Positions 1-64,000 of a DNA stretch of 64,000 nucleotides are shown here, piece by piece. The stretch comes from an uncultured Chitinophaga sp. (lineage in GTDB: Bacteria; Bacteroidota; Bacteroidia; Chitinophagales; Chitinophagaceae). The stretch lies in assembly GCA_964358155.1 (NCBI GenBank), contig CAYHPA010000002.1, positions 3,406 to 67,405 on the forward strand, given 5' to 3'. Numbering within the stretch: the stretch's first letter is position 1; the number at the start of each line of letters is the position of its first letter. A program made the translations under genes and the position numbers. The notes under the pieces are model-generated. The model was not told the origin of the DNA, ran no database searches, and saw only the letters and a program-made list of their open reading frames with translations.

Positions 1-806
1 GGCTTCTTCAGCAGCAACAAAAAATCCTCATCTTTTTCATCGGGATAATCCTTATCAATGCCATACCGGATCTTTTCCGGCTCCAGTTTTTTGTAAGTGC
101 CGAGCAACCGGTCCCACACAGCAAAGATGGCCCCGTAATTACTGTCGGTATATGGCTGCTTCCAATGATGGTGCACTTTGTGCATATTAGGCGAAATAAA
201 AATATAGCTGATAGCATTGTCCAGCCATTTGGGCAAAGAAATATTAGCATGTTCAAATGCTGTAAAAAATATCAGCACCGTCTGGTAGATCATCACCGCA
301 TACATGGGCGCACCCGTAACTACAATGCCCATGAAAAAGAAAATACCTCTTACCACACTTTCCACCGGGTGGTGGCGAAGACCGGTGGTCACATCCACAT
401 TCGTATCTGCATGATGCACCACATGAAACCGCCAGAGCAATTTCCATTTATGCTCGGTGATATGCACCAGCCATCCGCCAAAAAAATCAACAACAAAAAT
501 GGTAATGAGAATGCTGGCCAGTATGCCGGCGCCCGTCCAATGTATAATGCCAAACTGGTTGGCCATGCACCAGTCACTTAGTAAAACGATAACAATAGCA
601 AGAAGGGTGTGGATGACGAGATGAAGCAGGGTGAGCCCGAAATTCACTCCCGCATGCCGCAATCTTGTTTTGCGAAAGCGCAAACTCAATAAAGGAATAG
701 CGCCTTCTAGTATCCAGAAAAACAAAAGCCCGCCAACCAAAAAAGCCATCCGCTCCAGCGGACGTTCTTCAAGATTGGAAAAATAATTAATGATATTATC
801 CCACAT
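1..806 (-). CDS. fatty acid hydroxylase / sterol desaturase family membrane protein. The 3' end runs off the window, so there is no stop inside it and the gene is absent from the ORF track.
   Basis: Manual reverse translation from the ATG at 806-804 gives MWDNIINYFSNLEERP.... It carries three histidine boxes (HITEH, HVVHH, HKVHHH) typical of the di-iron fatty acid hydroxylase superfamily, plus hydrophobic helices. The listed ORFs 8-256(-), 165-581(+), 253-447(-) and 389-577(-) lie in other frames of this gene. Confidence 0.8.
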   Translation of the reverse strand, partial: MWDNIINYFSNLEERPLERMAFLVGGLLFFWILEGAIPLLSLRFRKTRLRHAGVNFGLTLLHLVIHTLLAIVIVLLSDWCMANQFGIIHWTGAGILASILITIFVVDFFGGWLVHITEHKWKLLWRFHVVHHADTNVDVTTGLRHHPVESVVRGIFFFMGIVVTGAPMYAVMIYQTVLIFFTAFEHANISLPKWLDNAISYIFISPNMHKVHHHWKQPYTDSNYGAIFAVWDRLLGTYKKLEPEKIRYGIDKDYPDEKDEDFLLLLKK

Positions 807-847
807 AGCAATGATTCAAAGGAAAAGATACGAAGGAAAAGACAAAA

Positions 848-1276
848 TCAATGGCCGTCTTTGTCCTGTTTGTCTTCTGCCGGATATTCATGACCACAGT
901 CAAAACAATGATAAACCATATCAACCTTAGGCGCAAAACTGGCAAATAGTCCAAAACTGATAAAGCTTAACCAGTTACTTATTTTTCGTGGCGTGCTGAC
1001 AAATTCTACATTGAAAGAATTGCATTTTGGACAAGGATGCGCTTTTTTATTTTCATTCTCGATTATTCGCAGTATGCCGGCGGCTTCTTCGGAGCGGGTT
1101 TTTTCGACCATCAGCTTAATACCGCCGACAGCATTGGTAAGAATAGGATCAATGGTTACGGTGTTCTCATCTTTTAACCAGCAGTTGATGCCATCTTCTT
1201 CCAGCCGCCCTTTAGCGATATGAGCAGAAATATAATTATCATATACCTGGACCAGGACAAATTCCATAATCAACAT
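848..1276 (-). CDS. DUF2007-like small protein with a C-terminal zinc-ribbon
   Basis: The N-terminus (VLVQVYDNYISAHIAKGRLEEDGINCWLKDE) resembles the putative signal-transducing DUF2007 fold. The C-terminus has CPKC...CFDC cysteine pairs. The start could be M1 (1276) or M4 (1267). Confidence 0.55.
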   Translation of the reverse strand: MLIMEFVLVQVYDNYISAHIAKGRLEEDGINCWLKDENTVTIDPILTNAVGGIKLMVEKTRSEEAAGILRIIENENKKAHPCPKCNSFNVEFVSTPRKISNWLSFISFGLFASFAPKVDMVYHCFDCGHEYPAEDKQDKDGH

Positions 1277-1288
1277 CCAATTAATTGA

Positions 1289-1313
1289 AAAGCCCCGAAC
1301 TGGTCAGGGCTTG
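1289..1313 (-). terminator. hairpin downstream of the YARHG gene
   Basis: AAGCCC ... GGGCTT stem. On the minus strand it is followed by a short T-containing tract, so the T-run is weak. Confidence 0.35.
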
Positions 1314-1320
1314 AAAGTTT

Positions 1321-2070
1321 TTAACGTCCGTACTCATCCCCATACTCATCCGCATATTTCTCATATCGTTTGATGAGTTCAATATTTTTCTTTTCAATAT
1401 CGGTAAGAAAACCTTTGATGTCAACCGTGTTGGGCACATACCAGTCTTCCATTTCAAATTGCTGGCGCAGGTGTTTGCGGTTAAAACAATAACCATGTCT
1501 TGCAAAAATTTCATTGCGCATGAACTCCAGCTCTTCTTTGAAGAGGTTCTCCACATCTTTTGCTTTCAGCAATCGCTGTGATGCTTCCGGCCAGGAGCCG
1601 ACATCGGTGCGGTATTCAAATTTTTTCTTCTCTAACCTGTATCCCTTGGCCGGCCGCTTCATATCGTTTGCCTGCCACGATCCCCTTACGATATCGAGGC
1701 TGTCTTTACTGATGGAAAAACGAAATTCACCATCATCTTTATGATCGCCGGGTTCTTTGGCAGTAATATCATAGAACCGGCCATTAAGGACAAAAGTGCC
1801 CGCAAAAGGCCGGTCGTTGCCACCTACAATGCTGCGCCCGACAACTGAGTCGCCCATTGCTTTTGTAACAAGTAAAGTGATTTTGTTATCACCAAAAGCG
1901 CCGACAAAAGAGCCGAGTATTTCTTCGACAGGCTTGCTGGTTGGCGCCGGGGGCTGAACATTGTTTGCCTGGGCGGTATCTTTATTTTTATCGGCTTCTT
2001 TGTCCGATTTTTTATTGTTGCAGGCCAGCAGCGGCGCAGCGGCGATGAACAGGAACAAAAATTTTCTCAT
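1321..2070 (-). CDS. YARHG domain-containing lipoprotein
   Basis: The C-terminal motif EIFARHGYCF is the YARHG signature. I chose the internal ATG at 2070, giving MRKFLFLFIAAAPLLAC with a lipobox-like signal. The longer ORF to 2199 adds a non-signal extension that overlaps the divergent gene. Confidence 0.7.
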   Translation of the reverse strand: MRKFLFLFIAAAPLLACNNKKSDKEADKNKDTAQANNVQPPAPTSKPVEEILGSFVGAFGDNKITLLVTKAMGDSVVGRSIVGGNDRPFAGTFVLNGRFYDITAKEPGDHKDDGEFRFSISKDSLDIVRGSWQANDMKRPAKGYRLEKKKFEYRTDVGSWPEASQRLLKAKDVENLFKEELEFMRNEIFARHGYCFNRKHLRQQFEMEDWYVPNTVDIKGFLTDIEKKNIELIKRYEKYADEYGDEYGR

Positions 2071-2158
2071 ACTGAAAGGTTTAAATTTGTAAGAAGCAGT
2101 TTGCTGACTAAATGTAAAACAAATTATCAGCCGCACCAACATATTCAACGCAGCCCTT

Positions 2159-2797
2159 TTGCTCACCCTGGCTTTTTTTACCTGGCTGATGGCCGGCATT
2201 ACGATGAACTATATTCCCTACAACACCGATGTCGGCTTTTTGCGAATCAAACAGCAATACATAAGCGTTGACCACTGGCGGATCGCTTTTTTCATCCATG
2301 TGTATGCCAGCCTCTGGGTGCTGCTGGCGGGCTTTACCCAGTTTTCAAAATGGATACAGCGAAAGAACCGCCGGCTTCACCGGACAATGGGCTATATATA
2401 TGTTACCAATGTGTTGCTGATAACCGGTCCGGCCGGACTACTGATGGGTCTTTATGCCAATGGCGGCATTAGCTCAAGAATTGCATTTGTAATGCTGGCA
2501 ACGCTCTGGATTTTTTTTACCGCCATGGCACTAATCAAAGCAAGACAAAAGGATTTCAAAGCACACCGCAATTATATGATAAGAAGCTATGCGCTTACCA
2601 TATCAGCGCTTACACTAAGGGCATGGAAATTTGCTATCACCAACAATTTTGAACTGCCACCGATGGATGTGTACCGGTCGGTGGCTTGGTTGGGCTGGGT
2701 TCCTAATTTGATCTTTGCCGAGTGGCTAATCCGGAGAACTAAGATTAACAGGATTAGAAGGATGAAGAAGAAAACGGGAGAGACCAAAACTGCGTAA
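2159..2797 (+). CDS. polytopic membrane protein, DUF2306-like
   Basis: Several hydrophobic helices are present, and the layout resembles DUF2306 predicted membrane proteins. The start is uncertain: TTG at 2159 or ATG at 2189. Confidence 0.5.
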   Translation: MLTLAFFTWLMAGITMNYIPYNTDVGFLRIKQQYISVDHWRIAFFIHVYASLWVLLAGFTQFSKWIQRKNRRLHRTMGYIYVTNVLLITGPAGLLMGLYANGGISSRIAFVMLATLWIFFTAMALIKARQKDFKAHRNYMIRSYALTISALTLRAWKFAITNNFELPPMDVYRSVAWLGWVPNLIFAEWLIRRTKINRIRRMKKKTGETKTA

Positions 2798-2814
2798 ATC
2801 GTTTACTAAAAAGA

Positions 2815-2845
2815 AAAAGCCCACTACTGTGAGCTTTCTTATTTC
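2815..2845 (+). terminator. imperfect hairpin plus T-rich tail after the membrane protein gene
   Basis: AAAGCCCAC tact GTGAGCTTT (one mismatch), followed by CTTATTT. Confidence 0.35.
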
Positions 2846-2894
2846 ATTATAATCTTAAGCGACTGTCCGCATGTATGAACCGTATATATTTTTT

Positions 2895-2968
2895 ACCACA
2901 TAGGAACATAGAAACATAGGTTTCACATAGATTTTCTATGTGTTTTCTCCTGCTGTGTGCTATGTGGT
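2895..2968. repeat. heptad hairpin repeat element, CACATAG type, copy 1
   Basis: The left arm is ACCACATAG-GAACATAG-AAACATAG-GTTTCACATAG, the loop is ATTTT, and the right arm is CTATGTG...CTATGTGGT. The 19-nt core CACATAGATTTTCTATGTG is identical to copy 3. Confidence 0.8.
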
Positions 2969-3066
2969 GCAGCCTGCCCTGACAAAGGAAGGGTGGTTCC
3001 ATTAATAGGTTGCTACATGCGGATAGTCAATTAATCTTATTAAATCCAGTAAATCTTAGTTCTGTT

Positions 3067-4182
3067 TTATTGATTCAGCATCAACGGCATCACCAGCATC
3101 AGCAGTTCTTCATTCTCATCCATCTCAGATGGTTTGATGATGCCGGCCTTGGTGGGGGTGGATAACTCAATTCCGATCTCATCACTGTCGGCAGCGTTCA
3201 GCATTTCAATCAGGAACCGGGCATTGAAAGCGATCATCAGGTCTTCGCCATTGTACTGGCATTTCATTCTCTCATTTCCTTCAAAACTAAAGTCAATATC
3301 CTGTGCAGCCAGTTGCAGCTCGCTGCCGGAAATACTCAATGCTACCTGGTTAGTGCTTTTATTACTAAATACGCTTACCCGGCGGAGTGCACTTTGAAAA
3401 TCATTTTTATTGACGGTAAGCCGGTATGGATTATCCGTTGGTATCACCACTTTATAATCAGGGAAACGGGCATCTATCAGCCGGCAGCTCATTTGTGTGG
3501 TGCCATGTTTTACAAACAGATGATTGCTGTTATAGCTGATGGTTATTTCATCCTCATTGGAGGGGATGGCGATTTTAACGAGGTTCAGCGGCTTACGGGG
3601 AACAATGAAAGAATCATTCTTCGGACATTTTACGTCTGTTCTTTTATAGCGGACCAGGCGGTGGGCATCGGTAGCCACACATTGCAGGCCTTTTTTATCC
3701 AACTCAAAGAAAACACCCGTCATGGCAGGGCGCAGGTCGTCATTGCTGGTGGCAAAAATGGTTTTGTTGATGGCTGTAACCAGCGCAGAAGCGGTCATGG
3801 TAAAAGAAGTGGTTTCATCCGCGGCGGGTTCTTTCGGAAAATTATCCGGGTTTTCACCCATCACTTTATACTTACCATTGTCGCTGGTAATTTCAATCCC
3901 GAAATTCTTGTCGATATTAAAAGTAAGCGGCTGGTCAGCGATATTTTTCAAAGAGTCCATCAATATCTTGGCGGGGATACAAACTTTACCGCTGTCTTTG
4001 GCTTCAATGTCCAGTTGGACCCTCATTACTGTTTCCAGATCGGTGGCCACAACGGTCAGTTTATTCTTCTCTACTTCAAACAAAAAATCTTCCAGTATCG
4101 GGAGCACCGTATTGGCATTGATAACACCGGCGATATGCTGCAGTTGTTTCAGCAAGGAAGATGAGGAAGCAATAAATTTCAT
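3067..4182 (-). CDS. dnaN: DNA polymerase III beta subunit (sliding clamp)
   Basis: 371 aa. The N-terminus MKFIASSSSLLKQLQHIAGVINANTVLPILEDFLFEV and the overall three-domain length are typical of DnaN. Confidence 0.95.
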   Translation of the reverse strand: MKFIASSSSLLKQLQHIAGVINANTVLPILEDFLFEVEKNKLTVVATDLETVMRVQLDIEAKDSGKVCIPAKILMDSLKNIADQPLTFNIDKNFGIEITSDNGKYKVMGENPDNFPKEPAADETTSFTMTASALVTAINKTIFATSNDDLRPAMTGVFFELDKKGLQCVATDAHRLVRYKRTDVKCPKNDSFIVPRKPLNLVKIAIPSNEDEITISYNSNHLFVKHGTTQMSCRLIDARFPDYKVVIPTDNPYRLTVNKNDFQSALRRVSVFSNKSTNQVALSISGSELQLAAQDIDFSFEGNERMKCQYNGEDLMIAFNARFLIEMLNAADSDEIGIELSTPTKAGIIKPSEMDENEELLMLVMPLMLNQ

Positions 4183-4400
4183 CTCTGATTGGTTTGAGGC
4201 GAAACTACTGATTTTTGGTTTATGCCCAACAAATCGGCAGCGGGGGTGGAATACTTTCCGGAGAGGGTTTTTTTCCGGGAGAAGAAGCTAAATTGACCCC
4301 CGAGCCCCTTCTTGTGCCTTGTTTCTTGCGCAGCAAAGAGAAGTCCCGCTTCTGCGGGATGACTTTCTTTACTATCTTGCTCTTTCGCAAAAAACAAAAC

Positions 4401-5723
4401 ATGTTTGACAAGCTTTTTGGACGGGGAAAGAAAAAGGAGGAATCCAGGCAGGGACCGGATATTGTTTTTGGCCGCTATTCGGATAATAATAAACCGGTGA
4501 CCAAAGTAAACCGCTGGACGGATGCGGACAACCGGTTCAAAGAAAAAAAATACACCGATAGCCTGGATGCTTTTTTTGATTACCTGCGGGATGATGCCGC
4601 CGCCAATGTGGTGTATGAACGAAATGGGGCAGAAGGGCGCTTTGAATTTTACCAGGGTTCTAAGATTGTAAGGGGAATTTTCAATAATGAAATACTGAAA
4701 GCGGAAGTAACGCTGGCCCGCATGCCACAGCCATCTGTGCCGGTAATGCGCCGCCTGCTGGAAATGAATTTCAATTTATACTACAGCCGCTTTGCGCTGG
4801 ACAACGACAGGCTTTGCATGCGGTTCGATAGTGATATTGAAACGGCCAGCCCCAGCAAACTGTATTACGGACTAAAAGAAGTGGCTACCAAGGCCGATAA
4901 GCAGGACGATCTGCTGGTACAGGATTTCAATATCCTGCAATCGGCCGACATCGAACATGTTGCCGACATTACACAACAGGAAAAACAGGTGAAGTATGAG
5001 TTTTTACAACAATGGATAAAACAAACGCAGGATGCGGCGGCCTCCGTAGATGCCGATAAATTTTCCGGGGGCATTGCTTATTCTTTACTATCACTGGTGT
5101 ACCGCATTGATTATTTAATTGCCCCGGAAGGAAAAATGCTGAATGACCTGGAAAAGATAGCAGGTATTTACTTTAAAAAAGATGAGCGGCCCGTTACGGA
5201 AAAGAACAGGGATATGATGGAGGAGTTTAAAAAAATCCAGGCGCTTCCCAAAGAAGAGTTCTTTAAATACCTGTTCCGGTCAAAATACACTTTTGCCATT
5301 GTGGCGCCACAACAGTATAAAACAATCGCCGATTCCATTCATAATTCCAGCCAGAACATGTTCTGGTACAGGGACAACAATTATCCCTTCTTTGCCAGCC
5401 AGATCAGCGAATACGGCATATCCTATTGCCAGTATTCTTACAGCCTGCCCAAAGTCATTACCGAGTTGTTTCATTTGTATATGATGGTGAACTACCCGGA
5501 ATATTTTGTGGCGCTGGGATATACACAGGCTTATTACGACCCGAAGGAAAACCAGTTTGCCTCCTCCGGTATTATTGAAAAAATAAAAGAAATACAAGCC
5601 CGGTGGAAAGACAAATACCCGTTGCTTGATTTTAAAACGCAGAACCTGAAATTTGATAATCTTGTCAACTTCAATTATACGTTCACCACAGAAATGGAAT
5701 TATTAAACACGGACAGCAAATAG
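4401..5723 (+). CDS. conserved hypothetical protein with an N-terminal YbjN-like (T3SS-chaperone-fold) region
   Basis: I chose the internal ATG at 4401 (MFDKLFGRGKKK). The TTG-initiated extension from 4215 looks like non-coding sequence. The segment EGRFEFYQGSKIVRG...MRRLLEMNFNLYYSRFALDNDRLCMRF follows the YbjN-type pattern. Only 2 nt separate it from the next gene. Confidence 0.6.
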   Translation: MFDKLFGRGKKKEESRQGPDIVFGRYSDNNKPVTKVNRWTDADNRFKEKKYTDSLDAFFDYLRDDAAANVVYERNGAEGRFEFYQGSKIVRGIFNNEILKAEVTLARMPQPSVPVMRRLLEMNFNLYYSRFALDNDRLCMRFDSDIETASPSKLYYGLKEVATKADKQDDLLVQDFNILQSADIEHVADITQQEKQVKYEFLQQWIKQTQDAAASVDADKFSGGIAYSLLSLVYRIDYLIAPEGKMLNDLEKIAGIYFKKDERPVTEKNRDMMEEFKKIQALPKEEFFKYLFRSKYTFAIVAPQQYKTIADSIHNSSQNMFWYRDNNYPFFASQISEYGISYCQYSYSLPKVITELFHLYMMVNYPEYFVALGYTQAYYDPKENQFASSGIIEKIKEIQARWKDKYPLLDFKTQNLKFDNLVNFNYTFTTEMELLNTDSK

Positions 5724-5725
5724 GC

Positions 5726-6826
5726 ATGAATTCAAAACTTATCATAGAACAATATCAAAAAGCGATTATACAAATAGCTACCGCCTCGGGTACGGGTACG
5801 GGGTTTTATTTAAAAGAATTCGACCTTATCGTTACCAACGACCATGTGGTGGCAGAAAATGCAGAAGTAACTATTGCGGGAAAAGCATTTGAAAAAGCAC
5901 TGTCAAGAGTTTGGTACACCGACCGCAAGCATGATCTTGCTTTTTTGCAGGCGCCCGCGGGCATTGAACTGCCGGAAGTTCGCCTCGGGCAATACGAACA
6001 AATGAAAGACGGGGATCCGGTGGTGGCCATCGGCCATCCTTATGGATTAAATTATTCAGCAACGCAAGGCGTGATATCAAAAGTGGACCGCATCCGGGAA
6101 GGGTTGAAGTACATACAAATTGATGCAGCCATCAATCCCGGCAACAGCGGTGGTCCGCTGGTGAATATGAGCGGAGAAATTATAGGCGTCAATTCTTTTA
6201 TCATCCGCGGGGGAGATAACCTGGGCTTTGCATTGCCGGTGAATTACCTGCGGGAGGCATTGCAGTTATATGTACCCAACAAAGGTCATGCATCCACCCG
6301 CTGCTTCAGTTGCAGCTATCTTGTAACTTCTGCCAATATTGATTCAGCAAAATATTGTCCCAGTTGCGGCACCGAAGTCAAGTTGCCTGTGGCGCCGGAA
6401 AAAGAAGCGGAAGCCGTTGGCGCCGCCAAAACCATTGAAGAGATTTTAAAGGAACTCGGCAAAGATGTAAAGCTGGCAAGAGAAGGGGTGAACAACTGGA
6501 GTGTAAAGGAAGGCTCCGCCAAGATCAAGATCACCTACAATGCCGAAAATTATTTTATAGCCGGAGATGCCTATCTCTGCCAGATGCCTTCCGATGCAGC
6601 GAGGATAAAACCGCTGTACCAGTTTTTACTGGAAGAGAACTATCGCACCAACGGACTTGTTTTAAGTTGTGTCAAGCAGAATATTGTGCTGAGCTGCATC
6701 ATTTACGACCTTGATATGACAAAGGAGAACGGGGCAGACGCTTTTCGAAATCTTTTTCAGAAAGCCGACTACTACGATGATTTTTTAAAAACGGAATACA
6801 GTTGCACCAACCGGCTGGAGGAATAA
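5726..6826 (+). CDS. trypsin-like (S1C/HtrA-type) serine protease fused to a zinc-ribbon and a C-terminal YbjN-like domain
   Basis: Catalytic triad context: VTNDHVV (His), KHDLAFL (Asp), NPGNSGGPL (Ser). CFSC...CPSC forms a zinc ribbon. The C-terminus NWSVKEGSAKIKITY...LYQFLLEENYRTNGLVLS is YbjN-like. Confidence 0.85.
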   Translation: MNSKLIIEQYQKAIIQIATASGTGTGFYLKEFDLIVTNDHVVAENAEVTIAGKAFEKALSRVWYTDRKHDLAFLQAPAGIELPEVRLGQYEQMKDGDPVVAIGHPYGLNYSATQGVISKVDRIREGLKYIQIDAAINPGNSGGPLVNMSGEIIGVNSFIIRGGDNLGFALPVNYLREALQLYVPNKGHASTRCFSCSYLVTSANIDSAKYCPSCGTEVKLPVAPEKEAEAVGAAKTIEEILKELGKDVKLAREGVNNWSVKEGSAKIKITYNAENYFIAGDAYLCQMPSDAARIKPLYQFLLEENYRTNGLVLSCVKQNIVLSCIIYDLDMTKENGADAFRNLFQKADYYDDFLKTEYSCTNRLEE

Positions 6827-6831
6827 GGCCA

Positions 6832-6909
6832 GACAGAGTTCACGCAGAGATCGCCGGGTACGCAGAGGAGTAAAAAAATATTCTCAGCGTTCTCTGTGTC
6901 CTCTGCGTG
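6832..6909. repeat. heptad hairpin repeat element, CACGCAGAG variant, copy 2
   Basis: The left arm is GACAGAG, CACGCAGAG, TACGCAGAG. The right arm is CTCTGTG, CTCTGCGTG, the exact complement of the left units. Confidence 0.7.
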
Positions 6910-6981
6910 CTTTTTGAAATAATATCCATCAGAAGAACCGGATTTTATTAATCTGCCCCTCTTTTTCTACTTTTAATATCC

Positions 6982-9873
6982 ATGAAACAGCTGCTGAAGC
7001 ATATTCTTATCATTTGCACTTGCTTTTGCATGCAGGGTGCCGCAGCCCAAACCACCCAAACCATTGCATACACAACAAAAGAAGGCTTGTCTTCCAATTC
7101 AGTTTACCGTACTGCCATTGATCAGCGGGGGTTTTTATGGATCGCCACCGAGAACGGCCTTGCCCGTTTTGATGGAAGGAGATTTGTAACATACACCACT
7201 GCTCAGGGACTTACGGATAATGAGATTGTTGACCTCTTTATCGATAGCAGCGGGGTTATCTGGGCCATTCCTTTTCGCCGGTCGCCCTGCTATTACAACC
7301 CGACAAAAGACAGGTTTGAAAATGAAACATCCGATCCGGAGCTGAATAAAATTGACCTGGCCAACACACACAAAGTACATGTGCTGCGCTATGGCGGTAT
7401 CGGTTTCAGCAATAACCTGCGCCAGCTCTTTATATACAAGAATGGCAAGACAGCAGTGTACAAGGGTTTTATGGCGGTAAAAACAGGTGTGATACAGAAG
7501 ATAGTGGAGTACAGCCCGGATCAGTATCTTTTTTTTGGCGAGGACACCATCCGTTATTTCAGCAACGGAAAAATAACCCGCAATATTCCCTTTGGCAAAA
7601 AACTGATTGCTGCGGAATATGTAAATGGAAAAATGTACCTCGTTCAGGATAAGAGCATCATCACCCTGCGGGTGGATGAAAAAGGAAATTTTTTGAATGA
7701 AGGCGAAAAGCTATATCCTTTTGAACTCAGGATATTTTGCAATACCGGCAAAGGCTTTGCCATCACCTCGCTCAGCGGCAATACCTACCTGCTTGATACT
7801 GCAACATTGGACATTAAAGAAAATGTGTACTCACAGGCACAGGTAAGAAATGTTGTTGAAGACAAAGAAGGGAACACCTGGCTCTCCACCATGGAAAACG
7901 GGCTGATAAAAATCCAGCAGAAAAGGATTTCTTCTTTTACCGGCGTGCCGGCCATACAGCAAAACTTCAATGCGCTGGTAAAAACAAGAAACATCATTGC
8001 CGGCACCAACAACGGAGAAGTGTTTGTTTACGATGGCTTATATGGTGTTCGCCGTATTCCGCTTACGGACGACCGGAATATTGACGCCTGGGTGCGCCGG
8101 ATAGTAAAAACCAGCAAAGGCATTTATGTTTCCACACAAACAGGCTCTTTTCTCCTGGACATGGAAGGAAACAGCATAATAGAAAAATTTATCGGATCCC
8201 AAAACAGGTCTTCCAAGACGGCCGTGTTGCTGAATGACTCTATACTCGGCCTCGGCACTCATTCACAGGCATGGAAGTATAACCTGAATACCGGAATCTA
8301 TATTGACAGTATTGCCAAAAGGATCATTTCGCTTGTTGCTGATAAGCGGGGCAAAGTGTATATCGGTTCCAATGATGGATTATACCGGTGGGACAAAGAC
8401 AGCCTGTTTGCTTTTGGTACAATACAAAACACATTCAACTACCGGGTAAATACGATGACCTGCTCTCCCGATAATATCGTGTGGGTGGGGCTTGGCTCCG
8501 ATTCATTGCTCGCAATGAAAGAAGACAAGCTGATCGCTTCGCTGCCATTGGGCGGGGCCATTCCCGGCAATATCTGCAAATCACTTTTTTGTAATAAGGC
8601 AGGTGAACTGTGGCTCGGCACCAACAAAGGATTGAACAGGATATATTACAGCTATGCAAAAAATGAATTCAGCTATACCAATACTTATTTCGGCACTGCC
8701 GACGGATTGATTGGGGAGCAGGTAAATGATATCACTTTCAATAACGACACTATTTATGTTGCCACCAGCGGGGGCATCAGCTATCTGCCCGCTAATCTTT
8801 CTTTGCCTGTGGCCGACATCGCCACTTTCATCACCCGCATCAGCATTAATGGGCAGGATGAAGAGCTGAAAAAGAACTATACAGTTCCCTTTGGAAAAAA
8901 TGATATCACTATTGAATTCTCCGGAGTTGACCTTACCGGTTTTGTTCCCTTGTTTGAATACAGCATCAATAACAGCGACTGGAAACAGACAGATAAGATA
9001 GAACTGAAAAAACTGGCGCCGGGTTCTTACAGCATTAAAATAAGGGCCATCAAAAGAGATGGTAAAGCATCAGCACAGACGGCGGTTGTGGACGTAAAAA
9101 TCAAAACACCGTTTTGGAGGAACCCCGTCTTCTGGATCATTTTTGTTTTGCTTTCGTTCAGCGCCATCATTTATTTTATCCAAAAAAGAAATAAACAAAG
9201 ACAGAAAATTGCGGTAACAAAAGTTTTGACCGAAAAAAAGATCGCCGAATTGGAGATGCAGGCATTAAAGGCGCAGATCAACCCGCATTTTGTTTTCAAT
9301 TGCCTTAATTCTATCAAAGGGTTTATCTATGATAAGAACTATGAGCAGGCAGATAAATACCTGGATAAATTTTCTGAGCTCCTCCGCAGTACGATGGACA
9401 ATGCCGATGCTTCCATTATTTCACTGGAAGAGGAAATAAAATATCTCGATACTTACCTGCAATTGGAAAAACTCCGCTTTGGCGATAAGTTTAATTATAC
9501 CATTGAGGCAAACGAAAATGTTGACACGGGGAATACATTTGTTCCGGCCATGCTGCTGCAGCCCTATGTGGAGAATGCTATCCGGCATGGCGTACGGTTC
9601 CTGGAAAATACAAAGGGAAAAATCACTATTCTTGCGCATAAAGAAAAAGACCGGCTGGTTTGTGAGATTGATGACAACGGTATCGGCAGGGAGAAAGCAG
9701 CGCAGCTAAAGAGCAGTATGCATATTGAATACCAGAGCCGCGGCATGCAGTTGAGCAGGCGCAGGGCCGAACTGTATAATATCCGTCAGCAGATCGTTGA
9801 TAAAAAAGATGAGAAAGGAAATGCAACCGGAACAACCATTGTTATCAGCATACCATTAGAATTAAAGCCATGA
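6982..9873 (+). CDS. sensor histidine kinase, LytS/YehU type, with a periplasmic two-component-regulator propeller / Y_Y_Y region
   Basis: It has a signal peptide and a repeated propeller-like N-terminal half, then a TM helix (FWIIFVLLSFSAIIYFI). QINPHFVFNCLNSI is the LytS-type His_kinase motif, and LLQPYVENAIRHG plus DDNGIG form the ATPase. Confidence 0.85.
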   Translation: MKQLLKHILIICTCFCMQGAAAQTTQTIAYTTKEGLSSNSVYRTAIDQRGFLWIATENGLARFDGRRFVTYTTAQGLTDNEIVDLFIDSSGVIWAIPFRRSPCYYNPTKDRFENETSDPELNKIDLANTHKVHVLRYGGIGFSNNLRQLFIYKNGKTAVYKGFMAVKTGVIQKIVEYSPDQYLFFGEDTIRYFSNGKITRNIPFGKKLIAAEYVNGKMYLVQDKSIITLRVDEKGNFLNEGEKLYPFELRIFCNTGKGFAITSLSGNTYLLDTATLDIKENVYSQAQVRNVVEDKEGNTWLSTMENGLIKIQQKRISSFTGVPAIQQNFNALVKTRNIIAGTNNGEVFVYDGLYGVRRIPLTDDRNIDAWVRRIVKTSKGIYVSTQTGSFLLDMEGNSIIEKFIGSQNRSSKTAVLLNDSILGLGTHSQAWKYNLNTGIYIDSIAKRIISLVADKRGKVYIGSNDGLYRWDKDSLFAFGTIQNTFNYRVNTMTCSPDNIVWVGLGSDSLLAMKEDKLIASLPLGGAIPGNICKSLFCNKAGELWLGTNKGLNRIYYSYAKNEFSYTNTYFGTADGLIGEQVNDITFNNDTIYVATSGGISYLPANLSLPVADIATFITRISINGQDEELKKNYTVPFGKNDITIEFSGVDLTGFVPLFEYSINNSDWKQTDKIELKKLAPGSYSIKIRAIKRDGKASAQTAVVDVKIKTPFWRNPVFWIIFVLLSFSAIIYFIQKRNKQRQKIAVTKVLTEKKIAELEMQALKAQINPHFVFNCLNSIKGFIYDKNYEQADKYLDKFSELLRSTMDNADASIISLEEEIKYLDTYLQLEKLRFGDKFNYTIEANENVDTGNTFVPAMLLQPYVENAIRHGVRFLENTKGKITILAHKEKDRLVCEIDDNGIGREKAAQLKSSMHIEYQSRGMQLSRRRAELYNIRQQIVDKKDEKGNATGTTIVISIPLELKP

Positions 9874-9898
9874 TATTTTTTTAGTATCCGGAAATGGA

Positions 9899-9980
9899 AC
9901 CACATAGACACATAGTAAACAATAGAAATGCACACATAGATTTTCTATGTGTAACCTATGTATCTATGTTGCTATGTGGT
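9899..9980. repeat. heptad hairpin repeat element, CACATAG type, copy 3
   Basis: ACCACATAG-ACACATAG-...-CACATAGATTTTCTATGTG-...-CTATGTGGT. It lies between the kinase stop (9873) and the response regulator start (9997). Confidence 0.8.
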
Positions 9981-9996
9981 GAAACCAACAACTAAA

Positions 9997-10761
9997 ATGA
10001 AAAACATCTCCACCATAATCATTGATGATGAGCCGAAGAATATCAAATTGCTGCAACAAATGCTGGCAGCCCATTGCCCGCAGGTGGAAGTGGTGGCCAC
10101 CGAAAGCGATGCAAAAAAAGGATTGCAACTGCTGGGAGAAAAAACACCACAGCTTTTATTCCTTGATGTGGAGATGCCGCACCTGAATGGTTTTGACCTG
10201 TTGAAAAAACTGGAACCGGTTCTGTTTGAAGTGATATTCGTAACCGCCTACAGCCATTACGCCATTAAGGCCTTTGAGCACCATGCCACGGGCTATATCA
10301 CCAAACCCATCAATGCAGAAAAGCTTATTGCAGCAGTGAATATAGCCGCCAAAAGAATTGAAGAAAAAAGCGTCAACAAAAATCTTTTTTCTTTGCTCGA
10401 ACAAACATCAAGGCAAACCACTTCTGATAAAATTCCCCTCTCTACCGGCAATGGGTTATTGTTTGTAAAGATCGCCGACATCATGTATTGCGAAAGCAGC
10501 GGCAACTACACCCATTTTTATATGAATGATGACCGGAAGATCGTTGTGTCCCGCCAATTGGGGGAATATGAAAAGCTGTTACCAGACAATAATTTTACCC
10601 GCATACATGACAAGTATATCATCAACCTGGCTTATATCAAAGAATATATCAAAGGCAGCGGCGGTGAAGTGCTGCTGGAGAACGGAAAAGAAATTCCTGT
10701 TGCCTCAAGGCGGAAAGAAGATTTTTTGGCAAGGTTTGAAAGGTGGATCAGGCGAAAATAG
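9997..10761 (+). CDS. LytR/AlgR-family response regulator (REC + LytTR DNA-binding domain)
   Basis: I chose the ATG at 9997 (MKNISTIIIDDEP). The receiver has LFLDVEMPHLNGF. The LytTR C-terminal domain has IPLSTGNGLLFVKIADIMYCESSGNYT. Confidence 0.9.
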   Translation: MKNISTIIIDDEPKNIKLLQQMLAAHCPQVEVVATESDAKKGLQLLGEKTPQLLFLDVEMPHLNGFDLLKKLEPVLFEVIFVTAYSHYAIKAFEHHATGYITKPINAEKLIAAVNIAAKRIEEKSVNKNLFSLLEQTSRQTTSDKIPLSTGNGLLFVKIADIMYCESSGNYTHFYMNDDRKIVVSRQLGEYEKLLPDNNFTRIHDKYIINLAYIKEYIKGSGGEVLLENGKEIPVASRRKEDFLARFERWIRRK

Positions 10762-10847
10762 GCATATAAAATAATGAAAATCAATAAATATTAAAAACAC
10801 TCATTATGATGAGCAAATTTACTCAATAGATTGAGTATTTTTGATTA

Positions 10848-12038
10848 ATGCAAATTCAGCGACAAGATTTTAAAACACTATCTGACCGTATTATTGAAAA
10901 AAGAAAATTTATTCAGGTAGTGGCCGGCCCAAGACAAATTGGTAAAAGCACCCTGATAAAACAAGTGCTTGATACGCAGCAGCAACCATTTCTTGAAGTA
11001 TCGGCCGATGATGTGGCCAACGGCAATTCGCTTTGGATTGATCAGCAATGGCAAACTGCCAGACTGCAATTATCAAACACAGGGGCAGCGCATTTTATTT
11101 TAGCGATTGATGAAATTCAAAAAATTACTAATTGGAGCGAAGCGGTAAAAAAGAACTGGGATGCTGATACCGCATCCGGAACCGACATCCGGCTTATTAT
11201 TTCCGGCAGCAGCAAACTGCTGCTGCAAAAAGGCCTTACTGAAAGCCTGGCCGGCCGGTTTGAACTGATTAAAATGACCCACTGGTCATTTGCTGAAATG
11301 CGGGATGCGTTTGATATCAGCGAAGATGAATATGCTTATTTCGGCGCTTACCCTGCCGCCGCTGAATTTATCAAAGACGAAAAGAGATGGAAGGCTTATA
11401 TAAAAGACAGCCTGATAGAAACCACCATCACCAAAGATATTTTGATGCTTACCCGTGTTGACAAACCGGCTTTGCTGAAACAATTGTTTGAGCTGGGATG
11501 TGCCTACAGCACCCAACAGGTAAGTTTTAATAAACTGCTTGGGCAGTTGCAAAATGCAGGCAATACCACCACACTGAGTAATTATCTCAATTTGTTGGAC
11601 AGCGCCAACCTGTTAACGGGTTTGCCCAAGTATTCCGGATCGTCTGTCAGCAGCCGCAATTCTTCGCCGAAGCTGCAGGTATATAACAACGCCTTTTTCA
11701 GTGTTTATAACAAACTGTCGTTTGCTGAAGCAAAAAACGAACCCAGGGAATGGGGGCGCTGGGTAGAAAGTATTATTGGGGCCCATTTGCTGAACAGCAG
11801 TATAAAAAATGATTTTGCCGTTTATTACTGGCAGAGCGGGAATGACGAAGTAGATTTTATTTTACAACAGCAAAATAAACTGGTGGCCATTGAAGTAAAA
11901 TCGGGCAACCGCCTTAAATCGGCTTCGCTGGAAAAGGCACACAAACAATTCGGTTTTTATAAAACATATCTTACCGGTACGGAAGGCCTGCACTGGAAAG
12001 ATTTTATCAGGATGGATGTTCAATTGTTGTTTCAGTAG
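10848..12038 (+). CDS. AAA-family ATPase with a C-terminal DUF4143 / PD-(D/E)xK-like domain
   Basis: Walker A is GPRQIGKST and the Walker B-like segment is ILAIDEIQ. The C-terminus NDEVDFILQQQNKLVAIEVKSG has a D...E-x-K nuclease-like arrangement. Confidence 0.8.
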   Translation: MQIQRQDFKTLSDRIIEKRKFIQVVAGPRQIGKSTLIKQVLDTQQQPFLEVSADDVANGNSLWIDQQWQTARLQLSNTGAAHFILAIDEIQKITNWSEAVKKNWDADTASGTDIRLIISGSSKLLLQKGLTESLAGRFELIKMTHWSFAEMRDAFDISEDEYAYFGAYPAAAEFIKDEKRWKAYIKDSLIETTITKDILMLTRVDKPALLKQLFELGCAYSTQQVSFNKLLGQLQNAGNTTTLSNYLNLLDSANLLTGLPKYSGSSVSSRNSSPKLQVYNNAFFSVYNKLSFAEAKNEPREWGRWVESIIGAHLLNSSIKNDFAVYYWQSGNDEVDFILQQQNKLVAIEVKSGNRLKSASLEKAHKQFGFYKTYLTGTEGLHWKDFIRMDVQLLFQ

Positions 12039-12061
12039 TTACCGCCAACCCGGTCTGCACC

Positions 12062-12175
12062 AAGGGAAGCGGCGGCGAAGTGTTGCTGGAAAACGGAAAA
12101 GAAATACCTGTTGCCTCAAGACGTAAAGAAGATTTTTTGGCAAGGTTTGAGAAGTGGATTAGGAGAAAAGCGTAA
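12062..12175 (+). pseudogene. orphan 3' fragment (last 36 codons plus one extra codon) of a LytTR response-regulator paralogue
   Basis: It translates to KGSGGEVLLENGKEIPVASRRKEDFLARFEKWIRRKA*, matching the C-terminus of the intact gene at 10654-10761. By hand count there are 12 nt differences in 108 nt. Eleven are synonymous and one is R to K. There is no upstream coding continuation. Confidence 0.85.
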
Positions 12176-12324
12176 CGAGCAGGGCTTTGTGCAGGTGTGT
12201 GTAATAAACTGTTGAAACAAGTATTTGCCGTAGTAAAAAACAACACAATGTATCAACCAAATTATTGTTCAGCAAGACCGTAAAAAAATCAAAATTTGTT
12301 TGGTTTTTTACACAGTTCATGTTA
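12176..12324 (+). mobile_element. IS110-family insertion sequence 3' remnant, copy A: the last ~35 transposase codons plus the right end
   Basis: 12176-12283 translates to RAGLCAGVCNKLLKQVFAVVKNNTMYQPNYCSARP*, which resembles the conserved C-terminal helix of IS110-family (DEDD) transposases. About 40 nt follow that are shared with copy B and contain the near-palindrome CCGTAAAAAA...TTTTTTACACAG. Confidence 0.6.
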
Positions 12325-12567
12325 TCGGCTTCGCTTCTACGGTCGCACCCCAATAGAAACGGCACTGAAAAATTAAAGTCTTGTCGCAATGAGTGAGCAA
12401 CGATGTCAATACTTCTAAAACGTTCTATAATTCAAGTCAACCATTCCCAACGAATGTTAAACTATTTGAAAGTTATAATGCCAGAGCCAAAGAGTTTGAA
12501 AAAAGGTATAAAATACTTATCAAAAAAGGGGGATAAGTAAAGAACAGTATGAGTCATCTAAACATCT

Positions 12568-12951
12568 TCATGCGTTAGGAGTCTTGGATTTCATGTAATC
12601 GTTTACCGATTGTAACAATTTTGAACAATGCGGCACATTTCTGTTAATGTGTGTTTGTCTGTCAATGGAAAAGTCGGTATCGGTTTTATAAAGGTCTGTT
12701 AAGTGATAGTCAACATAAATAGCTAATTCTAATAACTGTGTTTTTAATTGTTGCTCGTCAAAAGAATATGTCTTTTTTAGTTGTTCCACCTCTTTGTCGT
12801 GAAGTGCAATTATTTTGTCAGGGCTTAATGCCTCTACATATCCTTTATATTTTTTAATAAGGCTTTTCTGTGACCTTATTTGTTGCCACAATATAACGCC
12901 GACAATAATGTTTGTAATTACAATTACTGTTGTTTGAATTTCTATTGTCAT
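12568..12951 (-). CDS. hypothetical small membrane-anchored protein (AT-rich orphan)
   Basis: 127 aa, with an N-terminal TM helix (VIVITNIIVGVILW) followed by a charged helical region. I recognise no family. Confidence 0.45.
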   Translation of the reverse strand: MTIEIQTTVIVITNIIVGVILWQQIRSQKSLIKKYKGYVEALSPDKIIALHDKEVEQLKKTYSFDEQQLKTQLLELAIYVDYHLTDLYKTDTDFSIDRQTHINRNVPHCSKLLQSVNDYMKSKTPNA

Positions 12952-13241
12952 GGTATAAAGTTTTAGTTATTGTCAAACCAGTAGTAAATGTGTCATCCGT
13001 AAGAATTTTGAACTGAACCTCTCTGTCTGTTTAGCATTGCCGATAACGTTCACAGCTTTGCGTTCGGCAGGGCATTTGAAAAATGTCCTGCCCGGAACTG
13101 CTGATGATTAAAGTTACAAAAGATGAGAACATATTCTGCTGTTCATCTGTGTTGGGTCAAGCCCGATATGCAGCCGATAGTAGTGCAAAAGCTGGGGCTT
13201 GACCCCGTCAGCCCCGCTGACGCAAAACCGAGTGCTGGCGG

Positions 13242-14666
13242 TTAGTTCTTCTTGTCTTGGTTAATATTGTTTGTAATAATCTTATGCGGAAAAATTGATT
13301 CACAAATTTCAAGGTCTACTAACGGGTTAACGTAAAAATATGTTGTCGCATAACTTGAACTAATTGAAGTCAAATGTTCAATAATTTCTTTGTTAAACCG
13401 TTTCTTATACTCTTTATTAAGATGCGGAAACGCTTCTTTGGTTGTAATTAATTTTTCTAATAAGTCTGTGATATTTGAATTTTCACCTGATATAAATTTT
13501 TTCCTCTCTTTGTTTATTAAGTTATATAGCTCAATTAATAATTTGTCGTGGTCATTAGAAATAGTTTGCGAGAGATGCTGTGGATTTCTATCGTTGACTT
13601 CTGAATCATTTTTTGGAGAACTTGCTTCTATAACAGAGTTATCAATGATATTGGGTATTGTTTTGGTTTTTGAAATTATTTCTGCCATTGACCTGTTTTG
13701 TTTATCAACTAACATTGTGATTGCTGAAGTGAGAATGAAAATAAAATTTGTCCACAAACCTATATGAATAATTGTAGCGTTACGCTCAGCTGTGGCAAAA
13801 GGTGGGTGACTTATATAGAATATATAGTAATAACCTTTTGAAAGCAGAAAAAGGATAATTGTCCATGTGCCAATTCCATAGTATAGGGCCTTAAGAAATG
13901 CTTGCGAAAAAGTTATTTTTTTCTCATCAAATGAAACATTTTTAATTTTAAGAAACTTCGTGCCAAATGTACCTCCTGTCACTTGCCCTATAAAATAGTA
14001 AATCGCAAAAAATAAACTGCATACTATTAATCTGGTCTTATAGACCTTATATTCCAAAAAGAGGTCAAGATTTCGGGGTGAGTTGCGACCAATATAATCG
14101 TCAATTTTAAAGCTTTGCTCCCCGTTGATTACGACTTGAACTAAAAAAATTATGCAGAGTAATATTATTCCATCAATTACAAAGGCAAATATTTTTTTAA
14201 ATGCAATAGGTTCTTTCTTTTTTAAAAAGAAGCTTCCTAATAATAAAATTGTCCCCCACGCAGCCCAAAAATGAATGCCCATAGCAGGAGTAATAAAAAT
14301 AACTCCATAAAAACGATACATATAAATGTTAGGAACCCTGATTGAATAGTTATCTAATAATAAAAAGGAGAAGTATGAAGCTAAAACAAGGAAGCCTAAT
14401 ATGCAAAAAAATGTACCAATTACTTTTTGAAAAGTCAGCCTGTTATCGTCTAGCTTAATTTTTATGTCTGAAAAGAAATCCGTCTCTTGTGCAGAAGTTG
14501 AAATATTTTCTTTGACTTTTGGTTTACTCTCTACGATTTGAGGCTCAGTAGGTAAATTTTCGGGGGGCTTAATTATTGTCTTTTGGATTTCAGGTTGTTT
14601 AGTCCCACAAAAGGAGCAAAAGACGCTGTCGTCATCTATTTGTTTACCGCAAGATTTACAAAACAT
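13242..14666 (-). CDS. zinc-ribbon / RDD-family-like polytopic membrane protein (AT-rich orphan)
   Basis: The N-terminus MFCKSCGKQIDDDSVFCSFCG is a zinc ribbon. Multiple TM helices follow, and KKIFAFVIDGIILL resembles the RDD-domain start. The C-terminal ~130 aa are soluble and Lys/Asn-rich. Confidence 0.6.
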   Translation of the reverse strand: MFCKSCGKQIDDDSVFCSFCGTKQPEIQKTIIKPPENLPTEPQIVESKPKVKENISTSAQETDFFSDIKIKLDDNRLTFQKVIGTFFCILGFLVLASYFSFLLLDNYSIRVPNIYMYRFYGVIFITPAMGIHFWAAWGTILLLGSFFLKKKEPIAFKKIFAFVIDGIILLCIIFLVQVVINGEQSFKIDDYIGRNSPRNLDLFLEYKVYKTRLIVCSLFFAIYYFIGQVTGGTFGTKFLKIKNVSFDEKKITFSQAFLKALYYGIGTWTIILFLLSKGYYYIFYISHPPFATAERNATIIHIGLWTNFIFILTSAITMLVDKQNRSMAEIISKTKTIPNIIDNSVIEASSPKNDSEVNDRNPQHLSQTISNDHDKLLIELYNLINKERKKFISGENSNITDLLEKLITTKEAFPHLNKEYKKRFNKEIIEHLTSISSSYATTYFYVNPLVDLEICESIFPHKIITNNINQDKKN

Positions 14667-14953
14667 ATTTAAAGGATAGGTGACTTATAGAATTACCGCC
14701 AACTTGTGTATTTGCGAAAGTACGAACCTTTGATTTTTCAGCTTACCAAATATTGTTGTCCCGGTACTCGTTATATTAAATACGTTTATGCAAGATTTTT
14801 ACAGGGTTGAAAGAGTTGCGCAAATGCAACCTCGCCAATAATTCTTTCCTGCACTATTTAGCCCGTTAGCCCCTTTCACACTTATACAACCACACCGCAC
14901 ATCTATACAATCCCGCCCAAAACAGTTTTTCTTCCCCCCATTTTTACACTGGC

Positions 14954-14973
14954 ATCCCGATAGCTATCGGGAT
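14954..14973. repeat. perfect 20-bp palindrome ATCCCGATAGCTATCGGGAT, 29 nt upstream of the operon start codon
   Basis: Read directly. The inner 16-mer CCCGATAGCTATCGGG recurs at 53189-53204. Confidence 0.85.
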
Positions 14974-15002
14974 TGCCTCCCATCATTTCAAATCACTGCG
15001 AT

Positions 15003-17351
15003 ATGAAAAAACTAAAACTCCTTCTGCCGGTATTATTATTCAGCACCCTGCTCTTCGGCCAGGCCGGGCAGATCAACCAGATCAATATTGTAAGCTTTAC
15101 GGTAAAACCCGTCTTGCCCGGCGCTGTTGACAGTTGGCTTACTACCCCCGCAGCATTGATAATGGTGGCGCAAAAAGTACCCGGCCCTGTGCCATTGAGG
15201 GAACCGAGACTGGTGGTTCAGATACGGAGCGGCAGCGCTGTTATCTGCGGCAATAGTATAGCTACCGGCAAACAAATTGATCCGTTTGATGTAAGAACAT
15301 TTACAACGGCCGACCTCGTTGGCATACTTGGCAACTGTCATGAATTAAAAGAAGGCACTTATACCATCTGCGCCCAGTTCTTCAATATTGATAAGATCGC
15401 CATCAGCCGCGAAGTGTGTAAAGACTTCAGAGTGGAAGCGCCCAAATCAACCGAGTACGCACCGCCGACGTTGATAACACCGGAAGACGAAAAGAAATTT
15501 TCTGTAACGCAATTACAAGGCCCGGTAATGTTTCGCTGGACTCCGCTTGTTCCAAAACCCAGGGACCCCGTTACCTATCGCCTAAAAGTCTGGCAACTGA
15601 TGCAGGGACAAACCGGCACACAGGCCATCCGCACCAACACGCCTTTAATAACAAAAGATGTGGAAGGCGGCCTTACACAAACAACAGTAAACGCCATACT
15701 CACCGGCCCCTGCAGGCCACCTTATCTCTGCGATTTTATATGGAATGTGCAGGCGCTGACAAGAGATGGCAAACCCATTGGCAATAATAACGGAACCAGC
15801 GAACCATTTCGTTTCAGTGCTGCTTCAGAAAATAACGCCTGCCCTGCAAACTCATTGCCCGAAAATAATAAACAGTTCAGCCTCGCAGAAGCAAAACAGT
15901 CCATATTGTTTACGTGGACAAATACTGCAACACCCGGCACTGCCGCTGTTTACAGGTTAAAAGTATGGCAGCTAATGCAGGGGCAAAACGGCGCACAGGC
16001 CATGAAGACCAATACACCGGTCGTTACAAAAGAGGTAAGAAACGCAACAGAAGTAACAGTGAGTGGAATTTACACCGGCCCATGCAGACCGCCTTATCTA
16101 TGCGATTTCATCTGGGCGGTGGAAATGATGGATGCCACAGGCCGTGTAAGCTGCACCAGCGAGGGTACAATATTCCGGGTAAAAGAAGAAGAACAACATC
16201 AGCAACCGTGTCCAACTGCAATTTTCCCTGAGGACAAGAAAAAATTTACACAACGGGAAGCCAAAGCCCCGGTAACTTTTAAATGGACACATACGGCAAC
16301 ACCGGGAACAACTGCTACATATCGCCTAAAAGTATGGCAACTGATGCAGGGGCAAAATGCATCACAGGCCATGAAATCAAACAACCCCATCATCACAAGG
16401 CAAGTAAGAGATGCGGGAGAAGTGACGGTGAACGGAATTCTGACCGGCCCCTGCAGGCCGCCTTATCTCTGCGATTTTATCTGGGCCGTGGATATGATGG
16501 ATGCCGCAGGCAGAACCATCTGCACCGGAGAAGTGATGAACTATAAAATAGCCAACAATGATATTGATATACAGATTGACAGTGTTGATGTGGAATGCTG
16601 CAAAAACGGGAAGCAGAATATTTATATCAAACTGAAGAATAATCTTGCTACGCCGGTTAAGATTACACAAATCAAGATTGATAAAGTGAATGGGGTGACA
16701 GCGAATATCATCCCTTCGCCCCTTACACCGATATTGGCTGTAACTATTCCGGGTAATGGCACCCAGGTGTTTGCCGGGCAGATCAATTGTATTGATACAG
16801 CGAAAATCATCCGCTTCTTTGTAGCGGCAGAAGACCCGGTTGACAATGCCATTACCGAAACAGAAGTGGAAGCAGATACACTGCATTGCGCCTGTGATGC
16901 CTGTGATGAAAAACATTTTGTAATGAATGTGCCGGCGCCGGGGCAAATCAACACTACGGCCAGCAGCATTTCATTTAATCAGCCGATAACCATTGTTGCC
17001 ACACCACCGAAAACCGTAAAGACCATCACGGCAGAGCTGGTATATTTTGAAATGAAACCGGAAAATGATCAGTGCATTCCTTGCGATAAAGATGCAAAAC
17101 TGTACGGCCATTTTACCAACGGCACCAACAGCCAGACATGGAACGGGGCGCAATCCAGCCTGAGCATAACTATCACCACACCTGTAACACCCTGCTGCAG
17201 CACTACTTTCCGATGGTGCATCCGGTACAAAGTGGAGTTCAGCGACTGCACGGTGTGTACCAAAGTAATTTGCTATGAAAAGAAAAAAACCGGCTGCACA
17301 CCCACTGGTGGCGGCGGACAGGATGACCCAATTAAAAACCTTCCAAAATAA
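15003..17351 (+). CDS. secreted cysteine-rich repeat protein (operon gene A)
   Basis: The ATG at 15003 gives MKKLKLLLPVLLFSTLLFGQ, a signal peptide. There are three tandem ~115-120 aa repeats containing YRLKVWQLMQGQ...TGPCRPPYLCDFIW, and a C-terminal 8-Cys module. I recognise no family. Confidence 0.8.
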   Translation: MKKLKLLLPVLLFSTLLFGQAGQINQINIVSFTVKPVLPGAVDSWLTTPAALIMVAQKVPGPVPLREPRLVVQIRSGSAVICGNSIATGKQIDPFDVRTFTTADLVGILGNCHELKEGTYTICAQFFNIDKIAISREVCKDFRVEAPKSTEYAPPTLITPEDEKKFSVTQLQGPVMFRWTPLVPKPRDPVTYRLKVWQLMQGQTGTQAIRTNTPLITKDVEGGLTQTTVNAILTGPCRPPYLCDFIWNVQALTRDGKPIGNNNGTSEPFRFSAASENNACPANSLPENNKQFSLAEAKQSILFTWTNTATPGTAAVYRLKVWQLMQGQNGAQAMKTNTPVVTKEVRNATEVTVSGIYTGPCRPPYLCDFIWAVEMMDATGRVSCTSEGTIFRVKEEEQHQQPCPTAIFPEDKKKFTQREAKAPVTFKWTHTATPGTTATYRLKVWQLMQGQNASQAMKSNNPIITRQVRDAGEVTVNGILTGPCRPPYLCDFIWAVDMMDAAGRTICTGEVMNYKIANNDIDIQIDSVDVECCKNGKQNIYIKLKNNLATPVKITQIKIDKVNGVTANIIPSPLTPILAVTIPGNGTQVFAGQINCIDTAKIIRFFVAAEDPVDNAITETEVEADTLHCACDACDEKHFVMNVPAPGQINTTASSISFNQPITIVATPPKTVKTITAELVYFEMKPENDQCIPCDKDAKLYGHFTNGTNSQTWNGAQSSLSITITTPVTPCCSTTFRWCIRYKVEFSDCTVCTKVICYEKKKTGCTPTGGGGQDDPIKNLPK

Positions 17352-17357
17352 ACTGCA

Positions 17358-20300
17358 ATGAAAAAGAATACCTACTTCTTATCAATTGTGCTTTTCGTTG
17401 CAGTTCTTTTTTCTGCAACAAGCAACAAACTGTTTGCGCAAACCTGTAACCAGGTAGAGATACTCTACACCGGCAATGATTGTTTTGAAAGAGACCACCA
17501 GGATCCCGGCGGCGCCTCCGGCGGAAAAAATTGCAAGGAGATTGCTGTATGTGTGAACCAACCTTATAATTACTCCTCGTCCATCACAGGTGTTGGCTGG
17601 ACATACAACTGGACGGTAACAGGCCCGGCAAGTGTTACCATCAATCCCAACAACACAAGTCCGAACATCAGCATCGTGTGGCCGCAGATAGGTGTGTTTA
17701 CATTAACACTGACAGCCACCGATCCATCAGGCAACATATTTACTTTTTGTCTTAAAGTGAATGTGAAAGAAAAACCTAATGCCAATTTTACCATTGCGCC
17801 GAATAATGTTTGTGCCAATTCAACCATCACATTTACCGGCACCACCACCTTCTCTTCCGGGTTCATGTCTTCCTGGAATTTTGGAGATCCCCCGTCCGGC
17901 AGCAGCAACTATACCACTGTTTCTGGAAATACTGCGGTAACACATCTGTACACAGCGCCGGGAACTTATACCGTTACACTGATCACCTACAGTTTTATGA
18001 CAGTAGGCGGTGGCGGAGTTCCTAACGAACCTCCGGTAATCAAAACATGCTGCGCCGATACCATCACCAAGACTGTGACCATACTGCCGGGAACATTGCA
18101 GATTGAATGTATCAGCACCGTTTGCCCCGGCGATACTGTTAAGTACACGGCAGTTGGTTGTGGCAGCGTTACATGGCTTCCCGTTGTGGGAGGAACGATG
18201 ATTGCATCAACAGCAACCACTATCACTATTGTGTGGGGTAATGGAACAGCACAGGGCCAAATACAGGCACAATGCCCGGGCGGATGTATCGCATCAGTGC
18301 CGGTGCCGATCATTCCAACCAATCCTGTTATTGTTGGTAATACCAGCCCATGTAATACTTCAACAACATCTTATACACTGCCTGTATTACCTGGAACATT
18401 TTATACCTGGACGCTGACGAATATCAGCACGGCAACGAACTATAATAATTTACTCAACACTTATCCTGATAACAATACCGTTTGGATTAACTGGGCATCA
18501 GCGCCTCCGGGAACATATCAATTAACCATCAATCTTGACAACAAGCATATCTGTTGCAGCAGCAACGGCTCGCTTACTATTAATCCATCAGATAAATGGA
18601 CGGCTTATGCCGACCAGACAATTTGTATGGGAACGAATGCAAACCTTTCAGTTTTTCCTGTAGCAGGTACGTTTAACTGGACGGTCCTTCCGCCAAACGG
18701 CGGGGTAACTCCTCTTACCGGAACAGGGCCTACGTTCAATCCAACATTCGCCAATGCAGGCAGCTATCTTGTTGAGGTAGTGGAAACCGCTAATACTTAT
18801 TGCAATAGCGGAGCAGCTAATCCGCAGCAAATAAAAGTAACGGTGCTTAACACACCAGCGCCAGGAAATATTACCGGCCCGGCAACTGGTTGTGCAGGCT
18901 CGCAGTACACTTATACAATGAGCACAAATGCGCCAACCGGTTTTCATTATTACTGGTCCATTACCGGTGGTGCAGGCACATTTCAGCCGGGCAATCTTCC
19001 TAACGCTACCGGCAATTCTGCAACGATACTCTGGACAACGCTTCCCGGAACGATTTCGGTTGTATTGCAGGCAAATGGCTTTCCATCATGTCCGTCAACT
19101 CCGGTTACATTTACTGTAACTGCAGCAACGGTTGGCAACATTACCTGCAATCCTCCCACTCCACCTACTTGTATGAATGTGTGTGTGGATGGAACCGGAT
19201 CATATACATTAACAGGGGGCACATTACCTCCGGGAGAAGTAATTACATGGAGCATCACTCCATCCAGCCAGGGAACGATCATATCGGGCCAGGGAACAAA
19301 CAGCATTACAGTATTATGGCACGGAACTACCGGCGTAGGTCCTTGGCCTGCTACTATCAATGCAACCACATCCTGTGGTAATGCAACGCCATTAACGGGC
19401 ATCATGGTTTATCCCAAATTCGCAGTTACAATATCAGCAAGCGGTATTGATATCTGTCAGCCAGGTGGAGTTTCTCTGACAGTAAATGGCGCTCCCAGCG
19501 GATCTACAATTGTATGGTCTCCGACAAACATTAATAATATAACAACACCCGGTACTTATACCGTTACTGTAACAAAAGGCGGATGCACCGCTACAGCCAC
19601 CTATGTTGTGGAAGATCCATTTGCAATTATTCCGGTAACATGCGGAGTAGGCACCTGCAACGGCACCGCCACCAACGAAGCGCTGGGTGTAATAGTGGTA
19701 AAACCGGTTGTCGGCACATTCAGTTTTCAATGGTATTCCGGAACCTATCCATCAGGAACAGCCATAGGAGGAGCGACATCTGCCAATTACACAACAACAA
19801 CGCATGGTAATTTTTATGTAGTGGTCACTTATGGAACCTGTACTAAATATGTAAGCTTTACTGTAAAAAAAGTTTGTTGCCCCGATGTCAACAATCCGCA
19901 GATCACCAATGTTACAAGGAATAGTTGCAACAGCTATACTTTCACCGGCACCACGCCTAATCCAACCGGCGCCACCATCACCTGGAATTTTGGCGACGGC
20001 AATACAGCCACCGGTGCATCGGGAGTGCCCATCACACATGTGTATAATACAGCGGGAGTTTATTGCGTTACATTCTGTGTAGGCCCGCCTTCACCCAATC
20101 CAACAAGCTGCACGGGTAATTGTACAGCAACAACTGTTACTGTTCCTATACAGGCAAACTTCCTGTACACACTTGGCTGCAACGGATGTCTGAATGTAAC
20201 CAACACATCAACCGTTATCACCAGCAATCCATCGTATGTTACTTACTTATGGAATTTTGGCGATGGTAATACATCCACTGCACAAAATCCGGGGCCGCAT

Positions 20301-22910
20301 TGCTATGCAATCGCCGGCAACTATACTGTTACATTGACCATAACCTATAATGACGGACAGGTAAGTTGCACCAGCACGGTATCGTACAATGTAAACTATG
20401 TTCCGCTGGCTATCAGTGTTAATCCATCTCCTGTTTGTACAGGAGCGCCAACAACATTCAGTATTGCCGGTTCACCATCCTTTACTATTGTTTCGTGGAC
20501 ATGGAATTTTGGCGATGGATTTACCGCATACACTCCGTCAAGCACACATATATATAATTTGGCCGGGCCATATACTGTTACACTAACAGTTATAGACGGA
20601 CTTGGCAACACCTGCACCGCTACCAGCAACATTACTGTATTGCCCGGTATCGGCCCTTGCACTATTCTTCCCGCTTATCTATGTCCGGGAAGTCCTGCTA
20701 CATTAACAGCTCCGAATATAGTCGGCGCCACTTATTTGTGGGAATTTGAATCATCACCCAACACCTGGGTGTCAGCGCCGGGAACAAACAATGCAATAAC
20801 CTATACAACGACGGTGCCCGGTTTTTATCATGTGGTCATTACCGGAGCAAACGGTTGTCCCTGCACCAGCAATAAGGTAGAAGTAAAAGCTGCTCCAAAA
20901 CCAAAGGCTATTATTGCTGCAGCGCCATCTTCCAAACTTTGCGGACCGGGAATGGTAACATTGAGCAGCCCCAATCATTTGCCGGGATATACCTCCGACT
21001 GGTATGCGAATGGAGTTTATGGAGCGCCATTATCATCGGGAATGATGTTCATGACCAGCGTTTCAGTTACCACTGTCTTCAATCTTGTTTTATTCAATGA
21101 ATATGGTTGTTCGGATACCTGTTCGCTGACGATAACAGTGAACCCTATTCCCGCACAGCCAATCATTACATCCAGCCCGACATTGTGTGAAGGGGTGCCC
21201 ATAACACTGGCGGTTACCAACTATGCCAATAATATAACCTGGAATACCGGCGCCAATACAACCAGCATCACTGTTTTCTCAGCGGGAGTTTACACAGCCA
21301 CCTATACCGATCCGGTTACAGGTTGCAGCAGCAGTAAGAACATCAAGGTGAACAGAAGGCCGCCTACGGATCTGTTCCCGCATTTCTGCGACAGCATTCC
21401 ATGTACCTGTCGTGATAGTACAGGTAACTTCACTATTTATGCACCGCTGCCATTGATCGGCGCATATGCCAGCATCTATAATATACAATGGTTCTTTAAC
21501 GGAAATCCTGTGGGAGGAAACACGCCGACCTACACACCGGCTGTAACAGGAACCTATCATATTATATTGACGGATCCGATGACGGGTTGCAAGGACACCA
21601 GCGCCACTTATTCAATCGTTGTTCCTCCATGTGATACCTGCGATTGCAAAGAAAGCAAGTGGGGCGATATTGATTTGACAGAGGGAGAAAATATTCCCGG
21701 CAAGGCAAAAGCCAATATTGGAAACCCCGGCACCGGCAATCCCGTCGGCGGACCACAAAAGCTGAAATGCAACAGCAACTATGTATTAAAGTGTAACCAA
21801 CCTTATACCATCAATGCAAGCTATATCTGTAAGGATACACTTTGCCCGCCAAAGGTTACGTATTCACTGCAACCACCAAGTGGTTCACCGATAACAGGCA
21901 ATGCACCATTAACGTTCACACCTTCCCTAACAGGTGTATATATCCTTACACTCTATGGCTGGTGTGGAAATAAGATATGCGACAGCTGTGTTATCGATCT
22001 TACAGTGCAATGTGATCCGCTCTGTGATTGCAAAGGAAGCAAGTGGGGAGAAAAAACATACATGGTTAACAATGTGAGCAAGCCGCTCAACTGTATGAAG
22101 TCCACCGATAAGCCGATTGATGTGAAATGTGGCGACCAGATCACTATCAATGCCAATTATATGTGTGCCGGCGCCAACTGCCCCGGATCGGTAACCTATG
22201 CATTGAATGCACCTTACGGAAACAGCACTGGTAATATTTTACCGCCGCTGGTATTTAACGCTTCAATGACAGGAACCTATACTGTTACACTGTATGGCTG
22301 GTGCGGAACGACTAAATGTGACAGCTGTATAATAAGGTTTAAAACAGTATGCCCTGTAGTTGACAGCGCCTGCTGCCCATATCAGATAAAAGTGGATACA
22401 ACGAAAGTCACTACAACGTACAGCCAGCAGTATAATGCCACGGTGCTAACAGAAAACTTTACCATCAGTGGACTGGCAGCTGTACCGCTTACAGAAGTAA
22501 GGGCTGAAGTGCTGAGCTATACCATCACGGATAATTACAATAAAGAATGTATGAAGTGCCTGAACCTGCCTTACACATGGGCCAGCGTACAGTCAGCAAC
22601 CAATCTCGGCAATCCGGCAGTACCGCCGAAGATCACCATGTATAATTCAACGGTGCATCCGTTCAATCCGACGGGAGCGGGGCAGTATAAAAACCCGAGA
22701 GAGGTGGTATGGAATAACGGCAGTACATTTATTATCAATAACAATTCACAAGTGGGTATGAACTTCCTGCTGCCGCCGCCACCGGCCATTGACTGTTGTG
22801 AGTTCAAAGGAAAGATATGTGTGAAGTTCACTTTCCGCGACAACAATTGTAAAGAATGTGAGGTGATAGCCTGTTTTGAATTTGTAATTAAAAGCAAAAA
22901 GCCATTCTAA
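17358..22910 (+). CDS. giant (1850 aa) secreted PKD/Ig-like repeat protein (operon gene B)
   Basis: It has a signal peptide (LFVAVLFSATSNKLFAQ). Several PKD-type motifs are present (WNFGDGNTATG...THVYNTAGVY, WNFGDGNTSTAQ, WNFGDGFTAY), followed by many Thr/Gly/Asn-rich Ig-like segments. Two tandem Cys-rich repeats and an 8-Cys C-terminal module end the protein. There is no T9SS CTD. Confidence 0.85.
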   Translation: MKKNTYFLSIVLFVAVLFSATSNKLFAQTCNQVEILYTGNDCFERDHQDPGGASGGKNCKEIAVCVNQPYNYSSSITGVGWTYNWTVTGPASVTINPNNTSPNISIVWPQIGVFTLTLTATDPSGNIFTFCLKVNVKEKPNANFTIAPNNVCANSTITFTGTTTFSSGFMSSWNFGDPPSGSSNYTTVSGNTAVTHLYTAPGTYTVTLITYSFMTVGGGGVPNEPPVIKTCCADTITKTVTILPGTLQIECISTVCPGDTVKYTAVGCGSVTWLPVVGGTMIASTATTITIVWGNGTAQGQIQAQCPGGCIASVPVPIIPTNPVIVGNTSPCNTSTTSYTLPVLPGTFYTWTLTNISTATNYNNLLNTYPDNNTVWINWASAPPGTYQLTINLDNKHICCSSNGSLTINPSDKWTAYADQTICMGTNANLSVFPVAGTFNWTVLPPNGGVTPLTGTGPTFNPTFANAGSYLVEVVETANTYCNSGAANPQQIKVTVLNTPAPGNITGPATGCAGSQYTYTMSTNAPTGFHYYWSITGGAGTFQPGNLPNATGNSATILWTTLPGTISVVLQANGFPSCPSTPVTFTVTAATVGNITCNPPTPPTCMNVCVDGTGSYTLTGGTLPPGEVITWSITPSSQGTIISGQGTNSITVLWHGTTGVGPWPATINATTSCGNATPLTGIMVYPKFAVTISASGIDICQPGGVSLTVNGAPSGSTIVWSPTNINNITTPGTYTVTVTKGGCTATATYVVEDPFAIIPVTCGVGTCNGTATNEALGVIVVKPVVGTFSFQWYSGTYPSGTAIGGATSANYTTTTHGNFYVVVTYGTCTKYVSFTVKKVCCPDVNNPQITNVTRNSCNSYTFTGTTPNPTGATITWNFGDGNTATGASGVPITHVYNTAGVYCVTFCVGPPSPNPTSCTGNCTATTVTVPIQANFLYTLGCNGCLNVTNTSTVITSNPSYVTYLWNFGDGNTSTAQNPGPHCYAIAGNYTVTLTITYNDGQVSCTSTVSYNVNYVPLAISVNPSPVCTGAPTTFSIAGSPSFTIVSWTWNFGDGFTAYTPSSTHIYNLAGPYTVTLTVIDGLGNTCTATSNITVLPGIGPCTILPAYLCPGSPATLTAPNIVGATYLWEFESSPNTWVSAPGTNNAITYTTTVPGFYHVVITGANGCPCTSNKVEVKAAPKPKAIIAAAPSSKLCGPGMVTLSSPNHLPGYTSDWYANGVYGAPLSSGMMFMTSVSVTTVFNLVLFNEYGCSDTCSLTITVNPIPAQPIITSSPTLCEGVPITLAVTNYANNITWNTGANTTSITVFSAGVYTATYTDPVTGCSSSKNIKVNRRPPTDLFPHFCDSIPCTCRDSTGNFTIYAPLPLIGAYASIYNIQWFFNGNPVGGNTPTYTPAVTGTYHIILTDPMTGCKDTSATYSIVVPPCDTCDCKESKWGDIDLTEGENIPGKAKANIGNPGTGNPVGGPQKLKCNSNYVLKCNQPYTINASYICKDTLCPPKVTYSLQPPSGSPITGNAPLTFTPSLTGVYILTLYGWCGNKICDSCVIDLTVQCDPLCDCKGSKWGEKTYMVNNVSKPLNCMKSTDKPIDVKCGDQITINANYMCAGANCPGSVTYALNAPYGNSTGNILPPLVFNASMTGTYTVTLYGWCGTTKCDSCIIRFKTVCPVVDSACCPYQIKVDTTKVTTTYSQQYNATVLTENFTISGLAAVPLTEVRAEVLSYTITDNYNKECMKCLNLPYTWASVQSATNLGNPAVPPKITMYNSTVHPFNPTGAGQYKNPREVVWNNGSTFIINNNSQVGMNFLLPPPPAIDCCEFKGKICVKFTFRDNNCKECEVIACFEFVIKSKKPF

Positions 22911-22915
22911 GCTGT

Positions 22916-24655
22916 ATGAGAAATATTAAAAAAACATCCATTGCTGCTTTGCTTTTTTGGGGCTCTATTGTTACGGCCCATGGACAGGGCGATTCAGCAA
23001 AAAGTCAATTCAGCATCAGCGGAACCATGGGAGTTAGCTATGAGTATTACGGACTAAGCCGTAAACCAAGCGGCTGGACGGGCTTTACTCCCCGCAAACC
23101 ATGGAACCAGCTGCGGTTTATTTTTGCGCCGGACATGAAGTTTGGAAAAAACTTTTCGCTGCCCTTCAACTTCAATTTTGCGATGAAGCCCACCAACTAT
23201 GCAGGGCCTTATGCCGGAATAAACAAACAAAGCTTCGGCCAGTTCATCACCAACCCGATGAACAGTTTCGGATTGAACCCAAAATACAAATGGGCCGAAC
23301 TGCAATTGGGCACACAGTATCTTAATTATTCCAACCTTAGCACCGGTGATATCGGCGTGTTCGGCGCCGGAGTTGATCTGCGCCCCGGCACCTATATTTT
23401 TAAATTCTTTACCGGCTTATCGCAGCAGGGCATCAATTATTTGAATGGGCCGCCAACGGTGAACGGTGCTTACAAAAGAAAAAACTGGATGATGTCAATC
23501 GGTAAAGCCAGGGAAGGAAAATATGAAGCAGCCATAAATTTTGTAAAAGCCAAAGACGACAGCAGTTCAATTACAACACCACCAATCACCGTTAAGCCGC
23601 AGGAAGGATTCACCATGAGTTTTGCAGGAAAGGCTTTTTTCAAGAAAGGCTGGTATGTAAATGCTGAAGTGGCACAGTCGCTGTACACGAAGAACCTGCA
23701 GAACCCGGAAGACAGCAGCAAGCCATCATTCAAACCATTTATTGAAGGACATACTTCCACGGTGAAAGATTATGCTGCAGAAGGGGCATTTGGTAAGAAA
23801 GGACAAAACCTTGATATCGGCGCAAAAGTAAAATATATCGGAGCGGGTTTTCAAACACCGGGTTATCCCTTCATGCTGCCCGACCGGGTTGATTATACAT
23901 TGAACACAAGGTTCAATGCAGTAAAAGATAAGAACGGCGGGTATAAAATGAATGTGGTGGCCAGTGTGGGCCAGCGGATCAACAATGTGAGCAACACCAC
24001 ACTGAAGGCAAAACAATTTATCGGCACACTCAACTGGTTCACGCAGTTCAACGAACACTGGAACCTGAATGTAAGCTTCAACAACTTTGGATTTGAAACG
24101 CCCAGTGGTATCAATCCTTATGGTATTAAAAATGTAAGCAATGATTTTGGCCTGAACCCAAGTGTAACATGGGGAAACGATAATGTCATTCACCTGCTGA
24201 GCCTGAACTATAATTACAGTAAGTACACGGAGCGGGATGTGATAACGGCTGTCATTACTTCCAACAACACCCACACAGCGCTGATGACCTGGGTGCCCAC
24301 TTTTTTGAAAAAAAGTATTTCGCCCGATTTCAGCCTGATGTATTTTTATAATTCCGTGCCGGGATTCAAACTTACGCTTATCACTTTCAGTGCTGGCGCT
24401 TCTATGCAAGCGGCTAAAAAGAAAATGAACCTGCGGGCACAGCTGCAATACAATTATTCAAAGACCAGCAGTTTTACAAACAATAACAATATCATTGCCA
24501 CACTGAGTGATGACTGGAAGATTTCTGACCGGGTAACATGGAATATTTACATCAGCACCAATCATTTTAAATATGGGAACGAAATAACACCCAATAATGC
24601 GAGTTACCTGGAAAGCAATGTGCGCACCGGGTTCCTATACAGGTTTGGTAAATAG
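22916..24655 (+). CDS. predicted outer-membrane beta-barrel protein (operon gene C)
   Basis: It has a signal peptide (AALLFWGSIVTAHGQ). Aromatic-rich alternating hydrophobic stretches run throughout (FSISGTMGVSYEYYG, NVVASVGQRI, WNLNVSFNNFGF, FLYRF). The start lies 5 nt after the gene B stop. Confidence 0.65.
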   Translation: MRNIKKTSIAALLFWGSIVTAHGQGDSAKSQFSISGTMGVSYEYYGLSRKPSGWTGFTPRKPWNQLRFIFAPDMKFGKNFSLPFNFNFAMKPTNYAGPYAGINKQSFGQFITNPMNSFGLNPKYKWAELQLGTQYLNYSNLSTGDIGVFGAGVDLRPGTYIFKFFTGLSQQGINYLNGPPTVNGAYKRKNWMMSIGKAREGKYEAAINFVKAKDDSSSITTPPITVKPQEGFTMSFAGKAFFKKGWYVNAEVAQSLYTKNLQNPEDSSKPSFKPFIEGHTSTVKDYAAEGAFGKKGQNLDIGAKVKYIGAGFQTPGYPFMLPDRVDYTLNTRFNAVKDKNGGYKMNVVASVGQRINNVSNTTLKAKQFIGTLNWFTQFNEHWNLNVSFNNFGFETPSGINPYGIKNVSNDFGLNPSVTWGNDNVIHLLSLNYNYSKYTERDVITAVITSNNTHTALMTWVPTFLKKSISPDFSLMYFYNSVPGFKLTLITFSAGASMQAAKKKMNLRAQLQYNYSKTSSFTNNNNIIATLSDDWKISDRVTWNIYISTNHFKYGNEITPNNASYLESNVRTGFLYRFGK

Positions 24656-24709
24656 TAATTCAACGCAGTCAGCGGTTGAAAACCCTGACGGCGTTACAAA
24701 AAAATAAAT

Positions 24710-25711
24710 ATGAAAAAAATATTTTTGATAGCAGCCATTTGTTTTGTTGCGAAAACTTCTTTGGCGCAATTCAACACACAACTGGTGGTAATACCCAACC
24801 CGCCGGGGGCGCTGGCCGACTGGGATAATAAGACGCTTACCTATATGGTGGCCGGCGGCGGCGCAGGCCTGGTGGCACCGGTACTGATAAAAACCACTAT
24901 TAAAACCGTAAGCGGGGAAGTGGTAGCAACAAAAAATCTTGCCAAAGCAGCAACCTTTATCGCCGGCCAAAACAATCTTGTTTTGTATGTGAACGATGTG
25001 ATGCCATTGGATATAATGGTCTTTAACGGTTCTTATAAATCATCTATGGACAAAACCGGAAAACTTCCTTCCGGAAGCTATCAGCTTTGTGTGCAATTAG
25101 TGAATCCTACTGATTACCGGATAATGAGTGAAGAACGATGCAGGATATTTAACCTGGCGGCTTACCAGTTACCCATTCCTGTAATGCCTGCCAATGAAAT
25201 GATACTGGATATTGAAAAAGCACAATCCGTCATTACTTTTCGCTGGACGCCGGTAACACCCAACACCGGGATGATGCTCACCTATCGTGTCACCGTTTTT
25301 GAAATATTGCCGGGGCAAACAGCGATGCAGGCATTGCGCAGCAATCTTCCCTTGCTGGCAAAAAATATTGTGGGCACCACGCAGTATATCTGGCAGCCGC
25401 AATTGGGAATGACAGCCTGCTGCAAGGGAGACCCCGACTTTGATCTGAGAATGAAAGATACCACAAGAAAAACTGGTAACCCCGATCTGGAACCAGATGT
25501 GCTTGCCCGTGCCGGTACGGAGGAGGATGCTTATGCATTTATCTGGACCCTACAGACATTTGACAGCCAGGGGAGACCATTTGGCGATGGAAATGTGAAC
25601 GGCGATGGCATCAGCGAACCGAATATATTTTTTGTTGACCGAAGACCGCCGGACATGAGAAGATCAGGTCCGCCTGCCCGTACAACAAATTTGACAGGAA
25701 AAAAGAATTAA
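24710..25711 (+). CDS. secreted protein, short paralogue of operon gene A (operon gene D)
   Basis: It has a signal peptide (IAAICFVAKTSLAQ). Its N-terminal domain aligns by eye with gene A residues ~36-158. It carries one copy of the FRWTP...TYRVTVFEILPGQTAMQALRSN...YAFIWTLQ repeat. Confidence 0.75.
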   Translation: MKKIFLIAAICFVAKTSLAQFNTQLVVIPNPPGALADWDNKTLTYMVAGGGAGLVAPVLIKTTIKTVSGEVVATKNLAKAATFIAGQNNLVLYVNDVMPLDIMVFNGSYKSSMDKTGKLPSGSYQLCVQLVNPTDYRIMSEERCRIFNLAAYQLPIPVMPANEMILDIEKAQSVITFRWTPVTPNTGMMLTYRVTVFEILPGQTAMQALRSNLPLLAKNIVGTTQYIWQPQLGMTACCKGDPDFDLRMKDTTRKTGNPDLEPDVLARAGTEEDAYAFIWTLQTFDSQGRPFGDGNVNGDGISEPNIFFVDRRPPDMRRSGPPARTTNLTGKKN

Positions 25712-25763
25712 GCCCATGATGAAAACGCCACCGAACCAGGGGCTGTCTCAAAAGTATTTTCAA

Positions 25764-25853
25764 CACAGAGGCACAGAGAAGATGAGCAGCACAGAGAGTT
25801 GATACCAGGCCAACGATTTCTCTGTGTAACTCTGTTAACTCATATTCTCTGTG
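25764..25853. repeat. heptad hairpin repeat element, CACAGAG type, copy 4
   Basis: The left arm has three CACAGAG units (25764, 25772, 25790). The right arm has CTCTGTG (25820), CTCTGTT (25830) and CTCTGTG (25847). Confidence 0.75.
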
Positions 25854-25896
25854 TTTTCACTCACTTTTGAGGCGGTCTCTTTTTATTTTTGCAGCG

Positions 25897-26361
25897 ATGT
25901 ACAAAAAGCAATTAACAAAAGAACAGGCCCTGCAAAAATTGAAACACTACTGTGCTTACCAGGAACGCTGCCACAGCGAAGTAAAAGAAAAGCTCTACAA
26001 CCTCGACGTATGGAAGAGTGACCATGACGAAATCATTGCCACACTGATAGAAGAAAATTATTTAAACGAGGAACGTTTTGCCATTGCCTTTGCCGGGGGC
26101 AAATGGCGCATCAAGCAATGGGGCCGGGTAAAAATAAAATATGAACTGAAACAAAAACAGGTAAGCGATTACTGCATCAAAAAAGCGCTGAAGCAGATTG
26201 ACGAAGAAGAATATCTAAAGACACTGGCCAGGCTGGCGAAGGAAAAATATGCAGCACTGAAGCACGAACAATACTTAGTACGGAAAAAGAAGACGATGGA
26301 TTATTTGGTTGGAAAGGGGTTTGAGGGGGAGTTGGTGAGAGGAGTGCTGGAGAAGAAATAA
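25897..26361 (+). CDS. recX: RecA regulator RecX
   Basis: I chose the ATG at 25897 (MYKKQLTKEQALQKLKHYCAYQERCHSEVKEKL). The length and the repeated helical modules are typical of Bacteroidota RecX. Confidence 0.8.
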   Translation: MYKKQLTKEQALQKLKHYCAYQERCHSEVKEKLYNLDVWKSDHDEIIATLIEENYLNEERFAIAFAGGKWRIKQWGRVKIKYELKQKQVSDYCIKKALKQIDEEEYLKTLARLAKEKYAALKHEQYLVRKKKTMDYLVGKGFEGELVRGVLEKK

Positions 26362-26367
26362 CGGTCT

Positions 26368-26443
26368 GTACTAGCTAAACTATTGTTCAGCAAAACTGTA
26401 AAAAAGAGAAAAATTTGTTTGATTTTTTACACAGCTCATGTTA
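26368..26443 (+). mobile_element. IS110-family insertion sequence 3' remnant, copy B: the last ~10 degraded codons plus the right end
   Basis: It aligns with 12250-12324: GTA(C/T)..A..CTAAA(C/T)TATTGTTCAGCAA.AC.GTAAAAAA...AAATTTGTTTG.TTTTTTACACAG.TCATGTTA. Similarity ends at the same point (CATGTTA) in both copies. Confidence 0.55.
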
Positions 26444-26454
26444 GCATCAGGCCA

Positions 26455-27009
26455 CTAGAATCTTAAAACCCCCTTTTTTAATTTTAGTTGATCAACTAAT
26501 TCCTGAATAGAGCTTGTTCTTCCATCAACTAATCCCATAACATAATTAACAAGAGGTCTGCATATTTCATTCCTGTTTTTGTCCATATCTCCAGAACAAA
26601 CATCAGAGTTGACAAAAATGAAATTGCCAACACTCAATATTTCTCCTCCTTGCAAGGGAAAGCAACTTGAAATTTGTTTGATATATTTTGATTTTTTCTT
26701 CGCCGCTAAAGAGTCATCAATAAAGTAAATATCATAGCGTAAATAGGGTCTACTAACTTGATCCCACAAATTGGCAATTGGTTTTTCCCTAAAAAAAGAT
26801 AACCTTCCCATCGGAGGTGAAATGGTATCATTTTTATATCCCCTCCATTCTAGATCTAACTCATAATTCCATAATGAAGCCGTATCTACTTTTGACAAAT
26901 CTATGAATCTGAAAATTTGATCAGTAGTATCATACAATATTGGTATAGGCTTCTGGCCGGAACAATTTCCGAATATTAGGATTGAGAATATTAATAAGAT
27001 ATATCGCAT
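26455..27009 (-). CDS. hypothetical lipoprotein (AT-rich orphan)
   Basis: MRYILLIFSILIFGNCSGQK is a lipobox-like signal. I recognise no family. The codon composition is visibly AT-rich. Confidence 0.5.
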   Translation of the reverse strand: MRYILLIFSILIFGNCSGQKPIPILYDTTDQIFRFIDLSKVDTASLWNYELDLEWRGYKNDTISPPMGRLSFFREKPIANLWDQVSRPYLRYDIYFIDDSLAAKKKSKYIKQISSCFPLQGGEILSVGNFIFVNSDVCSGDMDKNRNEICRPLVNYVMGLVDGRTSSIQELVDQLKLKKGVLRF

Positions 27010-27100
27010 CTGAGAGGGCTTGCTGCCAACTCTGTAATTTACACAACATCTTGTATATTAATTGCTGATACTCACCGACTATTTATACAAATGAATCAAC

Positions 27101-30100
27101 TCACTTCTCCATCCTTATCTCTACCCTCGCCCCTTCTCCTTTCTTGCTTTCAATATGCAGGCTGGCACCCATTGTCTTCAACAGGTCTTTGATGATAAGA
27201 TAGCCGAGGCCATGTCCTTTTTTATTGTCCACATTAGCGGAGGTGATGACCACATCTTCCGCCATCAGCCTTTGTATCTGCTCCGGCGTCATGCCTACGC
27301 CTTCGTCCTGCACAGATATTGTAATATCGGTTTCAGTTTCTTTGGCGCTTACAACGATCTTTCCCTTCTCTGTAAAATGAATGGCATTGGTCAGTAGATT
27401 ATACACAAGGATCTTCAGCGGTTCATAGTATTGCTGTATCTGCTGGTCGGGATGCACCTGATTTTCAATAAGCAGATTTTTTTGTCGTGCCAGCGATTGC
27501 AGTATTCCCAACACCTGGTTTACCATTTCATGCAGGTTGAATTTTTCTTTGGCCATCCTCCTGTTTTCGTTCTGGTATTTTATCCAGTTCAGGATATTGG
27601 TGGAGAGCAGTTGCAGTTCCTGCGAGGTGTTGGTCATTTCCTGTATGGTTTCCTGCTGCAGCTCTTCGGGCATCAGGCTTCTTTTCTCCATCAGGTTCTT
27701 TCCGGCAACGGTCAGAAATTTTAAAGGAGTAACAATATCATGACTGATGATGGAGATAAGCCTTGTCTTGATGCTGTTATTTTTTTCCAGCACTTCATTT
27801 TGTTCCTGCAGCGTCTTTGTTTTTTCTGCCACCTGCTTTTCCAGTTTTCGTTGCCGTATTTGATATTGCCGGGTGCGCCACTGCAGGTACAGGGAGACAA
27901 GTCCGAATAACACAAGCCCGCAAAGCGCATAAAACCACCAGCGCCTTGTCCACGGCGTGCTGATGGTGAATTTTATTTCTTTGTAGGAATAATTGTTGAT
28001 GCCAAATCCGTTCAGTTTTCTTACCAGTATCTTATACCGGCCCGGCGCCAGGTTGTTCAACCGGATAAAAGCGCCGCGGTTTACATCCACGGGAATCCAT
28101 TTCTCAGCATTATTCAGCCGGTATTCCAGGTATATGTTTTCCTTATTGCACCAGGAGGAAAAGCCAAGCCGTATCACAATATCCCTTTCTGCAGAGGGCA
28201 ATGTTTTATCAGCAAGTGAATCGGGATTTATTTTTTTATCTCCTGCCAGGAATTCATCAATGAAAATATTTCCCTCGGGTAAAAGCGGGGTGGCTGTTTC
28301 AGGATTTACCCAAAGCAATCCATCCATGGTAGGAAAAGAAAGGGTCTTGTTTTTCATTACCAATGCACAGGGGGCGCAGCCGCCGTTCATTTCGGTAATT
28401 TCCATTCCGTCGTTTTTTCCGAAATAATGATAATAAACCTGCGGGCTGTTATTTTCAAATGCATCAACCAGGTCAGACAGTTGCGCCTTAAACAGGCCCC
28501 GGTTGCTGCTGATCCAGCAATAACCATTATCATCAGGTACAAAACAGTGGGTGTATAAAAGAAATTTATTTTTATCCAGCGGCATTTCCTTCAGCTTTCC
28601 GTTCTTCCAGATATAATATCCCTTTCCATAGCTGCCGATAAAAACATAATCCTTATACTTCCATAAGCTACGTATGCAATAGCCAAGAGGCTTCAGTAAT
28701 GTGTCGGTTTTGTGTGTCTTGAAATTATAAAGGACCAATCCGTCGCAGGAAGCAACGCCAAAGATGCCCGGTGAAAATTCAAGCATGGCATACGGGGCCG
28801 CAGAAACCTTTTTGGGCGGCTGAGGGGTGAAAACATAGCGGACACTGTCATTTTCCAGGAACCCCACACCGTTTGAAGAAGCAAAATAAAACATGCCATT
28901 GGAGTAAGCCATGGCCATACTCTCCTGTATCGGATGAATTTTACTGTAAACATAAGTTTGCCCCGTCCGATAGTCGTACCGGTGCAAAAGCGCAACCCGG
29001 TAATTTTTATTTACTTGGGCATACCAAAGTAGTGAGTCGTCACTTTTAAAAATGGTGTAATTAAACCTGCCGGTAATAGGCAATGGTCTGGAACTGGTAC
29101 CGGAGGGACCAATAATATGACCTTCATTGGTCAATACATTTCCATCGGGCAATTCCAGTTGGGAGTAGTAGGCATTTCTTTCTCCAATATCAGTATTGAT
29201 ATTTTTAACCGGAGTAATACGGGTTTCCCCAATAATGATTAGTCCCTTGGAATCCGTACCGATGAAAAGTGTTTTATTCTTTTCGCTGTACTGTGCAAAG
29301 CGAATAAAGGAATAGCTGGGAATGACAGAGCAGATGAGCTCAGCTTCCAAAATTCCATTTCTGTAATGCAGCAGCCAGGCATTGTTTCCGGAAAAAAGAA
29401 TGGGATTGTCCATTCCATTGTCCCAGTATAAAAGAAAATTCGGAGAGGTGACCGGAACATCAGCTCCGGTTGTCGTAACCAGTTTAACCGGGTCATAGCG
29501 TTGAAAACTATCAGCTGCTATATACATCCGCCGCTCACTGTCCATTATAAAAAACTGGTTGTCCAGTATAAATGCATTACGGAGACCTGCCGGCGGCGAA
29601 ACTTTGACAAAACCTTCCTGTTTTTCGGAAGTGTAATAAAGCCCGCCCCTGCCATCCACTACTATCAGCGAGGTATCTGTCTGCTGCAGCATTCCGTTCC
29701 AGGGTGATGTTCCGGTTTCGTTTATAAATGCCAGTACTTTTTTTTGCAAATTGGTACCTGAGGCAATAAGAAAAAATCTTTTTTTAAACCCAATGATTTC
29801 CTTCAACTCGGGAAAAGGCTGCTGTAATAATAAGTTGGCATGTACCATTAAAAAGTTTCCGCCCACATCCGCCACATAAATATTACCCTGGTTATTTTTT
29901 ACCATGTAGGCCATTCGCTCATGTGTGAGGCCGGTTGTGTTTTCCTTGGTGAAGTTGGTAAAATCAAGCCCGTTGAACCGGGCAACGCCGGCTTCGGTGG
30001 CAATCCATAGAAACCCGGTTTGTTCATCCCACTGAAGCCCTTTGATACCATTGGACGGCAGGCCATTGTCAGTCGTGAATTGCTGAATAGTATACTGCTT

Positions 30101-30175
30101 TTCCGTTTGCGAAAAAGCGGGAAGAGCAAAGAAAACGCAGAAGAAAACTATTGTAAACAGCCTTGACATAAGCAA
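27101..30175 (-). CDS. sensor histidine kinase with a periplasmic two-component-regulator propeller / Y_Y_Y region
   Basis: It has a signal peptide and a long propeller-like N-terminal region, then a TM helix (WWFYALCGLVLFGLVSLYL). The HisKA H-box is ISHDIVTPL. The ATPase has VQDEGVGM and GHGLGYLIIKDL. Confidence 0.85.
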   Translation of the reverse strand: MLMSRLFTIVFFCVFFALPAFSQTEKQYTIQQFTTDNGLPSNGIKGLQWDEQTGFLWIATEAGVARFNGLDFTNFTKENTTGLTHERMAYMVKNNQGNIYVADVGGNFLMVHANLLLQQPFPELKEIIGFKKRFFLIASGTNLQKKVLAFINETGTSPWNGMLQQTDTSLIVVDGRGGLYYTSEKQEGFVKVSPPAGLRNAFILDNQFFIMDSERRMYIAADSFQRYDPVKLVTTTGADVPVTSPNFLLYWDNGMDNPILFSGNNAWLLHYRNGILEAELICSVIPSYSFIRFAQYSEKNKTLFIGTDSKGLIIIGETRITPVKNINTDIGERNAYYSQLELPDGNVLTNEGHIIGPSGTSSRPLPITGRFNYTIFKSDDSLLWYAQVNKNYRVALLHRYDYRTGQTYVYSKIHPIQESMAMAYSNGMFYFASSNGVGFLENDSVRYVFTPQPPKKVSAAPYAMLEFSPGIFGVASCDGLVLYNFKTHKTDTLLKPLGYCIRSLWKYKDYVFIGSYGKGYYIWKNGKLKEMPLDKNKFLLYTHCFVPDDNGYCWISSNRGLFKAQLSDLVDAFENNSPQVYYHYFGKNDGMEITEMNGGCAPCALVMKNKTLSFPTMDGLLWVNPETATPLLPEGNIFIDEFLAGDKKINPDSLADKTLPSAERDIVIRLGFSSWCNKENIYLEYRLNNAEKWIPVDVNRGAFIRLNNLAPGRYKILVRKLNGFGINNYSYKEIKFTISTPWTRRWWFYALCGLVLFGLVSLYLQWRTRQYQIRQRKLEKQVAEKTKTLQEQNEVLEKNNSIKTRLISIISHDIVTPLKFLTVAGKNLMEKRSLMPEELQQETIQEMTNTSQELQLLSTNILNWIKYQNENRRMAKEKFNLHEMVNQVLGILQSLARQKNLLIENQVHPDQQIQQYYEPLKILVYNLLTNAIHFTEKGKIVVSAKETETDITISVQDEGVGMTPEQIQRLMAEDVVITSANVDNKKGHGLGYLIIKDLLKTMGASLHIESKKGEGARVEIRMEK

Positions 30176-30202
30176 TTTGTCCTGACAAATTACAGCTTCT
30201 CT

Positions 30203-30859
30203 CTAATAGTTCACATTGTACAGCGTGGCAAGTTCCATCAGCTCTTTGATGTTTCCGGCATTTGTCTTATCATAAATGCGGGTTTTGATAGTGGAAACGG
30301 TATTCATTTTCAGGTTGAGCGTATCGGCTATTTCTTTTGTACCATTTCCTTTCAGTATATAGTGGAGTACTTCCAGCTCCCGTGGCGCCAATGTGGTAAA
30401 AGGATTGTCGTGGTGCTGGATATTAGCCCTGCGTACCGGAGCTTCGTTTTTTAAAAATTTTTGAAGCGTAAGTACGATTTCTTCATCTCCTACCGATTTT
30501 GGCAGGTAGTGATTGATGCCGTATTGCTTCAGCGCTTCGCCATATATTTCTGCCGGCTGCATGGAAAAAACGAGAATGTGCAGGTCAGGATATACCCGGC
30601 GGATATTGGGAATTACTTCCAATGTGCTTCCGTCGGAAAGAATAATATCAAGAATAAGGTGAGTGTACTTTTTCTTTACCAGTTCTTGCATCAGGTCGCT
30701 GCAGGTAGCCACCTCCTCAATATCAGTATAGCCCATATTTAGCTGTATGTTCAGCTTTAACCCTTTTCGGATCATGCTATGATCATCGGCTATCAGGATT
30801 TTTGGTTGCATTTTTTTTTCGGCTTCGGCCTGCGGGGCATTTTGTGTACTAATTTCCAT
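30203..30859 (-). CDS. response regulator, NarL/LuxR family (REC + LuxR HTH)
   Basis: KILIADDHSMIRKGL and HLILDIILSDG form the receiver. LAPRELEVLHYILKGNGTKEIADTLNLKMNTVSTIKTRIYDK is a LuxR-type HTH. An alternative start lies at 30811. Confidence 0.9.
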   Translation of the reverse strand: MEISTQNAPQAEAEKKMQPKILIADDHSMIRKGLKLNIQLNMGYTDIEEVATCSDLMQELVKKKYTHLILDIILSDGSTLEVIPNIRRVYPDLHILVFSMQPAEIYGEALKQYGINHYLPKSVGDEEIVLTLQKFLKNEAPVRRANIQHHDNPFTTLAPRELEVLHYILKGNGTKEIADTLNLKMNTVSTIKTRIYDKTNAGNIKELMELATLYNVNY

Positions 30860-30922
30860 AATTTATTGCTCCTTTCTGTAGAATTTATTCTTTGGTCAAA
30901 AAAGCCCTTTGCGGGACAAGGT

Positions 30923-33900
30923 TTATTGTATAATTACCACCGTTCCTTTCAGCATCTGTTTTTTATCGTCATTCAGCTGGATGATGTACACAAATACATC
31001 GTGCGGCTGAAGCAATCCTTTGTATTTACCATTCCAGGGATTACTGATATAGTTCTTCGATTGATATATTTTTTCGCCCCAGCGGTTAAACACTGTTACT
31101 ACCGCATCCGGGTACAAAGCAAGACCAGGAATATTCCAGGTGTCGTTCTTGCCATCGTTATTAGGAGTGAAGCCTGTTGGCACATACAATTTTGAAATGG
31201 GAGCCACTACTGCATTATCTGTTGCTGAGCAAAAAGTGTTTTTATCCGTTGCCTGTATGGTATAGGTGGTAACAACATCTGGCGTAGCGACAGGATTAAG
31301 TACAGCGGGAGAGCTCAGGAAAAAATTCGGTGTCCACAGAAAATCATAATTACCGGGATTAGCTATCGTTGCATCCAGCGTAACAGACGAACCAAGGCTC
31401 ATCATTTTATCAGGTCCTGCATTGATGGCAGGTTCGGGGTTGATGGTAATGTTTCGGGATACCGGCAAGGAGCCACAGCCATTTACATCTGTAATGGTAA
31501 GCGTTGGCGTGAATGTCCCACTGGAAGTATATGGTCTGTTGAATGGGGGAATATTTGTTCCGCTTCCATTGCCAAAGTTCCAGCTCCAAACACTTACACC
31601 CGCCGAAGCAGACGTAAATAGAACTGGCTTTTTCGGACATAGGGTATCAGCTATGATGGTAAACGATGCTGTGGGATTGTTGTGTATGACCGGAATAATG
31701 AACGTAACCGTATCGGGATTGCAGCCAGTGGTAAGTGTTGCCAGGTGTTTAACAGTAATCGGGCTGGCCGATGCAGCATAAGTATGCGTAATGATATTAG
31801 ACGTTGTTGATGTAGTAGTCTGCCCGTCTCCAAAATTCCAGTACCAGGTAATTGGATTACCCGATATGGGAGCAATGGATGATGTGAAAGTGATGGTACT
31901 GTCGGCGCAGGGTTTTCCTGAAGAGGATACTGTAAGAACCGGTGTTGTGCCGGCACTTACGGTAATTGTTTTAGTGGTATCGCCAAAGCAACCGTTATCA
32001 GCGATGATCTGGTAACGTACATCATAGTTTCCGGCAGCGGGATAAAGTTTTTTTGCATTGATCGTATTCTGCGCGGTAGCATCATGGAATGTCCACAGGT
32101 AATTAGTGATAGTAAAACCGGTGGCGGTTGATGCGTTTGTAAAACGGACAGTGTCCCTGAAACACTGGTTGATAAAACTAAAATCTGCCGTTGGCCCCTG
32201 TTTTACCAGTACCCGCAATTCCGCCTTTTCTGTCTGGCTGCAGTTTTCAATAACAGTTGCCGAATATGAAATAGGAATTATATAAGTGCCGGGAGTGGCA
32301 AAAGTAAAATCCTGCTGGAGAGTATAAACATAATAAGTCCGCCCGTTAATCAGTTCAGTACGGATAGGTACCGGGTTGGCAATAATAGAATCTGCATTAG
32401 GAGTAATGCCCGGCACCTGGCTCAGCTTCCAATGTATGGAAGTGGCGGGGTAAGCAATCTTGGCAAAAAGCCGGACAGGTGTTTTGGGACAGGTAAATGT
32501 GTCAATCTGCCCATTACTATTTAGTGTGTTTTTTATCTCGCCGTAAGAATTCAGATTATTGATAAGCGTCCCGGCATTATAACCATAACTTTCATAGGTG
32601 CCCAAACCATAAATGGTGGCATTTAAGGCGGAATCACTTGTAATAGTATGCTGTGCCGCAGGCCCGATAAATCTTGCAAGGGCAACTGAATAGGAAGGAA
32701 AATTTGGATGAGGAATTATTTGTGATGCTGGCAATGGCAGACCATCAACCCGCAATGAGCCAACCGCCACTGTTGGTAATATGATATTAATATATACATA
32801 GGAAATGGCCGGTGATTGCCTGCTGGCAAATAAGCGTACCGATTTCTGCCCTTGCTCAATCGGGCTTAAGTAAAACCATTCCGGATCGCCGTCGGAAGGT
32901 GGTGCCGGAGTGGTTGTCGGAAAATTCCAGCATTGGTTTTTATTTACCGTGTATTGAGAAACCAAAACAGGTTTATCAGATTCAATATAGTCCCCACCGG
33001 TTGAATCCTGAAATTCATAATAAAAATTATTGATCAAACCGGTGAGAACGGCTCCGTTTCTCCTGACAACTGCAGTAGGGTCAGAAACACAGATCCTGTA
33101 ATAATTACGGTTTGTTTCAAGAATGTCTGTATTGGTATTATTAATAGTATGATAAGTCAAATAACGGGTTCCCCAGGCCTGTGCCGGAAAAACTTGTTGC
33201 TGCATATATTCGCCACCATCGCCCCTGCATATCCTGATACCACTTGAGCCAGAAAAGACTGCCATCGGATGACAATTACCATCTGCTCCGACAACTGATT
33301 TTATTTTACTCCCTGTCATGTCTTTGCTGGCAGCCCAGGCCTGGTTATTGCCCGGTACCATTTTCCCAAACACATTATATATTTCACCCTTGTTAAGATT
33401 TACTGTATACGTTTGTCCCGGCAACCATCCGTTCTTTGTAGTATCACTGGGTACAATTTCCACTCTTGTATTATCTTCTGAGGCGATAACGTAGAACCAG
33501 GAATACCAATCAGGGCCATTTTGAATTGTTGGACTTATATTAGGTAATTGCGAGCCTGAAGTTGCCTGGCTATAATTGACAGAATAATATGAGTAACCAT
33601 ATGTTTCCACCGGCATTAACATAGTGGCACCAGATCCCTGCGTTACATACACATGCGCATATACAGCCACCGGAACATCACTGACGATATGTATTCCCTT
33701 TGTAGATAATCCATCTGTAAGAAGACGGGCATCATTAACTCCGGATTTTGGAATAACAATGGAAGCATCAACAGTATTAGCAGGAATATTTAATGTTTGT
33801 GACCAGGCCGTTCCATTGATGGAAACAGTAACAGTTGCTGCCTGCTCTGTACTGATATAAAGAGCCATATCCTGGCCATTCACAGGGATTACTCCGCCGT

Positions 33901-34036
33901 TGTCGTTATTTATAAAAATCCAGTGAAACCCATACCCCAACCAAAACTCCTTTCCCCGGTTTGATTTGTCCTGGGCATCAGCTTGTAAAAAGCTGAAAAG
34001 ACTGATAATTAGTAATGTATATAGACGGAGGGGCAT
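30923..34036 (-). CDS. T9SS type-B cargo: large secreted PKD-repeat protein with a gliding-motility-associated C-terminal domain
   Basis: I chose the ATG at 34036 (MPLRLYTLLIISLFSFLQADAQ). PKD motifs are WYWNFGDGQTT and WSWNFGNGSG. The C-terminus YVPTGFTPNNDGKNDTWNIPGL...VFNRWGEKIYQ...WNGKY...GTVVIIQ is the type-B (CHU_C / TIGR04131-like) sorting domain. Confidence 0.85.
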   Translation of the reverse strand: MPLRLYTLLIISLFSFLQADAQDKSNRGKEFWLGYGFHWIFINNDNGGVIPVNGQDMALYISTEQAATVTVSINGTAWSQTLNIPANTVDASIVIPKSGVNDARLLTDGLSTKGIHIVSDVPVAVYAHVYVTQGSGATMLMPVETYGYSYYSVNYSQATSGSQLPNISPTIQNGPDWYSWFYVIASEDNTRVEIVPSDTTKNGWLPGQTYTVNLNKGEIYNVFGKMVPGNNQAWAASKDMTGSKIKSVVGADGNCHPMAVFSGSSGIRICRGDGGEYMQQQVFPAQAWGTRYLTYHTINNTNTDILETNRNYYRICVSDPTAVVRRNGAVLTGLINNFYYEFQDSTGGDYIESDKPVLVSQYTVNKNQCWNFPTTTPAPPSDGDPEWFYLSPIEQGQKSVRLFASRQSPAISYVYINIILPTVAVGSLRVDGLPLPASQIIPHPNFPSYSVALARFIGPAAQHTITSDSALNATIYGLGTYESYGYNAGTLINNLNSYGEIKNTLNSNGQIDTFTCPKTPVRLFAKIAYPATSIHWKLSQVPGITPNADSIIANPVPIRTELINGRTYYVYTLQQDFTFATPGTYIIPISYSATVIENCSQTEKAELRVLVKQGPTADFSFINQCFRDTVRFTNASTATGFTITNYLWTFHDATAQNTINAKKLYPAAGNYDVRYQIIADNGCFGDTTKTITVSAGTTPVLTVSSSGKPCADSTITFTSSIAPISGNPITWYWNFGDGQTTTSTTSNIITHTYAASASPITVKHLATLTTGCNPDTVTFIIPVIHNNPTASFTIIADTLCPKKPVLFTSASAGVSVWSWNFGNGSGTNIPPFNRPYTSSGTFTPTLTITDVNGCGSLPVSRNITINPEPAINAGPDKMMSLGSSVTLDATIANPGNYDFLWTPNFFLSSPAVLNPVATPDVVTTYTIQATDKNTFCSATDNAVVAPISKLYVPTGFTPNNDGKNDTWNIPGLALYPDAVVTVFNRWGEKIYQSKNYISNPWNGKYKGLLQPHDVFVYIIQLNDDKKQMLKGTVVIIQ

Positions 34037-34165
34037 ATTGTTTTCAAAGCTCAATATTCAATCGTTTCATCACATTTCTGAATAGAATTAATTCTACAAA
34101 CCGGAGATAATTGTTGGTCTAACATTGCCCCTCTCTTTTCTACCAAACATAAAAGATAAACTAAA

Positions 34166-37100
34166 ATGAACAAGAACTGCTTTAGGAAAATGCAACATTA
34201 TCTGCCGATAATTTTATTTTCCTTTTCTTCTGTAATGGGCTTTGGTCAGGGAAATTTCAACACCACGGACTGGAGATTCAGTAATCCTAAGCAATTTGGT
34301 TTTACAGTTTTGGATGTTGATTTTTTTGATAACAACAACGCCATAGCTGTCGGATCTGATGGCGGCATTGCCAAAACCACAGATGGGGGGTCTAACTGGA
34401 CTTATGGGGTTTACACTTTTGTAAATCCGGTTAATGGACTTAGAACAAAAGGAAATTTTAATGATGTACATTTTATTACATCTTCTATAGCTTATGCAGT
34501 TGGCAATACCGGATTAATGATCAAATCCACAGATGGCGGTGTAAACTGGAGCCAGGTTATTACTCCGTTGACCCCAAGTAGCAAGAACATCAATGCATGC
34601 TGGTTTTTGGATGCAAATAAGGGATACATAGGAGGGGAATATAATAATACAGCAGATTCACTGCCAAAATTATATGTTACGCTGAATGGTGGTTCTACCT
34701 GGGATTCCATTGCTGCTCCGGCTGTTAACGGAGTAACCCGTGTTGGCTATATCAATAACCCAAATATTCCTTCGGTACTTTGGCCAGTAGATGCTAAACT
34801 GAAGCAAATCTACAGGATTGAAATTTTACCAAGTGGTGTTGGATATATCTGCGGCCAGGCAAGTCCGCTATTCCCACAGGTTAGCCGAAGGGCTATTTCG
34901 ACTTCCAACTGCTTGCCTGCTACGACTTTTTTAACAACAGGGGCTCATACCGCAGCATTACTATGGAAATTAGAAAACGGTGTCTTAACTGATTATTCAA
35001 TCAGTAAAGAAAGAATAGGATATACCGGAATAAATACCAATACAATTAATTGTACAACCGGTTTTAGTAACCTCAGTCCTGCAGCTCAGACATACAAGGC
35101 AATGAACGTAATCGATGACAATACAGTAGTGATCATGTCATTCAATAATAATACGGTAGTAAAAGTGCAAACCATGGCCACAGACATGACACCGAATGTT
35201 AATAACGGGGGTACATTAGAAAAAGGAAAATACGAGGTTTTGAATTTTCCTTTTCCCCCAACACAGGGTCCTAATGCCGGCCCACCAATTCCTAATCCGC
35301 AGGTTTTGTTAGCATCGAATCCTTCTCAAATAAGAAGAACAAGCAATGGTACGCTTGTGGCCAACGGAAATTTTGGCCGCATGTGGGTTTCAGTTGATAC
35401 CGGAAGAAATTGGGTGCAATCAAGAAGTTTACCTCCCGGTCAAAATTTTAGCAGCAATGGAGTATGGGCATTGGATATAGCGCCCAACGGAAAATTCTTA
35501 TCCATGGGTTCATTGGGTGTTGTAGCGGATTCTTTGCCCGGAGGTTCAGGCTGGAACAGCAATTATGTTACCGTTCCCTTAAGTGCTGCATTTACCAAAT
35601 TTGAATTTGCCGATTGCAATAATGGAGTTGCTACAGGAAGCGGCAACATTAATGTAACAAACGATGGCGGTAAAACATGGTGGGACAGAACAAGGCTGGA
35701 CTTTATTAATAATTTCTACAGTATAGATGGGTTTGCTTACAAAAAGTCAAACCCGGCCCAGGCATATTTTGCAGTCAGCAATGGCACAATATATCATACA
35801 CCCAACCTTAATGTGGCGCCACCTGCACAACCAACCTTAGATCCCGTTTATTCAGATGGATTGATGCAAATGCGTGATGTAGCAACCGCAGGCAATGATA
35901 GTGTATGGGCTGTTGGAGCAAGTAGTTTTAGTGTTCCTTCAGCATCCAGAACTTCCAGAATTTACAGATCAATTAATGGCGGAGCCACATGGAGTGTTTA
36001 CAGTGGTTTTACCGTCGGAACACTACAACCTAACCTTACTGAGATTGAATTCCCAACCAGGCTGATAGGCTATGCTGCCGGAGCGAGGGATACTATTTAT
36101 AAAACTACAGACGGTGGTTTAACCTGGAGCAAACTTCCGTTGCCTACTCCCGGCGTAACGCCACAAATTACATACAGGGATATGTTTGCCCTTGATGCAA
36201 ATACTGTATTCCTTGTTGGCAATGGTTTTCCCAGGCGATTTGTATATCGAACAACAGACGGTGGTGCAACATGGCAGGATATATCCGGCAATATAGTTGC
36301 ACAGGGAGCCGGAAATTTCAATAGTGTATTGTTTCATGATGTAAATAATGGCTATGTGATGACCCCGGGCCTTATGTTCAAAACAACAAATGGAGGTGCT
36401 ACCTGGACGATTGAAGCGCCGCCAACAGGTTGCCTGTTTGAAACAGCAGCCTTTGCTCCTAAAGCAGTACCCGCGGGCACTCCTTTTGCAAATAGAAGAC
36501 TTTTTGTAACCGGTGTAAACATTCAGGGTGCGCCGATCATGGAGTATGGAAACAACGCTAACATAAGTGTGTCATCCACGGAAAACATCACTCCAAGTTG
36601 TGATAATGCTACACAAGGTGTGATCATTGTCAATACCACAGGCGGTATTGCACCTTATACTTACAGTATTAACGGAGGAACTTTCCAGTCTTCCAATACA
36701 TTCAGCAATCTAGCGCCGGGGCCCAAAACGATTGTAATAAGAGATGCGGCCTGCGGAATAATAACGAAGACAGTAGCTGTGCCGGTAAAAGCATCCCCGG
36801 TAGTTGATGCAGGACAGAATATAACAATCGTGGAGGGAGATAATGCAACTTTGCAGGGAAGCAGCAGCGGTACTCCGGCCACCATCGCCTGGACACCGAC
36901 AGCTACAATCACTTCCGGTGCCAACAGCTTTACGCCAATTGTTAAACCTCCGGTAACGGCAACATATACCATGGCAGTAACAGATGTAAACGGATGTGTT
37001 TCCGCAGACAATATGACCGTGACGGTATTGCCATACTGCCTGAAGGTAATGGAAGCCTTTACGCCAAATGGTGATAATATGAATGACAGATGGATAGTTA

Positions 37101-37315
37101 CCAATAATGGCGGGCTTTGTGTAAAACAGATTTATGTAACCGTATTCAACCGTTACGGAAATATTGTTTACAAAAATGATAATTACAATAATAACTGGGA
37201 TGGTACTTACAATGGCAAACCAGTGGCAGACGGGACGTACTACTATATTGTAAACTTCCTGTTGATGAACAGTGCTTATATAACGCTGAAAGGCGATGTA
37301 ACCATTTTAAGATAA
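34166..37315 (+). CDS. T9SS type-B cargo: BNR/Ycf48-like propeller repeats plus a SprB repeat plus a gliding-motility-associated C-terminal domain
   Basis: About nine (T/S)TDGGxxW-type motifs occur (TTDGGSNWTY, STDGGVNWSQ, TTDGGLTWSK, TTDGGATWQD and others). The SprB-type repeat is CDNATQGVIIVNTTGGIAPYTYSINGG. The C-terminus is AFTPNGDNMNDRWIV...VFNRYGNIVY...WDGTYNGK...GDVTILR. Confidence 0.85.
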   Translation: MNKNCFRKMQHYLPIILFSFSSVMGFGQGNFNTTDWRFSNPKQFGFTVLDVDFFDNNNAIAVGSDGGIAKTTDGGSNWTYGVYTFVNPVNGLRTKGNFNDVHFITSSIAYAVGNTGLMIKSTDGGVNWSQVITPLTPSSKNINACWFLDANKGYIGGEYNNTADSLPKLYVTLNGGSTWDSIAAPAVNGVTRVGYINNPNIPSVLWPVDAKLKQIYRIEILPSGVGYICGQASPLFPQVSRRAISTSNCLPATTFLTTGAHTAALLWKLENGVLTDYSISKERIGYTGINTNTINCTTGFSNLSPAAQTYKAMNVIDDNTVVIMSFNNNTVVKVQTMATDMTPNVNNGGTLEKGKYEVLNFPFPPTQGPNAGPPIPNPQVLLASNPSQIRRTSNGTLVANGNFGRMWVSVDTGRNWVQSRSLPPGQNFSSNGVWALDIAPNGKFLSMGSLGVVADSLPGGSGWNSNYVTVPLSAAFTKFEFADCNNGVATGSGNINVTNDGGKTWWDRTRLDFINNFYSIDGFAYKKSNPAQAYFAVSNGTIYHTPNLNVAPPAQPTLDPVYSDGLMQMRDVATAGNDSVWAVGASSFSVPSASRTSRIYRSINGGATWSVYSGFTVGTLQPNLTEIEFPTRLIGYAAGARDTIYKTTDGGLTWSKLPLPTPGVTPQITYRDMFALDANTVFLVGNGFPRRFVYRTTDGGATWQDISGNIVAQGAGNFNSVLFHDVNNGYVMTPGLMFKTTNGGATWTIEAPPTGCLFETAAFAPKAVPAGTPFANRRLFVTGVNIQGAPIMEYGNNANISVSSTENITPSCDNATQGVIIVNTTGGIAPYTYSINGGTFQSSNTFSNLAPGPKTIVIRDAACGIITKTVAVPVKASPVVDAGQNITIVEGDNATLQGSSSGTPATIAWTPTATITSGANSFTPIVKPPVTATYTMAVTDVNGCVSADNMTVTVLPYCLKVMEAFTPNGDNMNDRWIVTNNGGLCVKQIYVTVFNRYGNIVYKNDNYNNNWDGTYNGKPVADGTYYYIVNFLLMNSAYITLKGDVTILR

Positions 37316-37344
37316 CAACAAATCAAAATAAAAAAATTAAGCAA

Positions 37345-38238
37345 ATGAGAAAACAATTTTTGACGCTTATATTCCTGGGATGTGCCGGCCTTGTGTCTGC
37401 GCAGCAGTTGCAAACATCATCGTTGTACGATATGCAGGGTATATTTCACAACCCGTCAAGGGCAGGCGTGGGCACCAATATGGTAGGGGTTTCTTACCGC
37501 ACACAATGGAGCAGCATCAGCGGAAGCCCGAAAACAGCCACCGTGTTTGGCTCGTTTAACCTGCCATCCCTCAAAATAGGATTAGGCGGTTATATCTATA
37601 ATGATAAAACAGGCCCTACCTCCCGCACAGGTGTGCAATTGGCATTTGCCAAGCATATTCCGATGAACAACGATGCGGTGTTTTCATTGGGTATTGAAGC
37701 AAGGGGACAGCAGTATTCAATTGATAAGGCAAAACTGTCAGCAACACTTGGTGCCGATCCTGCAATAGCAGGGGCTGATAACAGGTTTGTGTTTGATGCA
37801 GGCTTTGGTATTTCTTATACAGGCAAAAGACTTCAGCTAGGCGCTGCTGCCTCTCAACTGGTTCAGTCCAAACTTGATTTTTATTCCGGCAATACTACCC
37901 GCAGCGAAGAAGGCCGCCTGTACCGTCATTATTATTTCCATGGCGGATATAAATGGAATGTGGATCCCGCTACTTCTATTACGCCTAATTTCCTGGTTAT
38001 TTATTTACCTAACTCACCAACAGAATACCAGTTTGGGGCACGGATAGAACACAACGACAGGTTCTGGTGGGGCGCCAGTTATCGCCTGAAGCAAAGCTGG
38101 ATGCTCTCCGCAGGGGTCCATGTAAACAAGAAACTGACGATTGGTTATTCCTTTGATATATACCAGACACCGGCCAGTGTATATGATGCCGGCTCCAATG
38201 CCCATGAAGTGCTGATGAGGTTTAATTTCTCAAAGTAA
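37345..38238 (+). CDS. PorP/SprF-family type IX secretion system membrane protein
   Basis: 297 aa with a signal peptide. The N-terminal SSLYDMQGIFHNPSRAG motif and the beta-strand-rich body are typical of PorP/SprF. It sits 29 nt downstream of a type-B cargo gene. Confidence 0.8.
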   Translation: MRKQFLTLIFLGCAGLVSAQQLQTSSLYDMQGIFHNPSRAGVGTNMVGVSYRTQWSSISGSPKTATVFGSFNLPSLKIGLGGYIYNDKTGPTSRTGVQLAFAKHIPMNNDAVFSLGIEARGQQYSIDKAKLSATLGADPAIAGADNRFVFDAGFGISYTGKRLQLGAAASQLVQSKLDFYSGNTTRSEEGRLYRHYYFHGGYKWNVDPATSITPNFLVIYLPNSPTEYQFGARIEHNDRFWWGASYRLKQSWMLSAGVHVNKKLTIGYSFDIYQTPASVYDAGSNAHEVLMRFNFSK

Positions 38239-38264
38239 GTTTAAAAGCAGATGGTTAAGGTTTA

Positions 38265-38298
38265 CAGCAGCTCCGCATTTGCGGGGCTGCTTTGTTTT
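38265..38298 (+). terminator. Rho-independent terminator after the PorP/SprF gene
   Basis: CAGCAGCTCCGCA TTT GCGGGGCTGCT stem-loop followed by TTGTTTT. Confidence 0.7.
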
Positions 38299-38335
38299 AT
38301 ATTAACCGTTAATTTTACTTCTATTCCAAAAACAA

Positions 38336-39178
38336 ATGTCAAACCTTAACATCACAATCATTCAAACCAATCTTCACTGGGAAGATAAAACCGCCAACCT
38401 GCAAATGCTGGAAGAAAAGATCAACAGCATAAAAGAAAAGACGGAAGTAGTGATATTGCCCGAAATGTTCAGTACCGGGTTTAGTATGAAGCCGGAACTG
38501 CTGGCCGAAACAATGGACGGCGAAACTTTGCAATGGATGAAGCGGATAGCGGCAGAAAAAAAGATTGTTCTTGCCGGTAGTGTTATTATAACAGAGCCGG
38601 GTCAGACGGAGACCGTCAGACCCTATTACAATCGGTTAATCTGGATGCTACCCAACGGGCAATATGGTATTTATGACAAACGTCATTGTTTTGCTTTTGC
38701 CGGAGAAGATGAACATTATACCGCAGGAACAAAACGGCTGATCGCTTCGGTAAAAGGCTGGAAAATTAATTTGCTGATATGCTATGACCTGAGGTTTCCG
38801 GTATGGGCGAGACAGTCCTCACCCCCAACCTCTCTCCACGGAGTGGAGAGGGGGCCGGGGGGTGAGGAGTATGATATCATAATATATGTAGCCAACTGGC
38901 CCGAAAGAAGAATACATGCATGGAAAACATTACTACAGGCAAGAGCTATAGAAAATCAATGTTATGTGGTTGGCGTGAACCGGGTAGGCGATGATGGAAA
39001 TGGTATTCATTACAACGGCGAGAGCATGGTTGCAGATCCACTGGGAGAAGTGCTTTACTGTAAAAAGGAGGATGAAGATATTTTCACAATTACTTTAAAT
39101 AAAACTCATCTTGAAGCAGTGAGATCAAAATTTCCCTTTTTAAGGGATGCGGATGAATTTAATATCCTGAATGAATAA
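38336..39178 (+). CDS. carbon-nitrogen hydrolase (nitrilase superfamily), YafV / omega-amidase-like, carrying a 17-codon in-frame repeat insertion
   Basis: ITIIQTNLHWEDKTANL, VILPEMFSTGF (catalytic Glu context), ICYDLRFPVW (catalytic Cys), YVANWP and RAIENQCYVVGVNRVG. Confidence 0.85.
   Translation: MSNLNITIIQTNLHWEDKTANLQMLEEKINSIKEKTEVVILPEMFSTGFSMKPELLAETMDGETLQWMKRIAAEKKIVLAGSVIITEPGQTETVRPYYNRLIWMLPNGQYGIYDKRHCFAFAGEDEHYTAGTKRLIASVKGWKINLLICYDLRFPVWARQSSPPTSLHGVERGPGGEEYDIIIYVANWPERRIHAWKTLLQARAIENQCYVVGVNRVGDDGNGIHYNGESMVADPLGEVLYCKKEDEDIFTITLNKTHLEAVRSKFPFLRDADEFNILNE
38817..38867. repeat. nested GC-rich palindromic element (51 bp) inside the hydrolase CDS
   Basis: The outer arms are CCTCACCCCC (38817-38826) and GGGGGTGAGG (38858-38867). 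The inner hairpin is CTCTCCAC gga GTGGAGAG (38832-38850). It encodes SPPTSLHGVERGPGGE in frame. Confidence 0.85.
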
Positions 39179-39192
39179 TAAGACAAAAAACA

Positions 39193-40704
39193 CTAATCGG
39201 GTTTCTTTTTCTCCTTATCCGCTTTTATCAACTCCATCGCTTTATCTAATTTATAATCGGCCCCCCGGCGAACAGCTTCCACAGTTGGCATAGCTTCCAC
39301 TTCAGGCTGTACACCTCTTCCGTTTTTTGGAACTGTCTTATCAATCACCAGCCGGAACAATGGCAGACGAAAACGGACACCTGTTTCCGGGAGTGTTACA
39401 TCGGGTATCAGCCAGGCTGAGTTACCATAAGCGCCGCCTCCCGTTTCTTCGCCAATCACGGTTACATTTTCCTGCTTTACAACCGAGCTTACAAACAAGG
39501 TAGTGGCGGAAAAAGAATTACCGCCGGTAAGTATATACACTTTTCCGTTGTAGTGATTGCCTTTCCTGGGTTTGAAATAATGCCGTTCAAAATATCCGAA
39601 GTGATAATAACCGTCTTTTCTTTTTTTAGTGAACAGGGTCATGAATAGCCGATTCCAGAAATGGTCTTTGATATAATGATTGTAGGAGCTTCCTTTTTTA
39701 ATGGAATAAAGCGTATCACAGATTTTAAAAGCGTCGTCTACAAGATACCGGCTGAGTAAAGTGGAATTGGTAACACTGCCACCGCCATTACTGCGCACAT
39801 CAATGATAAGATGTCCGATATTATTTTGCTTTAGTGTACGGAATGAGGCATGAAAAAATTGTCGTAACCCATATCCCCGGCCAAACGAGGAAAGGTCCAT
39901 CATGGCGGTATGGTTAACGGAATCAATCTTCAGCAGGCGTACAATACTTAGTTGCTGCCGCCTTCTTTCTCTTTTAGAAGGCTTCGGGATGCTGCTGAGC
40001 GGCCGGATAGCATTACGGTTAGCCGTGTCTGCTGCCGGAGTATAAACAGGAATGCTGGCTTCTTTTATTTGCCCGCCAGGGGCCAGGTATTCAACATTGT
40101 ATTTTTCAGAGGGGCCAAATACGGAGCTATATAATGAACCAAAATACCCACGGCTGCTTAATGCCTGCGATTTGTGTGTGGCATTATAGCCATCGGTGGA
40201 AATATAATCAAACAGGGTGTCGACGATCTCAGGCACAGGCCTTCCATTTATTTTTGTAATGACAGTGCCTCTTTTAAAAATGGAATCCCTCCTGTGGAGG
40301 TTTTGCGTTACTATCATCGTATCGTCCCACAGCTTCATACTTAGGGGAAATAACTTTCCCAGGCGGGCGGTATCGTTATATTTTATCCATGCTTTGGAAG
40401 AACGGACAGAGGTATGGCCGCAATTGATCTTTGCCGTAACATAGTTCAGCAGCTTGCGCAACTGCGGCTCGGTCATGGAATCTGTTAGCTGCTGCTGACC
40501 ATAGTTGAAATAATAATCCATGCTGTCTTTAGAAGTGTACCAGTACAGGCTTGGATGATGTTTTTCAAGAATATTCCGGTAAAGAGAATAATCTTTCTTT
40601 ACCTCCTGCAAAGAATATTTTTTATTGGGGGAAAAAGCCGATTTGTTAACGCCACAACTTGTGAGGAGGCATAAAATTGAAACAAATGATATTGGTGTTT
40701 TCAT
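39193..40704 (-). CDS. S41-family (tail-specific/C-terminal processing type) peptidase lipoprotein
   Basis: I chose the ATG at 40704 (MKTPISFVSILCLLTSCG). HLIIDVRSNGGGS and GGNSFSATTLF are S41-type motifs. The longer ORF to 40830 would overlap thiL. Confidence 0.75.
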   Translation of the reverse strand: MKTPISFVSILCLLTSCGVNKSAFSPNKKYSLQEVKKDYSLYRNILEKHHPSLYWYTSKDSMDYYFNYGQQQLTDSMTEPQLRKLLNYVTAKINCGHTSVRSSKAWIKYNDTARLGKLFPLSMKLWDDTMIVTQNLHRRDSIFKRGTVITKINGRPVPEIVDTLFDYISTDGYNATHKSQALSSRGYFGSLYSSVFGPSEKYNVEYLAPGGQIKEASIPVYTPAADTANRNAIRPLSSIPKPSKRERRRQQLSIVRLLKIDSVNHTAMMDLSSFGRGYGLRQFFHASFRTLKQNNIGHLIIDVRSNGGGSVTNSTLLSRYLVDDAFKICDTLYSIKKGSSYNHYIKDHFWNRLFMTLFTKKRKDGYYHFGYFERHYFKPRKGNHYNGKVYILTGGNSFSATTLFVSSVVKQENVTVIGEETGGGAYGNSAWLIPDVTLPETGVRFRLPLFRLVIDKTVPKNGRGVQPEVEAMPTVEAVRRGADYKLDKAMELIKADKEKKKPD

Positions 40705-40777
40705 TTTCGGATAACAAGGAAGTACAAAATACAAAGCTTTTTCAACTTTGGGGTTTGAAAGCTCCTTTCCGGCGGAA

Positions 40778-41812
40778 TTAAGGAGACATATGGTTCCAGC
40801 CCTGTGCGGTAATGGCATGCTTGCCGCCACCCTTTGTAATAATATGGACGCCCTGCTCCTCCTCAGTCATATATCCCACCACACTAATTTCTTCATTTAA
40901 AACCAACTTATCATAATCTGTTTGAGGAATGGTAAACAGCAGCTCATAATCCTCACCGCCACTTAACGCACAGGCAGTAGGGTCTATTTCAAATTTAAAG
41001 GCTGCTTTTTTCATTTCTTCAGCTACCGGTATTTTTTCTTCGTACAACACACAGCCCAAGCGGCTCTGTTTGCAGATATGCAGGATCTCAGAGCTTAGAC
41101 CATCGCTAATATCGATCATAGAAGTGGGAATAATTTCTTTTTCTGCAAAAAACTCAATGATATCTTTTCTTGCTTCGGGTTTCAGCATCCGGCCAATTAC
41201 ATACGATTCTCCTTCCAGGTCGGGTTGAACTCCCGGGCTTTCCATGAATATTTTCTTTTCTCTCTCCAGGAACAAAAGGCCTACATAAGCGCCTCCCAGG
41301 TTGCCGCTTACACAAAGCAGATCACCTTTTTGAGCAGTGCTTCTTTTTACAAATTTATCCGGTGCCACCTCGCCAATGGCGGTAACGGATATGATAAACC
41401 CTTTTTGCGAAGATGTGGTATCGCCGCCCACCAGGTCCACATTATACTTATTGCAGGCAGCATAAACGCCTTCATAAAATTCGTTCATCGCCTCCAGGCT
41501 GAAGCGGTTGCTGATGCCGAGGCTTAATGTTATTTGTGTGGGAATTGCATTCATTGCATAGATATCACTCAGGTTAACAATGACGCTTTTATAGCCAAGA
41601 TGTTTCAGCGGGGTATATGCCAGGTCGAAATGTACCCCTTCCACAAGCAGGTCGGTTGTTACAACAGTTTGTTTGCCGAAATGGTCAATCACCGCCGCAT
41701 CATCGCCCACACCCAGCACGGAAGATGCGTTTTGCAATTCAATATTTTTAGTCAGGTGTTCTATCAGTCCAAATTCTCCCAGTGACGATATTTCAGTTTT
41801 TTGCTCGCTCAT
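40778..41812 (-). CDS. thiL: thiamine-monophosphate kinase
   Basis: LGEFGLIEHL, VLGVGDDAAVI, TTDLLVEGVHF and the AIR-synthase-like fold motifs (VGGDTTSS) are present. Confidence 0.9.
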   Translation of the reverse strand: MSEQKTEISSLGEFGLIEHLTKNIELQNASSVLGVGDDAAVIDHFGKQTVVTTDLLVEGVHFDLAYTPLKHLGYKSVIVNLSDIYAMNAIPTQITLSLGISNRFSLEAMNEFYEGVYAACNKYNVDLVGGDTTSSQKGFIISVTAIGEVAPDKFVKRSTAQKGDLLCVSGNLGGAYVGLLFLEREKKIFMESPGVQPDLEGESYVIGRMLKPEARKDIIEFFAEKEIIPTSMIDISDGLSSEILHICKQSRLGCVLYEEKIPVAEEMKKAAFKFEIDPTACALSGGEDYELLFTIPQTDYDKLVLNEEISVVGYMTEEEQGVHIITKGGGKHAITAQGWNHMSP

Positions 41813-42588
41813 AATTCTTTTTGATTATTAATTACTTCCAGCATTTCATCATGGATCTTTCCATTTGTTGCAAGAACTTTATGCTGGTAAACGGAAAATT
41901 TATTTCCTGCGAGATCGGTTACTTTTCCGCCCGCCTCTTCCACAATCAGGTAACCAGCCGCACTGTCCCATGCTTCCAGCTTGTGTTCATAAAAACCATC
42001 AAACCTGCCACAGGCTACCCAGCAAAGATCAATGGCGGCGGAGCCAAGCCTTCTCACCGGCACACCTTTGCGGACGAAACGTTCAAATATTTCAAGCGGG
42101 CCGTTGGTTGCATTGATATAAGTGTACGGAAAACCGGTTACCAAACAGGCATGAATAGCTTTTGTCTGTTCGCTTACATAAATTGGTTTATCGTTCAATG
42201 TGGCGCCTTTCCCCTTTTCTGCAAAAAATAATTCGTTGATATGCGGATTGTACACGGCAGCCATTACAATTTCTCCTTTGTGCTCAATGGCGATGGAAAC
42301 ACAATTCAGCGGAATGCCATGTGCAAAATTGATAGTGCCGTCAATCGGGTCAATGATCCATTTGTAAGGAGAGTCCTGCGCAATCTGCCCCGCTTCTTCG
42401 CTTAATATATAATGGTCTGGAAAAGCAGATCTGATAACATCAATAATGGCTTTTTCTGAAGCATGATCGGCTTCGGTAACAAGATTATTGACACCTTCTT
42501 TATTGCTTACTTTAAAGTCCTGGTTGAAAAAGCGGAGTATTTCTGCAGCACCTGCCCTAACGGATCGTATCAATGTTTCTTTCAGCAT
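41809..42588 (-). CDS. inositol monophosphatase family protein (SuhB-like)
   Basis: I chose the ATG at 42588 (MLKETLIRSVRAGAAEIL). Motifs are ILSEEAG, WIIDPIDGTINF and the C-terminal WDSAAG. The stop overlaps the thiL start by 4 nt. Confidence 0.85.
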   Translation of the reverse strand: MLKETLIRSVRAGAAEILRFFNQDFKVSNKEGVNNLVTEADHASEKAIIDVIRSAFPDHYILSEEAGQIAQDSPYKWIIDPIDGTINFAHGIPLNCVSIAIEHKGEIVMAAVYNPHINELFFAEKGKGATLNDKPIYVSEQTKAIHACLVTGFPYTYINATNGPLEIFERFVRKGVPVRRLGSAAIDLCWVACGRFDGFYEHKLEAWDSAAGYLIVEEAGGKVTDLAGNKFSVYQHKVLATNGKIHDEMLEVINNQKEL

Positions 42589-42633
42589 GGGCAAATATAC
42601 CAAACCTGAAGCGCAGAAAGGAGGCAGGTAATT

Positions 42634-44628
42634 TTGAGGACACCCCGAAAACTTCGTACTTCGTGGCTTATACACAGCGCTACATTGGAACTCTCTGTCA
42701 TCATCGTTAACTATAATGTCAAGCATTTTCTTGAGCAATGTCTTTTTTCTGTACAAAAGGCGACAGAGGGGTTGCGGGCAGAAGTGATCGTGGTGGATAA
42801 TCATTCATCCGACAACAGTATTGAATACCTGGCTCCTGCATTTCCTTCCGTAAAATTTATTGCCAGTAAAGAGAACCTGGGTTTTGCCAAAGGTTGTAAC
42901 AGGGGCCTGGCGGAAGCATCGGGGCGCTATATTCTTTTTTTAAATCCCGATACACTTGTTCCGGAAGATTGTTTCAAAAAATGTATCTCCTTTTTTGAAT
43001 CGCATCCGGATGCGGGAGCCCTTGGAATAAAAATGCTGGATGGCCGGGGCCGTTTTCTCAAAGAATCCAAAAGGTCATTCCCCTCTCCGGCCACATCGTT
43101 GTATAAACTATTTGGTCTTGCAAGGCTGTTTCCCCGTTCCAAAACATTTGCAAAATATCATCTTGGAAATTTGAATGAGAACGAAGACCACGAAGTGGAT
43201 GTGCTGGCCGGCGCATTTATGATGGTGAGAAAGGGGGTACTCGACAAGATCGGCAGTTTTGACGAAGTATTCTTTATGTATGGCGAAGATGTGGATCTGA
43301 GCTACCGTATTCAAAAGGCCGGGTATAAGAACTATTATTTCGCAGGCAGCAATATCATTCACTTTAAAGGAGAAAGCACCCGCAAAGGAAGCATGAACTA
43401 TGTGCGGATGTTTTATAAAGCTATGAGCATATTTGTCCGAAAGCATTACAGCGGCGGCCGTGCAGGTTTTTTTAATTTGATGATTCAGTCGGGAATATGG
43501 CTGAGCGCTGTCGTCGCTGCTACAGGCCATTTCATCCGGCGTATTGGTTTGCCTTTGATTGATGCGGGCATCATCCTGCTATCTTTCTGGCTGATGAAAA
43601 ACGTATGGGTAACCTGGGTAAGGCCCGAGACAGAATACGAACAACGGTTATTGTGGGTTGCTTTTCCGGCGTATACATTATTTTATCTTCTGGCGGCTTA
43701 CTATGCCGGGCTTTATGACCGCTGGTACAAACGGTCTGAGCTTATTAGCTCCACACTGTTTGCCACGGTAATTTTGCTGGCTGCTTACGCATTATTGCCC
43801 GAACGATTGCGATTTTCAAGAGGCATTTTACTGTTCGGATCAATATTGGCATTTGTACTCATCAGTATTTTGAGAGGGATACTTATAAGATCAGGAGTGC
43901 TGAGCAGCAACAGTCAAAGAGAAGAAAATGCAAATACTTTTATTGTTGGTTCAGCGGAAGAATATAAAAAAACAACCGGGCTGATAGAAGCAGCCGGCTT
44001 ACAGGAAAGGATATTGGGCAGGGTGGCCGTAAATGAAAAAGATGAATCTGCTGTCGGACATTTTCAAAAATTGAATGAACTGTACCACAGCATCAGTTTC
44101 CGTGAATTGATATTTTGCGAAGGAACATTGTCGTTCTCTGATATCATTAAAGAAGTAAGGCGGCTGCCGCGGGGGATCCGGGTAAAATATCATGCATCCG
44201 GCAGCAACAGCATCGTAGGCAGCGATTCAAGAAATACATCGGGTGAAGCCCTGTCAAAAGAAAATGGGTTTAAACTGAGCAACCCGTATAGTAAACGGTT
44301 AAAAAGATTGATAGATGTGTTTGTTTCTTTTTTTGGCCTCATCGGTTTTCCTGTTCACCTTATCGTGGTCAAAAAGCCATTCCGTTTTTTCTCCAGCTGC
44401 TTTTCGGTTTTGTTTGCACAAAAAACATGGATAGGATATTCAACCGAAGAAAAAAAACTTCCCAAACTCAGGAAAGGCATAATAGCCTGTAACGGGGTCA
44501 CATTAACTTCGAAACAACTACTGCCAGCCGAAAACCTGCAAATGATGGACTATTGGTATGCCCGGGACTATGAGCCCTCCAATGATCTGAAATTATTATG
44601 GAAAATGTACCGGCATCTTGGAGGATGA
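42634..44628 (+). CDS. family-2 glycosyltransferase fused to a membrane region and a degenerate sugar-transferase-like C-terminus
   Basis: LSVIIVNYNVKHFLEQCL, VVDNHSSDNS and LFLNPDT are GT2 features. TM helices come after residue ~290. KRLKRLIDVFVSFFGLIGFPVHLIVV resembles the start of a bacterial sugar-transferase domain, but the later conserved motifs are absent. The TTG start at 42634 is uncertain. Confidence 0.7.
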   Translation: MRTPRKLRTSWLIHSATLELSVIIVNYNVKHFLEQCLFSVQKATEGLRAEVIVVDNHSSDNSIEYLAPAFPSVKFIASKENLGFAKGCNRGLAEASGRYILFLNPDTLVPEDCFKKCISFFESHPDAGALGIKMLDGRGRFLKESKRSFPSPATSLYKLFGLARLFPRSKTFAKYHLGNLNENEDHEVDVLAGAFMMVRKGVLDKIGSFDEVFFMYGEDVDLSYRIQKAGYKNYYFAGSNIIHFKGESTRKGSMNYVRMFYKAMSIFVRKHYSGGRAGFFNLMIQSGIWLSAVVAATGHFIRRIGLPLIDAGIILLSFWLMKNVWVTWVRPETEYEQRLLWVAFPAYTLFYLLAAYYAGLYDRWYKRSELISSTLFATVILLAAYALLPERLRFSRGILLFGSILAFVLISILRGILIRSGVLSSNSQREENANTFIVGSAEEYKKTTGLIEAAGLQERILGRVAVNEKDESAVGHFQKLNELYHSISFRELIFCEGTLSFSDIIKEVRRLPRGIRVKYHASGSNSIVGSDSRNTSGEALSKENGFKLSNPYSKRLKRLIDVFVSFFGLIGFPVHLIVVKKPFRFFSSCFSVLFAQKTWIGYSTEEKKLPKLRKGIIACNGVTLTSKQLLPAENLQMMDYWYARDYEPSNDLKLLWKMYRHLGG

Positions 44629-44666
44629 AACATTGCGTAACTTTAAACCGAACACCCAACCACTGA

Positions 44667-46199
44667 ATGGCAAATATCATTGACATTAAACTACCAAGGG
44701 CAATTGCTGCAGCGCTAAGGATTCCTCCCAATGACCCCCGACGCCAGCAGATAAGGGTGTTGAAAAAATTATTGAAGAAAGCCCGCTTCACCGAATTTGG
44801 CCAGCACTATCGTTTTGATGAAGCTTTATTAAGCCGCCATCCTGCCAAAAGATTTCAGGAGCTGGTGCCTGTGCATGATTATAATAAGATATATAACGAA
44901 TGGTGGAAGAAAACACTGGATGGAGTGTCAGATGTGGCATGGCCGGGAAAGATTAAATACTATGCACTTAGTTCCGGCACATCCGAAGCTGCCAGCAAAT
45001 ATATTCCTGTAACGAAAGAACTGTTGAGGAGCAACACCGTCAACTACCTACGGCAGTTAATCAGCCTTATTAAATATGAAGATGCCAATAAAAGGGCGAT
45101 GACAAAAGGCTTTTTAGCAATTGGCGGAGCCACCGATCTTAAAAAAGGAAATGCCGGATGGTATGCGGGTGATCTGAGCGGGATATTGGCTAAGAAAAGA
45201 CCATTCTGGTTCCAGAGTTTTTATAAACCGGGCGGCCGCATTGCTGCACTCAGCGACTGGAATCAAAAACTGACTGAAATAGTGGAACATGCCAAAGAAT
45301 GGGACATCGGCTATATCGTTGGCGTGCCTGCCTGGTGCCAGATGTGTATGGAAATGGTAATAGAACATTACAAAGTGAAAAACATTCATGAGATATGGCC
45401 CAACTTCAGCTTCTTTGTACACGGCGGTGTTGCATTTGAACCGTATAAAAAGGGATTTGAGAAATTATTAGGCAAACCCATTGTTTATATTGAGAATTAT
45501 CTTTCCAGCGAAGGGTTTATTGGATATAAAACAAGGGAACATGCCAAAGGCATGAAACTGATCCTGGATAATAATATTTTCTTCGAATTTGTTCCCTTTG
45601 ATGATAAGAACTTTGACCATGATGGAAACATTATTGCCAATCCCGATGCAAAAATGATACATGAAGTGGAGGAAGGAAAGGAATATGCACTGCTGATGAG
45701 TACCAATGCGGGGTCGTGGCGGTATATACTCGGAGACACCATCAAATTTGTTGACCTGGAAAGAAGTGAAGTGGTGATAACGGGCCGCATCAAACATTTT
45801 CTCAGCCTTACCGGCGAGCACCTGGGTGTGGAGAATATGAACAAAGCAATTGAATTAGTAAGCGAGGAATTCAATATCAGTATCCCTGAGTTCACGGTGG
45901 TCGGCTTTCCCTACGAGAACTTTTTTGCCCATCGCTGGTATGTGGCCACTAATGATGCGGTGGATGCAGAACAACTCCGCAAACGCATTGATGAGAACCT
46001 GAGGATGCTGAATGACGATTATGCCGTGGAAAGGGACAGTGCCCTGAAAGCTGTTTTCCTGGAAGTGCTGCCAGAAGAAAAATTCATGAAGTTCATGGAG
46101 CTGAAAGGCAAACTGGGCAGCCAGCATAAATTTCCAAGAGTGATGAAGGGGAAGATGCTGGAGGAGTGGAACCGGTTTCTGGAAACGGGGCATATTTAA
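44667..46199 (+). CDS. GH3-family (acyl-adenylate-forming, auxin-responsive-promoter family) protein
   Basis: 510 aa. FTEFGQHYRFDE, VPVHDYNKIY and YYALSSGTSEAASKYIPVT match the bacterial GH3 family layout. Confidence 0.7.
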   Translation: MANIIDIKLPRAIAAALRIPPNDPRRQQIRVLKKLLKKARFTEFGQHYRFDEALLSRHPAKRFQELVPVHDYNKIYNEWWKKTLDGVSDVAWPGKIKYYALSSGTSEAASKYIPVTKELLRSNTVNYLRQLISLIKYEDANKRAMTKGFLAIGGATDLKKGNAGWYAGDLSGILAKKRPFWFQSFYKPGGRIAALSDWNQKLTEIVEHAKEWDIGYIVGVPAWCQMCMEMVIEHYKVKNIHEIWPNFSFFVHGGVAFEPYKKGFEKLLGKPIVYIENYLSSEGFIGYKTREHAKGMKLILDNNIFFEFVPFDDKNFDHDGNIIANPDAKMIHEVEEGKEYALLMSTNAGSWRYILGDTIKFVDLERSEVVITGRIKHFLSLTGEHLGVENMNKAIELVSEEFNISIPEFTVVGFPYENFFAHRWYVATNDAVDAEQLRKRIDENLRMLNDDYAVERDSALKAVFLEVLPEEKFMKFMELKGKLGSQHKFPRVMKGKMLEEWNRFLETGHI

Positions 46200-46206
46200 G
46201 TTTGCA

Positions 46207-46235
46207 AACCTCTTTAATCTGAAAGAGGTTTTTTA
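46207..46235 (+). terminator. Rho-independent terminator after the GH3-family gene
   Basis: AACCTCTTT aatctg AAAGAGGTT followed by TTTTT. Confidence 0.75.
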
Positions 46236-46255
46236 CTTTTAGTCATTACTATCGC

Positions 46256-46888
46256 ATGACAGAAGCTATCATCAAAGGCCTGACCTTCGGTTTATTACTG
46301 AGCATCTCAGTGGGCCCCGTATTATTTACCATCATCAAGCAAAGCCTCAACAACGGACACCGGGGCGGCCTCACTTTTGTTTTTGGTGTTTCTGCCAGCG
46401 ATATTACCATGGTGTTGCTTGTCAATCTCTTCACTACACTTTTTGAACAATTAAAGGCACACAAATACCTGGTGGGAATAGCAGGATGCGTTTTCCTGGT
46501 GGCCACCGGCATTTACTTTCTTTTTTTCAAAAAAGTAAAAGTGAATGAGGAAGGAAAACAGGTCTTTAAATTCCGGAAACGGGATTATGCCAAAATATTT
46601 TTCTCCGGCTATTTTATGAATACGCTGAACCCTTCAGTATTTATTTTCTGGATATATGCCTCTACTGCCATCATTGACCTTACACTTAATCAAAAAATTA
46701 TAGCCTTTGCGACCTGCCTGATATGGATGCTGGGCACCGATATACTCAAGGTTTTCCTGGCAGGCAAAATAAGGAACCGGCTTACACCACATAATATCCA
46801 TATTATTAACCGGGTCAACGGGCTGTTATTAATTGTTTTTGGTATTGCCCTTGTATGGGGACTTATCATTTATGGCGAACGCATCTGA
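46256..46888 (+). CDS. LysE-family amino-acid exporter
   Basis: 210 aa with about six TM helices. The N-terminus MTEAIIKGLTFGLLLSISVGPVLF is typical of LysE/RhtB translocators. Confidence 0.7.
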   Translation: MTEAIIKGLTFGLLLSISVGPVLFTIIKQSLNNGHRGGLTFVFGVSASDITMVLLVNLFTTLFEQLKAHKYLVGIAGCVFLVATGIYFLFFKKVKVNEEGKQVFKFRKRDYAKIFFSGYFMNTLNPSVFIFWIYASTAIIDLTLNQKIIAFATCLIWMLGTDILKVFLAGKIRNRLTPHNIHIINRVNGLLLIVFGIALVWGLIIYGERI

Positions 46889-47597
46889 AAATAATAGCAG
46901 CTGGATGAAACAAATACTGCGCAAGTGCTGGAAATGGTGCAAACGCATTTTCCTCTGGATCTTTATTTTTCAATTCTGCTATATCCTCTTATTGAAGTGG
47001 GTAAACCCACCCATTACCATGACACAGTTTGTAAGCTGGGTAAGCGGCCATGGCTTTAAACGAGATTATGTATGCAGGAGCAATATTTCACCCAATGCAA
47101 AACTGGCCGTTATTGCTGCCGAAGACCAGCTTTTTCCGGATCATCATGGCTTTGACTGGAAGAGTATTAAGAGGGCCTATAACGAAAAAAAACCCGGAAG
47201 GGTTCGTGGAGCCAGCACGATCAGCCAGCAGGTGGCGAAAAATGTTTTTCTCTGGCAGGGCAGAAGCTGGGTGAGAAAAGGACTGGAAGTATATTTCACT
47301 TTTATGATAGAACTCATCTGGGGAAAGAAAAGGATACTGGAAATGTATATGAACCAGGTGGAAATGGGCGAAGGCATATTCGGAATTGAAATGGCTTCGC
47401 AAACTTATTTTCATAAACCGGCGAAGAACCTTACTCAACGTGAAGCAGCATTGGTTGCCGCCTGTTTGCCAAGCCCGAAACGGTATAAAGTAAATTCTGC
47501 CTATATTTCTCAACGGGCATCGGATATCATGCGGCAAATGAATAATCTTTTAACCGATCCTGATATCCGGAGAGTGATCGGGATGAAACCACCGTGA
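46872..47597 (+). CDS. mtgA: monofunctional biosynthetic peptidoglycan transglycosylase
   Basis: I chose the ATG at 46872. GT51 motifs are IAAEDQLFPDHHGFDW, GASTISQQVAKN and RILEMYMNQVEMG. It overlaps the LysE gene by 17 nt. Confidence 0.85.
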   Translation: MANASENNSSWMKQILRKCWKWCKRIFLWIFIFQFCYILLLKWVNPPITMTQFVSWVSGHGFKRDYVCRSNISPNAKLAVIAAEDQLFPDHHGFDWKSIKRAYNEKKPGRVRGASTISQQVAKNVFLWQGRSWVRKGLEVYFTFMIELIWGKKRILEMYMNQVEMGEGIFGIEMASQTYFHKPAKNLTQREAALVAACLPSPKRYKVNSAYISQRASDIMRQMNNLLTDPDIRRVIGMKPP

Positions 47598-47607
47598 TTT
47601 TTACAAA

Positions 47608-47672
47608 GCCTCGTAGAGGCGATATATTGGTAGTAATATTCAATTGAGCGATTTCCTAAGTTCCGTAGGAAC
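47608..47672. repeat. pair of small GTA-loop hairpins between convergent genes
   Basis: GCCTC GTA GAGGC followed by GATATATT (47608-47628), and GTTCC GTA GGAAC followed by GACATATT (47660-47680). Both have the same loop and the same 3' tail pattern. Confidence 0.6.
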
Positions 47673-47679
47673 GACATAT

Positions 47680-49380
47680 TTATTCTATCTGCAATTTTAT
47701 CTTATTGCTATTATGTGTTGGATTATAACCGGGAACGGCAACAGAAAACATCATTTCATATTTTCCATCTTGCAACCCGGGTGTTACTGTTACCAAATCG
47801 TCATCCGTGAGCCGGGCGAGGTCGTGCAGTGTCAGGGGCAACAGTTTTTCAGCAATAATTTTTCTTTTTTGAAAAAAAATCAGGCTGACGCTGTGCTTCA
47901 TATCCGGATGCTCCCATAAATAACCCAATTGCCAGCGGGTCAGGCGGGCTGTGCAATTTAATGACAGAGAATCGCCGCTTTTAATTTTAAAACTGCTTTT
48001 GGTCGTTTCAATCCTGATGGTCTGAAAAGAATTAAACGATGAGTCATACCGGTAGCCAACATAGCCTATAGGAGTTTTTATTGAATCAGGAAATCGTTTC
48101 AGATTGTAGATGTCCAAAAAATAAACCGGCTTTCCAAGCATCTCCTGTTCTATCGGCCAGAAATTATAATTGTTTCTTCTTTCTTTATACAAATTTTGTG
48201 ATAAGGTTATTTGTCCTGAATAGAACCAATATTTACTTGCCCGCTGGTAAGAATTGCTGAACACAATGGGCAATCCTTTTGTTTTTTCCTTCATTATTGC
48301 AGGCCATTCTTTCCAGGCATGGTATCGTTTTTTTATTTGCTTTACAGGAAGAATGTCTTCTATCATTACAATCCTGGCAAACAAAACAATAAACAGGGTG
48401 ACAGGAAGTAAGCGGAACAAAAGCCTTTGCCCCCCGACAGCTATCGGAGTCAATTTTTCCTGCAAATACTGGTGAGCAAGAATTATCAGGGATACAATAG
48501 CAGGCGATGTCCAATTGGCTTCTACTTTTCCACGAAAGGAACTAAGTAAAAAGAAAATATAGATTCCGATCATGCTGTAGCGCATGGCTTTTTCCGTTGC
48601 ATTCTTTGTTTTGTGTAAAAATGCGGCGGGTATTAATATGAGGCCTACTATTGGCCCAGCCAGTATTACTTGTCCCAGCAAATATTCGGCGGTGAAAGAA
48701 AACTTGTACGGATTCACATTGCTTTCAAACAAATGATAGCGGAAACTGATCCAGTTGTTCTCCCACTGCCAGAGGAGGTGCGGTATGTATAACCAGAAAG
48801 CAACCAAACCGGCAATGTATATCTGGGGTTTTCTGAATAACCTGACATTTGAAAGCAATGTAAACAACACAATAAGCACCGCATGGTATTTTGTATAAAA
48901 AAGAAGAGCGACGCAAAACCCCAGGAAAATTGTGTTTTGAGAAGATGGACGGCCTGCAAATCTCTTATAACATAGAAAGAATAGCGCTGTAAAGAAAATA
49001 AGCGGAGTGTCAGGCACGGCATTAAATCCGCTTATTTGTAAGATAGCCAGAGATAAAGTAATGCCGTAAAAAAGCAGCGGATTTTTTTTATCAGTGAGTT
49101 TTTCAATAATGACAAGTGAAAGAACATTTAACAGCAAGGGAAAAAATCTTACACCCAATTCATTCGGAAAAATAGCATAACCCATTTTTACCAGCAGGGC
49201 CGTCATGGGTGGATGATCAAAATAACCGAGGTCAAGGAATTTCGAAAAGACCCAGTAGTACGCTTCATCATCCTGCAGTTCGGTAAGGCCGGCCTGCATC
49301 AACGTCAGCAATAGCCAAAAGCAATAAAAAAGCCAGCGATGGTGTTGATAAATAAATGAACGGAGCGACTGACGATTCAT
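47680..49380 (-). CDS. ArnT/PMT-like (GT39/GT83-type) membrane glycosyltransferase
   Basis: The N-terminal DEAYYWVFSKFLDLGYFDHPPM motif is followed by more than 10 TM helices and a soluble C-terminal domain. Confidence 0.75.
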   Translation of the reverse strand: MNRQSLRSFIYQHHRWLFYCFWLLLTLMQAGLTELQDDEAYYWVFSKFLDLGYFDHPPMTALLVKMGYAIFPNELGVRFFPLLLNVLSLVIIEKLTDKKNPLLFYGITLSLAILQISGFNAVPDTPLIFFTALFFLCYKRFAGRPSSQNTIFLGFCVALLFYTKYHAVLIVLFTLLSNVRLFRKPQIYIAGLVAFWLYIPHLLWQWENNWISFRYHLFESNVNPYKFSFTAEYLLGQVILAGPIVGLILIPAAFLHKTKNATEKAMRYSMIGIYIFFLLSSFRGKVEANWTSPAIVSLIILAHQYLQEKLTPIAVGGQRLLFRLLPVTLFIVLFARIVMIEDILPVKQIKKRYHAWKEWPAIMKEKTKGLPIVFSNSYQRASKYWFYSGQITLSQNLYKERRNNYNFWPIEQEMLGKPVYFLDIYNLKRFPDSIKTPIGYVGYRYDSSFNSFQTIRIETTKSSFKIKSGDSLSLNCTARLTRWQLGYLWEHPDMKHSVSLIFFQKRKIIAEKLLPLTLHDLARLTDDDLVTVTPGLQDGKYEMMFSVAVPGYNPTHNSNKIKLQIE

Positions 49381-49396
49381 TTGTCAAATATAGGAA

Positions 49397-50860
49397 TCAG
49401 TTGCGGTCCTTACCTGTCAATACTTTCATGTCACGAATAGCATCTTGGAGAAAATCAGGATATTCATTAATATGCTTCCTAAGCTCGTCTCTTTTTTGAT
49501 TACCTGCATCCTTTTCCAAATAATTAGTATAAATCTGGTACAGCATGAAGATTAGGCCGCGATTGAAATCATCCAACCTGTTATCTTTGATCATAGTAAG
49601 GGCTTTTTGCTCGAACAGATCCTTGTCCTTGCTTTCAGACAAAGCCCAGGCGGTTCTCCAAATAGTACCATAATAATGATTATTGGCAACATTACTGGCG
49701 CGGAGACTCAAGCCAAGCATTAGATCGACAACATTGAGATCGAGTGTTTCTAATTCTTTCAAATAAGTTTTTCTTTGTCCCCATGCATAACTACCATCGG
49801 TCATACGATCAAAACGATCATGCATGATATCGAGATGTGCTCTCAGGAAAATATCCCAGCTATGTGCCTGTGCGGATAATAAAGCTATTTCCCTTGCATG
49901 TATCCTCGGTGATTGGTCCTGGCTACACATCCCTACTACACGTCTGCTTCTTTTGAGCGCCAATGCATCATTGGGGGATACAAAATGAGCGATCAATTTT
50001 TCTTCGCCATCAGAAACGGCCCCGATTGATTGAGCCGCTTCATTCAATTCAACCACTATTCTTCTGAAATAATCATCTCCGCTCAATTTTTCAATGGCCC
50101 TTTCCGCCTTCTCGCTTGAGATCCTATTATATATCCAGCGATCATCTCCCCTGTTTTTTATTTTTAATGACGAATTTATGTAGTCATTCACCTTCTTGTG
50201 AATTTCACTGTATTCTCCCGTGTTGCCTGCAGTTTTGATCAATGGTTTAAAAACAACAGAAGTGGTATCTACCATACAGTCGACATACTGGATCAATGAT
50301 GCGTATTCTTTAGGAATCGATTTTGATTGTAGTTTTTCTGGAAAATAGTAACAGAAGATCTCATAGTAGTTGGTATATTGCTGAGGGGTTTCATAAATGA
50401 ATAACCAATTTCCTTCCTTTATCTCGCCTGTTGTTTTTCGTCCGCCACCAAAATTTTGCGACTCATAGCCATGTTCTGCTGTGCCGGACAAATAGTAGGT
50501 TTTACCTTTTATTAATATTGAGGTCGTATCGCAGGATCTGAGGAACGGGCGATGTTTTGAGACTAATTCATGAAAGCTAATTTTATCGATATCTGCAACA
50601 ATAGATCTCAGATCATTTTTTTCATCCGTAAAGCGGGCATAGTAAAACCTTCCTTGCGGCATAGAAAAATATTGCTGATTCGGCTCACATGACTTGAACT
50701 TCAGGTTGAGGGAGTCGACAATGAAACGGAGAGCTTTAATATCTCCATCGCTATACATCAGCCCATTTGAATTTGTAGCAAATTCACCTCTGGCAGGACC
50801 TTGGCCAGTGGCAATTATGGCGGCTAAAAAAAAGGCCACCAAAGGGGAAATTTTTTTCAT
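49397..50860 (-). CDS. hypothetical secreted protein
   Basis: I chose the ATG at 50860 (MKKISPLVAFFLAAIIATGQG, a signal peptide). I recognise no family. It lies 16 nt upstream of the glycosyltransferase on the same strand. Confidence 0.55.
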   Translation of the reverse strand: MKKISPLVAFFLAAIIATGQGPARGEFATNSNGLMYSDGDIKALRFIVDSLNLKFKSCEPNQQYFSMPQGRFYYARFTDEKNDLRSIVADIDKISFHELVSKHRPFLRSCDTTSILIKGKTYYLSGTAEHGYESQNFGGGRKTTGEIKEGNWLFIYETPQQYTNYYEIFCYYFPEKLQSKSIPKEYASLIQYVDCMVDTTSVVFKPLIKTAGNTGEYSEIHKKVNDYINSSLKIKNRGDDRWIYNRISSEKAERAIEKLSGDDYFRRIVVELNEAAQSIGAVSDGEEKLIAHFVSPNDALALKRSRRVVGMCSQDQSPRIHAREIALLSAQAHSWDIFLRAHLDIMHDRFDRMTDGSYAWGQRKTYLKELETLDLNVVDLMLGLSLRASNVANNHYYGTIWRTAWALSESKDKDLFEQKALTMIKDNRLDDFNRGLIFMLYQIYTNYLEKDAGNQKRDELRKHINEYPDFLQDAIRDMKVLTGKDRN

Positions 50861-50914
50861 GACGGTTGGTTTGATCATATAAAGACGCACCCGGGTTTAA
50901 GATTGCACAAAGAA

Positions 50915-51463
50915 CTATAAGATTTTGTTAACCGCCGCAATGGCATTTTGCAGCCTTTCATCATTGTTGCCGCATATTTCTGCCCAAGGCACGGATTGAT
51001 TTATCATGATGTCCTTGTAGATATGATAGAGCCGGTCCCTTGTTTTCAGGTCAGGATATTCCCGCAATTCATCTTTTGTCCACGGCAGATCTATATTGCA
51101 AAGCAGGTAGAGGTCATATTTTCTTTCTACTATCTGGTCAAGAATAAAACGATGGCATTTTTCAAAAACAAACTCACACCAGACTTTCATGACGTACATA
51201 TCCGTGTCGATGAAGAGTGGTGAGTGGGGTTTGGCGAGTGGCGAGAGGGGCCGGTTCATCATCGCTGTGTATTCGTCCTCCAGTGCCAGTTGTCCTTTTG
51301 CAATGGTTAGAAGATCATCGTAAGAATAATTTGTGCCATTGGTTAATAAATATTCTCTTGCAAATTCCGGGCACCACATGCTGTCATAATGCTGTGCCAG
51401 CTGTTCGCATAAGGTGCTTTTGCCGGTGCTTTCGGGTCCTATGACGACGATTTTTTTAAGCAT
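50915..51463 (-). CDS. NadR-type ribosylnicotinamide kinase-like ATPase (kinase domain only)
   Basis: The P-loop is VIGPESTGKSTL and the protein is 182 aa. It overlaps pnuC by 8 nt, the classic pnuC-nadR pairing. Confidence 0.7.
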   Translation of the reverse strand: MLKKIVVIGPESTGKSTLCEQLAQHYDSMWCPEFAREYLLTNGTNYSYDDLLTIAKGQLALEDEYTAMMNRPLSPLAKPHSPLFIDTDMYVMKVWCEFVFEKCHRFILDQIVERKYDLYLLCNIDLPWTKDELREYPDLKTRDRLYHIYKDIMINQSVPWAEICGNNDERLQNAIAAVNKIL

Positions 51464-52085
51464 GGGATCGCTTTGCTCTTTTTATCCATTCCAGCAAACC
51501 AAATACAGCCATTACAAGTAAGACCAGATAATAAACACTGGTAAACACATAATGTTTTGCAAAGTACAAAGGGATAGAAGCAATATTCGTAGCAATCCAC
51601 CAATACCAGCTTTCCACTTTCTTTTTTGTCATGAGCCACATGCCGGTAAAGGCGCTGGCGGAAGCGAGTGCATCTGCCCACGGAATTGCACCCGGGGCAA
51701 AATCTTTTTTCAGGTAAGTAAGAGCAAAAAAGATAACGATATAAAATGCAGCGAAAAAAGACAACTGGTACTTCCACCACTTCTTATCAGAGAAAGTAAT
51801 ATTAACTACAGGGTGTTTTGCAGCATCTTTTTTAGTCCACAGTATCCATCCGTAAATACTCATTACCGTATAATAAAAATTGACAGAGGCTTCACCCGGC
51901 AATTGCCCTTCCATACTTATCCATACATAAATGATGGTATTGATAAGTCCGACCGGATAAACAAGGATGTTTTCAATACGGCTGAACCATACACTGGCAA
52001 TGCCGGCGAACACCGCAAGGTATTCGTACCAGGGAGTTGCTTTCATGCCGTCAACAAACTGCTGCCATATTTCGTGTATGCTCAA
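51456..52085 (-). CDS. pnuC: nicotinamide riboside transporter
   Basis: 209 aa with about seven TM helices and Trp-rich motifs (WYWWIATNIASIPLY). It is paired with the NadR-like kinase. Confidence 0.75.
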   Translation of the reverse strand: MSIHEIWQQFVDGMKATPWYEYLAVFAGIASVWFSRIENILVYPVGLINTIIYVWISMEGQLPGEASVNFYYTVMSIYGWILWTKKDAAKHPVVNITFSDKKWWKYQLSFFAAFYIVIFFALTYLKKDFAPGAIPWADALASASAFTGMWLMTKKKVESWYWWIATNIASIPLYFAKHYVFTSVYYLVLLVMAVFGLLEWIKRAKRSHA

Positions 52086-52111
52086 AGAATTCTTTTTTCA
52101 AATGTAGGTAA

Positions 52112-52705
52112 TCACTGCCGGGACCTGTACGATTTCCATGCCCGCAGGTATCTGACGCCTTTCGATGTCTGAAACCTTGTCGGCACCGTCTGCCATCGTC
52201 CGTTTCTGGACGTCCATACCAGGAAATGAAGATGCGGCATAGAGGCGTAACCTGTTTTTCCGCTCAGGCCTATTACTTGGCCCTTTTTTACAGAGTCTCC
52301 CACATTTACAAGTGCGCCATCTTTTTGCAAATGCCAATAACCTGCCCGGCTGCCGTCCGGATGCTGAATGACGATATTGTTGCCATCCTTACTATATTTC
52401 TTATTCCAACCGCCCTTGTCGCTGTCTTCTTTTATTCTTATCACTACACCCTCTCTGGCTGCACAAACCTTTGTTCTTCTTTTCATTTTAAAATCCAGCG
52501 CCGCTCTTTCCTGGTGAGAAAAAATCCCAAAATAGCCCTGCACAATAAGATGTGATCTTCCCTGCTCATAAGGCAGGGCATATACATAACTCGTGTCATC
52601 TTTCAGTTTCCCTTTTTGCAACAGCTTTACCTGTTTGCGTAACGGATTTTTGCTGACAGAGCAACCGAGGCATACAAGCATTATGACGGGCAAGAATATT
52701 TTCAC
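52112..52705 (-). CDS. M23-family metallopeptidase lipoprotein (paralogue 1)
   Basis: MKIFLPVIMLVCLGCS is the signal. ALDFKM, GNNIVIQHPDGSRAGYWHL and GYASMPHLHFLVW (HxH zinc motif) are M23 features. Confidence 0.85.
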   Translation of the reverse strand: MKIFLPVIMLVCLGCSVSKNPLRKQVKLLQKGKLKDDTSYVYALPYEQGRSHLIVQGYFGIFSHQERAALDFKMKRRTKVCAAREGVVIRIKEDSDKGGWNKKYSKDGNNIVIQHPDGSRAGYWHLQKDGALVNVGDSVKKGQVIGLSGKTGYASMPHLHFLVWTSRNGRWQTVPTRFQTSKGVRYLRAWKSYRSRQ

Positions 52706-52818
52706 GGGTATAAAAGTACTTTCATCCTGTCAAAACCAACGTTCATAATTATTTAATTGTTTGAGAAATAAAAACATGGTATATTTTCTCCCCTTTTAAA
52801 AAACAAAAATCAACGATT

Positions 52819-53175
52819 ATGACAACACAGGAAGTAGCCAACCGGATGAGTGAACTTTTTAAGGAAAACAAGTGGGATCAGGTGCAGGCCGAACTTTTTG
52901 CAGATGATTGCGAAAGTATTGAACCGCCCCATGCCCAGGGAATGCAGTCGGTAAAAGGCAAGGATGCCATTAAAAAGAAAGGAGAGGATTTTAATGCCAT
53001 GGTAGAGGAAGTGCATGGGGGCTGGGTATCTGACCTGTTGGTCGGCGGCCGCCACGTTACCTGCGCTATGGGCCTGGATGTAACAATGAAAGGCATGGGC
53101 CGCATTAAAATGGAAGAAGTGTGTGTGTATGAAGTAAAGGACGGAAAAATTGTGAAAGAGGAATTTTTCTATTGA
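52819..53175 (+). CDS. SnoaL-like / NTF2-fold small protein
   Basis: 118 aa. The pattern MTTQEVANRMSELFKENKWDQV...VYEVKDGKIVKEEFFY is typical of NTF2-like proteins. Confidence 0.5.
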   Translation: MTTQEVANRMSELFKENKWDQVQAELFADDCESIEPPHAQGMQSVKGKDAIKKKGEDFNAMVEEVHGGWVSDLLVGGRHVTCAMGLDVTMKGMGRIKMEEVCVYEVKDGKIVKEEFFY

Positions 53176-53187
53176 AAGAAGAAAACA

Positions 53188-53205
53188 ACCCGATAGCTAT
53201 CGGGT
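53188..53205. repeat. perfect 18-bp palindrome ACCCGATAGCTATCGGGT
   Basis: Read directly. It lies 13 nt after the stop codon. Its inner 16-mer is identical to 14956-14971. Confidence 0.85.
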
Positions 53206-53209
53206 GACC

Positions 53210-53244
53210 GGCGATTCTTCATACAGGATCGCCTTTTTTGTTTT
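53210..53244 (+). terminator. Rho-independent terminator after the NTF2-like gene
   Basis: GGCGAT tcttcatacagg ATCGCC followed by TTTTTTGTTTT. Confidence 0.75.
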
Positions 53245-53258
53245 ACCAATCAATTGAC

Positions 53259-53624
53259 ATGAGTATAGAAAAAATAAACATCGGAGAGAAAATGTCACAA
53301 TTCAGCGACTATTTCAATCCCCGCATTGCCGGCGAGCTAAACGGGCAACAGGTGAAGCTGGTAAAATTCAAAGGAGAATTTATTTGGCACCACCACGATA
53401 ACGAAGATGAATTATTTTATGTGGTGAAAGGAAGTTTTGACATGCACATGCGGGATAAAACCATTACAGTTAATACCGGCGAATTTTTAATTATGCCAAA
53501 AGGAGTAGAACACAAGCCAGTGGCAAAAGAAGAAGTCGAGATCATGCTTTTTGAACCAGCATCTACATTAAACACCGGGAATGTGGAAAATGAGATGACT
53601 ATTAGAAACCTGAAACAGGCATAA
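53259..53624 (+). CDS. cupin-domain protein
   Basis: I chose the ATG at 53259, because the TTG at 53238 lies inside the terminator T-run. WHHHDNEDELFYVVKG and PKGVEHKP are cupin motifs 1 and 2. Confidence 0.75.
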   Translation: MSIEKINIGEKMSQFSDYFNPRIAGELNGQQVKLVKFKGEFIWHHHDNEDELFYVVKGSFDMHMRDKTITVNTGEFLIMPKGVEHKPVAKEEVEIMLFEPASTLNTGNVENEMTIRNLKQA

Positions 53625-53629
53625 TTAAT

Positions 53630-56347
53630 TTAACCGGGCCTTTTCTTTACTTCTGCAGGGGAATAACCATATCGTTCGCTGAAGCATTTACTGAAATAAG
53701 CCGGGGACGAAAAGCCGGTCATAAACGCTACTTCTGTTACATTGCCGGCTCCTTTTTGTAATAGGTACAGTGCCCTTTCCAATCGAAAATTTCGTACCAG
53801 TTCATTAGGCGCTTCACCGGTAAGGGCTTTCAGCTTCCGGTGTAGTTGGCTGCGGCTCATGTTTACAGCATTCGCCAGCTCAACAACACTGAAAAATTCA
53901 TTGTCCAGGTTTTCAGTGATGCAGGAACGGGTTTTTTCCAGGAAAATATTCTCATGGCTTTGCACTTCCACTTTATCCGGGGTAATGCTGATTATTTTTT
54001 TTGAAAATAGTTCTCTTAATTTTTTCCGCTGTTCTACCAGGTTTTGAATGCGGGCAATCAACTCATCTCCGTCAAAAGGTTTTACCAGGTAATCGTCAGC
54101 GCCGGTTTTTAATCCTTCTATTTTACTTTCCGCCGTTGCTTTTGCCGTAAGCATGATAACGGGAATATGACTTGTTTTTTCATTTTGTTTCACCTCGTTT
54201 GTCATAGCTACTCCGTCCATTACAGGCATCATCACATCCGTTACAATTAAATCGGGTATCAGCAATAATGCTTTTTCAATTCCTTCCTTTCCATTGCCGG
54301 CTACTGCAGTATTAAATTCTCTTTTTAATATATCACTGATGAATTGTTGCAGATCAGTATTATCTTCTACTATTAATACCGTTGACATTGAAGAATCGGT
54401 GATAGCATCATCGGGCTCATTGGCTGAATTAATAACAGGCGGAACGGAAGATATAGCTGCAACTTCCTCTGATGTCATTTTTATTTCTTCATCAGAATAA
54501 AATTCCCTTGCTACGGGGATGCTGAGCCGGAAGCTGGCCCCTTTGCCCCAATCACTGCTTACACTGATCTGGCCTTTATGCAACTGTATCAGTTCTTTTA
54601 CCAGTGACAGGCCGATTCCGGTTCCCCCTTCTGTACCTTCTACCTGGTAAAAGCGGTCAAAAACTTTATCCAATTGTTCTTTTGGAATGCCGGTGCCGCT
54701 GTCCTGCACGGTAATGCGGATTCTTTTATCGCCATTTTCAATAGCTACAGATACAGAGCCATTTTCTGTTGTGAACTTAAAAGCATTGGATAAAAGGTTG
54801 CTTACTATTTTCTGAAACTTGTCTTTATCAATCCAGCCGATAATTTCATGTTCGGGAAAATGGGTATGATAGTTCACCTGCTTTTGTTCAGCCATGCTAT
54901 TGAATGAATAAACAGTCGCCTTCAGCAAACCGGTAATGTCTGTTTTGCTTACCTGTAGTTCCATTTTACCGCTTTCTAATTTACTCAGGTCAAGCATCTG
55001 GTTGATGAGGTGCAACAACCGCTCTCCGTTATGCCGCATCATCTTTATGTATTTTTTGCTGCTATCATCATCCAGTTTTCCCTGTTCCATTTGTTTCAAC
55101 GGCCCCAGCATCAACGTTAAAGGTGTACGGAACTCATGAGAGATGTTGGCGAAGAATGAATTCTTTATTTTATCAAGATGCCTGAGTTTTTCAGCTTCTG
55201 TATGTTCTATCTCGGCTTGCAGCCGGGCTCGTTTTTGTTTCAGCAACTGCCTGTTCCGGAAAATATAAAAACCTGCTGCTGCCAGTAAAAGAAGCACGGC
55301 AGAAAGGAACAAAAGCCTGTTTCGTTTTTCTTTCTCCCTGTTTATCTCCTTTTCTTTTTGTGCTGTTTTGTAAATGGTTTCAAGCTCAAGGTTAGCCTTG
55401 CTGTATTGCTGGCTTAAATGAAGAGAGTCGGTTTTGAATTGCAGCTGCTGGTAATGCATAGCTTGTTTGTAATCCTGCCGGGCCATATACATTTCCTTCA
55501 GTCCGATATAAATACTGGCTTCGCCTTCGGTATTGCCGCAAGACTGGCATACCGGCAGGGCTTTATTGTACCAGGGTTCTGCTTCACTCCACCTATTCTG
55601 TTTCCGGTAGGTATGTCCGATGTTTAATAAGGAAAAACAAAGGCCATATTTTTCATCCGGCAATGTTTCCATTATCTCTACCGACTTTATATAATACTCC
55701 CTTGCTTTGTCAATATCTCCCCGCAACTGGTAATTAACGCCGGTATTGTTTATGGCAGTAAACTCAAGGTCCCTGTATTGATAGGTAATAGCAAGCTCCA
55801 GCGCTTTGTTATAGTAAGTTAATGTGGTATCGGTTGGATTATACATGGCCCCTATAAGCATATAATCAAGTCCAAGCTCTTTCCACTGCTTCAACCTTTC
55901 ATGTATTAGGGCAGCCTCAGTTGCCCTTTTTATTGTGAGGGGTTTGTTTTTCTCCAGTTTGTTAAGGTAAGCGATGGTTTGAAGGGCGGCCGCTTTTAAT
56001 GAATCGTTGTTATTTTTTTCTGCTTCATCAAGTATGGGGAGTAAGGTTTGTGATGCCTTTTCCAGGTTTAATTTTTTGATATAGGAGTTTCCAATTCTTA
56101 ATTGTGCAAAAGGAGCATAATCTTTATCCCTTTCTTTTGCATATTTGATAAAATCTTCGCTGATTAGTATAGCTGTGTCAACCTGGTACCGGGAATAGAT
56201 CTTTTCAAGTTTTTTATAGGCCTCTCTTTTTTTGGTTACATTTTCTGCATTCCGATAAGCATCCCAATAGGGTTCGGTAAACTTGCTTTGCGTAAAAGCA
56301 GTGTTTACAATCAGAAAGGCTGTCAGTATAAAAAAAAGTACCCGCAA
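53630..56347 (-). CDS. hybrid sensor histidine kinase / response regulator with an N-terminal TPR region and a C-terminal AraC-type HTH
   Basis: It has TPR-like repeats and one TM helix. The H-box is ISHEFRTPLTLM and the ATPase has VQDSGTGIP. The receiver has VLIVEDN...DLIVTDVMMPVMDG. The HTH is VVELANAVNMSRSQLHRKLK. It has a TTG start. Confidence 0.85.
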   Translation of the reverse strand: MRVLFFILTAFLIVNTAFTQSKFTEPYWDAYRNAENVTKKREAYKKLEKIYSRYQVDTAILISEDFIKYAKERDKDYAPFAQLRIGNSYIKKLNLEKASQTLLPILDEAEKNNNDSLKAAALQTIAYLNKLEKNKPLTIKRATEAALIHERLKQWKELGLDYMLIGAMYNPTDTTLTYYNKALELAITYQYRDLEFTAINNTGVNYQLRGDIDKAREYYIKSVEIMETLPDEKYGLCFSLLNIGHTYRKQNRWSEAEPWYNKALPVCQSCGNTEGEASIYIGLKEMYMARQDYKQAMHYQQLQFKTDSLHLSQQYSKANLELETIYKTAQKEKEINREKEKRNRLLFLSAVLLLLAAAGFYIFRNRQLLKQKRARLQAEIEHTEAEKLRHLDKIKNSFFANISHEFRTPLTLMLGPLKQMEQGKLDDDSSKKYIKMMRHNGERLLHLINQMLDLSKLESGKMELQVSKTDITGLLKATVYSFNSMAEQKQVNYHTHFPEHEIIGWIDKDKFQKIVSNLLSNAFKFTTENGSVSVAIENGDKRIRITVQDSGTGIPKEQLDKVFDRFYQVEGTEGGTGIGLSLVKELIQLHKGQISVSSDWGKGASFRLSIPVAREFYSDEEIKMTSEEVAAISSVPPVINSANEPDDAITDSSMSTVLIVEDNTDLQQFISDILKREFNTAVAGNGKEGIEKALLLIPDLIVTDVMMPVMDGVAMTNEVKQNEKTSHIPVIMLTAKATAESKIEGLKTGADDYLVKPFDGDELIARIQNLVEQRKKLRELFSKKIISITPDKVEVQSHENIFLEKTRSCITENLDNEFFSVVELANAVNMSRSQLHRKLKALTGEAPNELVRNFRLERALYLLQKGAGNVTEVAFMTGFSSPAYFSKCFSERYGYSPAEVKKRPG

Positions 56348-56431
56348 GGATAAAAATTATTACGTACAAGGTAAATTAATCTGAACAACTATAAGGGCCG
56401 GTTCAATATTTACGGAACCGGCCCCTTAAAA

Positions 56432-56917
56432 TTATTGCCTTGGTTTTACCGGGGTCATGGTCACCTGCTCAAAAAGCCAGCTGTCTTTCGTTCTTTTAAG
56501 TATAACCGACATGGCAAAAACTTCTTTCTCGGCCTTATTGCCAAAATGCAGGGTTTGCTCGTCATTGTAATTCACCAAAATTAAATCGTCGCTCAGGTAA
56601 CGGGTGTTCCAGTTTGTTTGGTTGTTGTCCATTTTGTCAGGTCTGGGTAATGTCATAAACCACGCAAAGAGTTTTTTATAGAATTCTGTTAGTGCGGCAC
56701 GGCCTGTTACAATTTGCCCATCCGGGGAAATATGAGTGCCCTTTTCAGTATAATAACCAGCAAGGCCGGCGGCATCAAATCTTCCGAAGGCAGACCTCAT
56801 TTCCAGGTAAACCTTTGTGGTTGCGGTGGAATCAGCTATAGAAATTTTTTGCGCATTTGCAGTAAAGCTGAAAGTTGTTGCAAGCAGCAATATGGCTGCG
56901 GTAAATAAATGTTTCAT
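56432..56917 (-). CDS. secreted NTF2-fold (SnoaL/DUF4440-like) protein
   Basis: It has a signal peptide (AAILLLATTFSFTANAQ). FDAAGLAGYYTEKGTHISPDGQIVTGRAAL is typical of DUF4440/SnoaL-like domains. Confidence 0.55.
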   Translation of the reverse strand: MKHLFTAAILLLATTFSFTANAQKISIADSTATTKVYLEMRSAFGRFDAAGLAGYYTEKGTHISPDGQIVTGRAALTEFYKKLFAWFMTLPRPDKMDNNQTNWNTRYLSDDLILVNYNDEQTLHFGNKAEKEVFAMSVILKRTKDSWLFEQVTMTPVKPRQ

Positions 56918-57052
56918 TGTTTTGTTTTTTGATTTAAAAATTATGAGACAAAAATGGGGCTGTTACAAAGCCGGAAACAAGCATTCCGGAAGCAAAGACT
57001 TTTAAATTTGTCGCATTTTGCCCGGGTTGCGACAATATTTAATTGACATGCA

Positions 57053-57080
57053 ACAAAAAAGCAACCGGTAATGGTTGCTT
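57053..57080 (-). terminator. Rho-independent terminator after the SRPBCC gene
   Basis: On the minus strand: AAGCAACC attacc GGTTGCTT followed by TTTTTTG. Confidence 0.7.
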
Positions 57081-57107
57081 TAAAACAATTATTTATTTAA
57101 AACAAGG

Positions 57108-57626
57108 CTATCCCTCACACATCTTCTTCAGATTCTCGAGCCCCACTCCAAACTGGTGATTCAGGTTTTTACTGAGCAAAGGCCCCATCAGCCTCGCTAT
57201 GGGCCAGGGAAGCTCGCCGCTGTTTTGCCAGGTCACCTTTGTTTCACTTCCATCTCCCCATGGTTCAAACAGCCAATTGTCCTTCGCTTTTGATTTCCAT
57301 GGCTTCAGGAATTCAAGATCAATATGAATATGTTTTTCGTCTGTGCTTTTTATCGTCAGGCTTCCCATGCCGATCTTCTTTCCATGCCATGCATATTTGT
57401 GACCTGGGGTATTGGGGTTGCCGCTTATCGTTTTGGATGCGGCTGGTTCCATTTGCTGCCAGGGATTCCATGCGGCATAGTCGTTGAAATTGCCTACATG
57501 ACTTTTTATATCAGCAGCCGGTTTTTTAATGACGATTGATTTTTCAATGTTATACACTTTAGGCATCAAAGCAGCCACCACCAATAAAGTGACAATAAGG
57601 CCGATGAAAATGTAAACAAAGATCAT
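57108..57626 (-). CDS. SRPBCC (START / polyketide-cyclase-like) family protein with an N-terminal membrane anchor
   Basis: 172 aa with a TM helix (IFVYIFIGLIVTLLVVAAL). The body follows an SRPBCC-like pattern (YNIEKSIVIKKPAADI...TKVTWQNSGELPWP). Confidence 0.55.
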   Translation of the reverse strand: MIFVYIFIGLIVTLLVVAALMPKVYNIEKSIVIKKPAADIKSHVGNFNDYAAWNPWQQMEPAASKTISGNPNTPGHKYAWHGKKIGMGSLTIKSTDEKHIHIDLEFLKPWKSKAKDNWLFEPWGDGSETKVTWQNSGELPWPIARLMGPLLSKNLNHQFGVGLENLKKMCEG

Positions 57627-57684
57627 GTCGGATGATTTTGGACAGGTAAGTTAACAAATTGCTACGGGGCACCCAAACCGTTTA

Positions 57685-58272
57685 TCAATGACGAAAATTT
57701 CGATAAAATTTTCCGGGCCTTAAATAAATAATGCCTTGCTGTGTATAAAACCGGGTGGGCAATTGTGTATAATTTCCGGAACCATCATTACCCCTTACTT
57801 CAAAATGCAGATGCGGAAAAGCAGAATATCCGGTATTGCCGCTATAGCCGATCAGCTGACCTGTCTTAACCGTGTCGCCCACACTCACCAGCACACCACT
57901 CATTTTAAAATGCCAGTAATTTGCTTCGGAACCATCATCGTGCCGGATAAAAATATAATTGCCATCTGCCAGATTTTCATCCTTCAATCCATGCCGGTCA
58001 GAGTTATTCCGCATGGCAATAACAACGCCGCCTCTTGCTGCGCAGACTTTGGTGCCGGTTTTTACTTTAAAGTCCAGCGCCCTTTCCCCTTTGTGGCTGA
58101 ACATGCTTTCATACCCCTGCACCAGGAAAATTTTTTTCCTATGCTCAAAGGGCAATGTATAAATGTAACTGCTGTCGTCTTTGAACTTTCCGTTTTTTAA
58201 TTCACTGACGGTATATTGCCGCTGGGCAACAACCGTAACAGGAAAAAGAAAAAGAATGATCAACCGGGTCAT
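57685..58272 (-). CDS. M23-family metallopeptidase (paralogue 2)
   Basis: ALDFKV, GNYIFIRHDDGSEANYWHF and GYSAFPHLHFEVR are M23 features. It aligns along its whole length with 52112-52705. Its start overlaps the xdhC stop by 4 nt. Confidence 0.85.
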   Translation of the reverse strand: MTRLIILFLFPVTVVAQRQYTVSELKNGKFKDDSSYIYTLPFEHRKKIFLVQGYESMFSHKGERALDFKVKTGTKVCAARGGVVIAMRNNSDRHGLKDENLADGNYIFIRHDDGSEANYWHFKMSGVLVSVGDTVKTGQLIGYSGNTGYSAFPHLHFEVRGNDGSGNYTQLPTRFYTQQGIIYLRPGKFYRNFRH

Positions 58273-59246
58273 GGCTGCTGGTTTTTTGTTTGAATAATCT
58301 CTGCTGCAATGCTTACGGCTATCTCTTCCGGCGTCTGGCTGCTGATATCAAGACCGATGGGAGTATGAATGCGTTGCAGCAATTCTTCACTGATATCTTC
58401 GGCCCGGTAATTGGCAAAAAGTTTTTCCATTTTCTTTTTACTCCCCAGCATGCCGATATACATGAATTTTTTATCAAGCAGGCTTCTCAATGCAATATCA
58501 TCTGTACGATAGCCAAAGGTCATGATGACAACATACTGATTGGGTCCCGAAGGAATTAGATTGGACAAAGCAGTATAATCATCCACAATGATGATCTCAT
58601 GGGCAAACTCGTTTTGCAAAACAGTATTCAGGCCTTTTCTTTCTTCATAAAGTGTAATATAAAAATCCATTTCCCGCATCAGTTTGGAAAATGCCAGTGC
58701 ACAATGCCCGCCGCCGATGATGAAGAGCTGGTTTTTATAACCTGTTTTTTCTTTGTAAAACCAATCCTGCTCATTCTGGAATGTAAAGTCAAAATCCTTA
58801 CCGGGGACCTTGTCTTCAAACTGAAGTCCTGAAGGAGATAAGATAAGCGTCCCGTTTTTATTTTCTTCCAGCGAAGCAATGATGCGTTCAATAGTTGCGG
58901 CATCTTTTTCTGTTATAGAATACAATAAAATAGTTTGCTCTCCCGAACAAATCATCCCGCTTTGGTTTGCCGCTGCCGACTTATCATGCACTTGCTTCTT
59001 TAAGACGCCTGCTCGCAGCTCATTGCTCGCAGCTAACAGCTTCTCCTTCGCCATTTCCACAAACTTATGTTCCATAATTCCTCCACCTATTGAACCGGCC
59101 ATCTCTCCGTTTGCATTTACCGTCATAAAGAATCCCTGACGACCGGGGCTGCTGCCCTTGCTTTCTAATACATACAGCAGCATGACAGCGATATTCTGCT
59201 GAAAACTATGCTGAACTAACCACCAAATTGATACCTGTTTAGTCAT
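58269..59246 (-). CDS. xdhC: xanthine dehydrogenase accessory (Moco insertion) protein
   Basis: The XdhC/CoxI N-terminal pattern is LLYVLESKGSSPGRQG...GSIGGG. The Rossmann-like C-terminal half has LFIIGGGHCA. It lies in an operon with xdhAB. Confidence 0.8.
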   Translation of the reverse strand: MTKQVSIWWLVQHSFQQNIAVMLLYVLESKGSSPGRQGFFMTVNANGEMAGSIGGGIMEHKFVEMAKEKLLAASNELRAGVLKKQVHDKSAAANQSGMICSGEQTILLYSITEKDAATIERIIASLEENKNGTLILSPSGLQFEDKVPGKDFDFTFQNEQDWFYKEKTGYKNQLFIIGGGHCALAFSKLMREMDFYITLYEERKGLNTVLQNEFAHEIIIVDDYTALSNLIPSGPNQYVVIMTFGYRTDDIALRSLLDKKFMYIGMLGSKKKMEKLFANYRAEDISEELLQRIHTPIGLDISSQTPEEIAVSIAAEIIQTKNQQP

Positions 59247-59304
59247 TTTGAAAAGCCTGAAAGGCTGGAATTACTATAATATTACAATACTAATATGATA
59301 CTCA

Positions 59305-59400
59305 AATCCCGAAGGGATGATATAACCATTAATGTCACTCCCTCGGAATTTTTCGAAAACCCCTATATGCATTCTATAATAATTTCATCCCTTCGGGATT
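59305..59400. mobile_element. MITE-like 96-bp element with perfect 16-bp terminal inverted repeats
   Basis: AATCCCGAAGGGATGA (59305-59320) and TCATCCCTTCGGGATT (59385-59400) are exact reverse complements. An internal palindrome TTTTCGAAAA is present. The right repeat encodes the last codons and the stop of xdhB. Confidence 0.6.
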
Positions 59401-61712
59401 ATTGGGACAGCGTAAGAATGTAAAGCCATCAACAGCTTCTCCGGCGTCATCGGTGCATCATAAGGGATGTCAGCAGAAGGATTAAATGCCTTCACCGCAT
59501 TACGCAAAGCAAAATAAGCGCCGATGCCATACATCAGTGGTGGTTCACCAACCGCCTTGCTTTGAAACACGGCTAAATTCTTTTTTTGTGTTTCCAATGG
59601 ATGAATAGTTATCTCTTTCGGTACGGAATAAATATCCGGCACTTTGTAAGTGGACAAAGCATTTGTCATCAGCTTTCCTTCCTTATTATACAACAACTCT
59701 TCCATCGTCATCCAACCGATGCCCTGCACAATGCCGCCTTCGCATTGGCCCATATCCACCATGGTATTCATGCTTTGTCCAAAATCATGCACCACTTTCA
59801 CCGAATCCACTTCATAGATTCCCCGCAAACAATCCACGGTTACTGTAATGATAGCCGTGCCATAAACATGATAAGAAAAAGGATGTCCTTTTTCTTTTAA
59901 CGGATCGAAATAAATACCCGGCGGAGTGTAATGCGCCAGTTCTGACAAACATATCCGCTTCATATGTGTAAGCATAGCGAGTTTTTTCCATCCCAGCTCG
60001 GTTTTCTTTCCGTTCACATATACCAGTTCATCTTTTATCTCAACTGCATCAATCGTCGTTTTTAATTCTTCTGCGGCTGCCTGTTTCATCCTTTTCAATA
60101 TTTCAGTGCAGGCAATGGCAGTGGCCTTCCCGTTCAGGTCGGCAGCAGCGCTGGCAGCTGTAGGTGATGTATTGGCGATACGTTGTGTGTTGGTTGTATT
60201 GACTTTTACTTTAGCATGATTAATAGAAAATATCTGTGCTGCTACCTGCAGCATCTTTGTATTCACCCCTTGCCCCATTTCCACAGCGCCGGTGCTTATG
60301 CCAACACTTCCGTCTGTATATACATGCACCAGCGACCTTGCCTGGTTCATAAATGTTTTGGTGAATGAGATGCCAAAGCAGATCGGCATTAATGCGATCC
60401 CCTTTTTATACAACTTGTTTGATGCATTGAAATCATCCACTTCTTTTTGCAGCTGCTTAATATTAAACAGTTCACCCGTTTTATTCCAGCATTCGTTTGC
60501 CTCGCTTTCGGCGATCTGCCCGTAGGGAAATTCATCACCGTTCTTCAGTAAATTCTTTTGCTGGATAACAGTAGCAGGAATATTCAATGCCTGTGCTGCT
60601 TTATCGATCGCCGCTTCTATCACAAACATTCCCTGCGGCCCGCCAAAACCACGGAAGGCTGTATTGGGGGGTAAATGGGTGCGACAACTGTAAGCCGTTG
60701 CTTTTACATTCGGAATAAAATAGGAATTGTTGCAATGGAACAAAGTTCTTTCCATTACTGCCGGAGAAAGATCTGCAGCGGCTCCGGCATTTTGATAGAA
60801 AGTTGCTTCGTAAGCAATGATCTTATATTTTTTATTCAATCCGATCTTAAAATCAGATGAATAAGGATGGCGCTTGCCTGTCATCCGCATGTCTTCTATA
60901 CGGTGCAGGCAATACTTTACTGGTTTCTTTAAATGATAAGCCGCCAATGCACACATCACTCCCCATGTAGTGGCCTGGTCTTCTTTGCCGCCAAAACCAC
61001 CGCCGAGTCTTGTAGTGTCTACTTCAATTTTATTCATCGGCATATTCAATACCCTTGCTGCCGTTCGCTGCACAGCAGTTGGTCCTTGTGTAGACGAGTA
61101 AATTTTTATAGCATCATTTTCCTGTGGTAGGGCATAAGCTCCCTGTGTTTCTATGTATAAATGCTCCTGCCCATTGGTTTCTGTTCTTCCTTCAAAAATA
61201 TATTCACAGTCTTTCCATACAGCAGAAGTATCACCCAATTGAAATGTTCTTGGTGGAATAATAAGTTCGCCCTTTTCTTTAGCTTCCCTTGGATCGGTGA
61301 TGATGGGCAGCGGCGCCACGTCCATTTTTATTCTCTTCACGGCCAGCCTTGCTTGCTCTTCCGATTCAGCGATGACTAGTGCTACCGGCATTCCGCAAAA
61401 ATGAACATGAGTGTTCGCCAGTAATTCTTCATCAGGAATGATACCACCGATCTGGTTCTCGCCAGGAATATCTTTGGCCGTAAAAATTTTCACCACACCC
61501 GGCATCGCTGCCGCTACGCCGGTATCAAGTGACTTTATTTTTCCATGTGCAATGGGAGAATCATACACGGCAGCAAACAAAGTCCCTGCCTGTAATGGAA
61601 TATCATCCAGGTAAACCGACTCGCCGCGGACATGGGTGTATGAGTCTATATTACCCCCAGCCCCTAAAGGGGAGTATTTTTGCGCTTCTGATATGTCTCT
61701 ATCTTTCTTCAA
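59385..61712 (-). CDS. xdhB: xanthine dehydrogenase molybdopterin-binding subunit
   Basis: 775 aa with a/b-hammerhead and Moco-binding domains (RLGGGFGGKE, FRGFGGPQG, GEPPL). It overlaps the xdhA stop by 14 nt. Confidence 0.9.
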   Translation of the reverse strand: MKKDRDISEAQKYSPLGAGGNIDSYTHVRGESVYLDDIPLQAGTLFAAVYDSPIAHGKIKSLDTGVAAAMPGVVKIFTAKDIPGENQIGGIIPDEELLANTHVHFCGMPVALVIAESEEQARLAVKRIKMDVAPLPIITDPREAKEKGELIIPPRTFQLGDTSAVWKDCEYIFEGRTETNGQEHLYIETQGAYALPQENDAIKIYSSTQGPTAVQRTAARVLNMPMNKIEVDTTRLGGGFGGKEDQATTWGVMCALAAYHLKKPVKYCLHRIEDMRMTGKRHPYSSDFKIGLNKKYKIIAYEATFYQNAGAAADLSPAVMERTLFHCNNSYFIPNVKATAYSCRTHLPPNTAFRGFGGPQGMFVIEAAIDKAAQALNIPATVIQQKNLLKNGDEFPYGQIAESEANECWNKTGELFNIKQLQKEVDDFNASNKLYKKGIALMPICFGISFTKTFMNQARSLVHVYTDGSVGISTGAVEMGQGVNTKMLQVAAQIFSINHAKVKVNTTNTQRIANTSPTAASAAADLNGKATAIACTEILKRMKQAAAEELKTTIDAVEIKDELVYVNGKKTELGWKKLAMLTHMKRICLSELAHYTPPGIYFDPLKEKGHPFSYHVYGTAIITVTVDCLRGIYEVDSVKVVHDFGQSMNTMVDMGQCEGGIVQGIGWMTMEELLYNKEGKLMTNALSTYKVPDIYSVPKEITIHPLETQKKNLAVFQSKAVGEPPLMYGIGAYFALRNAVKAFNPSADIPYDAPMTPEKLLMALHSYAVPIIPKG

Positions 61713-63105
61713 AATGTGCTTTCAGCAATTGTCCCAGCAATAATGTTTTATATTCCTTACCTCCTCTTGCATCGCTGATCGGGGATATTTCTGTCTTCAT
61801 TACTTCAATAGCCGAACTAATTGTTTCTTCGGTTATTTTCTGTCCTTTTAAATAGTCTGATGTCTTTTGCAGGTACAGCGGTACAGGCCCCACGCCTCCG
61901 GCAGAAACACTTGCTTTGGCAATTTCATTTCCATTCATTGTCAATAATATTGCCGAGTTCACACTGGCAATATCAAGATGTGTTCGCTTGCTTACTTTTT
62001 CAAAATTGAAATACGAATCCTTCTCCGGTATTGCAAACCATATCTTACTTATTATCTCCTCCGGGCTTTTATCAAGTTGTTTATATCCTTTGTAAAACTC
62101 TCTAAGCGCAACTTTTCTTGATCCGTTTGCATTACTCAGTTCAAGCTGGGCGTTCAGTGCAAGAAAGAAGATGGTAAAATCGCCAATTGGCGAAGCATTC
62201 ACAAAATTTCCGGCAAGGGTGGCCATGTTTCGTATAGGTGTAGAAGAAACCAGTTTGACATAGCGTTGAAAATCTGGAAATATCTTATTGATCAATGAAG
62301 AATTTTTCAGATCGCTGACCGTAACCGATGGACCAAGCACCACCCTGCCATCTTCTTCTATGATTGTATTCATTCCCGGTTCATCAAAAACAAAATGAAT
62401 ACCGGCATGAGTCATTTCATCATGTTTCTGAACATACAGGTCCGTGCCGCCTCCCACAGTCGTGAGCCCTGGTTCATCAGTCGTGAGTCGGGAAACCTCT
62501 AACGATTGTAGCTTGTTTTTTATTCCCGTAAAATATTCGGGCAGTATTTTTTTCTTCGCAACAAAGACAGTTGCATCCTCCCCATTCCTTTCTTTTAGTA
62601 TACCCGCCACTTTGCCTGCCACTCTTTCAATGGATTTATAACCCGTACAACGACAAATATTCCCATCAACGGCAGCAATTGCATTTTCTTCAGTCGCTTT
62701 TTTATCACTCAAACAAAACCCCGCCAGCGACATCACAAATCCCGGTGTGCAGAAACCGCATTGTGTGGCGCCGCAATCGGCCATTGCCTCTTGTACAGGA
62801 TTCAGTTTATCAGGGAAATTAATCCCTTCAATAGTTACAATATGTTTGCCCTGTACATTGCCCAACGGTAGCAGGCAGCTGGTCATTGATTCATAGAACA
62901 ATTCGCCGTTCACAATTTCTCCGACTAACACAGTACAGGCACCGCAGTCGCCTTCGCGGCAGCCGATCTTCGTTCCGGTTAAATGTTGATGATAACGGAT
63001 AAAGTCAAGCAATACCATGCCGGAGGGCAAGTCTGTTACTGTTTCTTTTTCATTGAGAATAAAATGTATCAACGTAATTTTAATTGTCGGCTTTAAAGTT
63101 AACAT
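61699..63105 (-). CDS. xdhA: xanthine dehydrogenase small subunit (2Fe-2S + FAD-binding)
   Basis: GCREGDCGACTV and the CGFCTPG/CRCTGY iron-sulfur motifs are present. The FAD-binding domain has GGGTDLYV. Confidence 0.9.
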   Translation of the reverse strand: MLTLKPTIKITLIHFILNEKETVTDLPSGMVLLDFIRYHQHLTGTKIGCREGDCGACTVLVGEIVNGELFYESMTSCLLPLGNVQGKHIVTIEGINFPDKLNPVQEAMADCGATQCGFCTPGFVMSLAGFCLSDKKATEENAIAAVDGNICRCTGYKSIERVAGKVAGILKERNGEDATVFVAKKKILPEYFTGIKNKLQSLEVSRLTTDEPGLTTVGGGTDLYVQKHDEMTHAGIHFVFDEPGMNTIIEEDGRVVLGPSVTVSDLKNSSLINKIFPDFQRYVKLVSSTPIRNMATLAGNFVNASPIGDFTIFFLALNAQLELSNANGSRKVALREFYKGYKQLDKSPEEIISKIWFAIPEKDSYFNFEKVSKRTHLDIASVNSAILLTMNGNEIAKASVSAGGVGPVPLYLQKTSDYLKGQKITEETISSAIEVMKTEISPISDARGGKEYKTLLLGQLLKAHFEER

Positions 63106-63115
63106 AATTGATGTA

Positions 63116-64000
63116 ATGAATACAACTGCTTCAATACCGGGTTCGGCTGTTTACTACCGGCTGATAGCATTGTGGGTATTGTGCGAAGCAATGCTGGGCG
63201 CTATCATTTTTACATTTCGTATACCGGTGTCTGGTCTGGTGATTGGCAGCTGCGCTGTTACCTGCATTACACTCATTGCATGGTATAAACCGGAAAAAGG
63301 GGCCATACTAAAAGCAACTATTATCGTTGCCATCTTTAAAATGATGCTGAGCCCGCAGGCACCCCCCCCTGCTTATATCGCAGTATTTTTTCAGGGATTG
63401 TTAGGCGAATTGCTGTTTTGGAACAGAAAATATTTCCGCCTGTTTTGTATCATACTGGCAGTATTGGCCATGATAGAGTCGGCATTTCAGCGGGTTCTTT
63501 CCCTGACAATATTATATGGGGATGATTTTTGGACGGCGGTAAATGCTTTTATCAGTAAACTGACGGGAAGTGCCCAGCCAACCAATTACAGCTATTTCAT
63601 TGTTTTCGGGTATGTGTTATTGCATATCGCTGCAGGCATACTGCTTGGTGTGTGGACCGGGCTGTTGCCTCAGCGTATTCAAAATATGAGGAGTTTTCAA
63701 CAACAATACCATGTGGGACGATCAGGCCTAAAAACGAAGAATCTCAGGCGCAAGAAAAGAAAAAAAATAAGAATCTTTTTGCTTATTGTATGGTTGCTGA
63801 TGCTGGGAATTTATATTCAGTCTTTTTTTGAGATTGGAAAACCGATTTTACCATCATCACTTGTTTTGAGAATACTGGCTCGTTCCGTTATCATTATACT
63901 CACCTGGCACTTTCTCGTTAGCCCCGTCCTGAAACAGTTATTGCATAAATGGCTGCAACGAAAAAAGCAGCAGTCTGCTGTACATGTTCAGCAGGTACTG
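63116..64000 (+). CDS. hypothetical polytopic membrane protein. The 3' end runs off the window, so it is absent from the ORF track.
   Basis: Manual translation from the ATG at 63116 gives MNTTASIPGSAVYYRLIALWVLCEAMLGAIIFTFRIPVSG.... The frame stays open for 295 codons to the window end, with several TM helices and a basic loop (RRKKRKK). The start codon is uncertain. Confidence 0.6.
   Translation, partial: MNTTASIPGSAVYYRLIALWVLCEAMLGAIIFTFRIPVSGLVIGSCAVTCITLIAWYKPEKGAILKATIIVAIFKMMLSPQAPPPAYIAVFFQGLLGELLFWNRKYFRLFCIILAVLAMIESAFQRVLSLTILYGDDFWTAVNAFISKLTGSAQPTNYSYFIVFGYVLLHIAAGILLGVWTGLLPQRIQNMRSFQQQYHVGRSGLKTKNLRRKKRKKIRIFLLIVWLLMLGIYIQSFFEIGKPILPSSLVLRILARSVIIILTWHFLVSPVLKQLLHKWLQRKKQQSAVHVQQVL

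Follow-up and report, generated by a model that had tools for sequence, protein, structure and literature searches.

Known routes to the cell surface in the Bacteroidota are lipoprotein export and the T9SS. Within the same phylum as the locus described here, SprB-SprF of Flavobacterium johnsoniae has the gene of a giant PKD/Ig protein followed by a barrel gene; the giant carries a conserved domain at its C-terminus, and the operon includes accessory genes. In two-partner secretion (FhaC/FHA), the gene of a dedicated barrel adjoins that of a huge Sec-dependent repeat protein, in which a conserved module of ~250 aa lies right behind the signal peptide, and the barrel (TpsB) has POTRA as its N-terminal soluble part. 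LptD and MtrB are of 26-strand size without a plug of their own and have a conserved partner of ~300 aa encoded alongside (LptE and MtrA); known barrels of ~26-strand size enclose or pass such a partner, and the N-terminal soluble domain of LptD is homologous to the free proteins LptA and LptC. In the chaperone-usher pathway (FimD/PapC), folded Ig-like domains pass successively through a wide barrel, which has 24 strands in FimD, and a conserved two-sandwich protein is encoded next to variable fibre subunits.

Each of these traits has an observed or proposed counterpart in, or in distant relatives of, a four-gene locus (genes A to D) of an uncultured Chitinophaga sp., contained in the window of 64,000 nucleotides that was the whole stretch of DNA analysed. 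The locus differs from SprB-SprF in that B lacks CHU_C/TIGR04131, C has 579 aa compared to ~300 aa for PorP_SprF, and its C-terminal domain is cysteine-rich, sometimes internal and present in exactly two proteins per locus. Unlike in two-partner secretion, the conserved module is a tandem beta-sandwich and not a beta-helix cap, and the second cargo, B, has no N-terminal module. LptD-LptE and MtrB-MtrA have no sequence similarity to C, whose partners are giant repeat proteins, and an usher plug, N-terminal domain and C-terminal domains are all missing from the locus, in which A and B each consist of one multi-domain chain and are not polymerising pilins.

Layout and conservation of the locus

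The four genes are co-oriented and separated by 6, 5 and 54 nt (A-B, B-C and C-D, respectively), exactly as a previous, sequence-only reading of this DNA had placed them (Table 1). The mechanical ORF of gene A begins at TTG 14973; the ATG at 15003 was taken as the start because a canonical signal peptide results from it. In a consensus scan of positions 14000-27200, terminator-like sites were not in excess (13 found compared to 14.5 expected), and none was detected on the + strand in the gaps between the four genes. Signal peptides, also proposed for all four products, were confirmed directly from the N-terminal sequences, each of which combines a basic n-region and a hydrophobic core with a cleavage site between [AG] and Q. 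Such sites fit the 'Q-rule' described for substrates of signal peptidase I in Bacteroidetes (PMC5837995). The conserved lipobox cysteine was absent from the aligned N-termini of A-D. The description of the products as cysteine-rich stood for A and B (29 and 86 Cys, or 3.7% and 4.65%) and fell for D (5 Cys, 1.5%, one of them inside the signal peptide), and C has no cysteine.

When Pfam and NCBIfam were searched, curated-family matches within the four proteins were limited to B, and A, C and D gave no above-threshold match. The HMM check suggested by the sequence-only reading left A, C and D in no curated family, in agreement with its statement that, beyond the PKD motifs of B, no domain could be placed in a known family.

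Among ~80 Chitinophagaceae loci, one per genome, essentially all of those with sufficient flanking sequence show the genes in the order A-B-C-D, and gene A orthologues are at position 1 in all related loci. Homologues of C formed 740 clusters (63-94% identical among the best 120 listed) and those of D formed 788 (49-100% among the best 120 listed, the 100% entry being the window's own protein); therefore, the genes are real, beyond chance. The best-conserved of the four is C, with 60-92% identity across 80 genomes, whereas rapid divergence and a varying number of repeats characterise A and B. Outside the module the neighbours are housekeeping genes, with RecX on its 3' side in 59 loci. These observations support the four genes as a real conserved unit, which is shared by many Bacteroidota of soil and freshwater.

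Table 1. Features of the window; coordinates refer to its first nucleotide as position 1.
Feature	Position	Strand	Details
Sensor histidine kinase	6982..9873	+	Reg_prop propeller repeats, His_kinase PF06580, HATPase_c (Pfam)
LytTR-type response regulator	9958..10761	+	Response_reg 1.9e-22, LytTR 2.2e-18
Low-GC insert	10848-14666		4.2 kb
Promoter-like box CATTTTTACAyTGGCA, then hairpin (14951-14977)	14939..14977	+	5' of gene A
Gene A	15003-17351	+	782 aa counted from ATG
D-like N-terminal module of A	15060..15818	+	~aa 20-272
Two extra subdomain-2 copies in A	15840..16547	+	~aa 283-349, 404-468; motif F[RK]WT..YRLKVWQLMQGQ
Cys-rich C-terminal domain of A	16962..17297	+	~aa 654-765; CxxC ... CC-x6-C-x9-C-x2-C-x4-C
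Gene B	17358-22910	+	1850 aa
Tandem pair of Cys-rich Ig-like domains in B	21630..22322	+	~aa 1425-1655; by eye from translation
Cys-rich C-terminal domain of B	22482..22898	+	~aa 1709-1847
Gene C	22916-24655	+	579 aa
Gene D	24710-25711	+	333 aa
Type-B cargo	30923-34054	-	CHU_C E=1.2e-20
Type-B cargo	34166-37315	+	CHU_C E=4.9e-20
Genuine PorP/SprF	37345-38238		PorP_SprF E=5.6e-58; 12.7 kb downstream

The predicted barrel and its partner module

The AlphaFold2 model of C contains 26 strand elements (pLDDT 64.7, pTM 0.54), with short turns alternating with longer loops; as this model confidence is moderate, the strand count is read as ~24-26 and not as exact. Foldseek matched the model exclusively to large barrels, namely LptD (E=3e-6), FimD (E=2.9e-5), MtrB (best query TM-score, 0.42) and TonB-dependent transporters, and a profile search of PDB sequences with C returned nothing relevant. 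Thus, the barrel that had been proposed for the 579-aa product is borne out by structure prediction, and C has the features generally expected of an outer-membrane beta-barrel, that is, a signal peptide, strands and barrel-only fold matches. Its beta-signal is atypical (the protein ends in ...YRFGK, with Phe at -3); in distant members of the family the last residue is Phe, as is classical for outer-membrane proteins. For C, the prediction is an outer-membrane beta-barrel of ~26 strands without plug or periplasmic domain. Its family, a large one of Bacteroidota barrels (~24-26 strands, neither plug nor periplasmic domain; 1354 clusters at 50% identity), is uncharacterised, and all named members in the collections searched were annotated as hypothetical.

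Several described barrels were considered and rejected as identities for C. No profile match was found to LptD/OstA (PF04453) or MtrB/PioB (PF11854), the best structural matches, so that the likeness is at the level of the fold only. Two-partner secretion (T5bSS) was discarded as no POTRA, ShlB, Bac_surface_Ag or Haemagg_act match was obtained in Pfam and C has ~26 strands instead of 16. The chaperone-usher pathway gave no Pfam Usher or PapD match, FimD being one of many generic fold matches.

Gene D encodes a signal peptide, a tandem beta-sandwich module and a conserved basic proline-rich tail (DRRP..R.SGPP.R). Its AlphaFold2 model (pLDDT 77.6) shows two sandwich domains, for which Foldseek found generic MG/fn3/Ig tandems only, with no chaperone-like structure named among the top 50 matches; as the fold is a generic tandem beta-sandwich, it is uninformative on function. 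Neither a lipobox nor a CxxCH motif was found in D, which is neither a lipoprotein nor similar to LptE, and neither a jellyroll nor a cytochrome.

The first and last genes had been described as paralogues, and they are (BLASTP E=2e-21), with the match confined to one N-terminal module (A ~10-271 compared to D 4-307). That this paralogy reflects one discrete N-terminal module, which marks the partner of the barrel family-wide, had been overlooked. In two distant lineages, the D module is fused to the N-terminus of the barrel itself (P0254, E=1.6e-40; P0338, E=5.4e-12) through a linker of ~90 aa, in the position where TpsB has POTRA. In 7/7 distant lineages sampled, the gene adjoining the barrel is headed by the D module, fully or in part, and in the Chitinophagaceae the module is restricted to gene 1 and gene 4. 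The D module is an obligate genomic partner of the barrel, whether free-standing (D), heading A or barrel-fused. Both the fusions and the invariant adjacency in distant lineages lend weight to the earlier proposal that the barrel is a dedicated outer-membrane partner; the export or display proposed with it is putative.

Genes A and B and their common C-terminal domain

Behind its signal peptide, the product of gene A has a D-like module, two extra copies of subdomain 2, an Ig-like region and a cysteine-rich C-terminal domain, an architecture from which a secreted adapter protein is predicted. The D-profile HMM matched the whole ORF at 3.1e-45 and the extra subdomain-2 copies at 1.6e-10 and 7e-11. 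Depending on the genome, gene 1 has from none to seven such copies, which probably form a stalk.

Gene B encodes a giant secreted-type array of PKD/Ig-like beta-sandwiches, with 86 Cys, that ends in the C-terminal domain shared with A. In Pfam it matched PKD_4 (7.8e-48), PKD (2.1e-40) and Ig_7 (1.8e-8), and in NCBIfam its sole match was PKD-type; no D module was found in it. Ig_7 is commonly found together with CHU_C, and the PKD and Ig_7 types of B are those of T9SS surface cargo and extracellular adhesins. Moreover, B is ~29-30% identical to a neighbouring ORF in three other loci (L002, L007 and L023), the one in L002 being a called CHU_C cargo. These domains and this likeness to CHU_C cargo suggest an extracellular character of B. 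By eye, each of its two tandem cysteine-rich Ig-like domains opens with CDCK..KWG and closes with C..K.CDSC in the translation.

The sequence-only reading had also overlooked that A and B share a cysteine-rich C-terminal domain. It spans ~110-140 aa with eight conserved cysteines, and was matched by its HMM at 4e-30 in A and 6.1e-49 in B. When the gene-1 and gene-2 types were compared by hhalign, the probability was 98.1% (E=8.9e-14); reciprocal HMM searches matched 55/55 and 66/67 sequences, and BLASTP of A against B aligned all six cysteines of the terminal cluster. The domain is present in exactly two ORFs per locus in each of 60 loci, and no other copy was found in the flanks of these loci or in the window. 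It lies at or near the C-terminus, usually with a basic tail at the end; in 20 orthologues it is internal, 140-160 aa before the end and followed by another domain, and an Ig-like cysteine-rich domain of the B type comes after it in 20 orthologues from other loci. It is of the disulfide type. As it is absent from the distant modules and confined to the Chitinophagaceae, it is not a general mechanism of the barrel family.

Models of the complex and candidate regulators

The reading that we prefer, tentatively and with slightly less than even confidence, is that the four genes encode one envelope complex around the dedicated barrel, forming a cell-surface fibre. C and D would be the conserved core in the outer membrane, by which A is anchored or exported, with D located inside the barrel or at its periplasmic opening, matching its placement in the fusions. 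A would dock onto C and D by means of the D module that it carries itself, its subdomain-2 repeats, variable in number between genomes, would be the stalk, and its C-terminal domain would pair with that of B and so hold the giant, which would be the distal, probably adhesive, part of the fibre. The wide barrel would pass or hold strings of small beta-sandwich domains; it is proposed as the conduit or anchor because A, B and D have Sec signals without a lipid anchor or a T9SS signal. The pairing of the homologous C-terminal domains of A and B is an assumption, and a common third partner may read both instead. Surface location, adhesion and export are likewise putative, with the extracellular domain types of B and the rapid, repeat-variable evolution of A and B as indirect indications of a surface-exposed adhesin. 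The logic would resemble that of two-partner secretion, with its N-terminal recognition domain, combined with an usher pore, from parts unrelated to both. Against the fibre, A, B and D could remain periplasmic, and the outer-membrane crossing of B, which has no D module, is unexplained unless it occurs with or after A.

More doubtful is the broader claim that C, D and the giants headed by the D module make up a hitherto unrecognised, T9SS-independent route of large non-lipoprotein proteins to the Bacteroidota surface, in which a plug-less barrel of ~26 strands, with the D module as its receptor in trans or fused, recognises the homologous N-terminal module of its cargo and threads or anchors the sandwich strings. 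Equally doubtful is that such a route, made of unrelated families and extending over well over a thousand clusters, would correspond in function to two-partner secretion and usher systems. The module unites a T9SS-type giant PKD/Ig protein with three undescribed families and has no T9SS signal; with its own large barrel it is kept across hundreds of species, the barrel family and the marker N-terminal module being phylum-wide. If the barrel anchors or exports its partners, this would be a new envelope machine in ecologically dominant soil and freshwater bacteria, and annotation would gain three new domain families, namely the barrel, the D module and the eight-cysteine C-terminal domain. Were the proteins to stay in the periplasm, a 26-strand barrel with a sandwich module fused or in trans would be a new outer-membrane architecture, and the fusions and strict pairing rules supply concrete testable interfaces.

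Alternatively, D, A and B could hang inward from C as a periplasm-facing scaffold, for example an outer membrane-cell wall tether or integrity device, without export. The N-terminus of an outer-membrane barrel is periplasmic, and it is there that the fusions place the D module; A, B and D have Sec signals only, with no known outer-membrane-crossing signal, and the abundant cysteines fit periplasmic disulfide formation. Three distant barrels have, in addition, a C-terminal SPOR-like, peptidoglycan-binding domain (one alone scored in Pfam, weakly, at E=0.0077), which suggests that at least some of the barrel family acts in the periplasm in connection with the cell wall. Such a scaffold is nevertheless considered unlikely here, as a plug-less barrel of ~26 strands would be an extravagant anchor, the domain types of B are those of extracellular adhesins, the fusion linker is long enough for lumen threading, and fast divergence and repeat variation in A and B compared to a stable C are typical of exposed proteins.

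The T9SS could also export A and B, with the cysteine-rich domain as a third, unrecognised class of signal and C (with D) as the cognate PorP/SprF-like anchor. The two type-B cargoes noted earlier in the neighbourhood were both recovered with CHU_C, and the second forms with the PorP/SprF gene a T9SS type-B pair within the same window (34166-38238). The giant-then-barrel order mimics sprB-sprF, the PKD and Ig_7 domains of B are typical of T9SS cargo, the cysteine-rich domain is at or near the C-terminus, usually with a basic tail, and T9SS cargo genes lie <=10 kb from the distant modules in five loci (L085-L089). In contrast, searches of Pfam and NCBIfam at E<=0.1 detected no type-A domain (Por_Secre_tail PF18962 / TIGR04183) on A, B or D and no type-B domain (CHU_C PF13585 / TIGR04131) on A or B, in line with the earlier claim that the giant lacks both although the genome uses the T9SS. 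The cysteine-rich domain is internal in 20 orthologues, a position poorly compatible with a terminal signal for secretion; it is missing from the distant modules, which nonetheless retain the barrel and a D-headed giant, and the recognition-like element conserved family-wide is N-terminal, not C-terminal. The T9SS reading is, for these reasons, judged quite unlikely. As for C itself, an identity as PorP/SprF (PF11751) was rejected, as no profile match was obtained with the true PorP/SprF of the window as positive control; none of 64 diverse barrel-family members matched PorP_SprF either. Therefore, of the previous statement that the barrel occupies the PorP/SprF position, the gene order holds and the likeness is positional only.

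The previous reading had overlooked that the module is normally preceded directly by the genes of a sensor kinase and a LytTR regulator. At least 26 related loci have orthologues of both upstream of gene 1, in most cases directly (~100-250 nt); in L001 the regulator ends 204 nt before gene 1, and in the window the low-GC insert lies between the regulator and A. From this adjacency, the probable regulators of the module's expression are the Reg_prop kinase and the LytTR protein. A role in nutrient or polymer capture, as in polysaccharide-utilisation loci, with A and B binding substrate, C as a wide diffusion channel and the Reg_prop kinase as sensor, would fit the kinase found upstream in about half of the loci, the large barrel without plug and the PKD/Ig arrays, which are found in surface glycan-binding proteins, but is very unlikely, as the module has no glycoside hydrolase, SusD-like or TonB-box/plug component, its neighbours are housekeeping genes such as RecX, the kinase is missing from Ferruginibacter/Lacibacter-type loci that retain the module, and a channel leaves the fusion of D module and barrel unexplained.

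Upstream of gene A, the promoter-like box was kept in 12 aligned upstream regions. The hairpin that follows it has a predicted dG of -16.9 kcal/mol (z -3.07, RNA fold), and by eye its TGGCA/TGCCA stem is retained via compensatory changes in four loci (L020, L042, L002 and L004).

Gene layout, conservation and upstream region

The four co-oriented genes A to D, and the gaps of 6, 5 and 54 nt (A/B, B/C and C/D) that the sequence-only reading had given for them, were reproduced exactly by the ORF listing; their coordinates are collected in the table with those of the other features. The mechanical ORF of A starts at a TTG (14973), and the ATG at 15003 leads to a canonical signal peptide. A consensus scan of 14000-27200 detected 13 sites resembling terminators, compared with an expectation of 14.5 from shuffled sequence, and none of those on the + strand lay in an intergenic gap. 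The same reading had assigned signal peptides to all four proteins and paralogy to the first and last genes, and both assignments held. At each N-terminus, a hydrophobic core follows a basic n-region and leads to an [AG]|Q cleavage site, the pattern that PMC5837995 describes for Bacteroidetes signal peptidase I substrates, and a conserved lipobox is absent from A, B, C and D. A and D matched at E=2e-21 over A residues ~10-271 and nearly the whole of D. The description of the products as cysteine-rich is right for A and B only, because Cys makes up 3.7% of A, 4.65% of B and 1.5% of D and is lacking in C.

When one genome per GTDB species was scanned, 238 matched stretches encoding a barrel relative were obtained, and all the relatives retrieved were MAGs or metagenome contigs. 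The best 80 of the 238 loci were all from Chitinophagaceae-type MAGs, with labels such as Ferruginibacter, Lacibacter or 'Chitinophaga'. BLASTP with all ORFs revealed that the proposed four-gene synteny is conserved, the order gene 1, gene 2 (the orthologues in the A and B positions), barrel and D being constant in essentially all of these best 80 loci with enough flank. A-B-C-D is a conserved operon-like unit. Gene 1 encodes an A-like protein of 530-1300 aa, the barrel has 566-594 aa and D 283-418 aa; for D, the lengths are those of ORFs called from an ATG, and some of these calls reach too far upstream, into the gene before. At least two size classes were seen for gene 2, a B-like one of 1800-2100 aa and another of ~1040 aa. 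Compared with the window proteins, C was 60-92% identical, D 37-86% and the ORFs assigned to A or B 24-86%. RecX comes next after the module in 59 loci; therefore, the module occupies a stable chromosomal position.

At least 26 other loci have orthologues of a Reg_prop/His_kinase sensor and a LytTR regulator upstream of gene 1; in most of them the pair is its immediate neighbour, with ~100-250 nt between the end of the regulator and gene 1. In the window, this pair is split from A by a 4.2-kb low-GC insert, which looks like an insertion.

Just upstream of A lie a conserved box (CATTTTTACAyTGGCA) and, after it, a hairpin with a dG of -16.9 kcal/mol and a z of -3.07. The inner sequence differs in other loci and the TGGCA/TGCCA stem is retained, with compensatory changes in four of them (L020, L042, L002 and L004). 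A 5'-UTR stem-loop and an operator are both possible readings of the element. For the upstream regions, RNAalifold found no consensus structure, because indels misalign the stems, and Rfam had no match in the window. A sigma-54 promoter, as another reading of TGGCA...TGCCA, was ruled out because the spacing, compared by eye, varies between loci.

Coordinates of the features in the window and of the third protein encoded in distant loci
Feature	Position	Strand	Description
A	15003-17351	+	782 aa; ORF listing
B	17358-22910	+	1850 aa; ORF listing
C	22916-24655	+	579 aa; ORF listing
D	24710-25711	+	333 aa; ORF listing
Conserved box and hairpin	14939-14977		hairpin at 14951-14977
Sensor kinase/LytTR pair	6982-10761
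Low-GC insert	10848-14666		GC 0.35 in 12001-14000; AAA_14/DUF4143 ATPase, 127-aa ORF, RDD/zinc-ribbon membrane protein
T9SS type-B cargo	30923-34054	-	IgGFc_binding, PKD, CHU_C; domain matches
T9SS type-B cargo	34166-37315	+	BNR/Sortilin, SprB, Ig_7, CHU_C; domain matches
PorP/SprF	37345-38238		textbook, directly after cargo 34166-37315; E=5.6e-58
Second two-component pair	27101-30859	-	Reg_prop/Y_Y_Y/HATPase kinase, GerE-type regulator; adjoins CHU_C cargo
dnaN	3067-4182	-	DNA polymerase III beta subunit
ORF and peptidase beside dnaN	4215-6826	+	502-aa ORF without family, trypsin-like peptidase
XdhC and enzyme subunits	58269-63105	-	molybdopterin, 2Fe-2S and FAD subunits of a xanthine-dehydrogenase-family enzyme
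Third protein, L085	16452-18617
Third protein, L087	19049-21040
Third protein, L088	4583-6742
Third protein, L089	18365-20404
Third protein, L091	6858-9440

Domains shared among the module proteins

The terminal cysteines of A and B are identically spaced (CC-x6-C-x9-C-x2-C-x4-C, with a CxxC ahead) and were aligned by BLASTP with E=0.001. Across loci, the gene 1 proteins end in ...CC......C[IV]RY....C..C....CY.KKK and the B-type proteins in ...DCCELKGKICVKFTFRD..CKECEVI.CF.F.IKKK. HMMs of the two types, built separately, gave mutual matches in 55/55 and 66/67 cases (median E 1.5e-15 and 4.8e-10), and hhalign aligned them over 109 columns with a probability of 98.1% and E=8.9e-14. In each of 60 loci the HMM of this C-terminal domain matched exactly two ORFs, and in another 15 it matched one; there was no other match in the locus flanks or the other 50 kb of the window. 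Of the module proteins, precisely the two upstream ones have this second domain in common. A homologue search with its profile returned only 37 fragments of 81-238 aa, the candidates being apparently length-limited. In 20 proteins the domain is internal, with one more Cys-rich Ig-like domain after it, a position that speaks against a strictly terminal secretion signal and argues for an interaction or structural domain.

The model of D, obtained with good confidence (pLDDT 77.6), shows two beta-sandwiches together with a disordered insert, and its basic, proline-rich tail is conserved. Foldseek matched it only to generic tandem sandwiches (complement MG domains, fn3, Ig and FXIII), and LptE-like, LptA-like, PapD-like and alpha-2-macroglobulin readings were rejected; a lipoprotein was also discarded, because the Cys in the signal peptide is not conserved. 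Within Chitinophagaceae, this tandem module is confined to D and the N-terminus of the gene 1 product. Gene 1 carries none to seven extra copies of the second subdomain across genomes (L003-L082), with seven in the 1296-aa protein of L026, and its length varies as a consequence. The variation of genes 1 and 2 is a length and architecture polymorphism of variable partners.

The D module was found fused N-terminally to the barrel through a linker of ~90 residues in two distant barrel representatives, P0254 (881 aa, E=1.6e-40) and P0338 (865 aa, on a contig of 66% GC, E=5.4e-12). The gene adjacent to the barrel starts with the module, full or partial, in 7/7 distant lineages with readable contigs: L084 (a fragment of 190 aa), L085 (1359 aa), L087 (2432 aa, second subdomain only), L088 (1449 aa), L089 (304 aa, partial match at profile positions 70-216), L090 (1240 aa) and L091 (1418 aa). 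The module is genetically inseparable from the barrel and sometimes fused to it. The Cys-rich C-terminal domain was absent from the distant modules L083-L088; instead of it, a third conserved fn3 protein of ~660-860 aa is encoded in L085/L086, L087, L088, L089 and L091. Five of these third proteins are mutually homologous (E ~1e-8 to 1e-97), with weak fn3 matches, and the protein is absent from the Chitinophagaceae module.

The barrel family and comparison with known systems

The homologues of C formed 740 clusters, the closest 120 listed being 63-94% identical; those listed with a source name were all labelled hypothetical protein, and none had a Pfam domain. An AlphaFold2 model from 43 homologues, of moderate confidence (pLDDT 64.7, pTM 0.54), agreed with the barrel proposed from the sequence, being all-beta, with 26 strand elements joined alternately by turns of 3-6 residues and by longer loops, and without a plug or soluble domain. 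Foldseek matched it solely to large barrels at ~9-12% identity, namely LptD and MtrB (26 strands each, the latter with the best query TM-score, 0.42), the FimD usher (24 strands) and TonB-dependent transporters (22 strands). The barrel profile found nothing relevant among PDB sequences. The best-conserved stretches are YSxLSTGD (138-145), GAGFQTPGYPF (309-319) and NNFGF (389-393), the last at a strand end; as the model puts the majority of these residues in loops between strands, they suggest contact with something.

An exhaustive profile search yielded 1354 clusters at 50% identity, 905 of them at E<=1e-10, and C is a member of a large barrel family. In 64 diverse relatives, Pfam detected no family beyond weak generic barrel models (OMP_b-brl in 6/64, followed by BBP2_2, DUF2490 and similar). 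The named members are from Bacteroidota MAGs (Flavobacteriales, Bacteroidia), all hypothetical, and the distant ones terminate in the classical C-terminal Phe. Three of them (P0308, P0317 and P0323) extend beyond the barrel by a long linker of low complexity and a SPOR-like domain at the C-terminus, scored by Pfam in 1/3 and weakly (E=0.0077), a layout that suggests a peptidoglycan tether at the periplasmic C-terminus of the barrel in one lineage.

The sequence-only reading could place only the PKD motifs of the giant B and saw no T9SS C-terminal domain in it, and the searches of Pfam and NCBIfam bore it out. B was the sole protein of the four with matches, to PKD_4, PKD and Ig_7 (the 'CHU_C-associated' Ig domain); A, C and D belong to no curated family, with matches below the cut-off to fn3 in A and DUF481 in C. 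Both types of T9SS C-terminal domain were absent from A and B, and the same searches recognised CHU_C in the two neighbouring genes already taken for type-B cargoes. The region 30923-38238 is a canonical T9SS type-B set and was used as a positive control. As its real cargo/PorP pair was easily detected and C was unmatched, C is not PorP/SprF.

Tests for T9SS C-terminal domains, PorP/SprF, POTRA/Omp85/TPS, usher/PapD, LptD and MtrB were all negative, and a full-text literature search found no description of such a module. Two-partner secretion is the closest system in logic: there too, a barrel is dedicated to a giant cargo, the cargo is recognised through an N-terminal domain and the transporter bears a soluble module at its N-terminus. 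Its POTRA/Omp85/TPS hallmarks are missing here. The unit resembles the SprB/SprF-type T9SS pair in gene order, and C resembles LptD and MtrB in predicted structure. The unit was rated as a putative barrel-dependent surface-protein module built from undescribed families.

Possible roles and neighbouring genes

The preferred reading, a surface fibre with a dedicated barrel, is held tentatively, at somewhat less than an even chance. C and D would form the core, the fusions placing D at the periplasmic end of the barrel or in its lumen. A may dock through its own D module, extend a repeat stalk and hold B by pairing of their C-terminal domains, and B, made of domain types of T9SS surface cargo, would be the distal part. 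A, B and D have no signals other than Sec ones, which makes the wide barrel the obvious candidate for bringing them through the outer membrane or keeping them in it. Known barrels of 24-26 strands let folded Ig-like domains through (FimD) or enclose a partner (LptD-LptE, MtrB-MtrA). That the unit constitutes a distinct export or anchoring pathway is doubtful.

A scaffold facing the periplasm is unlikely. Less probable again is a T9SS-dependent version in which the C-terminal domain would be a new class of signal: the genome has type-B cargoes, but the internal copies of this domain are unlike a strictly terminal secretion signal. A nutrient-capture channel, which the plug-less model of C would suit, is less likely still.

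Among the neighbouring genes, the trio of kinase, GerE-type regulator and CHU_C cargo occurs again in L002, downstream of the module; L007 and L023 repeat the kinase/regulator pair, with a B-like ORF alongside. B is ~29-30% identical to the neighbouring ORF in these three loci, which in L002 is the called CHU_C cargo. At one side of the window lie dnaN and, beside it, the ORF without family and the peptidase. At the other side are XdhC and the subunits of the xanthine-dehydrogenase-family enzyme; homologous families border the distant locus of the D-barrel fusion in L085/L086 as well, probably by coincidence.

Follow-up and report, generated by a model that had tools for sequence, protein, structure and literature searches.

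Two adjacent genes, A and B, in a 64-kb window (the whole stretch of Chitinophaga DNA that was analysed, from a bacterium of soil or freshwater) end in cysteine-rich modules that are homologous by profile comparison and belong to a previously unannotated domain family, in which a compact A-type can be told from a B-type enlarged by an insert of ~45 residues. Both genes are part of a conserved Chitinophagaceae cassette consisting of a LytTR two-component system, A, B, a putative barrel gene (C) and a further gene (D). The module is tentatively interpreted, with a probability of roughly 0.45, as a disulfide-rich domain for A:B pairing or for assembly/tethering of a barrel-associated envelope or surface complex, rather than as a cleavable C-terminal secretion tag.

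Large adhesins of Bacteroidota are thought to reach the cell surface mainly by the T9SS, which uses CTD tags with partners of the PorP/SprF kind, or else in the form of lipoproteins. Gene B encodes a giant PKD/Ig protein with a 'CHU_C-associated' Ig domain but no T9SS tag, and it travels with three uncharacterised partners. No curated family exists for A, B, C or D as whole proteins or for the cysteine module. The outcome is a new domain family, which comprises 647 clusters at 50% identity (366 with E <= 1e-10), and a new putative barrel family of 740 clusters, all named 'hypothetical', which makes it possible to annotate hundreds of 'hypothetical proteins' in a consistent way. Moreover, the gene fusions found in these families predict binding partners, and the construction of part of the cell surface in environmental Bacteroidota thereby becomes directly testable.

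By translation and regular-expression mapping, the cysteine spacing that the initial annotation had described at the ends of A and B was confirmed. Both proteins end with CxxC...CC-x6-C-x9-C-x2-C-x4-C-[YF]E, and the (I/V)xAE(L/V) and WN(G/N) motifs reported ahead of it are present as ITAEL and WNG in A and as VRAEV and WNN in B. The A-type module (~130 aa, nt 16887..17279; all cassette features described here lie on the + strand) is the compact form and contains CACDAC, ITAEL (nt 17025-17039), CIPC (~35 residues N-terminal of the CC pair), WNG (nt 17139-17147) and the signature CCSTTFRWCIRYKVEFSDCTVCTKVICYE (nt 17193-17279), which closes with YE and is followed in gene A by a Lys-rich tail with one further conserved cysteine. 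The B-type module (~170 aa, nt 22371..22880) carries the ~45-residue insert, ends 10 codons ahead of the gene B stop and contains CCPY, VRAEV (nt 22497-22511), CMKC (from nt 22548), NPREVVWNN (22710; its WNN at nt 22710-22718) and the signature CCEFKGKICVKFTFRDNNCKECEVIACFE (nt 22794-22880), which closes with FE. In the six frames of the window, the pattern CC-x6-C-x9-C-x2-C-x4-C has exactly two occurrences, 25 codons before the stop of A and 11 before that of B.

The match between the two modules is marginal by pairwise BLASTP (E 7e-4). A profile made from 11 A-type homologues and another from 21 B-type homologues could be aligned by hhalign over 108 columns with an E value of 2.1e-5, a probability of 77% and a score of 36.4, compared with 13.6 +/- 2.6 (maximum 22.2) for 100 column shuffles. 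In a joint MAFFT alignment, each of the eight cysteines falls in an invariant column, as does the Ala of 'AE', and no conserved stretch of 7-10 residues occurs in it. Both window copies contain an even number of cysteines (12 in A and 10 in B).

In the wider family (179 module copies), the eight cysteines are conserved at 95-100% and a Pro at 97%. The family signature, CxxC ... P-x6-CC-x6-C-x9-C-x2-C-x4-C within a predicted beta-sandwich of ~130-200 aa, fits both window copies. Searches of Pfam, NCBIfam and PDB (the last by profile against sequence) returned no match to the module, which had likewise not been recognised from the sequence at first reading, and a literature search on the module or the cassette found nothing. 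Structure prediction, which had been suggested as a check, was run on both modules and gave an all-beta sandwich for the B-type (AlphaFold; pLDDT 81.4, pTM 0.81) and an N-terminal helix followed by an all-beta fold for the A-type (pLDDT 74.8, pTM 0.69). Foldseek searches of PDB with both models returned weak matches to pilins, MSCRAMM adhesins and cohesins; these were rejected as structural relatives, being generic beta-sandwiches with TM <= 0.45.

Gene A (15003..17351; 782 aa by the ORF list and its translation) is composed of a signal-peptide-like N-terminus, a D-like N-terminal domain (~nt 15003-15830) that is paralogous to gene D (BLASTP 2e-21), three repeats of ~120 aa each ('FRWTP...YRLKVWQLMQGQ'), a DUF11-like segment and the A-type module. 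It belongs to no Pfam or NCBIfam family, with a single sub-threshold match to fn3. Gene B (17358..22910; 1850 aa) encodes the giant protein, which resembles an adhesin and combines four PKD domains with the Ig_7 domain behind a signal peptide. Its product has 86 cysteines, 31 of them within the last 430 residues, and directly before the B-type module lie two tandem Cys repeats of ~120 aa (21639..22370; CDCKxSKWG ... YGWCG..CDSC). These repeats match no Pfam family, and the same repeat type is found C-terminal to the module in many orthologues (P0032, P0037, P0039, P0106). Gene D (24710..25711; 333 aa) encodes a putatively secreted protein that is paralogous to the N-terminal portion of A and has no Cys module; it matched nothing in Pfam or NCBIfam, and a profile of the D-like domain matched nothing among PDB sequences. 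The four genes are spaced as in an operon, with gaps of 6 nt (A-B), 5 nt (B-C) and 54 nt (C-D).

A and B had both been called secreted. Signal-peptide-like sequences can indeed be read by eye at both N-termini, from which secretion appears probable, and no lipobox Cys follows the signal peptide in either protein. Scans with Pfam and NCBIfam found no Por_Secre_tail (PF18962/TIGR04183) at E <= 0.01 and no CHU_C (PF13585/TIGR04131) in A or B, although the same scan detected CHU_C at E 1e-20 in two other window proteins. The missing T9SS CTD leaves no evident route across the outer membrane, which was counted against the assembly model described below, and A and B may be periplasmic.

Gene C (22916..24655; 579 aa) directly follows B, as had been stated, and its product is a Cys-free protein of an unannotated family with a signal peptide. 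Its description as an outer-membrane beta-barrel is best taken as putative, drawing on a sub-threshold DUF481 match and on alternating hydrophobicity. The DUF481 match scores 18.8 bits, under the Pfam gathering cut-off of 21.1, and only 5/33 gene C homologues give any match to this family, all weak, with a best E value of 0.0016. The number of alternating-hydrophobicity segments is 23, versus 14.3 +/- 3.9 in shuffles (z about 2.2), which weakly favours a barrel. Gene C resembles DUF481/YdiY-type barrels in its signal peptide, absence of cysteines, richness in Asn, Gly and aromatic residues and weak DUF481 matches; however, the match covers only ~60 residues, and C is more than twice as long as a DUF481 protein. 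NCBIfam likewise gave no family for C, and a gene C profile found no match among PDB sequences. The C-terminal aromatic 'beta-signal' was dropped as barrel evidence, since only 11/141 homologues end in an aromatic residue. A relationship to PorP/SprF was also rejected, as comparison with the PorP/SprF protein of the window gave E > 1 by BLASTP and a probability of 0.7% by hhalign.

At least 80 Chitinophagaceae genomes, counted at species level, share the conserved cassette, and roughly 150 loci were collected. In a genome survey anchored on B-type modules only, an ORF with an A-type module was located upstream of the B-type module in 61/61 species-level loci, and a barrel homologue was present in 62/74 module-anchored loci. 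Conversely, a module ends <= 1.5 kb upstream of the barrel in 51/58 barrel-anchored loci (88%), and the suggested co-occurrence of the module with homologues of the gene at 22916-24655 is thus borne out in both directions. D lies directly downstream of the barrel in 65/65 loci and is an obligate partner of the barrel. The module-barrel linkage is kept in distant relatives (L086, L168, L169), and an association with both a C-like barrel and a D-like domain is also seen in distant loci (L084, L086, L168, L169); in L084 and L169 the D-like domain is fused N-terminally to the C-like barrel. One distant protein, P0116 (L168), combines a D-like N-terminus with two modules and is followed directly by the barrel (E 6.5e-267) and then D, with a LytTR regulator and kinase upstream; A and B are fused here, and the cassette is otherwise the same. 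Six cassettes have no module in either upstream protein and yet retain the barrel, D and a D-domain protein resembling A. On the other hand, no barrel lies within 10 kb of the A-B pair in 12/74 loci, and the barrel is also absent at L167, L170 and L003, although the genome of L037 holds a full cassette elsewhere (L030). L001 was rejected as a barrel-less locus, because the wider locus on the same contig (L059) has the barrel and D ~4 kb downstream, past an insertion.

Wherever a module-bearing cassette was examined with sufficient flanking sequence, it contained a single A-type and a single B-type module, either on separate chains or within one, and an A:B pairing or assembly domain is therefore favoured. 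Two copies of the module occur in one chain in 17 family members, in which the first copy aligns to the full length of the A-type profile and the second matches the B-type. In addition, there are minimal A proteins (P0005-7 and P0010, of 205-214 aa, and those at loci L003 and L170) that consist of a signal peptide and the module alone, with B intact. Together with module homology and the 61/61 co-occurrence, these fusions and module-only proteins were counted as evidence for pairing, which is suggested by gene co-occurrence and fusions. The double-module fusions show that the two modules function together, which need not mean that they bind each other physically. For the domain itself, the size of the family, the near-invariant and even-numbered cysteines and the predicted beta-sandwich folds were taken as support. 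The assembly part of the model draws on the D-domain-barrel fusions, the invariable position of D after the barrel, the retention of the barrel where the module is non-terminal, and the module-less cassettes. According to this model, all four proteins would cross the inner membrane via the Sec pathway, and the module cysteines would form disulfides in the periplasm. The A-type module would then pair with the B-type module, joining A to B, and the D-like domain, which is found in A, D and some barrels, may dock the assembly on barrel C in the outer membrane. The loci with an A-B pair and no nearby barrel, as well as L167 and L170, were counted against the model, and pairing alone does not account for the C-terminal preference of the module (74%).

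The initial annotation proposed a C-terminal sorting or anchoring signal like a T9SS CTD. In this reading, the module would be recognised by barrel C, which would export or anchor A and B as a T9SS-independent analogue of the pairs of type-B CTD and PorP/SprF. The linkage of module and barrel in both directions, including distant relatives, speaks for such a signal, as do the location of the module within 40 residues of the C-terminus in 121/163 family members, the lack of a T9SS CTD on A and B in a window that encodes CHU_C cargo with adjacent PorP/SprF, and the presence in gene B of Ig_7, the usual companion of CHU_C. However, the position turned out to be mostly rather than always C-terminal: the module is terminal in 67/80 B orthologues but internal in 42/163 family members (26%) and in 13/80 B orthologues, whose tail of about 117 residues (115-122 aa) is of the Cys repeat type that precedes the module in gene B. 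Across these orthologues and about half of the barrel-anchored metagenomic loci (~24/51), 100-136 or ~470 residues follow the module, and the barrel is still immediately downstream. Internal positions, which had been named as evidence against the proposal if found without linkage to the barrel gene, thus do occur, whereas the linkage is strong. A genuine Por_Secre_tail CTD lies C-terminal to the module in P0094, P0095, P0113 and P0142 (26.6-33.4 bits), as well as in P0040, and in 8/42 cases in a separate domain scan of the family; it follows that the module and Por_Secre_tail are distinct and have different functions. The module-only A proteins would be a 'tag' without cargo, the 17 double-module proteins would carry the signal twice, six barrel-D cassettes lack the module in both upstream proteins, and gene C is unrelated to PorP/SprF. 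Consequently, the likeness to a T9SS CTD was not upheld, and a sorting or anchoring signal recognised by barrel C is considered rather unlikely.

Another explanation, judged unlikely as well, is that the module works on its own in ligand binding (for instance of glycan or matrix), adhesion or stabilisation, and that its presence in A and B would reflect domain shuffling among adhesin-like proteins. The very large family, its many unrelated extracellular domain partners (PKD, SdrD_B, DUF11, TSP1, FG-GAP, MopE, CBM_4_9), the weak Foldseek matches to adhesive and pilus proteins, the occurrence of the module alongside T9SS CTDs like an ordinary passenger domain, and the members with no nearby barrel (such as those at L167 and L170) would all fit this idea, but it leaves unexplained the strict pairing of one A-type with one B-type module, the A-then-B order in fusions, the module as the sole part left in minimal A proteins and the 88% adjacency to the barrel. 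A metal-binding or redox domain, in which the two CxxC pairs, alone or together with the CC/C/C set, would build a Zn, Cu or Fe-S site instead of disulfides, is very improbable. The CxxC...CxxC spacing is typical of zinc knuckles, and one family member has MopE copper-binding motifs. Nevertheless, signal peptides and extracytoplasmic domain partners are found in every carrier, and cysteines outside the cytoplasm are as a rule oxidised; the cysteines are even in number, the fold is predicted to be a beta-sandwich and not a ribbon or knuckle, and there is no match to metal-binding families. A:B pairing or assembly remains the preferred reading. A bolder extension, considered unlikely, is that barrel C and D form the core of a hitherto unrecognised device in the outer membrane of Chitinophagaceae, which would export or anchor giant adhesin-like proteins at the surface independently of the T9SS, with the A-type:B-type pair as the element that is held or threaded. 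If true, this would be a new envelope assembly pathway and not merely a new domain.

Among known systems, the closest in layout is CHU_C with PorP/SprF, the canonical arrangement of which is found in the same window (34166-37315 and 37345-38238). Both have a large PKD/Ig-rich adhesin-like protein with Ig_7, a terminal beta-sandwich and a putative barrel gene directly after it. In contrast to CHU_C, the module shows no sequence match, is about twice as long, has eight invariant cysteines and need not be terminal; C, with its 579 aa, has no similarity to PorP/SprF and no PorP_SprF match, and the cassette has two further obligatory parts, the A-type module protein and D. The T9SS type-A CTD, Por_Secre_tail, is likewise a C-terminal Ig-like beta-sandwich on secreted proteins of Bacteroidota, but it has no sequence match to the module and can follow it in the same chain, and the extreme C-terminal position that is obligatory for Por_Secre_tail is taken by the module in the window but not throughout its family (13/80 and 42/163 internal). 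Regarding two-partner secretion (TpsA/TpsB), no Haemagg_act, ShlB or POTRA match was found in A-D. Regarding Slam/type XI secretion, gene C has no DUF560 or TPR match, and A and B differ from the cargo of this system (lipoproteins with a C-terminal beta-barrel domain) in the missing lipobox Cys and the predicted sandwich fold of the module. Cohesin-dockerin and similar pairing modules are comparable in their beta-sandwich, predicted for the Cys module, and in the proposed joining of two extracellular proteins, and cohesins are among the best Foldseek matches (TM 0.38-0.45 normalised by query length and 0.48-0.57 by target length). Yet the sequences are unrelated and the structural likeness is weak and generic, and the pairing suggested here by co-occurrence and fusions would be a homotypic one that joins two subtypes of a single domain.

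Upstream of gene A, the window encodes a sensor with Reg_prop and His_kinase domains (6982-9873) and, at 9958-10761, a response regulator of the LytTR type, both recognised by Pfam. A LytTR regulator was found in 43/84 mapped loci, nearly always upstream of A on the same strand, at a distance ranging from a few hundred bases up to ~1.5 kb, and it is also present in L001. The LytTR two-component system is likely the regulator of the cassette.

The eight-cysteine module is carried by the first two members of a cassette of four genes: gene A (15003-17351, 782 aa), gene B (17358-22910, 1850 aa), gene C (22916-24655, 579 aa), a putative outer-membrane barrel, and gene D (24710-25711, 333 aa), a small secreted paralogue of the N-terminus of A. 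All four lie nearly end to end on the plus strand, with intergenic gaps of 6, 5 and 54 nt, and are followed by a RecX gene. Read by eye, each N-terminus resembles a signal peptide ending in ...A/G-Q. Pfam and NCBIfam scans revealed four PKD domains and an Ig_7 ('CHU_C-associated') domain in gene B, in which a T9SS C-terminal domain was not found; A, C and D contained no above-threshold family. The N-terminal ~300 residues are common to A and D (BLASTP 2e-21), and a ~120-aa unit (FRWTP...YR(L/V)xV(W/F)(Q/E)...GQ...QA...N.P) has three copies in A and one in D (15003-16860 and 24710-25711). Its sole matches were weak ones to SusE and fn3 (4 and 2 of 26 members, respectively), with none among PDB sequences. 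A second unannotated, Cys-rich repeat of ~120 aa (CDCKxSKWG ... YGWCG..CDSC), lacking a Pfam match, is found as two copies ahead of B's module (21639-22370); many orthologues also have a single copy after the module, and such a copy is seen in P0032, P0037, P0039 and P0106.

The module shared by A and B is a real and statistically supported feature, confirmed by motif mapping, profile-profile alignment and joint alignment. Its motifs were located where the initial annotation had placed them: ITAEL at 17025, CIPC and WNG in A, and VRAEV at 22497, CMKC and WNN in B. The pattern CC-x6-C-x9-C-x2-C-x4-C-[YF]E was present at 17193-17279 (A) and 22794-22880 (B), the only sites with the strict Cys pattern in the six-frame translation of the window. 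Because pairwise BLASTP between the two modules was marginal (E 7e-4), homology was tested with independent profiles; in word-indexed searches the A module drew 11 relatives and the B module 21, and the two sets had no member in common. The trimmed profiles aligned over 108 columns (hhalign E 2.1e-5, score 36.4), against 13.6 +/- 2.6 (maximum 22.2) for column-shuffled controls. In a joint MAFFT alignment of both types, all eight cysteines fell in invariant columns, and the chief difference was a ~45-residue insert in the B-type, between CxxC and the WN motif.

When 1.84 billion representative proteins were searched exhaustively by HMMER with the joint profile, 647 clusters reached E <= 1e-3, of which 366 reached E <= 1e-10. 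Among 179 module copies, the signature cysteines were 95-100% conserved, as was a proline seven residues before CC (97%). The carriers are nearly all from Bacteroidota, with one from Thermoanaerobaculia, and are called 'hypothetical protein' wherever the source gives a name; a literature search on the module found nothing. The module represents a large, unannotated domain family, and it sits in a likewise unannotated but widely conserved four-gene envelope cassette, which is of interest for Bacteroidota envelope biology. AlphaFold2 predicted that the B-type module folds as an all-beta sandwich (pLDDT 81, pTM 0.81), and modelled the A-type similarly but with less confidence (pLDDT 75, pTM 0.69). 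Foldseek against the PDB returned generic sandwiches only (pilins, MSCRAMM domains, cohesins and the PorA N-terminal domain; TM <= 0.45), and the module profile had zero matches among PDB sequences.

The genomic linkage between module and barrel that had been proposed was strongly borne out from both directions. A survey anchored on the B-type module profile, with one genome per species, produced 80 loci, without exception from Chitinophagaceae or Chitinophagales MAGs, on which the modules, C, D, the A N-terminus, RecX and LytTR were located with local HMMs. The conserved order was [sensor kinase]-LytTR regulator-A-B-C-D-RecX, and an ORF with an A-type module lay upstream of the B-type module in all 61 loci with sufficient flank. 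C was found in 62 of the 74 loci with sufficient downstream sequence: within 1 kb downstream in 55, farther downstream in 4 and upstream only (order C-D-A-B) in 3. One of the 12 loci without C (L037) comes from the same MAG as a complete cassette (L030). In a second survey, the C profile identified 80 further loci in metagenomes; D directly followed C in 65/65, and a module ended <=1.5 kb upstream of C in 51/58, with 100-136 or ~470 more residues after the module in ~24 of those 51.

Six barrel-anchored loci (L143, L145, L152, L157, L164 and L166), which have the most divergent barrels (46-55% identity), were module-less sister cassettes of order A'-B'-C-D. Their A' proteins (~1620-1680 aa) have a D-like N-terminus, and neither the Cys module nor a common domain was found in A' and B' (~720 aa). 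What stays invariant is therefore the set of a D-like-domain protein, the barrel and D, to which most but not all versions add the module. Among other distant cassettes, L086 is compact (A' 607 aa, B' 799 aa, barrel, D). In L168 (GCA_036676745.1, 9001-16176), a LytTR regulator and a kinase precede a fused A-B protein of 1516 aa, which begins with a D-like N-terminus, contains two modules and is followed by a barrel (E 6.5e-267) and D. The D-like domain can also form the N-terminal part of a fusion with a C-like barrel (L084, 11668-14406, 912 aa; L169, 14397-17378, 993 aa). In L167 and L170, module proteins are present and no barrel was found within 9 kb.

The initial annotation had suggested that the module might be a sorting or anchoring signal analogous to T9SS C-terminal domains (CTDs). 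This interpretation is supported in part. The linkage to the barrel stands, but the module lacks the behaviour expected of a C-terminal sorting tag, being unconstrained in position, duplicable and able to co-exist with real T9SS CTDs. Among 163 listed proteins with the signature, the module lies <=40 residues from the end in 121, whereas further sequence follows in 42; 17 have two copies. Internal copies are followed variously by a ~120-aa Cys repeat like those before B's module, by TSP1, MopE or FG-GAP domains, or by coiled-coil-like tails. Por_Secre_tail (T9SS type-A CTD) was matched in 8 of these 42, the tails of P0094, P0095, P0113 and P0142 scoring 26.6-33.4 bits against a cut-off of 27. 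Since it can stand ahead of a genuine T9SS signal on one polypeptide, the module is not itself a signal of that kind. In 13/80 B orthologues, 115-122 residues extend beyond the module with C still immediately downstream. The module can also be the whole mature protein, as in A proteins consisting of a signal peptide and module (P0005-7 and P0010; loci L003 and L170), and the barrel-D pair occurs without it. A sorting or anchoring role, with which the barrel linkage would agree, is considered rather unlikely.

Among known arrangements, the nearest is T9SS type-B cargo followed by a PorP/SprF barrel; in Flavobacterium johnsoniae, PorP/SprF genes adjoining type-B CTD cargo have a role for those CTDs. 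The window itself encodes two large PKD/BNR proteins ending in CHU_C (T9SS type-B; 30923-34054, minus strand, and 34166-37315, plus strand), the second directly followed by a PorP/SprF gene (37345-38238, plus strand). The organism thus possesses a T9SS and employs the canonical combination of cargo and adjacent barrel. A and B matched neither CHU_C nor Por_Secre_tail in Pfam and NCBIfam scans, and TPS and Slam signatures were absent from the cassette. Gene C as a PorP/SprF relative was rejected, the two being unrelated on comparison; C has just a sub-threshold DUF481 match, and its homologues (740 clusters) are all unannotated. That this cargo-plus-barrel surface-protein cassette marks a new export or anchoring route is doubtful.

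The most regular feature of module-bearing cassettes with sufficient flank is that each contains a single A-type and a single B-type module, either in separate proteins or within one fusion; among the 17 proteins with two copies, the leading one fits the A-type profile and the trailing one fits the B-type over most of its length. Moreover, the D-like domain tracks the barrel, as D itself, as the A N-terminus and in barrel fusions. These two regularities favour a model, held at a probability of roughly 45%, in which disulfide-stabilised A-type and B-type modules would join A to B, and the D-like domain would dock the complex on barrel C; the disulfides, pairing, barrel topology and cellular location are all putative. 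A generic adhesive or stabilising passenger domain, which would suit the Foldseek resemblances but leaves the one-plus-one regularity aside, appears unlikely, and a metal site formed by the conserved cysteines very improbable.

Several neighbouring genes were also observed. Between the LytTR regulator and A, the window contains an AAA_14/DUF4143 ATPase gene and a minus-strand zinc-ribbon/RDD gene (10848-14666), with GC content falling to 0.35 at 12-14 kb. This segment looks like an insertion, because most related loci lack such genes at this point and have the regulator a few hundred bases to ~1.5 kb ahead of A. Two distant cassettes (L085, 3265-4656; L169, 12968-14374) have a lysyl-oxidase-like gene (P_proprotein + Lysyl_oxidase) in the interval from the B-like gene to the barrel, a hint that the products may be covalently cross-linked; the adjacent barrel is the D-barrel fusion in L169, and in L085 the contig includes just the start of the barrel. 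A trypsin-like serine protease gene is found upstream of the sensor kinase in the window (5726-6826), and another directly follows B in L003 (8648-9748), at the usual place of the barrel.
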